Below, one piece after another: positions 1 through 64,000 of a stretch of DNA of 64,000 nucleotides (positions are counted from its first letter, which is position 1; every line of letters starts with the position of its first letter). Where the stretch lies: positions 82,708,001-82,772,000 of the forward strand of contig NC_083228.1 in the NCBI RefSeq assembly GCF_032191835.1, read 5' to 3'. A model generated the notes under the pieces. That model saw nothing but the letters and a program-made list of their open reading frames with translations. It was not told the DNA's origin and made no database searches. The translations under genes were made by a program, and so were the position numbers. This DNA is from Heteronotia binoei (lineage: Eukaryota).

Positions 1-249
1 GTGAACTTATTGTCCATTAAATTATATATGAGGCATGTTTTCTGCACCTCAAATAACCACCCCTTTTTTTCAGAACTCTGTCATAGCCTTTTGAATCTTT
101 AATGTACCACAAAAGCCTTCTAGAAAGAAGGAAAATACCATTATAGCAACAAAATTCTTTGATAGTCTCTAGTTCTTACACAAAGCATTTGAAATTGTCA
201 AAGATAACTGAGACTAGTGAAAAGTTCCATAGCAAAGTGACCCACTCAC

Positions 250-13222
<12,973 letters not shown>

Positions 13223-14795
13223 CCTGACACAAAATAACATTCACAAGGCAGTTAGGACTATCTGATTACTTACTTGAAGCCATCAGTCTCACCATTTTTC
13301 TTGCCATACCTGTTTTTTTAATGGCAGGTACAAGGAAAGAATACACATCTTTTGTACAATTGAACCTGCTGTGTGGACTAAACCTCCCTTCTAAAGTAAA
13401 ACACAAGCATCCTTGGTCAGTGCAACCTTTATTGTCACCTCAAGTTGTATCCCCCGTATTAAAATCTGGAAAATAAAAAATATTTTCATTGTTTTTTCTA
13501 TTATTTGTAGTCTTTCACCTCTTCCGTGACAACTAATCGCAGTTTTAATTTTCTTTTCCCCACTATATGTCCTTACTAATAGGCAGCAATACTGACCTCA
13601 CCTGTCACATGGATAGCAGCATCTGTTGTTTTGTTTTCTTACTTTCCTTGTTCCCCTTTTTATGCAAGGGTGAGTGGGATGGATATGTAGGTGGTTACAG
13701 AGCAGCAAAAAACCCCATCTTATCCAATAACTAATATAATTCCAGTGATGAAGCTCTGATGAATTTAGGAAGCTGAAACTGTATCCAATTAAGCCTATTT
13801 GGCTGCTTTGTGATCTGAGAGCTTCACTCCACCTTGTTCCACCTGCTTTCCCTGTATATTACTTTAGATGACTCGAAGATAGAAACTTTACACTGTATCT
13901 GGGTAGCAGAGTTTTATTTTTAAATGCTCCAATGGAGTTCTACGCCCTCAACTCAAAAGGCTCAATTTAGTATAATTTAGGAAAATGGTATGTCTAAAGC
14001 GGTACCCTACCCATAATGGACCAGACAGACATTAAGAAATACCCCCATGTTTGTTACTACATGTATCATTGCAGTTAATTTAAAAAATATTAACCCCCTG
14101 GGAAGACCTTAATGCCAGATCCAGGGCAGGCAGGGCCATGTCAGTATGGGATGTTGCTATGGCAGAGAAACAGCATCTGTTCCATAGCACTGTCTGTTTT
14201 ACCAGCACATGGTAAGAGTACAAAGAAATGATGTTGCTCACCAATTCTCATCTAACCCTCTTTTTCTGTATGTCTGCTAAGTGGATTCCTCTTCACCCCT
14301 CTTTCTTATAACCCAACTAGATGAAACCGTTCTCATTTGTTGTCACCAATGAGGCAGATAGCACCCGTGTGTGTACTTTATAATGGCAGAAATGGCAGTG
14401 GGGAACATCTCTTCCAAAAGTAGTACTTCCCTAATCTGATCCCAATTTTGTCAAGATTACTTTGAACTGTTTCAATTTCCCTCCCTTCATCAATCTTTCA
14501 ATACCTCATCAACAATCCTGTGTTCTTTCTTTTGCATACTGAGAGCAGTCACAGCACCTTTTGTAATGTTCTACATGTTTCTAATACATTAGCTATGATG
14601 TACAGCACAACTTGAGCCCTGCTTGCTACAACAGACAAAAGAGAAGGGTGAGTAAATAGATCATTCCAGCATTGGGGATGAGGACCAATGCTACATTTAG
14701 CAGTCTTAGCTCTTAAATCTGAAGAATCTGTAGGCCTTCTCTTATGGATCGCAGCTGAGCACTGAAACTGAGGTTTTGGCATCTTCCAGGTATAT

Positions 14796-14904
14796 CAGGG
14801 GTGGCCAACGGTAGCTCTCCAGATGTTTTTTGCCTACAATTCCCATCAGCTGATGGGAGTTGTAGGCAAAAAAACATCTGGAGAGCTACCGTTGGCCACC
14901 CCTG
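14796..14904. mobile_element. 109-bp palindromic hAT MITE
   Basis: Near-perfect foldback caggggtggccaacggtagctctccagatg...catctggagagctaccgttggccacccctg; 8-bp TSD aggtatat / agctatat. Confidence 0.85.
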
Positions 14905-15262
14905 AGCTATATCATGCATTTGCTAGCCACTGGTGCTGTTCAGTCTGTTTACTATTAAGGTTAATGTTGATGAATATATGTTGATAAGATGGCTGCAGGT
15001 TCTGGCAGGCAGATAACTACTTCTGAGCTACTCTATTCACATTTGGCTAGGAAAAAAACCCTCATGATCCCAAAAGGTGATAAACAATTGCTTTGCCACT
15101 ACATCAGGACCTTAATTATTAAAGAGGCACTTCAGCAAATCCAAATCCCAAGGGTTTCAGTTATTCGTATCATTACCAGATATGTTAAACAGTTATAGCG
15201 TACTGCAGCAAAACAACAAATAGCCTATGGCACTTTAAAGACTAACTGGCCTATTACTGACT

Positions 15263-15815
15263 ACAATAATACAACCCAAAGGTTATAGTGACAAATAACT
15301 AATGATTTACATAAACAATAAGACAATAAAGAGACACAGGTCCCTAACAAAGTCCCAACGAAAAATGATTCACGTGCTCAAAAGATCCAAGCTGAAGACG
15401 TCTTCTCCACAATATAAACGTTTCCTTCAATGAATAGGGTTCCTTCAATAAATGCAACATGAAAATATCTTGGAATTCCCTGGACTTCTGCCCCACCTGT
15501 TTCCAATTCTTTATCAACAGGGAATATTCCATAAACATTGAAAATAATCAATAGTGAAACTTTTAAACATTCATAGGGACCAATGGTCTCCAATGGAATC
15601 CTTCACTTGCGGCTAATGCTCAAAAGCATTTATCGAAGGAACCCTTTTCATTGAAGGAAACGTTTATATTGTGAAGACGTCCTTAGCTTGGATCTTTTGA
15701 GCACATGAATCATTATTTGTTGAGACTTTGTTAGGGACCTATGACCCTTTATTGTCTTATTGTTTATACAAATCATTAGTTAGTTGTCACTATAACCGCT
15801 GGGTTATGTTATTGT
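15263..15815. repeat. Long inverted repeat (arms ~15263-15455 and 15626-15815, 170-bp spacer)
   Basis: The right arm is the reverse complement of the left arm with scattered mismatches (e.g. gctcaaaagatccaagct / agcttggatcttttgagc). Confidence 0.85.
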
Positions 15816-15999
15816 TTATTCTCAGTGACTTCTCTCGTTTGCACATTCTCTATTATTGACTACAACAGATTTTTACACCCAATATTGCCACAGTAAACCA
15901 CTTAATTTTATGGTGCAATTAACCTGTTTGTTGTTTTTAATGAGGACACAGGATCACAGACTGGCACACTGCTCCTAATCATTTCTGTCAGCATAGCTG

Positions 16000-17934
16000 C
16001 CTATACTGCTGATACATCCCACCTAATAACACTGAGCAATACACGTCTGTACTCCCGAAGCTTTTTTTTTTCGGGGGTGGGGGGGAGAGAAACAACATGG
16101 ACTAGTTATCTATGTTATTTGGCCTTGAAGCAAGATGCAAAGTTAACGACCAAAAATATGACTTGGCTTTTTTTAAAAAGTTGTATATATGGAAGGTAAA
16201 ACGTATGAACAAAACTAGGAGGCAACGAATATTAAAAAAGCAACTTCAGTAGGTTATTGGCCTGTTAATGGAAGCACATTTATCACACATTCACTACAGC
16301 ATCAAATGAGGATGTACACACATGAATGAACTATTCATCACTGTGCACGAATGAACTTTCACATCATCCAATGTCAACTCAAACACATTGTTTAATAGAG
16401 ACAGTTCATATCCAGCTGAGAACCATCAAGTACTATACATACATCTGTGAACCATGGTTCCATAAATCTCCACTCTGACAATATTGTACATCTTTCTGTA
16501 CATCAGAAACATTTACCCATAAAAACTATTTATGGAGGATATGCATATTGCTGAATTTCTCAGATCTTTTTTGTTTGAGGTAAGATTATACAAATGGAAC
16601 ATATGCATGTGCGTTTCTGCTCATGTCACCCACCAAATCATGTAACAGGGGCACATACCACCATGCATATAGTATGTTTGTATTTCAACCTGCCTTATCA
16701 AAAAAAAAGAGCCAGAAGGCAAGAAAACAGGACTTATGCTTAGTGCTGAACTGGAAACAAAAATGTATACAACATACTACTACAATCTCTTTCTAGGCTT
16801 TAAAAACAACTTCCTGGTTCAATGAATATTACAATTGTATTACCACTACATTTGGAATTCATAGTCTTTATGCACTCCCATTCTGTGTTATGTTCCATTT
16901 CTTATACATATGAAAGTCTCATGTATCTGATTACAAATTCTACTTCATCACAATCCTTCTCACCATCAATGATATTTAATTGCTAAGAATGCAGAAGATA
17001 GATAGTTGTTATCACATTTATATCTAAAGCCATTGTGTACATTTCCTGATCTTTCTTTTCTTTCCAACAAACCAATTTTCTCAGAACTTCACAAGTCTCT
17101 TTTGAACTAGGTATCTGCAAAGGCAGGCCAAGCAATCAATTTATCTCCTTCAGTAAACATGTAGTCTTCAAAGGTGCCAAACCTTTTCAAATCTCACAGA
17201 ATTGTAAACTGCAGATACTCAGTTTCTTAAAATCACTTATGGATTGAGGGCTTTTTGCAAGAAACTAGAGCACTTCTGAATTACAGAACCAATTACAATT
17301 TCACAATGGGGGTGTATGCTCTATTGGAACACCTAAAGAGCCAACAGACTACTAAGAGCCTCAGAAAGATCCTGCATTAAGATAACAGTCTCCTTTTAGT
17401 AACCATCTGATTGGTGACCATTTTTTTTCCTGAACTGATCACAGTCTTCCAGTCTTGGAGACACTGAGGATGGAATGGACAACATGCCTACTGTCTTGCA
17501 CTTCCTCTTTTAGCAGACTTCTGTACTACACCTGGGTAAAAAAGGTTTTTTAGAATCAGGGCTGCAAGTGATTGTGAATGCCCCATCTTTCCAGATAGCT
17601 TGATCCTGTAGTTAAATTAACCTCATGTAAATTAGCATTAATGTGCATTTCCAAACTAATTCTGTCTTCCTCTGCTATGCTACAGCCTTTTAATATCTAG
17701 CACTTTTAAGCTGTGAAGATACTGATACAGGCCAAAACAAATCACATTTTAACCTTCTCAGTAAGCTAAAAGCCATGTTCTACTGGTGTCATAGCTTTGG
17801 TGCTGTTGCTGTACATTTATGGAGCCCAACATAATATCTACATCAACTTCCAATTGATCAGGCTATTTTAAGACCTCTCCAAACTCTTTTCAACTTCAAC
17901 AGAAGCAACCTCCACTAGCAATTCACATGTGAAT
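16000..17934 (-). pseudogene. Probable decayed remainder of the transposase (approximate bounds)
   Basis: AT-rich stretch directly 3' of the 291-aa ORF with no ORF >=60 aa in the track; faint HTPHCEIVIGSV reminiscent of the hATm CRHH..EIV motif. Confidence 0.3.
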
Positions 17935-18810
17935 TTAGCAATTTTCATATTTGTCAAAAGTCTCATAGAACCCTGGTCTGACTTTTCTGATGCTCATACG
18001 TATATGCTGACATTCATGAGGAACTGTCTCGCCATAGCTAGTTGAAGTTGGAGTCCCCGTAATCCAGCCAGAAGATAGACGCTTCCTTTTTGCCTTATGT
18101 GAAAAGTCTGCAACTCCCTTGCTGTGTTCAAGACAAGAGTCATCTTTATTCCTATCACTGACTTCTTCATCTGGCTGTTCATCTGTATTGGAATCCATTC
18201 CTTTACGCTTACAAGTTTCTTTCTCTTCTTCTGCAATCTTCCTGAAATGTTCCAGTGACTGCACTTTTCTTCGTCTTTCTAATGTTTCCATCTGCTTCTT
18301 ATCCATGAAGTCCTCAAAGTACATTTTTCTTTCACTTCTTTGATCTTCAAGAAATTTCCACTCAGTGTCTGTCATCTTCACACCACTGTATTGTTCCAGT
18401 TTCTCTCTTGTAACTGTATCTGTACAAAATATATCAAAAAGCTGTTCTGAGCTCCTGTTGAAGTCATCCGCTTTCTGTGTAAACAGCTCATTTTTTCTTC
18501 GCTTTCTGGACTGATACAACTTGGAGAATTCCTCATATACCTTAAGTATATGATTTTTAATGTTATGTGTTGCTATGGTGTACAAATTGCAAAATAACCA
18601 GTGTTCCTGCAGAAGTTCAGCAAGCAATTGGGCAGCATCTTCTTTGGATCTCTGGGCCTGCCCAGCTCTTTTTGGGTGCAACAGATATAACATATTTTGG
18701 ATGACATCCTTCTTTGTAGGCAGAATTCCTTGTGCAAATTCCGATGACTCCACATAATCAACAGTTCCCAGAGTTTTCTTTGCTTTTGCTTTAGTATCCA
18801 AAGCTGCCAT
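17935..18810 (-). CDS. 291-aa ORF resembling the N-terminal region of hATm-like (Cc8K15.2-like) transposases; possible domesticated gene
   Basis: Uninterrupted ORF with good Kozak (acaATGG); pattern LPTKKDVIQ...W..C...T...I...I.K.Y.EF..L...F......LFDI...KFLEDQR.ERKM; strong acceptor 32 nt upstream of the ATG. Family assignment is from recalled motif similarity only. Confidence 0.6.
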   Translation of the reverse strand: MAALDTKAKAKKTLGTVDYVESSEFAQGILPTKKDVIQNMLYLLHPKRAGQAQRSKEDAAQLLAELLQEHWLFCNLYTIATHNIKNHILKVYEEFSKLYQSRKRRKNELFTQKADDFNRSSEQLFDIFCTDTVTREKLEQYSGVKMTDTEWKFLEDQRSERKMYFEDFMDKKQMETLERRRKVQSLEHFRKIAEEEKETCKRKGMDSNTDEQPDEEVSDRNKDDSCLEHSKGVADFSHKAKRKRLSSGWITGTPTSTSYGETVPHECQHIRMSIRKVRPGFYETFDKYENC

Positions 18811-19989
18811 TGTTTCTTTCCAGATTCACTTTACTTCAAAAGCTACAATAAAAGAGAAAAAGATATTAGGCATTTGAATCAGAATATTCATAGCAACAAA
18901 AATATAAAAATTGTATTTTTAAGCTACTCACCATCTAAGCCTGATATCAAAAGAATTAAAGCTGAAACACCAAGAAGAACTTAACATCTATAACCAAATA
19001 TTTTCTATACAATTTTTCTGAACACCAACCTCTGGGATGAAGGAGCCTTATAAAAACTAATAAAATCATTTGCAAAACAATATTGTCCTAAAGAGCAGCA
19101 CTATAGCATCTCAACAGATATTTAATCCATGTTACCTGTAACCTACATTTCCTCCAGTCTTTCGGTTGGTATAGAAATAATTTGTTCTAGCAGAACATGA
19201 ATCTAAGAAACAGTTCACGGGCAACACACTAGTTATATTTTATTCACTGCAGAAAGTCATTCCATGTTTCTTTCCTCCCTCATAAGTTTTATTAATTTTT
19301 ATATTACATGTATAATATGGTTTCAGTATGAACTCTAGATTCTAGCAATGGTGCAGGGTTTGTCTATACTACAAGTGCAGTTATCTTACTGTCTGAATCA
19401 TACACATTTTCAAACCACACACTAATGAGCAGTTGAATGTCTGTATTCTGCCTGCTAAAAATGAATAGTATAGTGACAAGGCTGTATTCAAAGAATATGC
19501 TGCAGCACTTCCTAGTTGTCTGAAGATCTGTTAATCTTTCCCTCCCAGAAATATTAGCAACTGTTTTGAAGTGCCCCACTTATATCTTTCTACAAGCCAC
19601 TACATTTCAGTTATCTGTACTGAAATATCAAACACTTTCTCAATATGAACATGTTCATGCATAATGCTATCAACAAGATTCAGTCCCATTATATTTTAAT
19701 TTCCTGAGCATACTTTGAAAGAATGTTCTAAAATACTTAAGGGGGCAGAAGGAGAAAACCTTACACTGACTGCAGAGTGGAAGTATCCAAGAGGTAGCAT
19801 CAGACAGCATACACGGAATGTTTACAAATTTGTGTGTTCACTTAGCTTTTAAAATGTGATGAGATGCTGAATCAACAAATTTAGTTGTAGAGACTTCAAG
19901 AACGTTCATAAATTCTGAAATCCCGTCTTTCTTTTAAATGCATCTGAATACACCAGCGGACCAACCATAATGGAGAACGCTTTCCTTCC

Positions 19990-21450
19990 TAGCATCTAGC
20001 AAAATTGGTTTACGGAGGCCAATCAGAGGAAGTAAAATATGATCATAAAAGGGAGGGGGGGCTGTTAGCTAAGAAAACGCTGCGCTTTAAAAACGCGTAG
20101 GAGAACCACGGAGGGATCTAAAATCCTTGGTCTGACAGAAAAATCTATATAAATGCACGCATATTATTGCCTGCCAGTATGTCATGGGCAAAATGGGCAT
20201 AGCGATCCAGCCTTCACACACCCCAGCCTTACTCTCACCTTAGAAAATAACGCCAGAAAACAACCTCAGCTAGCGAAAACAACACAGGTCCGTGAAGGTG
20301 GACTGGGGTGGGTGGGGCGCCGTCCTCCCTCCCCACCCTACAGACTAGGCCGCCAGAGACCCAGGCTCCAAACGTTCCTCGAAAGCCGGCCAGAATCTAT
20401 ACCCGTCGCCTGACCAGCTCTTATCGTGCCTGCCCTTCGCCCCTAAGACCTGCCTTAGGGCCTCGAAACTAACCGAATCAAGGACGCCAGTCGCCTGCCG
20501 CCCGTCCACCACCATCTTAGAGTCAAGGATCGCTACGCAGTGGGAAAAGGGAAATAGTACCCCTCTCCGCCATCTTGAAAAAGGGCAACGCTCACATACC
20601 TCGCAGTAGCTCTTCTATCCTAGCGTCTCTATGACCTAATGCGCAAGCCTCAATCACAAGGTACTTTCAAAAATTAATGCAAATGTTGGCAACTTGTCTT
20701 TTATCCTCACTTTATATCTGAGGCGAAAGAACGGCCAGAGGGATTGCTTGCACAGAGACGAAAAATAAGGACACAACCGGGAGATAAGAACGACCAATCG
20801 CTGTCAGGTAACCTTTACCGGTGGACGAAAACCTTAGAATACAGGAAGGGGACCTGATTCCGCAGGGTCTGCGTCTATCACATTCCTTTGGCGGAACCGA
20901 TTGGCTTTTAGCTCAGAGCTGATTGGTCGTTGAGCCACAACGGTCATAATGAGACGTTATGAATCTCTGGGGCGGAAATGAACGCTTCCAAATATCAAAC
21001 GGGATAAACAGTTCTTTCCGGGCACCACCAGTGCTCTGTTTTACTAACGAGACTGGCAATACGGGAGAAAAAACGCATGGCGCCAGGTCTAAGAGCCGTG
21101 GTTTACTATGCCGCCGTGCTAATCCCTTTTATTTCGCGTTGTAGGAATATGATTGGTCTGATGTGTGAGAAAAAAGTGTCATAGCAGCCAATAGCTAGCG
21201 GGTGAGTTGTAGGGTGCGGATTGGTTTTTTTGTTTGAGGGATTGTGCCTTGGAAGCCAATGACTGTGCTCTGAGGTCCACATAAGGATGGCCTTGGGGGC
21301 TCTGATGCTGCTTTTAGTGTCTGTGAGTTTTGTTTCCAGCGAGTGCTGGGACTGGCGGCTGCGGAGACTTGCTGGGCGGGCACGAAGATGATTGGCATTC
21401 TCTGTTGTTTGTCTGTAGGCTCCGCTCCTTCGACAACCGGCTCCCTGGTG
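19990..21450. promoter_or_regulatory. CpG-island, probably bidirectional promoter
   Basis: CpG-rich relative to flanks; CCAAT/ATTGG boxes at 20019, 20794, 20900, 20922, 21152, 21188, 21220; YY1 motif CCGCCATCTT 20567-20576; ETS-like GGCGGAAATG ~20970; donors on both strands (plus CGG|gtgagt 21201; minus GAG|gtatgt 20600 and AAG|gtgaga 20239). Confidence 0.8.
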
Positions 21451-22194
21451 GAGATGGAGGTTTTGTTTGGCTGTTGCGGCTAATAAACCATTCAGAGCTT
21501 CCTCCATTTTGCTTTCCACAGATCCAGTTTCAATTTCCCTGGTTAACATTTTGCTTTGCAAAGATTTAGTGTCAAAATGTATAAATAAAAAGAAGTTGCC
21601 GTTTCATTTGCATCCCCAGTATGTTCTCTCCCGTCCAAAGTGAGAATAGCTCCCACAGAAGTGTACCGTGTGCTTGGGGGAAATGTCAATAGACAGCTTT
21701 CTCTGCACAGCGCTCAGCTATACTCTGGCCAAGGACTTGCCCACTTCATCATCTGAAGGTACTGATGATTGTATTTCTATGATTTGATCAACAGTAGGCC
21801 ATGGTACTACATGCTCAGTGGCTGGATCCACATCAGGAGCTGTCTATTTGTTGAAGAGAGGGAGAAGGGGACACCAAGGGACCTTTGCATAAATAACACA
21901 GAAAATGTGTATTTGTGTGGAGGGGGGAATGAGAATACCAGAAGGAATGGATGAAGCAAAGCAGGAAGCAAACAAAAGCATAAAGTCCTGCTTTGTGTTC
22001 TGTTGCCAAATGCACAAAAATAGTTTGTATATTATATGGAAGAACTCAAGCTTGCTCATTGCACCATTAATTTTAATGTTTTATTTTTGTAAGGCAGCCT
22101 AGCAGTTAAGAGGCCTTTGGCCCCTGACAGCAGCAGTTCATAGGGTGTCTAGCAGTGTTTCCTCTATTTCCCATCCCCCTCCCCCCCCCCAGAC

Positions 22195-22560
22195 TAAGGC
22201 TGGATTAACAAATAGGCCAGGTAGGCACCGGCCTATGGGCCTCCACACCTTTAGGGGCCCCGGGCCAACTCCCTCCCACCCATTTCCCCACCTGCTTGCA
22301 GCCCTCCCAGCCTGGACACGCAGCCAGCAATTGAGCTGCTCTTTGCCCGACTTGCCTGGTGTGGCTGCTGCTGGGGTTGTTGCCAATTTGCCTCTCTCTG
22401 CCTCTTCCCCACAGTTTAGTAAAAGGGGCTTTTGAGAAGGTGGCTGCAGGCTACAACGGGGCGTAGGCCAGGGACCAGGCGCTCCGACCCTGAGATAATT
22501 TGCGAGCCCCCCCAAGATTTTGACTGCCTGGGGGCCTCCACAGGGTTTAATCCAGCCCTG
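22195..22560. mobile_element. hAT-type MITE
   Basis: TIRs taaggctggattaa / ttaatccagccctg; 8-bp TSD ccccagac / ccccggac. Confidence 0.75.
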
Positions 22561-22642
22561 CCCCGGACTGGAGCAGTTCACATCCTGAGCAGAATATAAC
22601 AGCTGCAATCTTAAAATGGGCAATGGGCATTGCAAGTCCCAT

Positions 22643-22905
22643 GAGAGCCAATTTGGTGTAGTGGTTAAGTCTCTTATCTGGAAGAACTGGGTTTGATTCC
22701 CCACTCCTCCACTTGCACCTGCTGGAATGGCCTTGGGTTAGCCATAGCTCTGGCAGAGGTTGTCCTTGAAAGGGCAGCTGCTGTGAGAGTCCTCTCAGCC
22801 CCACCGACTTCACAGGGTGTCTGTTATGGGGAAGGAAGATAAAGGAGGTTGTGAGCTGCTCTGAGATTCGGAGTGGAGGGCAGGATATAAATCCAATATC
22901 TTTTT
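22643..22905 (+). mobile_element. Squam3 (Squam3C-like) SINE
   Basis: gagagccaatttggtgtagtggttaag...cacttgcacctgctggaatggccttggg...gggcaggatataaatccaatatctttt matches the recalled gecko Squam3C structure. Confidence 0.85.
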
Positions 22906-23707
22906 CACAGCTCCAGTGCTGCTGAGTAGGGCTTCCTATGTTCACATACACAGTTTAGCAGGAACACTGGTGTCTAGCATGGTTTTTTTTTTAAGTGTGA
23001 GTTGGGAAGCCAGATAGCTGGCTGGAGCTGCTGCAGGCTCTCTCACCTCTTGTACAGGTGCTGACTCAACTACTCAACTATCTGAACAAAACCTGTATGT
23101 TTTGAGGCTCTGGTATGTAAATTCTAGATTGGTAATCTGATAATACTTTGAGTCAGATTTTAGTCCATGGATTTTGGCTGGCCCCAAATCCAGCTTTACT
23201 TTTATCCCCACAGTTGAATGACAGGGTGACATCAGGCTGAACTAAGATTGCTTCTAAACTCAACACAAAGTCAGGGAAAAGTCAAGCTTTGGGACCAGGA
23301 AGGGCTGACAATAGCATGCCCAGAAGAACAGGCTGTCCAAGTCTTGTTGGTAGCTCAAGCAACTGCTGAGGCAATGTCTCCAGAACTGATGATGGCAAAA
23401 GTGTGTGCAGGTGTGGTGACCACAGCAGGGGACTATGGCAGCCTGTCTTATTGGATTTGCTACAATTGTTGCAGAAATGGCAGGTGGCCATATTGGTAAC
23501 AACTCTGCTGGGGATGGGCAGAAGGTTGCCTCTTGGCTTCTGCCATTTCTTCTTCCCTACTGCTGACTTTCCCTTTCAGGCTGTGGCCAATCATAGAAGC
23601 TGCTATTCTTGCCTCTCACCACTGCTGCCTACTCTCTCAAGTCTGACACAGAGAAGTACCATGTGGCCACGGCAGTCACCCAAATAGAGCAGCTGTTCAC
23701 TGCTGGT

Positions 23708-24002
23708 GAGCCCCATGGTACAGAGTGTTAAAGCTGCAGTACTGCAGTCCTAAGCTCTGCTCACGATCTGAGTTTGATCCCCAGCGGAAGCTGGGTTTTC
23801 AGGTAGCCGGCTTAAAGTTGACTCAGCCTTCCATCTTTCGGAGGTCGATAAATGAATACCCAGCTTTCTGGAGGGAAAGTGTAGATGACTGGGGAAGGCA
23901 ATGGCAAACCACCCAGTAAAAAGTCTGCCGTGAAAACGTGAAAGCGACATCACCCCAGAGTCGGAAACAACTGGTGTTTGCATGGGGGACCTTTCCTTTC
24001 CT
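23708..24002 (+). mobile_element. Sauria SINE (Squam1)
   Basis: tRNA-like head, gttgactcagccttccatc, ggggaaggcaatggcaaaccacc (RTE/BovB-like 3' part), (cttt)n tail. Confidence 0.85.
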
Positions 24003-24745
24003 CACTGCTGGTATGCTAATGTGGTGGGATTGTAGTGGGTTTGTCTAATCTAACATTGGCTGGTCTGAGTAGCAGCTGCTCCCTGATGTGTCATGGAGTA
24101 GCCTTTTGTAGCTCACCCAGTTGGGGTCCCTTAACTAGTAATGCCAGGAATAGACCTCATACTTAAAAGGGTTGTGGGAAGACTGGAGGATGCCCTCTTG
24201 GTAGAAAAGCACAAAATTGTGTGAAGGGTGGATGAAAAAGAGGCAGAAGAGATGTTGGCCTGAGGAAGGAATAAGATGAAGAAGACCAAAAACTTATGTG
24301 AGTCCGAGGGACAGGAGGAACCATACACTGTCTGTGAGCTTTGGAGGCTGGGGAACTGTAGGCAAAAGGGATACGTAACTAGAGGCAGGGACTGAGTAGG
24401 AACTAAATGTCACATTTAGTTCATCCACACTATGGAGGAACTAAATGTCACATTTTGACTGAGTTGGGCTTCAAACCCTCTTGCCTATGCCTGCTGATTA
24501 TGCCACAAAATCGAGTTCTTAGCATGAAGTAATGTGCATACAGCATGAGGGGTAGACACTAGCAGTATGACAAACCTGATTTGAACTAACCAGCTTGGAT
24601 CATGACACAGTATTTCTGATGTCAGTGCAGTAGCCATGCCTTCTCTTTTGTTAACTGGCAAAAGTAATTGAGAGTTAAATTATCTGTACAGTTTATAGGC
24701 ATTTTAACAGTACATTGCTTTTTTTTTTAAAGGAAGTTCACAACT

Positions 24746-24843
24746 ATGGAAGAAATTCAAGCCAAGAAGGTGCTAGTGAACAAAGGAAAGGACATCTGTG
24801 AGGAAACTGGCTGTGCTGGAGAAGGAAAGATGTCACCAAGCAG
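24746..24843 (+). CDS. SCLY: SCLY first coding exon (exon starts 24733)
   Basis: MEEIQAKK...MSPS; acceptor tttttaaag|G at 24732, donor CAG|gttttt; in frame with the next exon. Confidence 0.75.
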
Positions 24844-27800
24844 GTTTTTAGTTGTTCTTATTACTTTAGAAGAGGCTGTTTTTCATAATGCAAAGTGCCA
24901 AGATACTCTTATGTGAGCTGTGATTTAATTGGAAGTCAGCTCCTGAAGAAATGTGCAAAAATCAGGCTGCAGATCTCCTGACACAATTAAAAGGGTCCTA
25001 GGGCAGATGGCCAGGAACAGCAAGACTGTGTTAATTTTGCAAGACTGATAGAAAATTATTTTTGATTATGAACAAAAGAATCTGGAGATGTCAGATTTAT
25101 GCATGCTTCAGATGAAATGTTTGTCAAAGCTGGTGTCACACAGTCATCAGTGTGAAAAAAGACAGCAGGTTTTTAAACTTCAGAATACTAGTGTCAGCTG
25201 TTCATTAAATGTTGTAGCAACAGTTGTTCCAGGGAAACTTTGTTAAAAGAACAATTTCCATTTTTGTGATCAAATGATTTATATTCCAACTGAACAATTA
25301 TAGTATTCATGCATCTGATTTCCTCTTCTATGGTAACAATCCTGCTCCATTTCCTGCAGAAGAATTTACATGGATTACAATGCAACCACCCCACTGGCAC
25401 CTGAGGTGATTCAGACAGTTAGTGAAGCCATGCAAGAAGCTTGGGGCAATCCTAGCAGTTCCTACACAGCAGGTGAGAGCAGGCTTGCGTGGAAGTATGA
25501 GAGTATCTCCTTTTGCATACAAGTGGGTCTTCAATTGAAGCTCAATCCCTTGTTCAAGTCACTAGCAATAAGGATTAAGGGTCAAACTAGACATGAGAGC
25601 TCTCAGTCTTCAATACAGGTAAATTGTGCAAGAGCAGAGTATTTCAGTTACTGAAGTTATCCAGATGTTCTTCCTCAAAAGAGCACAGATGTCGCAGGAA
25701 CATCACATTTCCCCATCAGTTTACAAAGCAATATACCAGTGGAGAAGCATGATATATTTGAATTTGAAATTACATTTGACTTCAGTGAATTTAGAAGGGT
25801 GTAACTCTACTCAGGATTGCACTGTTAGCCACATTAATTCAATGCAAACATTCTGGTTGTTTCTCCATTGTCTGTTTTAGATAATAAATTTATTCAGGAC
25901 AGGAACCTGACTACATTTGCCCGTGTAACTCAACAAGCCACTGACGGTTGCCTGTTATATTAATGGCAATGAAGGTTCTCCCCCATTCTGACTTGATTGC
26001 ACATTTATTAAAGGAACAGAGATAATGCATGCATTTGTTTTAAACACTTTGAGCACTTCTGAATGGTAATGCTTAAGCTCAGGAATACTCATGCTGATTT
26101 GAAACAGAATGAGAGAGAGCTAGCTAAGACAATGCAGAAACAACCTCATTTTACTGATCAAATGGAAAAGTACTGACTTTATGACATCTTTTTAGTGTCC
26201 CTGGGGACATTCTGGTATATGTGAGAGTCACAGACCAAACTTGTTTCTATTTTCAGTTTTAACCAGGTTTTTAATATACTGTAATGAAATGCTTCTTTTT
26301 CTGTGACCCAGTCTTTATCACTCACTGATAAATGTTTTTGTAAAGACCACAAAGTCAAACTTCTGGAATTTGTTTTTGTTTCTTAACATATTGCTATTGT
26401 ATTGGAATAACATTTGCATAGGTATAACCTTTCAGTATTACTATCTTTTGAAGACTTCTGTTTTCTTAGTTATCAGTAAGCTGAACTTTGGGCTTTGATT
26501 CTACAGGTCAAAGGGCTAAAGAGATCATAAGTGAAGCTCGTCAGAGTCTGGCTAGAATGGTAGGAGGACAGCCCCAGGACATCATCTTCATTTCTGGTGG
26601 GACAGAGGTATGGTTGCCAATCCCCAGGTGGGGCAAACCGGAAACTGCAGTGTACTGATTAGCAAACACTAGAAATAAACCACTGCGTTTTTATGTTGCA
26701 AATAAATGCTTAAGCAATTTTTTTCATAATGATGCAATTATCATCACAAGCCAAAATTCATTAAATGTCCATAGAAAAATCAAAAAGTTATTTCACACCA
26801 CTCTTGTAAGGTAGTACTTTCAAAATCAGAATGTTATTTCACATCACTCTTGTAAAGTAGTACTTTACAGTCCACTGTCTCAGTTCTCCTTTGCTTGAAA
26901 GACGTAGACAGTATCACACTTGTATATGATTCCTCCTATGGGTAGCAGACCAAAGTCTGACAGGTGCGGCGGCTACACAGGTCCTAGGTTCAGTTCTGTG
27001 TTTCATTCACCTTCCACTGGCCGCTTTCTTTTAGCTTTGGAACTTTAACATAAATAAAATAATCATTTACCATACAAATCATAACTAAGCATAACAAATA
27101 TTTCTCTGATACAAACCAATCAATGCTTACCCTGTGCTAAAGGCAATTGCTCATACATTACAATACAATGTTACTTTGCAGCTTGCACAAATGGTTCTCA
27201 AACACACCTGATTCTCAGGCAGCATACATAGTACCATACAACTGTATCCAATTTACACTTAAACTGATATACACACATATATTTTCATGCCATTTTTAAA
27301 CAAATACAGACAAATCCAGTGAGGCATTCAGACCCCGGGGGAACATGGTCTGAAATTTATGAATAAAAAAGGCTTCCTTTTGCAGTAGGATTTTAGAAAC
27401 ATTCTCTATATTATATTGATGCCCTTTATAAGCATGCACCACTCCACACTGTATCTCATCACATGAGCGTCCAAATTCAGCACAGTGCTGGACAATGAGA
27501 GCATCTAATATGTTCCAAAAAACGTGCTCTCAAATTGCGCATATTTGAGCCAACATAATGCCTGGAACATGGACACCTTAAAATGTAAATTATTCTTGAG
27601 GTGGTGCAGGTGCTTAGATGAGTCAATCTCCAAGTAAAACCATTTATAGTAAATTCCTTAATCTCAATAGTATTATCACAGATTGAACAATTTCTGCATT
27701 TAAAATGGCCCCTTAGTCTGGCCTGCATAGGAGGAATCTTTACACACATGTCTGATCTTATTAATATGTCCCTCAGTGTTCTGCATTTCTTCCAGCCAAT

Positions 27801-30800
27801 CATGGGAAAAGAAGCACACCCAGGAAGCTCGTCTATCATGTGCCAATGCCTTCTCAAAATGTTGATAATCTGTTTTGATCTGACTGAATATTGGAAGGCA
27901 CAGACCAATCTTTGGTCTGATCTCTGTTGCGATCCCATCTTATCCTGCAATAACTCACATCTATCTTTAAAGTTAGCTTTTAATAAAGCATTCTGCAAAA
28001 CATCCTCAGGATAGCTCTCTCTCTCTCTCTTTACGTTGTTGTAAATGTCTATAAAGGTTCAAAAAATCAGTTTCTTTTGTGCAAACTGATTTTTACAAAC
28101 TGCTCATAGGGTAAATTATATTTAATGTGAGGAGGATGAAAGGATTCAAATTGCAATAGAGAATTTTTATCAGTGGGTTTTGTATATAGTCTAATTCCAA
28201 GCCGATCATGCTCATTCCTGTATACAATGGTGTCTAAAAAATTAATTTCTAATAGATCGCTGTGAGCTTCAAATTTAATAGTTGGGTGTACATCATTACA
28301 CCATCTCACAAAACTGTCAAGCGTGCTCTGATCTTTATATAGAAGACAAATATCATCTATCTAAAATACTGTACAATATTTGCATGAAAAGGATTGCATT
28401 GTATATTCATGAAAAACTTCTCTTTAAAATTTTCCATGATTAAGTTTGCTATATCTGGAGCACAAGGAGAACCCATGGTTGCCAATCTCCAGGTGGGGGC
28501 AGGGGATCCCCTGGAGGCCCTCCCTTCACTTCATGGTTAACAGAAAAGTGGGGGCAGGAGGAAATGTCTGCTAGGCACTCCATTATACCCTATGATCGGT
28601 TCCCATAGGGTATAATGGAGAATCAATCTGTGGGTATCTGGTCCTTGGAGGGGGGGCTGTTTTTTGAGAAAGGGGCACCAAATTTTCAGCATAGCATCTG
28701 GTGCTACTCCTCCAAAAAACAACAACCAAGTGCTGTGAGTCCCAAAAGAAGGTGCCTCCATCCTCCATTACTTCCAATGGAGGGAAGGCATTTAAAAAGA
28801 ACATTGTCCCTTTAAATATGATGGCCTCAATTACCTTTGGAGTTCAATTGTGCTTGTCAAAACCTAGCTCCTGGCTTCACCCGTAGTCTCCTGGCTCTAA
28901 CCCCAAAGTCCCCAGATATTTCCTGAGTCAGAGAACCCTAGACAGAGGTGAGATGGAAAAGCAGCAAAAAGAACAGTCCAGAACACACAGGTAGGTTTTT
29001 CTGAGCCAGTGTGGTCTAAGCACTGCTGTTAGGTTATTGGGCTAAGACTTGAGAGACCTGTGTTCAGATCCCCATAAAACTTCCTGGATGGCTATAGTAA
29101 AACCATTCTTAGCCCAGTCAATCTTTCAGCTTAACCTACTTCACAAGGTTGTTGTGAGAATAAAATGGTGGAGGGTAGAACTATGTGTGCCATCTTGAGC
29201 TCCTCAGAGGAAGGGTAAAAGAAAAAGAAAAATATGACAGACTTTATTTGTAGTTCCAGGTTAGTCTGAAAAAACATCGATCAGAGCAAAAGAAAAGTTA
29301 GGCTTCTTGTGCAGAACAGGTCTTGTTTTTATTTAAAACAGGCAAGGCATGACTGATTGATTCTTTCAGATGATAGCTGTGTTGGTCTGCAGTAGAACAG
29401 CTAGATTTAAGTCCAGTAGCACCTCTGAGCACCTTATAGATTGATTCTGTTAATTATTATAGATCTGCCTTTGAGACCGAACCAAGAGTTCACTTGATTG
29501 ATAGACTAGTGCATTGCCCTCCAAGGACTATATTTTCAAAATTGGATTTGAAGCAGGCCTGTAGCCACAGTGGGGTAGGGTGTGCTATTAACCTCCATGC
29601 CCCATAACTTCATCTACCCAGTAATCCAAATTTTAAAAATGATTTAAATTGTGCTGCAGTGCAGTGTGCCTTGCTGGCATCCTGCCCCTGCTGTGCCTGC
29701 CGGATGCAAGAGATTCCTGGAAAGAACTTTTGCAAGGGGTGAAAACAATGGCAGCAGTAAGAGACCGAGGCGGCTGGTGCCGTCCTTTCCCTGCTAGTCC
29801 CCAGGGATGCCCAAATGCGCAGATGCATTTCTTCCATAGAGTTAGCAAGGAAATCATATAGAAAGAATTCCGGTTCCCAGTCCACAAATTGTGATTTTCA
29901 TTTCCCCTGCACCGCGCACCAGGAATTCCTGCAGGCAGCTTTTCCTTTTCGTCTTTTCCAAATCTGACCATTTTTACAATGATGGGAGTTTTGCTTCCTG
30001 TCTGTCTCTGTTGAAGGCTGGAAGGAGCAGGTAAAAATAGATGTGCATTTGGCAGCCCTGGGAATGGCATTCATTTGAAAGGGATGGCTCTGCTTGTAGC
30101 TGTCACTCATGATAGGAGTGCAGGACAGCAGTGAAGCCTGGGTCTCAAGGGGGTAGGGGTAGGTAGGCCACACTCCAGCATTGCTCCAGATTCTCCCCAC
30201 CTTGGCCATCACCTGCTCTGGCACTGGAGGAAGCTGAGACAGCTGGGGTGGTGAGGGAGAGGCACACTGCAGACAGGCAGCATAGCAGACTCCTTGCCCA
30301 TCTCCTGCTCTAGCACCTGCCCTCCAACTTATTTAAATGCCCCCAAAGGAAAAAAATCCTGACAATGCCCCTGATTTGAAGTAACCAATAGGATCTGTAT
30401 CCTGCCCTTTTCTGCAGGCAAATAACTTGGTGATCCACACTGCAATGAAGTATTTTAGAGAAGGCAACAAGCAGAGACATAATGGGCTAAGAGATCAAAA
30501 GAAAACTTGGGGGACATATCCACATTTAATTGTGTCTTCTGTTGAACATGACTCAGTCCTCCTCCCCGTGGAGCACTTGGTGAAAGAACATGAGGCTGGT
30601 GAGTATCAGCCACTGTATTTTTGTATTTGTATATGTGTGTGCGTGTATGTGAGTGTGTGTGCACATGTGAGATACAAAATGAAATAGGACTGTGGTAAAA
30701 TAGTAAAAGAAAACAAGATAAACATATTAAGAGAGATGCCTAACAAAAACTTCAGCTTCCCAAAATGACACAGACACATTAAATATGAAAGGAAAGAGCA

Positions 30801-33800
30801 GTCTCTGAGTCTTCTTGAAATGGCATATGCTCAGGATCTGCTGGAGTATGACTGGTGATTGATTTCATAGTTCATCACTGGATACCAACCTAGTCCAAGA
30901 TTGGATCACAAAATAATTCTCAGGGCCAGATTTTAATGAACAGGAAGGTGTATGTGGAAGAAGGTGTACGTTCCCATATTTCAAACAAAAATAGAAAATG
31001 GGACAATAAGCTATGAAGATCTTGCCCTCTTTCCTCCTTCACACACATGATTTTCCCTTCCGTCTTCTCTCTTGCTGAGCAGCATCTATATCAGTTTTCT
31101 TCTTATATGTTTGCCTATGGCTGTCCTGCCACACACACACACACACTCCTAACTGGGCATGAATTACTTAGCTATTCTCCTTTTTTTTGCTTGAATGAGG
31201 ATCCTCCTTGATCCACTCACTCCCCTAGCCTCCTTCCCAGTCCACAATCAGTGCCTAACTGTATCTTCTTCAACTGTCAGTTCCTAACTGTCATTCCTTA
31301 ACTGACACTCTCAACAGCATTCCATTTGAACAACCTGTCACTCAAAAGTTCTCAGACTCTGTTAGGCATTAACTCTTGACAGTCCATCACCTAAGTATAT
31401 GAACATTAATTTTCCATCATGCTGGTTTTAAAAGAATATATTTATTACACATCTTCTGAAACTACTCCCCAAAGTAGTGTGATTCATGCAATGAACTATG
31501 GCATTAGCTTGTTTGCACTCTAATTTGCAGAAGCCACTTTTGTCCCAGTGTCCAAAGCAACTGGGCAGGTGGAAGTAGATGATGTCATTGCAGCAGTCCG
31601 TCCAACCACATGTCTGGTTTCTATTATGCTGGCTAATAATGAGACTGGAGTTGTCATGGTGAGTTGCTCCTTTAGTTAGTATTGCCCACATGTTCAAGGG
31701 GAAGGGGTTTAGTTTTCTGTATGTGACAACACTATAGTGAGCAGTCCTAAGCATGTCCACTCAGAATCCTTAGGCTATTCGGTGGAGCTTATTCCCAGGG
31801 AAGAATTTTTAAAATGGAATTGTTAATATCAAATATGCATCAGAGAAATTTCACTGGTCTTTCTTCTCTCTCCTTTTCCCTCTGTATTACCGGTAACTGT
31901 TCCCCCTTCTCATTATTCCTTTTCATGAGGTTAACTAGTCATGTATCCTATAATCTTTCAGTCAGCCCTATATTAGTTTTTAATGACTAAATGTGTTAAA
32001 GTATGCACACAAAATGAAACAGAAATAAGACTAGAAAAATAGAAAATAGACAAAATATCAGATCAAGATCGAAATGTCTTCAACAATTCTAATCTTATTA
32101 GGGATTGGGATGATAATTGAAATTTGAAATAGACTCTTTGGCTCAAGGATATGGAAGCTATAATGTGCAAAGCAGCCTGAAGTGGTCACTTGTTCATGTA
32201 AGATATTCTATAGTGGCATCAAATACCAAACCTGAAAGGCAGTAAGTAGTGTTTTTGTCAGTACGAAGCTCCCTGACTGTGTTTGTTTTCTCATCAGCCT
32301 ATCTCAGAACTCAGTAAGCAGATTCAAGCTCTCAACCAGAGGAGAGGGGCATCTGGTCTGCCACGAATCTTGATACACACAGATGCAGCCCAGATGATAG
32401 GAAAGGGTCAAGTGAACGTGCAGGACCTGGGAGTGGATTATCTCACCATTGTAGGACACAAGGTATGGCTGTCTTCTCTTTAGACATCTCTGTATGTTGT
32501 ATAAGAGATGGCCACATATCTAGGTCAGCCATGACTATCCCATTACTTACTGAGCTGGGAGCTTGTTCTCTACCTGTAGAGTGTTTGTGTATCTTGGATA
32601 GTCAATGTGGAGAGGAGAATAAAGAATGTCTTAAAGAGATTAATATGCCAAACTGGAAACTGGCAATAATCCATTTACGTAATTCTCACTCATGCAGTTC
32701 TGAATATGCTGGATTGCAGGCAGTGGTGCAGGGCTACATTTGCTCCTTATGTATTGGAAGAGTTCAGTGTGCTATCTCCAACTCATATGATATTAGAGTT
32801 TTTCTCTTCTCAAGAAGATGTCTAAAGATTTGTTGGGAGTTGTACAAGTTTTTGTTTGAATTTCTCTTTCACTGCTTCTTAACCTTACAAGTACAGAGTT
32901 TTCAATATGTACAGACACTGCAGAGAACAAACAATATAACTATCTCACTTTGTCTTCTTCTGAATTCAAAAAATCAAGTGCATTGGTTCTTAAATGTTGA
33001 TCAACTGAGTACTACTATTCTGGTTTCTTGGTTCTTTGCTGACTACTTTATCTTGTAGATCTCCTGGCCACCATGTGGTTTCCATTTTGGAAGCTGATTG
33101 GAAGGTTTTTTCATATGGTCTCAGAAATGGTCTCAGAAATGTAAAACTGAAATGAACAGTGGTGTCTTTATAGATACCTTGGTGACACAGAGTATGCACA
33201 GAAATAGCAATTTCTTCCTGGCTCTGCTAGCAATGCCTCCCCTTTCATCCTTCATGTCTAATAGAGCTACATTTGCAGGTAGAAGGTTCTGAATCTTTAG
33301 TTATTCATTTTAACTGCAAACTTGATGGATCTATGCTAATCAATAGGGCCGTAAAAAGAGGCCACCGCAGATAAGGCTGAAGGTTAAATATGTTCAGAGG
33401 TTTTCCCAAATATTCAGGAAAATATAAGTCTGTAAATTTAGAAAAAGACATGCATGCCCATGACTCGGTGAACTTGATCATTTTCCCTCAAAGAAGAACA
33501 GAAGGTTGAGGGCAGTTAAATATCAGTAGAAAAATAGGGAAACCAAGGTAATAGTGATGGTGGGAATTGTATGAGGCATGCATCTTCCAACCATAATTCC
33601 CATCCCTAGTTTTGAGGGCTGTCTGCTTTCATGGCCTGTGAAGCCTTTAAAAGTAAGAGTTCTGAGGAAGAGGATTAAATAAGATTGGGGAACAACAAAA
33701 GTCCTCTAGCCATAATTAACATTTCCCCCCATCAAGGACTCTTTTAGCTGTAAAATGAATAGAGTCCTTATCGGCTTAAAGTAAACTGGAATGTGGAGGG

Positions 33801-36800
33801 ATGAAAAGAGGGTTAGGAATGAGCACCATAAGGCAGGCACCTCCTGAGCCCAATTTCTGCTCCAAACTCCCCCATGCAGGGTAGAAAAAGGGGAGGTAAA
33901 AAATACCCCTCTCTCATCTGCAGTACTCTGGTTTGGGGTTTGATATACAGATTACTTTTAGGATTTGTTCAGCAGGAAACTTTTCATGTGCACTCATGCT
34001 GTTGTGCTGTGGGTGAGAGAATTATCCCAACTTTTAAACATCATAATTTTGTGGCATACCTAAAAGGTCATTAATTAAAGATTAATTCATTTGTGTTTAA
34101 TGCACATAAGAATTTCCCCACTAGATGGTGCTGAATGTTCAAGATTTTTGTACTGTGTTGGAGCATGATATGGCTGAACAATATTCCATTACAGCTTTCT
34201 CTTATTCTCTGCCAGGAGTTCGGAGAGGTTTGGTAAAACTGAAAATGTAATTATTAAACTAATTGTGGCATCCAAAAGTATGTTTATTGTGTGGTTTTAA
34301 ATATTCCAAGTTGGAGGACAACAGGTGAGGGAAATATGTGGACCTGTCCATTGTATAATGTATATAGAAGACAGTGAAAAGTGGTCAGTGGCACAGTGTA
34401 TAGGATCCATCTATTTTTTTCTCTTTGTTTTCCTTTAGCAGCAACCAAGTTTTTTTTCTCTCTCTCTAAGCATTTATTTTCACTTCTCCACTCTGGGTGA
34501 GAGTTCATTTTATGGCCCATGTTAGTTTTACTTTTGTTTTTCTCTCTCATGTTAGGATCACTACTTAGTACTTGTTTGGGGTCCCAAGATATCTTTTGTA
34601 ATTTATTGTTGTAGTTTTATGGCCCACGGATCGGAGCTCTGTATGTGCGAGGACCTGGTACTTCCACCCCTCTCTATCCCATGCTGTTTGGAGGTGGACA
34701 GGAATGTAATTTTCGTCCTGGGTAAGATGACTATACTGTGGGTGGGCCTAAAGCGATTGAGAGGCCAGTACTGGAATCTGTGAGCAAAGTATCTTTTTTC
34801 TGCTGAGATTGAGGAGCTGCAAAATAAGGCAGTAAAAAGAAAACATATTAATCACTTCAAAAATATTTTCCTCATGTTTGTACACTGGGTATTCACAGGA
34901 AAGTAATTGAAAGGCTCATCTGTGCAAAATTGGTATTGCTTAGTTCATTAGCCACATTCTGTACAGTACAGAGGGTTAAGGATATCCAGGTGGGTAGTAT
35001 GCCAAGACTGTTCAGAAAACTATCACTCATTGAAAATGTATGTAGCCTTCTTATTAGTAGGCAGTGTAATGTTTGAAGGTTGCCATAGATTTTAAATAAT
35101 TCTCTATTGGTTTTTGGAGCTGGTTTAGAGAAGATCCCCTCTTTTATTGCCAATATCAGAACTTTTTGGTTAACAAGATCAGGCTTCTTTTTCCACAGAA
35201 TAACTTTCTCCACCTTTCTCAGTGTTTGAATTAGGATAACTGTCCAAATAGGTATAGTACCTGTGCAGCATATATTGTGCTGGGTAAGATGACTATACTG
35301 TGGGTGGGCCTAAAGCCACCTGTTGTTTTTTTTCTGTTCTAGGACTGAGAATACACCGATGATTGCTGGTCTTGGTAAGGTGAGCTAACCAGTAATACTA
35401 AGAGGAGTACAGATGAAATGCTGATTAGAACTTTGTTGTACAAATTGCATTCCTTCACAAAAAAAGGAGAAGCAAACTATCTTCTTATAGCAAAACAATC
35501 TTCAAACTTAGACCCGATGTTGCTGTCGTATTTATTTAACAGCTGAAGCAGCACAAAATAATCCAGGTTATCTGGGATTTCCCCTGGCAGTGGTAGTGCT
35601 CTCATGCCAAAATAAGGGCAGAGTCTTATGTTGTGTTACTTTGATTGACATGAGGAGTAAGAGCTTCCAATATGCATTACTTGCATGCCTGTGCAGCGCA
35701 GAACAGTGATGGGGGAAATGGCTTATAGCAAATGCAAGGGGTTTCCCATCATTATGGGTCCAGTTGTTGAGAGCTGGATGAAAGGTCAGAAGCTGTGATT
35801 CTAGGAGGATTGAGAGCAACTGGAGAAACTGTACAATAATTGCAGTTATACAAGCAACTTTTCAGGAACAAGATGGGGATACCACACTGGTTGGTAAATA
35901 TAGGAGGGGAGGGGAATAGTGCTCTAAACAGTTCCGAGCTGTGCAATGGCTTGTGGAGAACATAAGCAGATTTTCTTGCCTCTGAGAGTGCAGCACAGAT
36001 GTATGTGTACTGGGCTTTCTTTCAGCTGATATGAACATATGAAGCTGCCTTATACTGAATCAGACCCCTGGTCCATCAAAGTCTGTATTGTCTTCTCAGA
36101 CTGGCAGCTGCTCTCCAGGGTCTCAAGCTGAGGATTTTCACACCTATTTGCCTGGACCCTTTTTTTGGAAATGCCAGGGATTGAACCTGGGACCTTCTGC
36201 TTCCCAAGCAGATGATCTACCACTGAGCCACCGTTCCTCCCGGTGATGGTTCCTTTGGGTGTGAATGGGAGGTTAACAGTGCTCTCCTGCCTGTTCCAGC
36301 ACTACCTCTGGTATCTATCACCTGCTTTATTTTCTAAGGACATTCTCCAGTTTTCTCCAGTTTTTAAAATCGTGTTTACTGCACCAAGAAACATTTGTAG
36401 TTTTTATTTTGCAGGCAGCAGAACTGGTGAACAAGCACTGTGAAACATATGAGGCTCACATGAGGAAAATCCGGAACTACCTGGAAGAGAGGCTTAAAGT
36501 GAGCACACTAACATCCCTCAATTTTCAGCCGTTGTGTGGGGAAAGGAGATAGTTTTCCTGAAACTATGTTGTGCTAGTTATTTATGCAGCTATTTATAAC
36601 TGGCTTTTCTCCCCAGTGGGGACTCAGAACAGCTTACAACACCGTTCTCCTCATAACAACCACTCTGTGATGTAGCTTAATCTGACCCAAGTTCACTCAG
36701 CGAGCTTCCATGAAAGACTGAGGATTTGAACCTGGGTCTCCCAGCTCCTAGTCTGATCATTGTAACTCTCTGGAGTGTGTTTACACATATTAGAACAAGA

Positions 36801-39800
36801 AAGCATTTTCACCCTGTTAGGAGAGACTGCGAAAGTTGAATTCAAATAGAGATGAGGAGATAGACAAACTCTGCAGAAGAGTGGAAATAGAAACGAGCAC
36901 CAGGATTCTCTGTTTCCCTGTCACCACCACCATGAATGCAGAGGTATTTGCATTTGGCCACAGAGTGCTTACATAGGACCATCATGTGTACTCTCCTCTG
37001 TCAGCTACAGTTTCTTTGACTCTCCCCCCCAACATGTCACCAATGGGTTTATTTTACTGAAAATAATTACGGTTGTGCTATTACATTTGTTGCCACAATC
37101 TATTCACTCCACTGAATTCCCGTTTTTCATTTTTAAAAGTCTCTAGTCCTTTTCATTGTTGAGAAACACCTTTCCTCTTGTAGGCCACAATGAAAAGTGC
37201 TCGTGGCTTACTTTTTAAAAATTGAAAACTGGGAATTCTGAGGAGCTGGTAGAGTATGGTGATACATAGGTAGCAATTACCACCCTCTGATGATATGGAG
37301 GAACATGATGGGCACAGGAAGCAAGAAATATGGTGTCAGTGTGGGTAGGACCTTCTAAAATGTACATCTTCCCACCCAACCAAAACAAAAGGAGGAAGCC
37401 ATGAAAACAAACCTGAACCAGAAGCTACAAAGCTCATGGCCGCAATTACTAAACATTCAAAGTATGACACTAGTGTATTGTTATTATTCCATCAAATGTG
37501 CAATTAAATAGACAATTATACAGAAGGTAACAACTCACATATCAAAAATATCACGACTTGACTTCAAGGAATTTATTCCCTCTGCTGCTGGGGTTTCAAT
37601 AGCCTCTTAAAGGAGAAGAGTTCCAATGACAAGATGATTCATAAAGTCCACAGTCCAAAATATAAACCTTCATATACAGACTCCCATCTCTTTCGAAATT
37701 TCTTGTGGACCATGAACTAAGTCTGCTGATGTCCCCAAAGTGACAACAGGTCGCTAGCTGAGATCAGCCATTTCATGTGTTGCTTCTTCAGGTAACAGGA
37801 CAGAAAGATGTGAGTCAATCACCATCTGTCAGATGTACAAAAACATTCTGAAAACATTTGCTCTACAATTTGTATGCCTTAAACAAATCTCAAGATATCA
37901 CTATCATATGTCATCATTTAGATATAAAATCAACTTACCCATTCATAAGAACATCTTAATCACAATGAGCCACAAACAAAGCTGGCTTTTCAAGACATTC
38001 AGAAAGACTGTCAGAAAACCTCACATTCTAAATACTCTTGATTATATACAGCTGTGGCATGCATAAAACCCCTAGTCATATACTAGGACACTGAAATTCA
38101 TAATGTATGGTCCAAATGCAAATACAAACTTCTGGACATCTTTAAATTGCAATGAAGTTACAGACGCACATCATATTATTCAAACTGACAGTACAGAATA
38201 AATAAAAGCAGTATTCCCATCCAGTCAGCTTGCTAAGTCACTTGGGCTTCACTGTTTTGGAAAAATTGTACCAAAGCAAGTTACAGCAAGAACATAGTGA
38301 GAAAGAGAGACGTATGGAGAATGGATGATGAGGAGAAAAATCTGTGTGTGGATATAGCCATATAGTGAAAGGTTGGGATGGGAAGAACAGCAAATCATTG
38401 CATTGGCCCAAGCTTCTGTTTACTTTACTGGGGCAAATGCAAGTCATGGAAAGCTACTGGGATAATTTCTTGAACATGCTCTTCTTCAGGTCTCTTGCTG
38501 ATGAAATGCTATTTCTTTGAATGATCATTTTGGTCTATGGTAGCTAGCGCAATGTAGCCATAACATAGGAGTAGCCTTTGCTTATGTGCCAGCAAGACTT
38601 ACACTCGAATAATTCACATCCAGAATAATTTCAATATCACATGGCTTACACCCAAAATAATTAGATCTGGGTTGGTGTGGGGGCATCAGTAATTAAAGAC
38701 ATGTTAAAGTCTTTCTCTTAATATTCCAGACTGTGTTCGAAGAACAAGGAATCCATTTCAACTGTCAGCTGAAAGGCTCTAGGCGACTCTGCAACACCAG
38801 TAATTTTTCTATACTGGGTTCAGGATTACAAGGTAACCCACTATGGCTCTAAACTTGTACCATCCCTAGAATCACAGAATCATATTTGGAAGGGTCATCT
38901 AGTCCAACCGCCTGCACAATGCAGGAAGTTCACAGATACCTTTCTGTATGGCTACTGTCAGACACATGAGGAGTAAAACAGTTTGAATTTAAATGTATTA
39001 ATTTGTTCCGATTTTATTGTTTTATTATTTGTTGTAAGCCGCCCTGAGCCACTTGTGGGAAGGGCGGGATATAAGTTACGGAATAAATAAATAAATATCC
39101 AACACAAAATGGATGCTAGTTTTGCTTGTACATTTCAGAGAGCTCTGAGAGAGAGCAGAGTAAGTGCTATAAGGGTGAGGTTTGGCTTTCTAAGCAGCTG
39201 GGGAAGTTGCTGAGAATTTCTGAGTTTGTGTGACTGCTGATAATTCTGAGTTTGTGTTTGCTGGGGAACTGCTGTCTGTTTGGTTTGAGTGGGCTGAAGG
39301 TGATTGTTGCTGATTGATTAGGAGTGGCTGTGTTCCCCACCCTCTTTGCATTATTAAGCTGAGGGGGCTGTGTAAGGACCAGGAATCCAGATTCCTATTT
39401 TTCCTTGTGTTCCCAATAAGGTAAGTTGACCCTCCAGAAGGGAAGTTACAAAAACAACAGGATTTAAAAGGGGACTGTATATTTTTTTAAAAAGCTATCA
39501 TGAAGGTAGAATGCCAGCAGTGAGGTGGGGGCTTTCCAGTGTTTTGTCACATGTATGACTATCTGTCCACAGGACAGAAGTCTTGGGTGTGTTCTCGATG
39601 CAAGGAGCTCCTGGTCCTCAGGGAACGAGTTCATACCCTTGAGGCCGAGGTGACTGACCTGGAGAAGCAGAGACAGTCAGGCACTCGGGGAAGACTCTCG
39701 GGGGCATATTAGATGAGCCCCACTCTGAACATGGCAGCCCTGTTGCTTCCAGGGAGCATAAGGCGAGAGGGAACAGGGCACCGTGCTGAGGATAAGGGGA

Positions 39801-42800
39801 ATGTGCCCTCAGAAGGGACCTCTTCTTCAGTTGGTGAGCGGGTATCCTTACGCACCAAGGAACTATCCCTGGGCAGGGAGAGGGGGGGGGGTCTTGGTAG
39901 TTGGTGACTCGATCCTTAGGCAAGTAGACAGCTGGGTGACAAAACCGCGTACTGACCGTATGGTGACTTGCCTGCCTGGTGTGAAGGTGGCGGACATTAC
40001 ACGTGTAGTAGATAGGCTGATAGACAGTGCTGGGGAGGAGCCAGTGGTCGTGGTGCATGTTGGCACCAACGATGTGGGGAAATGCAGTTGTGAGGTCCTG
40101 GAGGAAAAAGTTAGGCTGCTAGGCAGAAGACTTAAGGCCAGGACCTCCAAGGTAGCCTTCTCAGAAGTGCTACCTGTTCCACGTGCAGGGCAGGAGAGAC
40201 AGGCACAAATTAGAAGTCTCAATGTGTGGATGAGACGATGGTGAAGGGAGGAAGGGTTTAAGTTTGGGATGCTTTCTGGAACAAGCGGGAGCTGTACAAA
40301 AGAGACGCTCTCCACTTGTCCCAGAAGGAACCAGGCTGCTGGCGCTTAAAATCAAAAAGGTGGCAGAGCAGTTTTTAAACTAAATCTTGGGGGAAAGCCG
40401 ACAGGAGATGAAATGTCTCTGTTTTGGGAGGACTCATCTCAAAGAGATGAAGGGTTAGCTGTAACTTTTCTACTCAGAGTTGTCCACTGAGATGGTGACA
40501 AACAGTATGGACTGTCTGCCAAAGTCTCAAGGCAGCAGGAGGAAGGTTACGGGCCTAGCTTGCCTGGGAAAATATAGATGTTTGTATACAAATGCTGGAA
40601 GTGTTTGAAGTAAAATTGGTGAGTTGGAATGTTTAGTGTTGGGAGAAAACATAGACATTGTGGAAATTTCAGAAACTTGGTGGAATTAGGAGAAACAGTG
40701 GGACACAGTGATTTCTGGATATGTTATATCGGAAGGATAGGGAGGGAAGGGTTGGAGGTGGGGTGGCTCTGTATGTCAGAGAGGGTATACAGTCCAGTAA
40801 GACTGAGGTCAGAGAATTAGATTCCCTTCTAGAAATGCTTTGGGTTGAAATAGAGGGCCCAAAAGGAAATTTAACTATGGGAGTTTGTTATCGCCCACCA
40901 AATCAAAAGATAGAGGACGATTATAATATGATGGAAAGATTAAAGATAGCGACTAAATGTAAAAACTGTGTCGTAATAGGTGATTTTAGCTACCCACAGA
41001 CTGATTGGGTCAATATGTGTTCTGGTTGAGAGAAAGAGATTGAGTTTCTAGATGCTCTCAGTGACTGTGCTATGGAGCAGATGGTCTCATAACCTACCAG
41101 GGGTGGGGCGATCCTGGATTTGGTCCTAAGTAATGCCAAGACTTGGTGAGAGATGTAAAAGTGATCGCACCGCTTGGGAGCAGTGACCATAACATTATTG
41201 ATTTCACCATTTGTATAAATAGAGTGTTGCCCCAAAAGACCAGCACAACCACGTTTAACTTTAAAAGGGGTAAATTCTTTGAGATGAGGAGGCATGTGAA
41301 AAGGTAAATACAGTCAAAACCCTTGGGGAAGCTTGGAGGCTATTTAAAACTACAATCCTAGAACCTCAGATAAAATATATACCACAAGTTAGGAAAGGCA
41401 CAAACAGGTATAAGAAAAGGCCTGCATGGTTAACAAACAAAGTAATGGAAGCTGTAAAAGGTAAGAAGGACTAATTTAAGCGGTGGAAAGCTAGTCCAAG
41501 TGAGATTAATAAAAGGGAACACAGGCTGTGGCTAATCAAATGCAAGACTGTGATCAGGCAGGCAAAAATGGACTATGAGGAGCATACTGCAAAAAACATA
41601 AAGACCAACAATAAAAATTTCTTCAAATATATTAGAAGCAGGAAACCAGCCAGGGAGGCAGTGGGACCCTTGGATGACCAAGGGGTCAAAGGATTACTGA
41701 AGGAGGATAGGGAAATGGCTGAGAAGCTGAATGCATTTTTTGCTTCCGTCTTCACTGTGGAAGAAGAGAAATGTTTGTCTGCTCCAGAACCACTTATTTT
41801 GGTAGGGGTGTTGAAAAACCTGAGTCAGATTGAGGTGACAAGAGAGGAGGTCCTACAACTGATAGACGAATTAAAATCTAATAAGTCACCAGGTCCGGAT
41901 GACATACATCCAAGAGTTCTGAAAGAACTCAAAGTTGAACTTGTGGATCGCCTGACAAAAATATGTAATCTTTCATTGAAATCTGCCTCCGTTCCTGAGG
42001 ACTGGAAGGTAGCAAATCTTTAAAATCTTTAAAAACGGTTCCAGAGGAGATCCGGGAAATTACAGGCCAGTCAGTCTGACTTCAATACCGGGAAAGTTGG
42101 TAGAAACCATTATCAAGGACAGAATGAGTAGGCACATTGATGAACACGAGTTATTGCGGAAGACTCAGCATGGGTTCTGTAAGGGAAGATCTTGCCTCAC
42201 TAACCTGTTACAGTTCTTTGAGGGGTGAACAAACATGTGGACAAAGGAGACCCAATAGATGTTGTTTACCTTGACTTCCAGAAAGCTTTTTATAAAGTTC
42301 CTCATCAAAGCTCCTTAGTAAGCTCGATAGTCATGGAGTAAAAGGACAGGTCCTCTTGTGGATCAAAAACTGGCTAATTAATAGGAAGCAGAGAGTGAGT
42401 ATAAATGGGCAGTCTTCGCAGTGGATGATGGTAAGCAGTGGGGTGCCGCAGGGCTCAGTACTGGGTCCCATGCTCTTTAACTTGTTCATAAATGATTTGG
42501 AGTTGGGAGTAAGCTGTGAAGTGGCCAAGTTTGCAGATGACACTAAATTGTTCAGTGTGGTGAGAACCAAAGAGGATTGTGAGGCACTCCAAAGGGATCT
42601 GTTGAGGCTGGGTGAGTGGGCGTCAACGTGGCAGATGAGGTTCAATGTGGCCAAGTGCAAAGTAATGCACATTGGGGCCAAGAATCCCAGCTACAAATAC
42701 AAGTTGATGGGGTGTGAACTGACAGAGACTGACCAAGAGAGAGATCTTGGGGTCGTGGTAGATAACTCACTGAAAATGTCAAGACAGTGTGCGATTGCAA

Positions 42801-45800
42801 TAAAAAAGGCCAACGCCATGCTGGAAATTATTAGGAAGGGAATTGAAAACAAATCAGCCAGTATCATAATGCCCCTGTATAAATCGATGGTGCGGTCTCA
42901 TTTGGAATACTGTGTGCAATTCTGGTCACCGCACCTCCAAAAGGATATAATAGCATTGGGGAAAAGTCCAGAAAAGGGCAACTAGAATGATTAAGGGTTT
43001 GGAACACTTTCCCTATGAAGAAAGATGGCTTGGGGGCTCTTTAGCTTGGAGAAATGTTGACTGCGGGGTGACATGATAGAGGTTTACAAGTTTATGCATG
43101 GTATGGAGAAAGTAGAGAAAGAAGTACTTTTCTCCCTTTCTCACAATACAAGAACTCGTGGGCATTCAATGAAATTGCTGTGCAGTCTGGTTAAAACGGA
43201 TAAAAGGAAGTACTTCTTCACTCAAAGGGTGATTAACATGTGGAATTCACTGCCACAGGAGGTGGTGGCTGCTACAGGCATAGCCAGCTTCAAGAGGGGG
43301 TTAGATAAGAATATGGAGCAGAGGCCCATCAGTGGCTATTAGTGACTGTGTGTGTGTGTATATATATATTGGCCACTGTGTGACAGAGTGTTGGACTGGA
43401 TGGGCCATTGGCCTGATCCAACATGGTTTCTCTTATGTTCTTACGTTCTGTTTGTTGTTGCTTGATTTTAAACTGTTTTATTTATTATGGATTTTATTAA
43501 TATGTCATTACTCGCAGAGACCTGCAGTAGGAGGGGAGGGGTGGAGGAGTAAAACATCCAAATAATAAATTATACATTTTTAAATTTTAATTTGAGGCAA
43601 ATAATTCCCCCAGGGGCTATTTCAGCTTGTGCAAATGATGGGGGTGGCAGAAGCTCCCCCCCACCACCACACCACAGACCTGAGCAGGATCAGGCACCAA
43701 GACTTTTAAAAAGAAGTTCCCTGCAGTTGCTCAGTGGTTGGGGGAAAGTAAGTGTGGTCGGGGGTCCCCAGCCCTAACTTGTTGAAATATATCATGTAGT
43801 TTGGCCATCTTATCTACCTGAAACAGGTTGCTTGCTCTGTTACCTAAAAGAATGTTCATCTCCTAGAAGAATACTGAGAAGCTTAAATGAATGTAATATT
43901 TTATAAATGCATAAAGTGTGAACTTCTTATGTGAAATGAGAATGTAACTCGAAAGCTTACATTTTGAGCTTGTGTTTTGAATTTCTTAGTATGAATTCTA
44001 ATTTTGAAAAAACCTCCATACTGATTCCAAGTAACCAGACTTTTGCCATTAAAGTCCAATTTGTCCTTACATTTAAATTTGGGCTTTTCAACTGTAAATG
44101 TATGATAACAATTGAACTTTTAATACAAGCATTTCTTACTTTCACACCAGTAAGAAGCCAGTCCTGCCAATGTGTGTATGGGATGTTGTGCTGGGCAGGT
44201 TGGTTTAGTTATGTATCTTGGCTGCTGGTTGTTGAACTGTAGGTTGTTAATGCACCAGAGTCCTTGCATCTCTTCTAAGATGAGTGAGAATCTCTGCCTT
44301 GACTTCACTGTAGGTCGACTGTTGCTGTCTCGGTGCAAGACTCTCCTTGCCAGTGTTGGTGCTGCATGCCACTCTGAGAAGGGTGACCGGTAAGGAATCA
44401 TGTTGATGAAACTAGGAATGTTGTGTTGGAGGAAAGAAGTCCAAGACTGAAGGGAAAAGGATATAGCAGCTGTGAAAGCAATTAGTTTAGGATTTCAGCC
44501 TCAGATTCATAAATTGACTAAAAGCTGTTAAGAGTATCCTGAAAACAGCATCAGTATAATACTGTTGTATTAAGACTTACCATATTACCACAAAGCTATG
44601 GATGCTTGCACTCTGCTGGCCCACTTGGACTCAGTTGCTGAGTAGCATGAGGCAGAAACATTGTGACAGTAATACTCACCCCTTAGATCTCTCCTACCCA
44701 GTGTTCCCTCTAAGCAGCAGTGTCTCGTGAGCAAAAATTCTACTTTGTGAGCTGCTGGCATTAAAGTTGTGAGCTACTGCATAAATTAGTGTGCTCTGGG
44801 ATCATCCTTCCTGAGCTAAGACAAAAATGTGTGAGCTGGAAGCTAAAAATCTGTGAGCTATCTCACGCTAACTCTTCTTAGAGGGAACACTGTTCCTACC
44901 ACCATAACATTTGCATAGTTCTGTCTGGAAAAAAAAATCTCTCTCATTACAAGACTAGGATGTACTGTAAGCCAGAGTCTGGTCATATCGATTTTTACAT
45001 TCCCTTACACAATCTCCAAGACAGGAATGAGCAACACGTGAAGGAATATTAGGATAGGGAATTGCTGCCATTGTATTTATGTCCCACATTATCACCAGCT
45101 TTCAGGGAGCAGAACTCGTATAAGTTAAGTAGGGATGTGCATTTGGATACACCTGAGCCAAAAATATACATGAAAAGTACTCTATTGGTATTTTTGGGTA
45201 CATCCCAAAGATATCCAGCATTTTTCAGAAAACTGAAAAAAATTCTGAAAATTATTCAGATATATTCAAGAGCTTCTGGCTGGATCATGAGCCAGCATTG
45301 GTTTTTGCTTTTCTTTTTTTTTGTTGATGTGCCTTGAGTTTCTATGGGTTTCCCTCTGCTCTTGTCAGTTTCAAACTAATCAGTGTCAATAGGCCCCGCC
45401 TTTGTCAGGGTTCTTTTGTGTTCCCATTTTATTACACAGAGCTTGCAAAAATCCCACCCCCTCTCCGGGCTTGGATTTGTTGTGACTTTGGGATCAGTCT
45501 TTTCAAGCTTGCAATGCCAGTGACACTGGGTTCTGCTGGGCATTCTGTGAATTGTAACTGGTTGTGCTGGTCTTGCAAAATCCCCCCTCCTTGCTTGGAT
45601 TTCTTGTGACTCTGTGCTTTGAGGTCAGTCCTTTTACGCTTGCAGTGCCACAGTGACACTGCATTCCGCTGGGCATGCTGTACACTGACATAGTTCTGTT
45701 GGTCTTGCAATCTCTCCTTGCTTGGATTTTGATTCTGTGCTTCACATCAGTCCTGTGGATCTGGCTTTGCCACAATGGCACTGGATTCTGCTGGGCACTC

Positions 45801-48751
45801 TGTATATTGCAGTGGTTCTGCCCCCCACCTTCAGTTTCTACTGCAGAGATTCTCTGGGACTTTAATTCTAGTGCTGGTCTTCTGCTGCCATTGGTTTTTT
45901 GCTCATTTCCCACTGTTTGCAATGGAGGCACCTTTTTTGTGGGCTCATAGAATCAGACTCCCTGGTCCAATCTTTTTCAAACTTGGGGATTCTTCTGAGG
46001 AGAAACACCAGCAGCTATGCTGCAAATTTGGTCCCTCTACCTCAGAAAACAGCCCCTCGGGCTCCTGTAGAGAACTGGTTTACACAAACTTCTTACTCCT
46101 CCTGAGCTGCTTTTAGCTCAGTCTTCTGGGACTTGAAGCAAGATACTTTCAGACTGGCCAGTGAATTAGGTGATCAGCTAAATACCTAGGATTAGAATGT
46201 CATAAAGTGCTTTCACTTTGAAAAAAGGCTGCAGTGTAGTGTGACAGATCAAGTGTCCCAGCAGTGACTTGCTCCCCTGCTGTTATGTGCTGCTTATCAC
46301 AAACAGTGGGACAAGAAGTGAGAAATATGAATGTCCACTCCCTGGCTTTGTGCATCTGGCCTTGGCAGATTTTCCCTGAATGGCTAGATTCCAATATTAT
46401 GTAGAACTGTGAAAGTTTCAATAAATATTTAACTTGAAATACAACTATCATAGAATAATTTTTTTTAAAAAAAATCTCATTGAACACATAGATGCTGCAA
46501 GTTTGTTACCTGGGGAACTCTAGAGCCACATCTATAATCATAACCTAACAGGAACTTAGCACTCCTGCTCAAAGGTCTGCCCCAGAAAAAGTATGTATCT
46601 TTTGTGAGTACACAGGGGTCAGCCCCCAGAATGGTAAACATTAAGTCAGAATTGATACTGTATTTTTTCCCAGTATATCTGAAAGAAAAATGTAACCAGT
46701 TGTTTAAAATGGAATACCCTGAGATACGCTGCTCCAAGCAGAGCTGGCTGCAGTGTCAGTAAAGAGGCAGGTTTCTTCAGGGCTGTGGCAATTCATGTTT
46801 GTGGGCATTTCTTCAGCAGAAGGGTCTCACGGGTAATATTTACAGAGGGCCATTAAGATGCTTAGTGGAGCCTCAGGTGTGAGGCTGCTTCAGCAACACA
46901 GGGAGCTTATTGTCAGCAGTGGATAGATTGTTCTAGGGAAAAAAACCCATTGATCTGGACCCAGAATAAGGGAGTAAAAGGAAAATGAGAACAATTTCTC
47001 CCATTTCACAAGTGAAATACATATAATGAAGATGTCATAAGAAAAGTAGAGGAGAGTGTCTCAGTAGCTCATGGCAGTGACATCTTCCTCTTCCTTCCTT
47101 GTTCCTAAGCGGCTTGACTTGGCAGCAAAATCGAAAGTAACTCTGGTTAGAGCAGCCCTGCATTCTTATCTAGTGAACTGCCCCTAGTAACTCTACTTAA
47201 AGAGTCAATGTTAGGACTCAAGGTCTGTGACCTAGATGGTGGCCAACACTGCATGCTTTTCAGATTATGTGAAAGGTAAGGAATTTGAGGAGGGATCAGC
47301 CACATGGTGGCCAGGAGATCCTGAGCTAAGCCAGACAAAGCAGCCTTGGCACAGATGCACCAGGCCAGAGGCCCCCTCTGTCAGCTCAGTCATGGCACTT
47401 AAGAGTGAGCTAGGTGGATGGACAGTGTACAGGTAGAAGCCCTAAACAGTCCCTGGAACCCAACACAAGGTACACACAAACAATGTTAAATTCTTTGTAC
47501 CAAGAACTTGCAGAAAGGGAAGGTGTCACAGAAGATTATGACAACCCTGCCTACTTCCTTGCCCACAGTTTGGGGGTGATGACTGTGTTCCCAGTTTTGG
47601 TTAACTGAGATAAGAACACACAGCTAATCCAGACTGGTCTCAGTCATGCAAACCAAACCAATCTTTTCCACCACCAGCATATGATTTAAGAAGGAAATTG
47701 TATTTCTTGTAAATCTGGCATTGCACAAGGTTGGAGTGGTTCATTGAGAACCTTCACCATCCTCATGGGGTACAGACTGGAGGTACAGCAAACTCCCGAA
47801 CATCTCATTGTTGGTCTCTCACAAAAAAACGCTCCTCACACTGGCAGACCTTCCTAACATGTTTAGTACTCCAATGCAATTAGGGCCCATAAGAGTAGCC
47901 AAAAATAGATGCCCACAACAATACAAACTTCATTGCCATCACATATCAGCCACTTCATTACAGGATGAAATGGGGGGATGGGCACCACCTTGCCTGGGGG
48001 TGGGCTAGGAAAGCTGGTATGCATTTCCTATGGTCTGGCGTCAGTGAGGAGAGTGCGTTTTGTCTTTTGACCTCGCTGAGGTGCAGGGACAGCTTTGACA
48101 TCCTAATGTATCATGCAACCCACGATCTAGCATGTCCCCTGACCCAGTAAGGAACACACGAGAAGTCCTGTGAGGAAGAAAAGCAAACAAAAAGGTTTAT
48201 TAATAAACTGGAAGAACTGGCTCCAAGGAATGAAAGCCCTCCGAAAACCCAAGAATTCTTCAAAGAATACAGGAATAACATGGGGTCTTATACCCTTTGT
48301 GACCTAAACAAATTATACAAAACATACATTATTGGATAAACAGGTAACAAGATCATTTGACCTGGTAGAAGTCCATTGGACAATCCCAAATTAAATCACA
48401 CCACAACCCACAGACCTTGAGGCCTAACATTGACTCTTTATTAGGGGCAGTTTATAGATAAGAATGCAGGGATGCTCTAACCAGAGTTACTTTCGATTTT
48501 GCTGCCAAGTCAAGCCGCTTAGGAACAAAGACACATAGTGAGAATAAATGCATTTGTATATTCTAATATTATTCTAAATACTATAAAGATAGTATAAAGG
48601 GGTATCAAAACTAATACATTCCACACTAACCTAGAGCATCTAAAATCCTTGGACCAGCCCTATTGTTTTAAATTACTGGTTTTATTGATTCTATGTGTAC
48701 CTTTTGTTGTACATTGCCTAGAGCCCAGCATTGGCTGGGATGAGGTGATTC

Positions 48752-48782
<31 letters not shown>

Positions 48783-51700
48783 TTTGAGGAATGCTGGAGA
48801 AATTCATTAGACTTTCAAATCTCTGTGTTCAGGAATGGGATGCAGGTTATTTTCAAACATGTTATTTTCTGTGAACTTTTTTGTGTATGTTTCTCAGGTC
48901 CACTCCTTCTCTTTAAGACACAGGGCAACAAAAAAGGCTGAGTAGGTTGACGTTAAATCCAACGAAGACAGAGGTCCTTTGCCTGGGTCGTGGCAGTCTG
49001 GAAAGGGAAATCCCCCTTCCAGGTTTTGACGGTGCACCATTGAAAGTGGCACACAAGGTCAAGAGCTTGGGGATTCTACTGGAGCCTTCCTTGTCAATGG
49101 AGGCCCAGATAGCAGCCACTGCCAAATCCGCTTTTTTTCATCTTAGGCGGGTGAGGCAGTTGGCCCCCGTCCTAGAGCGTCATGACTTGGCAACAGTGAT
49201 ACATGCAATGGTCACCTCGAGATTGGATTACTGTAGGGGGAACCACGCATGCGTCAAATCGGTTAAGACGCTCCCAGAACGTACTCCCGGAGAAATTTGT
49301 TATTAAGCCATCGAAGAAGAGAGATAAACTTCTGAAAACAGTTTGAAATATTTGTGAAAGGAAGCAAGACCTGGAGGGCATCAATCAGAGTGAGTCTTTG
49401 GAAGTGTGATTTCTTATCATCTCTTTACTTTCCGCTCCCTGGGAGGAGGCCAGAAAGCGAGAAGAGAACATGGCGACTAAAAAGGAGCTGAAGGATTTAA
49501 CACAGCTCATTGCTTCTTCAGAACAGAATGTAAGGGGCGATATTAAAGCTCTTAAAACAGACCTGAGACAGATGGCTATAGAAATTAAGAACATAAAAAA
49601 GGTGGCTGATAAGGCAGCCAAAAAAGCTCAAGTTAATGAAGACAAAATTAAAGAGCTAACGAGCAAATTAGCGTTTGTAAGCGATCGTCAAAGGAGAAGA
49701 AACATTCGCTTATCAGGCATCCCTGAAGAGATTACACAGAAAGACCTTGAATCAAAACTACTGGAATGGCTTGAGCGATATGATTTAAGGATACAAACGG
49801 AAGATATAGAAAGAGTACACAGATCTCTCCGCCCCAAGCCAAGCCTGGGAGCAAAGCCAAGGGATGTTATTATGGCTTTTGCAAGAGAGAAAATAAGGGA
49901 CAATATTTATAAATGTTTGAAACTTCAGAAGGATTTACAGTTTGATGATAATAAAGTTATAGTAAGACAGGACCTCTCTCCAGAGACACTCCAGCAAAGA
50001 GCAATACTAAGACCTTATACGCAAAGTCTTGTTGAAAATGGAATATTATTTTCATGGGGCTACCCGGCAGTGATTTTGGTTTTTAAAGAAGGCAAGCTGC
50101 TACGAGCTAAAAATCCAGAAGAGGCAAGAAAAATGTTGGAGAGATTGGGAATCAACATGAGGCCGTTAGAACCAGGAAATGTGGAGGAGCAAGAAGACGA
50201 GCAACAGGAACCTTGTGAGAACACTTCAAGTAGCAGTGAAGAAGAAGGAGAGTCGAGTCAGACACTGCAAAGCAAGCCAAAGCGTTTGAGAAAAGACACT
50301 GGGGGCTCTTAGTAATGAGAGTCTCCAAGGAAATTTAATATTGCTTTCAATTTACTTTAAAAAAATCTTTTTTTTTTTTTTTGGAATAAGATGGCTTATA
50401 GAGAAATATTGAAATGAGTTATATTAATTAGATAGGGAGGAAGGGAAAGGAACGTGGACCCCAACTTAGCAACGAAGAGGTCAGGAGGTTATGCCACCTG
50501 TACACCCTTTGAGGGTTCTTCTTCGGGGAGGGGGAAGGGGAAAGGTAGTGACCATCAAAGTAAGAGAGGATAGAAATGAGCACATATGTATGAAATTTAC
50601 AAAGGAAAATGGTTGAGACAATTAAAATATTATCTTTAAATATAAATGGGTTGGCTTCAGATTTAAAAAGGTATAGATTGAAAAATATGCTAAAAAAACA
50701 GGGAATAGATATAGTGTGTCTCCAGGAGACCCATAAAGGTAAAAAAGATAAAAAACCCCTACTAAACTCTACACTATGGGAAACAAGGGTGGAAGCAAGA
50801 GGAACTAGGAAGGCAAGAGGGGTAGCGATACTTACACATTCTAGCTTGAAGTTAGAAGTACTGGATCAAATATCTGATTTAGAGGGAAGATATGTTTTTT
50901 TGAAATTTAAGTTGAATAGTAGGAAGTTTACAATAGCATCTATCTATGCCCCAAATATGGGTCAGGTAAGCTTCTTAAATAAGGTATTCCAGAAATTGCA
51001 GAACTTATATGAAGGGGATGTGGTAGTGGCAGGGGATATGAATTATGATTTTAAGAAAAGTAAAACCTTGAAATTTAAGAAATGGAAATTGAAAGATGTG
51101 TTCACATATGAAGGGAACAATTCTCAACCTACATATTTCTCTAATAGATTTAAGACTTTTTCATATATAGATTATATTTTAGTAAAGGAATCAAATGAGT
51201 TAGAGGTGATGAAGGCAGTAACTGAGCCATTATGGATTTCGGACCACGCTCCTTTAAGGGTGCAATTTAGAATAAGTGAAGAGAGAAAAGAGTTTACTTG
51301 GAAATATAAGGCATATCTGCCCTTGACAGGAAAAGATCGGATGGACTTAAGAAGGGATATAGAATGCTATTTTAGAGAAAATAGGAATTCAGCCACAGAA
51401 GGAGTAGTTTGGGATGCGGCTAAGGCAGTTATAAGAGGAGCTTATATAGCTAAGGAAATTAGAATTAGAAAGGAAAATAATAAGGAAAGAAGTAGGATAG
51501 TAAATGAGATTAAACGAATACAGAAAGACCTACAGGGGAATTATAATAGGCAGTCATATGAATTATTCAAAAAACTTAAAAAAGATTTAGAGAACTTGGA
51601 TTCATTATCTATGTGGAAAAAGGATATATTAGTTAAGAATGAGTACCATAGAATTAATATAAATACAATGAGAAGAATGGCGAATTATTTAAAGATGAAA

Positions 51701-54700
51701 AAGGAAAAACAAAAAATTGGATGTATTAAGGGAAATGGGGATAAACAATTTTTTAAAAATGCTCGGATAAGAGAGGAATTTGCTACATTTTATCAACAAC
51801 TATTCAATTTGGGAGAAAACCAAAGATTCGAGGAACAGCTAGATAATAAATTAACGATAGAACAGAGAGAGAGCCTGAATAAAGAAATTACCCGGCAGGA
51901 AATAATAGAGGTATTAAAAAGGTTAAAAAACAGGAAATCCCCTGGTTTGGATGGTTTTACGGCAGAATATTATAAAGAAATGGCAGAGTTAATAATACCA
52001 GAAATGCAAAGTTTATTTAATTATATTTTAAAAGGGGGGAAAATACCAGATTCATGGAAAAAAGCTGAAATTTTACCAATTTTGAAGCCTCAGAAGGATC
52101 CCCTAGAAATAAATTCATATAGGCCAATTAGCCTGATGAATCAAGACTATAAAATATTTACAAAAATTCTAGCTAATAGACTAGAAAAATATTTACCAAA
52201 CTTGATTAAGGAAGATCAATATGGTTTTGTTAGAGGTAGATTTATTGCAGATCCATTGAGAAATATATTGAATGTTTTGTTCTGTAAGGATAAGAAAACT
52301 TTGGCCTTGTTAAAATTAGATGTGTATAAGGCGTTTGATACGGTAAATCACAATTATTTAATGCAGGTATTGGAAAACTTTGGTTTTGATGGGCCCTTTT
52401 TAAATGTTGTAAGGGAAATCTATAGGGGGGGTAAAGCAGTAATTAGAATAAATGATGGGCACTCTAGAGAAATTTCGATACAGAGAGGAGTAAAGCAAGG
52501 TTGCCCTTTATCTCCTTTGTTATTTGCATTAGCAATTGAACCCCTAGCAGATAGGATACGAAATAGTGGTAGAATTCAGGGATTTCAAATAGGTAAGGAA
52601 GAATTGAAATTAAACCTTTTTGCGGATGATATTTTGTTGACAATAAGTAATCCACTGCAGGCAATACGAGAATTGTTAGTTATTTTAGAAGATTTTAAGT
52701 TATGTTCGGGACTTGGAATAAACATTAAGAAATCAGAAATAATGTTTATTAATGTAGGTGGGGAAACCAAGAAGGCAATATTAGCCTTAACGGGGATGAA
52801 ATCAGGAGTTAGCAAAATTAAATATTTAGGAGTTTATCTTAATAAAAATATAGAGAGGCTACAAAAAATGAATTATAATAAGGTGTGGTTAAAGATTTTA
52901 AAGAAATTGAAGGAATGGAAGAACAAAAATTTGAGTATCCTAGGGAAAATTAGAGCAATAAAAATGTTTATACTCCCAAAGCTGCTATACTTATTTCAAG
53001 TACTTCCTATAAGATTAGATCAGGAAACGATAAGGAAATGGGATGAACATATTAAAAATTGGGTCTTTGGTCGGAAAAAAGCAAGAATACAAAAAAAGTT
53101 GATATATATGCCCCAAGATGAATTAGGATGGGGAGTTCCATATTTACAAGCTTATTATGATGCAGTTCAGTTGAAAGCACTGATGGAGTTAGAATGGAGG
53201 AAAGGGGATAAATGGGTAAGACTTGAATCTGCAGTCAATAAGGGAGCAGGTAGTAGTGGAATTTACACGAGAGAGATAGAAAAGGTAATGATACAAACCG
53301 AAGGTCCAAGAAAAATAGCTTTAATTGTGTGGAAGAGGTGGAAAAAGATCTTAATGCCTTTAACCTCGAAATGGACCCCACTTAAGGATATCTGGGAAAA
53401 AGAGATGAACCCAAAATTCTATGAAGAGCTGCAAAGGGAAGACATAATAAGAGTCAAGGATTTGTACAATAGCCAAGGGGCCTTATTACCACTTCAGGAG
53501 TTGAACTGTAAGATAGGGAAACAATATTGGTTAAATCTAATGGGATTATATCAAACAATCCGACAAGAAAAGTATAAAGATGCTATTAAAAGAGATGATA
53601 ATTTTATAGAAAAGGCACTATATGTGGATGAAAGGAAGAAAGGACTGTCAGGGATTATTTACCTTGAATTGGTAAAAGATAAGGAGTTCATGTATAGAAC
53701 CTTAAAGAACAAATGGAATAAAGAAAAACAAATAACTGATGAGGAGGTGAATAAGTTAATGATGAATTTGAAGAAAATTAAGATAGAGAAATATAGAGAA
53801 CTTGAAAGGAAGATAATCTTGAAATGGTATAGGACGCCGGCTCAATTGGCATATATGATTAAAGGGATGAAACCAAATTGTTGGCACTGTAATGCAAAAG
53901 AAGGGTGGTACTCCCACTTATGGTGGGAGTGCCCCAAGGTTATAGAGTTTTGGGGGAAAATTCGGGGAAAAATAGTGGGGGCATGTAAGTTTAATATTGA
54001 TATAGATGGGGAGTTGTTATTTATGGGGGTACTGGAAAACAATAACATTGAGAAACAAAACCAGAGCATTTTCAAAGCAATGATATTAGCAGCACATGCA
54101 GTGATAGCATATGGTTGGAAGGAGAGTTCAAAATGGACCCTGGAAAGATGGAACAATTATTTGTATGAATATATACAATCAGACATATTAGAATGTTTAA
54201 AACAAGATAAGATATGGGATAGAAAAATTGAAGAGATAAAAGAGAAATGGGATATATACTTCTCATGGGTATTTAAGGGGGAAGCCAACAAAGCTATATT
54301 TGAAAAATTGGGAAAAGTGTGCTCATGGTTAAAAATTTAATTGTAACTTTAGTATGGTCACTTGGTGGGGGGGAGGGATATAAATAGGGGTAAAAATGGT
54401 GTCATAAGAGAATTGGAAATGTATTCTATGTAATGTAATATTTGAGACACAATAAAATAAAAAAAAAAAAGGTAAAAAAAAAAAAAAGAGATTGGATTAC
54501 TGTAATGCCCTCTACATGGGGCTGCCCTTGTGCCGAACCTGGAAGTTGCAGCTGGTGCAGAATGCAGCAGCTAGGCTGTTACTAGCGCTCCCGAAGTGGG
54601 AACACATGCAGCCGGGGCTGCGCAAGCTGCACTTGCTGCCAGTTGTATACCAGATTCGTTACAAAGTGCTGATCATTACCTTTAAAGCCCTATATGGCTG

Positions 54701-55159
54701 AGGACCTGCCTACCTTAGGGACTGTCTCTCCCCATATGTGCCCCAGAGAGTACTGAGATCAGGTGCACAAAATTGGTTGACAATTCCTGGCCGAAGGAGG
54801 CCAAATTGAAGAGTACGTGAGAAAGGGCCTTTTTGATCGCAGCTCCACACTGGTGGAACCAACTACCGGATGAAGTGCGGGCCCTGCGGAGTCTTGATCA
54901 ATTCCATAGGGCCTACAAGACTACCCTTTTCCAAATGGCTTTCACTTAATGTGGATTTTAGTCTACTATATCCGGCCATCATAAACTACTGAGGAGAACA
55001 TCTAGACTATAGCACTATATATAATTTTGATAGTTTTAATTAGCAAATTACATATATATCGTACAGAGATAATGTTTTTATATTGTAATTTGTAATTCTT
55101 ATATGTTGTGAGCTGCCCTGAGTCTGCTTCGGCGGGAAGGGCGGGATATAAATAAAAGA

Positions 55160-55195
<36 letters not shown>

Positions 55196-55369
55196 ATCTG
55201 GCTTTCATTTTTTTTGTTTTCCAGGCCATCCTCAATCCTGCTTAGCTGTGGAATTCCTTACAATGTGGCACAGAATGCCCTGCGCCTCAGTGTGGGGCGT
55301 GATACCAGCAAAGAAGATGTGGATCTCATTGTGGAAGATTTGAAGCAGGCTGTGGCTCAGCTGCAATAG
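24746..55369 (+). CDS. SCLY: Selenocysteine lyase, complete; coding exons 24746-24843, 25360-25472, 26507-26607, 30418-30598, 31531-31658, 32298-32462, 34615-34721, 35343-35379, 36415-36498, 38730-38832, 44314-44389, 55225-55369 (1338 nt, 445 aa)
   Basis: PLP-dependent NifS-like motifs [28 protein letters not shown] (PLP lysine), GTENTP and catalytic SVGAACHS. All introns are GT-AG and in frame to a TAG at 55367-55369. ESPNL downstream matches the human SCLY-ESPNL order. Confidence 0.96.
25360..25472 (+). CDS. SCLY: SCLY coding exon 2
   Basis: [38 protein letters not shown]; 113 nt. Confidence 0.96.
26507..26607 (+). CDS. SCLY: SCLY coding exon 3
   Basis: [33 protein letters not shown]; 101 nt. 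Confidence 0.96.
26636..28474 (-). mobile_element. 5'-truncated, decayed Penelope-like retroelement (RT + GIY-YIG)
   Basis: RT motif [12 protein letters not shown] (~28441-28478), disrupted RYIDD, FLD...LYTKPTD...HP; GIY-YIG region CRNCSIC...[15 protein letters not shown]...RFLEH; 3' noncoding part with a hammerhead-like fold. Confidence 0.9.
26969..27024 (-). ncRNA. Degenerate type-I hammerhead ribozyme motif in the Penelope 3' region
   Basis: GCGGC-CAGTGGA-aggtgaat-GAAA-CACAG...CTGTG-TA-GCCGC: helices I and III pair, but the core has 2 mismatches to CUGANGA. Confidence 0.45.
28475..28940 (+). mobile_element. Gecko MITE-like repeat (ggttgcca...accct family)
   Basis: Starts atggttgccaatctccaggtgggggcagggg and ends ...gagaacccta; internal blocks resemble the repeat at ~45920-46060 in opposite orientation. 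Confidence 0.55.
30418..30598 (+). CDS. SCLY: SCLY coding exon 4
   Basis: ANNLVIH...[26 protein letters not shown]; 181 nt. Confidence 0.95.
31531..31658 (+). CDS. SCLY: SCLY coding exon 5
   Basis: [42 protein letters not shown]; 128 nt. Confidence 0.96.
32298..32462 (+). CDS. SCLY: SCLY coding exon 6
   Basis: PISELSKQ...[29 protein letters not shown]; 165 nt. Confidence 0.96.
34118..34133 (+). promoter_or_regulatory. Candidate CTCF site
   Basis: CCACTAGATGGTGCTG is close to the CTCF core consensus CCACYAGRKGGCRS; motif match only. Confidence 0.35.
34615..34721 (+). CDS. SCLY: SCLY coding exon 7
   Basis: [35 protein letters not shown]; 107 nt. Confidence 0.96.
34755..35279 (-). mobile_element. 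Internal L1/Tx1 ORF2 fragment flanked by a 37-bp direct repeat
   Basis: Minus [33 protein letters not shown] resembles the post-RT FIW..KK.R....L.....EGG...P motif; identical 37-mer at 34718-34754 and 35280-35316. Confidence 0.65.
35343..35379 (+). CDS. SCLY: SCLY coding exon 8
   Basis: [13 protein letters not shown]; 37 nt. Confidence 0.95.
36029..36241 (-). mobile_element. tRNA-derived SINE (Squam2-like), fairly young
   Basis: Reverse strand begins gggaggaacggtggctcagtggtagatcatctgcttgggaagcagaaggtcccaggttcaatccctggc and ends gcagcttcatatgttcatat. Confidence 0.85.
36415..36498 (+). CDS. SCLY: SCLY coding exon 9
   Basis: [28 protein letters not shown]; 84 nt. Confidence 0.95.
37350..38230 (-). 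mobile_element. Decayed L1 ORF2 C-terminal fragment (approximate bounds)
   Basis: Reverse-strand remnants resembling the zinc-knuckle region (...DLVH...FWT); many stops. Confidence 0.35.
38730..38832 (+). CDS. SCLY: SCLY coding exon 10
   Basis: [34 protein letters not shown]; 103 nt. Confidence 0.92.
39120..43449 (+). mobile_element. Near-full-length CR1 LINE, ORFs broken
   Basis: ORF1 with Cys-rich start (~39500) and SGNH esterase motifs VVGDS...HVGTND (39783-40244). ORF2 fragments: APE (GVCYRPP, VIGDF), RT (KSPGPD, QGSVLGP, FADD). 3' tail cttatgttcttacgttct. Multiple stops and frameshifts. Confidence 0.93.
44314..44389 (+). CDS. SCLY: SCLY coding exon 11 (catalytic Cys)
   Basis: [25 protein letters not shown]; 76 nt. 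Confidence 0.95.
44699..44892. mobile_element. hAT MITE (194 bp)
   Basis: Perfect 16-bp TIRs cagtgttccctctaag / cttagagggaacactg; 8-bp TSD ctcctacc / ttcctacc. Confidence 0.88.
45442..45820. repeat. Degenerate ~125-130-bp tandem repeat x3 inside a repeat element
   Basis: Units begin cttgcaa at 45442, 45571, 45704 and share gcttggattt, cagtc, gacactg..ttc.gctgggca. Confidence 0.7.
47099..48528. repeat. ~125-bp inverted repeat pair (47099-47229 / 48409-48528)
   Basis: 72-bp core with 1 mismatch (gttcctaagcgg...cattcttatcta versus its reverse complement), extended past a ~10-bp indel. Confidence 0.9.
48752..48780. repeat. (AAT)n microsatellite, tail of an L2-like 3' end
   Basis: Directly visible. 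Confidence 0.9.
48900..49235 (+). mobile_element. L2 LINE, 5' half (interrupted by L1)
   Basis: [11 protein letters not shown]...VKSLGILL...[11 protein letters not shown]...[12 protein letters not shown] is L2 RT C-terminal region; continues at 54488. Confidence 0.88.
49470..50312 (+). CDS. L1 ORF1p (280 aa; coiled coil, RRM, CTD)
   Basis: Coiled-coil N-terminus, [38 protein letters not shown]. Confidence 0.93.
   Translation: MATKKELKDLTQLIASSEQNVRGDIKALKTDLRQMAIEIKNIKKVADKAAKKAQVNEDKIKELTSKLAFVSDRQRRRNIRLSGIPEEITQKDLESKLLEWLERYDLRIQTEDIERVHRSLRPKPSLGAKPRDVIMAFAREKIRDNIYKCLKLQKDLQFDDNKVIVRQDLSPETLQQRAILRPYTQSLVENGILFSWGYPAVILVFKEGKLLRAKNPEEARKMLERLGINMRPLEPGNVEEQEDEQQEPCENTSSSSEEEGESSQTLQSKPKRLRKDTGGS
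50609..54340 (+). CDS. L1 ORF2p (1243 aa; APE endonuclease, RT, CCHC)
   Basis: SLNINGL, LQETH, IYAPN, GDMN, IDY, SDH; [28 protein letters not shown]; CWHC...HLWWEC. Confidence 0.97.
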   Translation: MVETIKILSLNINGLASDLKRYRLKNMLKKQGIDIVCLQETHKGKKDKKPLLNSTLWETRVEARGTRKARGVAILTHSSLKLEVLDQISDLEGRYVFLKFKLNSRKFTIASIYAPNMGQVSFLNKVFQKLQNLYEGDVVVAGDMNYDFKKSKTLKFKKWKLKDVFTYEGNNSQPTYFSNRFKTFSYIDYILVKESNELEVMKAVTEPLWISDHAPLRVQFRISEERKEFTWKYKAYLPLTGKDRMDLRRDIECYFRENRNSATEGVVWDAAKAVIRGAYIAKEIRIRKENNKERSRIVNEIKRIQKDLQGNYNRQSYELFKKLKKDLENLDSLSMWKKDILVKNEYHRININTMRRMANYLKMKKEKQKIGCIKGNGDKQFFKNARIREEFATFYQQLFNLGENQRFEEQLDNKLTIEQRESLNKEITRQEIIEVLKRLKNRKSPGLDGFTAEYYKEMAELIIPEMQSLFNYILKGGKIPDSWKKAEILPILKPQKDPLEINSYRPISLMNQDYKIFTKILANRLEKYLPNLIKEDQYGFVRGRFIADPLRNILNVLFCKDKKTLALLKLDVYKAFDTVNHNYLMQVLENFGFDGPFLNVVREIYRGGKAVIRINDGHSREISIQRGVKQGCPLSPLLFALAIEPLADRIRNSGRIQGFQIGKEELKLNLFADDILLTISNPLQAIRELLVILEDFKLCSGLGINIKKSEIMFINVGGETKKAILALTGMKSGVSKIKYLGVYLNKNIERLQKMNYNKVWLKILKKLKEWKNKNLSILGKIRAIKMFILPKLLYLFQVLPIRLDQETIRKWDEHIKNWVFGRKKARIQKKLIYMPQDELGWGVPYLQAYYDAVQLKALMELEWRKGDKWVRLESAVNKGAGSSGIYTREIEKVMIQTEGPRKIALIVWKRWKKILMPLTSKWTPLKDIWEKEMNPKFYEELQREDIIRVKDLYNSQGALLPLQELNCKIGKQYWLNLMGLYQTIRQEKYKDAIKRDDNFIEKALYVDERKKGLSGIIYLELVKDKEFMYRTLKNKWNKEKQITDEEVNKLMMNLKKIKIEKYRELERKIILKWYRTPAQLAYMIKGMKPNCWHCNAKEGWYSHLWWECPKVIEFWGKIRGKIVGACKFNIDIDGELLFMGVLENNNIEKQNQSIFKAMILAAHAVIAYGWKESSKWTLERWNNYLYEYIQSDILECLKQDKIWDRKIEEIKEKWDIYFSWVFKGEANKAIFEKLGKVCSWLKI
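54488..55195 (+). mobile_element. L2 LINE, 3' half with (TAT)n tail
   Basis: [13 protein letters not shown]...[13 protein letters not shown] resumes after the TSD; L2 3' end gagctgccctgag...gggcgggatataaataaa followed by (att)n. Confidence 0.9.
55225..55369 (+). CDS. SCLY: SCLY last coding exon
   Basis: [47 protein letters not shown]. Confidence 0.95.
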
Positions 55370-56970
55370 GTCAGATTCTCACTGAGCCAAACAACATGAG
55401 AGACTGGGAGTTTTGTCAGTGAATAAGTGATTGTTTTTCTTCTAAAAAGTAGCAGCATGCAGCCCCAGTTGGATCATGGCACCATAGGGAGAGGACACCA
55501 TAGTCTCAGTCCACATCAGGGCCCTGCGTGCCTGCTTTGTAGAAGGAGGAAAACCCATCTGAAAACTCACAGACTTCCCAACTTCTTATGTAGGTTGGCT
55601 CATGGTTACTCAGGGAGAGAAGGCTTTGCTCACTGGAATCAGTAAGTGAACTTACCCAGTGGGTGAGTTCACACACGCTAAATAATGCACTTTGCTACTG
55701 GATTTTTACTTTGTAAGAATATTAAAATCCATTTGCAGTCACCATGTGAAAGCACCCAGTCTCTGTTTCCCATTGCTGACATATGACAAAACTGAGGATA
55801 AACTACATTATTTTCTATCTCTTGGAATGGAAATTGTGCAGAATCACTACTAATGATTCCTGATCCTTTGAGCACAATGGACCATTCTGTGTAGAGATTA
55901 AAGCAGCACTTGCTTTGGAAATAGGTGTTTTCAAGAAGAGGGCCATTACAAAGAGGACATCCTGCCTATGTTGTGTCTAGCTGAGTGGATGGGTGAGACT
56001 CCAGTAGGATGCTCAGATCTGTACTTGAGCTTAGAATGACACAAGTTTAGATTATTGAGGTCTCAAGGTGGGTTCAGGGAAAGCATCTGAACATTCCAGT
56101 GCAAACTGTATGCACAGGTGAAACTTTAAACATGCTGCTCTCTTAATGCTAGCTTTCTAGATTGCCACTTGCCTGGAAAGATAATCAGTTGTCCTCTGTG
56201 CTAGTCACTCAGGGGTCATACAAATTGCCTTTGGCACAGCAGCAGCAGACTTGCTTGTGTAGCTGCCATAGACTGCACTGTATTTAAAAAAGTAAAGGTA
56301 GTCCCCTGTGCAAGCAACAGTCGTTTCATGCATGCAGACCCCACAATCAATCCTGGAAAAAGTGACTTGTAAGGGGTCTGAGCAACTGCTGCTGCATGTT
56401 CTGGTTTACCAAGAAGTAGGAAACTCTTTACTGTTGTCACTTCCACAATGAGAGAAGCTTTTGTCATGAAAAGTTCTTGTTGCTTGCTGTAAATGGAGGC
56501 AGACTGCAATGCTAGGAGAGACAACAGCAAGAGATCGAAAACAGCCATCACTTCTCATCAACAAGGAGAAGAAGATGCCAAATTGCACCAAGCTAGCTTA
56601 CATCCAGATCAGGCATGTGGCAATTATCTGACTACTGACTCCTTCCTAGTCATAAGAGAAGTCTGTCATGGTTTATCCTCACAACATTTTGTGTGTTCAG
56701 CTACCATAGTTTGACTGCTAAACCCAGAGCTGGGTCTTGAAAAACGCATGGGATGCTGTACCTAATGTTGGCTCCCTCCCCAAAAATCTGTTATTGGCCC
56801 TTTAACACTAGAAAAGAAAGCAAGATAATGAAGGAAGTTTTATTTTCTAGCATGGAAAAAGGCAATAGAAAAGAGATGGAGAAGACAGGAATGGAGCAGG
56901 GGAAAAGAGTTCAGGTTTATATCAAGTATTTGAAACACTGTAGCCCTGATAGGTATTTAAATTGATCATT

Positions 56971-57016
56971 TTATTATTATTATTATTATTATTATTGTTG
57001 TTGTTGTTGTTGTTGT
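56971..57016. repeat. Compound (TAT)n(TGT)n microsatellite
   Basis: Directly visible. Confidence 0.9.
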
Positions 57017-58159
57017 ATGAAGGTGCAAAGGATAAGTGTGTGTGTGTAGTTAAAATACTGGATGCTTTGTGTAGACAGTGTCAACTATGTAAGTGTGAAA
57101 TCTGTGTGCACATTTGGACTCAGAAAGAGATATGTACAGATGCCATATTTCAGTATACAGGAGGAAGTTTTCCATTCCTAGAGCATCATTACATTTCCTA
57201 AATTTTGTGCATTGGAAGCTAGTAGCACTAATCCCACAGGAAGAAGATAGTTCTTTACATAAACCAGGAAAACAGGAATTGTTGGCTTTTGGTGGGGACA
57301 GGCTGTCTTCATATATATAAAATATATAAAAATTCTTAGGAATTCAGTGAATTTCTGAAATATAGGAATTTTGCAAGGACCTGTTTGCCAGTGATTGGTG
57401 CTAGATGTAGCTAAGGATTTGTAGGTATAAACATTTGCAGGAATAAACATCTAATTGCTTGGTTTCTTTCCTGGCACTTGGACATTATCAGCAATCATTG
57501 CTGTCTGGTTTGTGTCCTTGAAAAAAAGACTCATCAGGCATAGGAAAACCTCTGATCTACTGTTGGTGGAGAAAGACTGTTTTGAAGAAGTGACTTCTGG
57601 AGATTGGGGAAAGTGAGAACTCCTGCATCATTCTGAAATATGTTAGTTTAAATTAATTTTTCTTGAAATCTTACGAGTTTCATGACAATGGTAAAAGGAA
57701 TTTGAACAAAATGTTGTTAGTAAGGCTTTGAGAAAACTGACATGTATTTCAGCTTCTTTCACTATACCAGTTGATGTTGTTTATAAGATGAAATAAAGAG
57801 ATCAGAATTGGTTTCCTGATGCTGTTACTTCACTGAATGGAAATTATTCACTACAAGCCACTTGCTAACCTTTCAGAAAGATAACATTGCTAATTTCAGC
57901 TTGTAGCTTGCCTTGTTAAAAGGGTCAAGGTTGGCAACATTCTAAAACAGATACAAATTAAAAATCTGAAACACATGAAAATCTGCTAAGTAAAACACAA
58001 ACAGTAGCAATGCCAACCCCAATTCCCTTGCTATGGTATTGGTTATTTGCAGAAATGTAGAGCTGAATGTTCAAAAGTAACATCTAACTTAAATATTTGT
58101 ACTCAATGTATGATCCCTAGTCTTTGCCAGTTTTCATATGTTATTAGTAAAGGGAATTA

Positions 58160-58350
58160 GCCCTGACCTGAATTAGCCCAATTGCATCCGCTCTCAGAAG
58201 TTAGAACTTGGACTGAAGACCACCAAGGAACTACAGGGTTGCCACAAAGAAGCAGGCAATGGCAAACCAACCCTTTCATCTCTTGCCAAGAAAACCCTGT
58301 AGAGTTGCTGTAAGCCAGCTGTGACTTGATGGCACTTTCCATCACTATTC
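58160..58350 (+). mobile_element. Decayed 5S-rRNA-derived SINE with a Sauria/RTE-like 3' part
   Basis: ctctcagaagttagaacttggactgaagaccaccaaggaa resembles a deleted 5S head; gcaggcaatggcaaacca as in the Sauria SINE. Confidence 0.4.
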
Positions 58351-58399
58351 CCTGTTCTCTCTAGTGTGGGTCCCTCAGAGGCAGATGAGGAGGTGACAG

Positions 58400-59020
58400 A
58401 GGATGTGTATGTACCTTAGTCCACCTTTAGTTGTTTTGAGAGCCCTCTGCTTTTATTGGTATTTTGACTGAGTATAGAATCTTCCCAGTTATTAGCTGTC
58501 ATCACAAATAGGGAGGCAGAAATTTAGTCTTCTAGTCTTCTAATTTGTCTGTATGTATGAATCTTTCTCTTTGGGGATTCCTTTTAGTGGTTCACTTACA
58601 GAATAGTTTTTCTTGTTTGATTGACCCCCATATTCGAAGGGCATTTATGTTGGCCCATTTTAATGTGCTTCCTTCTGCTGAGTTATATGGGAGGTTTAAA
58701 AAAATACCACTCTTTGATAGGCTATGCCCCCATGGCCTGAAGGAAACTGAAGGAACAGACCATGTACTTTTATCCTGTAGATTCACGTGCATCTTATCTG
58801 GATCCTATATTGCAATCCCTGGAGGGTAAATCTGGTGAAAGTGAGATAATGAGTTTGCTAGCCTCAAATAAGGCTGAAACCATCGAAGTGGTGGTAAACT
58901 TCCTTTACTGTGCTTATAGGAGGAGAAGTCTGTTTAGAATGTTTAATTAACTATCTTTTTTCCTGCTTCCTTGATTTGATACTGTTATTGTCATGCCAAT
59001 AAAGGTTCTGTGACTCTGAA
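58400..59020 (+). mobile_element. 3' end of an RTE/RTE-X-like non-LTR retrotransposon
   Basis: RRAFMLAHFNVLPSAELYGRF...RLCP...E..DHVLLSC C-terminal motif, then aataaagg and a short repeat tail. Confidence 0.55.
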
Positions 59021-60505
59021 TCTTTCTCTTACCCCACTTTGCATCCATAAAGGACTTCAAAGTGATTAATAGTCGCAATACAAATACTAAAAGTAACAAT
59101 TCAGTTATTAATACTACAGAAATAAAAATAACTTAAAACAGCATTGAAAAACAATTGAAGAGAACATGTGCCACAAAATATCAGCAACAAATAAGCAACT
59201 AAAAGCATATCCTGGAGATATTAAAGATTATGATCAAATGCATGACAAACCAAAGTGTCTTTGATCAGTCATCTTAAAGTGAGTGGGAGTGCAGGTGGAA
59301 GATGAACCTCTCAAAGACATGAACTCCAAATCTGGAAAAAGGATGAATTTTCTAACTTCAGTCTTGAAAGCTTCAAAAACATTCATGGACAGCAGTCTTG
59401 TGAGTCTGACATTGCAGAAGCTTATCCCATTAAGCTTCATGTAATTTAATATATTTAGCCCATGCCCAAAATTCATAAGTGTATTGCCGCTAATTGCAAA
59501 TATACAATTGTGCACTTCTGCATAATTTTTTTAAAAAATGATTTCTGGAAGGATGGTGATCAACCCATGCAAGCCATCCATATGGAGAGTCAGGTTGCCT
59601 AAATGGGCCATAATGGAAGGACTGTAGTTGAGGGCCAGCATGTTTAGCATGCACAAGTTCCCAACAGTGTTTGCCACCTACCGTTAAAAGGATTGTGGAT
59701 CTCTGCTTGAGGCCTTGGAGAATGCTTTTATCAGAGGTCCATTTATTTATATGACAGCTGTATTTCAGCATACAAACCCAGTGTGTATAGATGAGGGATA
59801 CACTTTGTAGTCCAGGAGCATCAGACATGATCAAACAAAATATTCTGGATGGGTTTTTATGTATGAATCCTCAAATAAAAACACACATCTATAGACTTTG
59901 AAGAAGTAACCATGAAGTGGTGGAGAACCAGGATTCCTCTTTCTCAAAAAAACATTTCATTAAAAAAAAAGTTTGGAGTTCATGTTTGCTGGAATTCCCT
60001 GTGCTAATTATGTGTTAATGTAATTTGCAAGGATTTAATTTGTAATCTCTATGGATGTAGCAAACATTCCTAGCAATGGGAATATTTTATATGTAGATCT
60101 GTTTGGCCTGACATCTTGGCTATGGGTTGGATCCCTCCTAGATCTCCATGCCTGGGGGATATGGATTTTAGCTGATTCTTCTGTTTTGCGGTTGCCCAAG
60201 TACTTCAAAATGCTGCTTCTGGAAGATGGGGGATACTGAGGAATTGATTCACGTGGAATTTAAAGGTCTCCTGCAAGAGAGAGGATTGTGGAAATTTAGG
60301 CAGGATCCAATTCTCTCTATATATTTCAAGTGAAATGTATGCAAGAATTTGCCCTCTTTGGCAGTGGTGCAGCAGCTTGAAATGCTGTGATGGTGGTGGA
60401 TTGTTTCAGTCCCAGGATAAGAATCTCCAGAACCAAAAGTCTTAGCTATTCTAAATGACATAATGAGGTCTTGGAGATAGATCCAGGTGATGTTGATCTG
60501 AAGCA

Positions 60506-60858
60506 GTAGAACAAATTTTAAGTTCAGTGGCACCTTTAAGACTGACAAAAGTTTATTCAAGGTATGATCTTTTGTGTGCACGCACTTCTTCAGACATAGA
60601 AATGGAAGCTAACGTCTTGTATGTATATAGGCAGATGCCTCTACATAGGTGAACAGCAAATTAGCATACAACTTAATGAAGATGTTTTGGCATATGCAAA
60701 GACTAATTTGCTGTATACCCGTGTAGAGGCATCTGCCTATATATGTGAAATGTTAGCTTCCATTTCTATGTGTCTGAAGAAGTGCACATGCACACAAAAG
60801 CTCTTATTGAATAAACTTTTGTTGGTTTTAAAGATGCCAACTGGACTCAAAATCTGTT
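60506..60858. mobile_element. Palindromic Penelope-derived element (inverted pLTR ends, two decayed minimal hammerheads)
   Basis: Arms 60506-~60650 and ~60718-60858 are reverse complements; each outer part reads gtCTGAAGAagtg...cacacAAAAG. Confidence 0.7.
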
Positions 60859-61326
60859 ATAATGAGGTCTTTTGTAGGAATTTCCATACTTTAAAACAGA
60901 AATCAACATCATCATTGGGGGAAAATATCTGCAGAACTTTCTGTTGACAGTGATTAGGAGTTTTAATCTAGCTCTTAATATATAGAGGGATGAAATACTG
61001 TAAAGAAGGTTTATGGGCTATTTGAGAAAATACTTGTATACAAATGAACCAGATGATAATTTCATTTTTAACAACTGAGTTACAGCATAAAGCTTGCTTT
61101 AATTTGTTTCAATCTTCAGTTACTTGGTAGTGAAGGAGAATTAATAAAATTCTGACTTGCTGTTCTCTTGCCAGCCATGATCCATCCCAATCCCCGCTGC
61201 ACTACATATGCTGCCTGCAGTTCTTTACCAGGTAACCAGAGACACACACCATCTGCCTAGTTTGCAAAACAAGTGGCTCTGCGAAAGTAGAAGCTTCTAG
61301 TAAAGAAAACAGGAAGGCTTCCAGGG

Positions 61327-61620
61327 ATGGGAGATCACAGGGCTATTAAAGCTGCCAAGGCTGGAGACTTGACTACCTTGGAACAGCTGCACATAGATGG
61401 TGCTCTGGGCCAGAACATTATTGATTGTCTAGGAGCAGGCCTGGTCCATCATGCATCACGAGCAGGCAGACTAGAGTGCCTCAAGTTCTTGGTACTGCAG
61501 GCAAAGCTTCCCGGGAATCAGAGAGCAAACAATGGTGCAACTCCTGCACATGATGCAGCAGCTGTGGGCAACTTGGCTGAATTGCAGTGGCTGATCAAAG
61601 ATGGAGGGTACAGCATGCAG
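61327..61620 (+). CDS. ESPNL: ESPNL coding exon 1
   Basis: 98 codons, CAG|gtaaga donor. Confidence 0.92.
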
Positions 61621-63260
61621 GTAAGATTGCTGACATAAATAGAATTTCCACAACTGTGCCCATGGGAAACAGAAGCTCACTTGCAGAAAAGGCCATCAGG
61701 ACTCCTAGCTTGACAAATGTGTGCTTATCCATGTGGCTGATTTTGGAGTAATCCTGTGTTGTAAACAGTGTCAGTGTCAGCGAGCTGTGCTGTCAGTTCA
61801 GGCTGCACTGTTGTCAGCACTTAGCTCTCCCTGTCTGAGAGATACTTTGATACTGAAAATTAGCAAATTGTTCCTTGTTTTGACCAAGAGGCATTGTGTG
61901 TTTGTAGCAGCAGAAGAGAGTTTGTGTGTAGAGGAGGAAGACAATGTGTATGCAAGCAGCTCTTGTGAGTGCAGTGCATTTTGAGATGGAGCATGCATTG
62001 CATGCATGACCCATAAGATCTTGTGTCATAGACAAAGGACAAATTTTGCTTTCCTCATGACACTGGCCCAGGAAGTGAATGGAAAAAACAACAACATTCA
62101 CCTGTTGGGGACAAAGAATGTCAAAGACATACATTTGGGTGTATGTAGTGGTGCTCAACTTGCTCTATGCCTCTAGTGCTCATTCATTGAGAATCAAGCC
62201 TTCCTTGTTTTCTCAGCCTCATCGTTTGTCATACTTGGGTACAATCAAATTCTGGGACAGCCTTCTGGATATAGACAGTCTTTGTCTGCAGACCATGTTG
62301 GCAACCAAAATAAAAATAACTTCCAAGCATAATACCAGAAATGATCAGATAAACTGGTGACCACATAGGATTAATGATTGGAACATTGTGATTAAAAGAG
62401 GTCTGGGTCCTCTGATCTTGTAGTTGTTTCTGTTTTGTTAGACTATAAATGACACATCATCTTCAGGAGAAGAATGTCCAATACAAACATAAGAGCATAA
62501 GGAGATACCCTGATTTAGTTGCTTTAGTTCTAGTGAGAAGCTGGCCCTCCAAAGACAATATGTTCAAGTAGGCCGGTCCCCTTTGCTTTAGAGAAGCTAG
62601 ATCAAAAACAGAAGCTGTGGTTCTTTCTGCATTGTCCCTTTTTGCCTTATTTGCTAGAAGAATTGAAATATAGCATAGTCCCCTTGCTCCAAAGGAATGC
62701 CTTACATAATCTTGGGCTATTTTCCACACAAATCACTTCAGTTTACTAAATATTAAATATATACATCAACTCCTGTTATATCTTATCATCCCACCACATC
62801 ATTGTCCTATAATCCCACCAATAACATCATATCATCCCATCACATGTAGAGAGTCATGGCACCATTGTCTGATATCCTAGCGATTACTGTTGGTGATATT
62901 TGACACTGTCCAGATGGTTGTATTCCACATGGTCATGCACTCTATTTATTGTCATGCAGAGATATCCCTGAGAAAGCGTTAAATAGTCTTTGCCTGCAGT
63001 TAGAACTCAGACAGACCCCGGTGGGAAAATATTGGCCACTTTTCCTAAACTTTGTCCTCCTTTTCCCAGGAGGAAGATGCTTCTGGGGCTTCTCCTCTCC
63101 ATTTGGCTGCTCGCTTTGGGCATTCAGAAGCCGTCAAGTGGCTAATCCAGGCAGGTTACAACACTGCATCAGAGACCCAGGAAGGAGCAATTCCAGCACA
63201 TTATGCAGCTGCAAAGGGAGATCTCACCTGCCTGAAACTGCTGGTGGCTGCAGACTGCAG
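61327..63260 (+). CDS. ESPNL: Espin-like protein, 5' part (coding exons 61327-61620 and 63070-63260; continues off the right edge)
   Basis: Ankyrin repeats (GAGLVHHASRAGRLECLKFL, GATPAHDAAAVG, GASPLHLAARFGH, GAIPAHYAAAKGDLTCLKLL); exon sizes 294 and 191 nt as in the espin family; position 3' of SCLY as in human. Confidence 0.9.
63070..63260 (+). CDS. ESPNL: ESPNL coding exon 2
   Basis: ttttcccag|GAG acceptor, CAG|gtatgc donor, 191 nt. Confidence 0.93.
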
Positions 63261-64000
63261 GTATGCTAAACCAAAGGAGAGCACATCCACAACCCACCAG
63301 AGAATGCAAGGCATGGTACCTCTCACTCTTACTTTTCACTAAGTCTGGAATGAGGCAGTGGAATCCTGAGGCATGAGTGGATGAGACCACTTTGTGTGAC
63401 AAATGGAGTATGCAATTTTTAATGTCTCCCCATATTTTGAAGAAATACACTCCTTGCAGGGAGAAAGGTCCAATTCCAGCCTGCTTGCTCTTGTATGAGC
63501 ATTTTTAAACCTATGAGAGCATTTTAAATGGGATTTCCCCATAAACAGCCTGAAGTAGAACATTCCATTCTATGATCTCATTCCCAGTTCATTCTGTTGC
63601 ACATGTAGATTGGACCATACAACCTGCCTATATACAATCCTTCAGTAAAAGTAAATCAACAATAGCAGATGCTCTATTTTCTTCCTGGGCATCTACATCC
63701 TGGGTATCCCTGTGCCTAGGATCCCATGGCAAAAGGATTGTTTGTGGTCTGGGGACAGGTAGGTATTCTTTGGCTGTGACTTTTGCACTTTTTGGTGTTA
63801 CTTAGGTGATGGAAATTGCTGCAAAGTGTACCTATTTATTTTCTGTTCACATATCCATTTTTATGTAATTGTATATCTTGATACCATTTATATGGAATAA
63901 CAATAGGAAAACTCTCCTGTGAATAGGTCCAAAGGGTTCGAAAAGCACATAGCTAAGTAGGTCAGCGGAGTGGAGTTGTCCTTGGTGTTTGGTTTCTGTG

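Follow-up and report, generated by a model that had tools for sequence, protein, structure and literature searches.

A sauropsid gene adjoining AIRE that very probably represents a domesticated, truncated hAT-like transposase

Single-copy host genes derived from hAT-type transposases include the ZBED genes, FAM200A/B/C, ZMYM1, GTF2IRD2, KIAA1586 and P52rIPK. These genes keep the catalytic-fold core of the enzyme, often in conjunction with a BED or THAP finger. Fusions of host and transposase sequences have been surveyed on the basis of Pfam transposase domains (Cosby et al., bioRxiv 10.1101/2020.05.07.082677). Among the mobile elements themselves, those of the hATm group are described as having the termini 5'-TAGGGTG...CACCCTA-3', long inverted ends, 8-9-bp target duplications and the domain PF05699 (Zhang et al. 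2018, PMC6004678). Here, we describe a gene found in a window of 64,000 nucleotides from Heteronotia binoei (contig NC_083228.1, positions 82,708,001 to 82,772,000). Like the genes listed above, it is a single-copy host gene of transposase origin, but it retains only the pre-core N-terminal third of the ancestral protein, contains neither a BED finger nor any Pfam domain and was seen in sauropsids only. Our results make it very likely that this gene, which is shared by lizards, snakes, turtles, crocodilians and birds, was domesticated from a truncated hAT-like transposase.

The coding sequence is an uninterrupted minus-strand open reading frame (ORF) of 291 codons, located between AIRE and SCLY (Table 1). 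As stated in the original prediction, it is intact, starts with an ATG in a Kozak context (aacaATGG; A in position -3, G in position +4) and is followed by ~1.9 kb without any ORF of 60 or more residues, the largest ones in this region comprising 50-57 residues. AIRE lies ~3 kb downstream on the same strand, with its HSR exons at positions 13067-13189 and 11830-12000 of the window. The exons of SCLY (25367-44394) were identified by blastn against the ostrich locus; a search of the H. binoei genome for the Aminotran_5 family did not list them. The CpG island noted previously is indeed present and contains, on the plus strand, the junction of a 5' intron of SCLY (21200 to 21418). Searches of the 2.63-Gb genome, one starting from the ORF and one from a transposon protein of full length, placed the gene at one locus, and no other copy of the transposon family was detectable with the latter query. 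Inverted repeats or transposon end motifs were also looked for in the flanks of the gene, and none were found. Dozens of bird and reptile genomes carry the gene under the label 'uncharacterized protein LOC...', and a literature search that included the name LOC424740 retrieved no paper on it.

Table 1. Features of the locus, given as positions within the window.
Feature	Position	Strand	Basis
3'UTR, ~1.6 kb, with ATTAAA at 16391-16396	16337..17934	-	RNA contig, read coverage
Decayed, stop-ridden next transposase segment (...YHMS..QA.AAVV.VGN..FG..WK.H...VIDLDT...)	17800..17934	-	Genome search, translations
CDS, 291 codons plus TAA, one coding exon	17935..18810	-	ORF list, translation
Residues 261-291, conserved tail (QHIRMSIRKVRPGFYETFDK...)	17938..18030	-	dN/dS, alignment, fold
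Residues 209-260, disordered acidic linker with KAKRKR	18031..18186	-	pLDDT <50
Residues 166-208, single long charged helix, coiled-coil-like	18187..18315	-	AF2, structure search
Residues 8-165, globular N-terminal domain, mostly helical with beta-hairpin, transposase-inherited	18316..18789	-	AF2, alignment
5'UTR portion of coding exon	18811..18842	-	Sequence and RNA-seq
Splice acceptor, polypyrimidine tract and AG	18843..18862	-	RNA-seq edge; kept in seven sauropsids
Proposed 30-nt mini-exon, unsupported	18932..18961	-	No RNA coverage, no conservation
CpG island between gene and SCLY	20000..21600	.	CpG o/e 0.73-0.80, compared with 0.15-0.23 around
Squamate-conserved block with two AAGATGG(C/T)GG motifs; candidate core promoter or first exon	20509..20592	-	Role inferred

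Orthologues were recovered from all six other sauropsids considered (Anolis, Sceloporus, Gopherus, Emydura, alligator and ostrich). In each case, the coding sequence consists of a single exon and adjoins the divergently oriented SCLY gene (Aminotran_5); AIRE (HSR and PHD domains) was seen as the next gene on the same strand in ostrich. The protein searches matched no orthologue outside the sauropsids, including mammals, amphibians and fishes. The ORF is intact in at least 25 sauropsid species and subject to purifying selection, with NG86 dN/dS values of 0.07-0.20 among five species (dS 0.34-1.5, saturated in the deepest pairs). In the two conserved modules, the ratio is about 0.03-0.1, lying within 0.00-0.1 in most pairs, with values of 0.00-0.17 for residues 8-165 in squamate pairs and 0.00-0.06 for the tail (residues 261-291), and it reaches 0.3-0.5 in the acidic linker. 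The original prediction had named a lack of orthologous conservation, a dN/dS near 1 and, as the mark of a plain transposon remnant, many near-identical dispersed copies with terminal inverted repeats and target duplications as evidence against exaptation. Instead, the orthologues are syntenic across Sauropsida, evolve under constraint and, in the genome searched, exist as a single copy devoid of inverted terminal repeats.

The gene is expressed. An RNA contig covers positions 16337-18843 as one ~2.5-kb exon and stops at the acceptor proposed earlier (tattgtag, AG at 18844-18843), which is thus real and used. Raw reads, obtained from unstranded libraries, are continuous over 16297-18857, at a depth of 3-8x that drops to zero upstream of ~18857. 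A polypyrimidine tract followed by AG is found ~30-35 nt 5' of the ATG in all seven aligned sauropsids. The mRNA is very probably spliced, its terminal exon beginning at this conserved acceptor 32 nt upstream of the start codon. Given this expression, the lack of spliced transcripts that was also named in advance as counter-evidence does not apply. The postulated 30-nt mini-exon and its donor (ATG/gtgagt, 18931), by contrast, exist as strings only, with an RNA coverage of 0-0.1x (bin 18858-19054) and no conservation in Anolis or Sceloporus, and the 89-nt intron that they implied is likewise unsupported. Two further donors suggested in the CpG island, at 20600 and 20239, are present as strings, but the former is not conserved. 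No splice junction to any upstream exon reached the three-read threshold in the RNA-seq data, and coverage is low at 20434-20630. The motifs of the squamate-conserved block are, judging from their consensus, presumably YY1-like. The transcription start probably lies in the CpG island, which the gene and SCLY share in head-to-head orientation, and the divergent promoter of SCLY may drive the gene. At its other end, the transcript terminates near 16.3 kb, after the ATTAAA signal, with a depth of ~0 at 16100-16296. Since it shares its strand with AIRE and precedes it by 3 kb, the ORF could be regarded as the leader of the AIRE transcription unit or as part of an inert transposon remnant in which it survived by chance. 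However, this termination, combined with the integrity of the ORF in 25 or more species at a dN/dS of 0.2 or less, makes such an explanation extremely improbable.

The 291-residue protein aligns with the first ~290 residues of ~930-residue invertebrate proteins, at 44-57% identity. These relatives (~920-950 residues) extend beyond the position of the sauropsid stop codon into a conserved D...D...CxxH...E region, with D364, D433, C460-x-x-H463 and a later ...ER.VG motif conserved in the alignment. Pfam searches with eight and then 48 of them returned nothing relevant; PF05699, the C-terminal hAT dimerization domain, was detected in none of the 48 at E <= 0.01 and in none of the eight at E <= 1, and a profile of the transposon proteins detected nothing among PDB sequences. 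The AF2 model of a full-length relative (pLDDT 83), taken to represent the ancestral transposase, displays an RNase-H-like DDE core into which a large helical region is inserted, as in Hermes. Its best 12 fold matches in the PDB are Hermes structures (PDB 2BW3, 4D1Q, 6DWZ; E 1.5e-5 to 1e-3, TM by target <=0.50), followed by the P element, Transib and RAG1, while no sequence similarity between Hermes and the family is detectable. Fold matches in Swiss-Prot comprise Ac, RICESLEEPER, ZBED5, FAM200A/B/C, ZMYM1 and GTF2IRD2. The region matched to Hermes is absent from the sauropsid protein except for its first helix.

The sauropsid gene is homologous to the transposase of a mobile element with inverted ends and target duplications. 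Two amphioxus copies possess TAGGG... inverted ends (TAGGGGGTGG or TAGGGAGGGG), which are long (~100-320 bp) and imperfect, flanked by the perfect 7-bp duplications TTTCCAG and TTGTTAA. The sequence TAGGG(G/A)G... fits a short hAT terminal motif of the YARNG type, whereas the duplication, known from these two copies only, deviates from the 8 bp typical of hAT elements. Compared with hATm by description only, the family agrees in the 5'-TAGGG termini and long inverted ends of the amphioxus copies and in its hAT-like fold, and it differs in the length of the duplication in these copies and in the absence of PF05699 from the 48 family members. The resemblance to hATm/Cc8K15.2-like transposases proposed at the outset is therefore borne out in part: the fold, the ends and a match to a 'Cc8K15.2-like protein' agree with it, but the 7-bp duplication and missing PF05699 do not. 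The proposal was thus a good lead: the ancestral element is very probably hAT-like and hATm-related, and it might belong to hATm proper.

Remnants of the subsequent transposase sequence are still recognizable in the 3'UTR. In H. binoei, the genome match to a full-length relative continues for 135 nt beyond the stop codon of the ORF, with five stops within, and this proximal stretch is alignable across sauropsids. Similarly, the 3'UTRs of turtle and alligator show out-of-frame homology to the following transposase segment directly after the stop. A tblastn search restricted to the post-stop sequence gave E-values of 2e-6 for tortoise, 1.7e-5 for alligator and 7e-4 for Emydura, compared with 0.48 for a reversed-query control. 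In six-frame translations of the 6 kb downstream in five species, an HMM of the full-length transposon proteins produced two collinear, marginal matches in tortoise directly after the stop (E 0.06-0.08), found nothing beyond them and detected no remnant of the DDE core. Owing to this fossil, the locus itself reveals both the direction of domestication and its mode, namely truncation by a stop codon. In the phylogenetic tree, the 25 sauropsid sequences group together (SH-aLRT 100) in a single clade that is nested among the full-length transposon proteins and whose internal topology resembles the species tree. The N-terminal domain heads at least two different transposase-like families, as would a movable module, and it could thus be imagined that invertebrate transposons captured it from an old host gene. 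Such a reversal is very improbable in view of the collinear fossil, the nested position of the sauropsid clade and the restriction of the orthologues found to sauropsids.

Taken together, the single copy without transposon ends, the conserved synteny, purifying selection, phylogeny, 3'UTR fossil and expression in host mRNA strongly support domestication, in line with the earlier proposal that a hAT-type transposase lost its catalytic part and had its non-catalytic N-terminal region exapted. The fusion genes reported by Cosby et al. (bioRxiv 10.1101/2020.05.07.082677) likewise reuse a non-catalytic piece of a transposase and have a splice acceptor shortly before its ATG; unlike in these cases, no host domain is fused here, the sole implied addition being a non-coding upstream exon. 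Acceptor-like strings in this position are also found in related transposon copies.

The AF2 model of the sauropsid protein (mean pLDDT 77) confirms the helical N-terminal domain expected previously (residues ~10-165, pLDDT mostly >90) and places the long helix at residues 168-205. G28, L30, P31, H70, W71, C74, N75, F125 and D126 are near-invariant in an alignment of the gene and transposon proteins. Both basic patches described before, SRKRRK and KAKRKR, are present; the latter (18079-18096) is K/R-rich in the transposon proteins as well, with the consensus KKRR in two alignments. The tail matches the beginning of the hAT-like core in the full-length transposase, where structural alignment with hAT proteins sets in at residue ~275, and retains the invariant residues H265 and R267. 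A Pfam search with the ORF yielded sub-threshold noise only. With the whole sauropsid model as the query, Foldseek against the PDB and a wide VIA-align search identified no solved structure matching the N-terminal domain, the only matches being those of the long helix to coiled coils (Z 4.5-4.8). In the AlphaFold DB, the model of this domain matches arthropod transposon-like proteins and the Cc8K15.2-like protein mentioned above, and a feature search of the ESM Atlas gave no usable match. The domain is only mildly basic (pI 8.8), which weighs against the putative DNA-binding function. Modelling of two copies as a homodimer gave 'no answer' (score 0.00, fold pLDDT 39) and thus counts neither for nor against dimerization.

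We consider it very likely that, no later than in the last common ancestor shared by squamates, turtles, crocodilians and birds, a ~4.4-kb copy of a hAT-like DNA transposon was situated between SCLY and AIRE. Its transposase ORF of ~930 codons was cut short by a stop codon after the first ~290, and what remained evolved into a host gene. In this process, the N-terminal helical domain, the long helix, the acidic linker with its K/R patch and the first conserved core helix were retained, whereas the entire RNase-H-like DDE catalytic domain was lost, the sequence past the stop surviving only as the decayed trace in the 3'UTR. The product may be a nuclear, non-catalytic protein that uses the N-terminal activity of the transposase, that is, sequence-specific DNA recognition and/or multimerization. 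We consider the chance that it acts as a nuclear DNA-binding regulator or adaptor to be nearly even. Alternatively, the truncated protein might repress its own transposon family, now or at first, by competing for the ends or poisoning multimers. Truncated P-element (KP-type) proteins repress in this manner, and the retention of exactly the non-catalytic N-terminal region and long helix, as well as the lack of any other detectable family copy in the genome, would suit such a role. However, strong purifying selection persists in five lineages even though no cognate transposon is detectable. Repression, an unlikely function overall, could therefore only have been the initial selective step. Returning to a regulatory role of the domesticated protein, it is tempting, though doubtful, to propose that its ~160-residue N-terminal domain represents an undescribed fold class for transposon-end or DNA recognition, fixed in sauropsids over 250 million years ago in the form of a lineage-specific nuclear regulator directly upstream of AIRE, possibly co-regulated with AIRE or SCLY, and that the unusually conserved proximal 3'UTR, in which the transposase fossil was preserved, may perhaps serve as a regulatory element in its own right.

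Collectively, our findings provide an origin for a gene annotated only as an uncharacterized protein in birds and reptiles, and they constitute an unusually clean case of domestication, with its direction and truncation mode still legible in a 3'UTR fossil. In the absence of a Pfam model for the family, Pfam-based surveys of transposase domestication are unable to find this gene. Its small, well-folded domain without a solved match makes it a target for structural and DNA-binding work. Moreover, being sauropsid-specific, as far as seen, and adjoining AIRE, the gene is a candidate for lineage-specific regulation that would be testable in chicken cells.

The minus-strand ORF between AIRE and SCLY is a domesticated hAT-type transposase gene. 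Exactly as described in the original prediction, it is intact (17935..18810; 291 aa, TAA stop) and is followed by 1.9 kb with no open frames of at least 60 aa; its ATG lies in the context aacaATGG. With the ORF as query, a six-frame search of the 2.63-Gb assembly that contains the window matched a single locus, and so did a search with a full-length transposon relative, run with a stricter first look that weak copies could escape. Rather than the many dispersed copies with TIRs and TSDs of a plain transposon remnant, there is thus one locus, and no inverted ends were found flanking the gene.

The gene is widespread among sauropsids. Among 5.8 billion proteins searched by word index, the matches were entries named 'uncharacterized protein LOC...' (274-316 aa), with identities to the window protein of 90% in Sceloporus, 87% in Anolis and Crotalus (the latter named by similarity to chicken LOC424740), ~70% in turtles, 66% in ostrich, 63% in alligator and 59-66% in many birds. 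Gene models are thus already in public annotation; we found no paper on the gene in the literature. In all six fetched loci (Anolis, Sceloporus, Gopherus, Emydura, alligator, ostrich), the CDS is a single exon that lies head-to-head with an Aminotran_5 gene (SCLY), bearing out orthologous conservation, and in ostrich an HSR+PHD gene (AIRE) comes next on the same strand as the CDS. Nei-Gojobori estimates of dN/dS for pairs of orthologous CDSs are far from ~1, with values of 0.07 for the window and Sceloporus (dS 0.63), 0.10 for the window and Anolis (dS 0.63), 0.12 for Anolis and Sceloporus (dS 0.34), 0.10 for tortoise and ostrich (dS 1.53) and 0.16-0.20 for squamates and tortoise (dS 0.99-1.24); dS is saturated in squamate-bird pairs. 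Constraint is strong in the two modules derived from the transposase, with dN/dS of ~0.00-0.10 for residues 1-180 and 265-291 in most pairs, as against 0.27-0.53 for linker residues 200-265.

Features of the locus, of the predicted protein and of the amphioxus elements
Feature	Position	Strand	Remarks
AIRE HSR exons	13067-13189 and 11830-12000	minus	
ATTAAA	16391-16396		3' end of the minus-strand gene
Squamate-conserved block	20509-20592		versus Anolis and Sceloporus; two AAGATGG(C/T)GG motifs; inside the CpG island between the gene and SCLY
SCLY exons	25367 to 44394	plus	
Beta-hairpin	residues 11-20		AF2
Six helices	residues 33-158		AF2; residues ~10-165 mostly pLDDT above 90
One long helix	residues 168-205		AF2
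Disordered acidic linker with KAKRKR	residues 209-260		AF2
Moderately confident tail	residues 261-291		AF2
Amphioxus elements	L002:9051-13500; L010:5227-9632		each ~4.4 kb

No solved structure matched the N-domain of the AF2 model (89-sequence alignment, pLDDT 77) in searches with the model of the whole sauropsid protein. In the AlphaFold DB, counterparts of the N-domain occur at the N terminus or internally in arthropod proteins labelled 'uncharacterized', 'Cc8K15.2-like', 'MULE' or 'SWIM' (E 5e-9 to 2e-4). Residues G28, L30, P31, H70, W71, C74, N75, F125, D126 and others are near-invariant in transposon and host proteins, all of them being retained in the window protein, and the tail carries an H and an R that are invariant in the transposases.

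Searched exhaustively with HMMER, 1.84 billion cluster representatives yielded 440 related clusters, mostly short-contig fragments. The relatives that carry a name are from Branchiostoma, Asterias, Oratosquilla and Patella. Full-length relatives comprise ~920-950 aa; their first ~290 residues align to the sauropsid protein (identity up to 55%), and a conserved region follows. There, the alignment of full-length transposon proteins has D364, D433, C460 and H463 among its (near-)invariant positions, along with a motif ...NLD.ER.VG... further on. No Pfam model matches any part of these relatives, nor does any PDB sequence. The principal survey of transposase-domain capture in tetrapods (bioRxiv 10.1101/2020.05.07.082677) relied on Pfam transposase domains, which the ancestral family of the sauropsid gene lacks. 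For P0249, the closest full-length relative, the AF2 model (pLDDT 83) has an RNase-H-like core arranged beta-beta-beta-alpha-beta-alpha-beta, after which comes a large helical region. The twelve top-ranking Foldseek matches of this model are Hermes hAT transposase chains (E 1.5e-5 to 1e-3), followed by P element, Transib and RAG1, and its top matches among Swiss-Prot models are all hAT or hAT-derived (ZMYM1, FAM200A/B/C, KIAA1586, ZBED4/5/6, GTF2IRD2, Ac, RICESLEEPER), many of these alignments starting at residue ~275.

A second, very abundant and insect-rich family of transposase-like proteins of ~740-760 aa (P0116, P0129; phylloxera, Diabrotica, Bemisia, Diaphorina, Frankliniella), also without a Pfam model, has only the N-terminal ~165-residue domain in common and a different D...D...CxxH...E-like region downstream. 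Two further proteins, P0018 (Asterias rubens, 405 aa), with the N-terminal domain twice in tandem and no catalytic part, and P0050 (Oratosquilla oratoria, 163 aa), consisting of this domain alone, may each have been truncated or domesticated independently, or may be mere fragments.

The two amphioxus copies are clearly transposons. Their inverted ends are long (~100-320 bp) and imperfect, starting with TAGGGGGTGGTATTA or TAGGGAGGGGTGTTA, and perfect 7-bp duplications (TTTCCAG, TTGTTAA) flank them, as opposed to the 8 bp typical of hAT elements; in L002, the transposase occupies two overlapping ORFs of 534 and 417 aa, which differ in frame. The hATm elements are characterized by long inverted ends with TAGGGTG termini, by duplications of 8-9 bp and by PF05699, and include copies from Cotesia congregata (Zhang et al., PMC6004678), from which we infer the name 'Cc8K15.2' to derive. 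The hAT-like fold, the ends and the 'Cc8K15.2-like' AlphaFold DB match thus resemble what the predicted hATm/Cc8K15.2-like affiliation would entail, whereas the duplication length (two copies) and the undetected PF05699 depart from it. We therefore refer to the ancestral family as hAT-like and hATm-related, a possible member of hATm, with which it was compared through the published description.

Maximum-likelihood analysis of the shared region groups the 25 sauropsid proteins in a single clade (SH-aLRT 100), ordered as squamates, then turtles, then alligator and birds; this clade is nested among full-length transposon proteins beside the relatives P0039, P0040 and P0249. The DNA after the stop contains a recognisable transposase continuation, out of frame and stop-interrupted, and a stop codon thus cut a long transposase ORF, whose downstream part then decayed. 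Using tblastn queries that begin only past the truncation point, this continuation was detected in tortoise (E 2e-6, nt 8-180 after the stop), alligator (E 1.7e-5) and Emydura (E 7e-4), with an E of 0.13 in ostrich and a best E of 0.48 for reversed control queries; in the window, the match of a full-length relative extends 135 nt past the stop, with five stops within. The truncating stop occupies the same aligned position in 6/7 species. In alligator, the protein as annotated terminates several residues sooner (...VDKI), and its stop and fossil segment lie ~60 extra nt apart (L007:10855-10930). An HMM search of six-frame translations revealed no trace of the DDE core within 6 kb downstream in five species, so that, as predicted, the catalytic part is lost except for the decayed post-stop segment. 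Over the initial ~220-250 nt of the 3'UTR, window and Anolis are 70-77% identical, compared with ~51% beyond, and window positions 17690-17934 can be aligned with their counterparts in squamates, turtles, alligator and ostrich (L003-L008; e.g. TGATCAATTGGAAGT..TGATGTAGAT). This unusual proximal conservation, which may reflect regulatory constraint, probably explains the survival of the fossil.

The gene is expressed, as judged from two raw RNA-seq runs labelled with this species, together with two sets of RNA contigs, analyzed over 16100-22000. RNA-seq cover is unbroken from ~16297 to 18857 and zero in 18858-19054, and a 2506-nt RNA contig corresponds exactly to 16337-18843. All predicted donor (~18931, ~20600, ~20239) and acceptor (18843, 18961) strings are present in the sequence. 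The contig ends within one base of the AG of the acceptor at 18843; the coding exon begins at 18842 and has 32 nt ahead of its ATG, and a polypyrimidine tract with AG occurs ~30-35 nt before the ATG in 7/7 sauropsids. This acceptor may be inherited from the element, because transposon copies show an acceptor-like polypyrimidine-AG 6-14 nt before the transposase ATG (L011:380-403; L002:9860-9877). The ATTAAA signal and the end of cover by ~16.30-16.34 kb indicate a 3'UTR of about 1.6 kb and a transcript distinct from AIRE; as the libraries carry no strand information, its strand is deduced from the acceptor, poly(A) signal and ORF. No splice junction to an upstream exon reached the 3-read threshold in this interval. 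The postulated 30-nt mini-exon (18932-18961) has neither RNA cover nor conservation, and the 20600 donor string, although present, shows no conservation with Anolis or Sceloporus. The CpG island (20000-21600) has a CpG o/e of 0.73-0.80, compared with 0.15-0.23 in flanking DNA. Sparse reads in 20434-20630 and the squamate-conserved block, whose repeated motifs we take to be YY1-like core-promoter elements, make a bidirectional promoter common to the gene and SCLY plausible. A plus-strand junction from 21200 to 21418 (GT..AG, 217 nt skipped) presumably represents the first SCLY intron.

Our results show that, lacking a catalytic domain, the sauropsid protein cannot be a transposase. A truncated protein could possibly have acted as a transposon repressor, as a first selective step; however, in a genome without the transposon, repression cannot explain present-day constraint. 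In cut-and-paste transposases, regions N-terminal to the RNase-H core mediate end recognition and multimer formation. By analogy, the domesticated product would reside in the nucleus and bind either DNA or chromatin, or else partner proteins, with DNA binding itself having slightly less than an even chance. The gene combines uncommon traits: the pre-catalytic third alone has been kept, it contains no known domain, it is found sauropsid-wide, and its origin has left a legible fossil in the 3'UTR.
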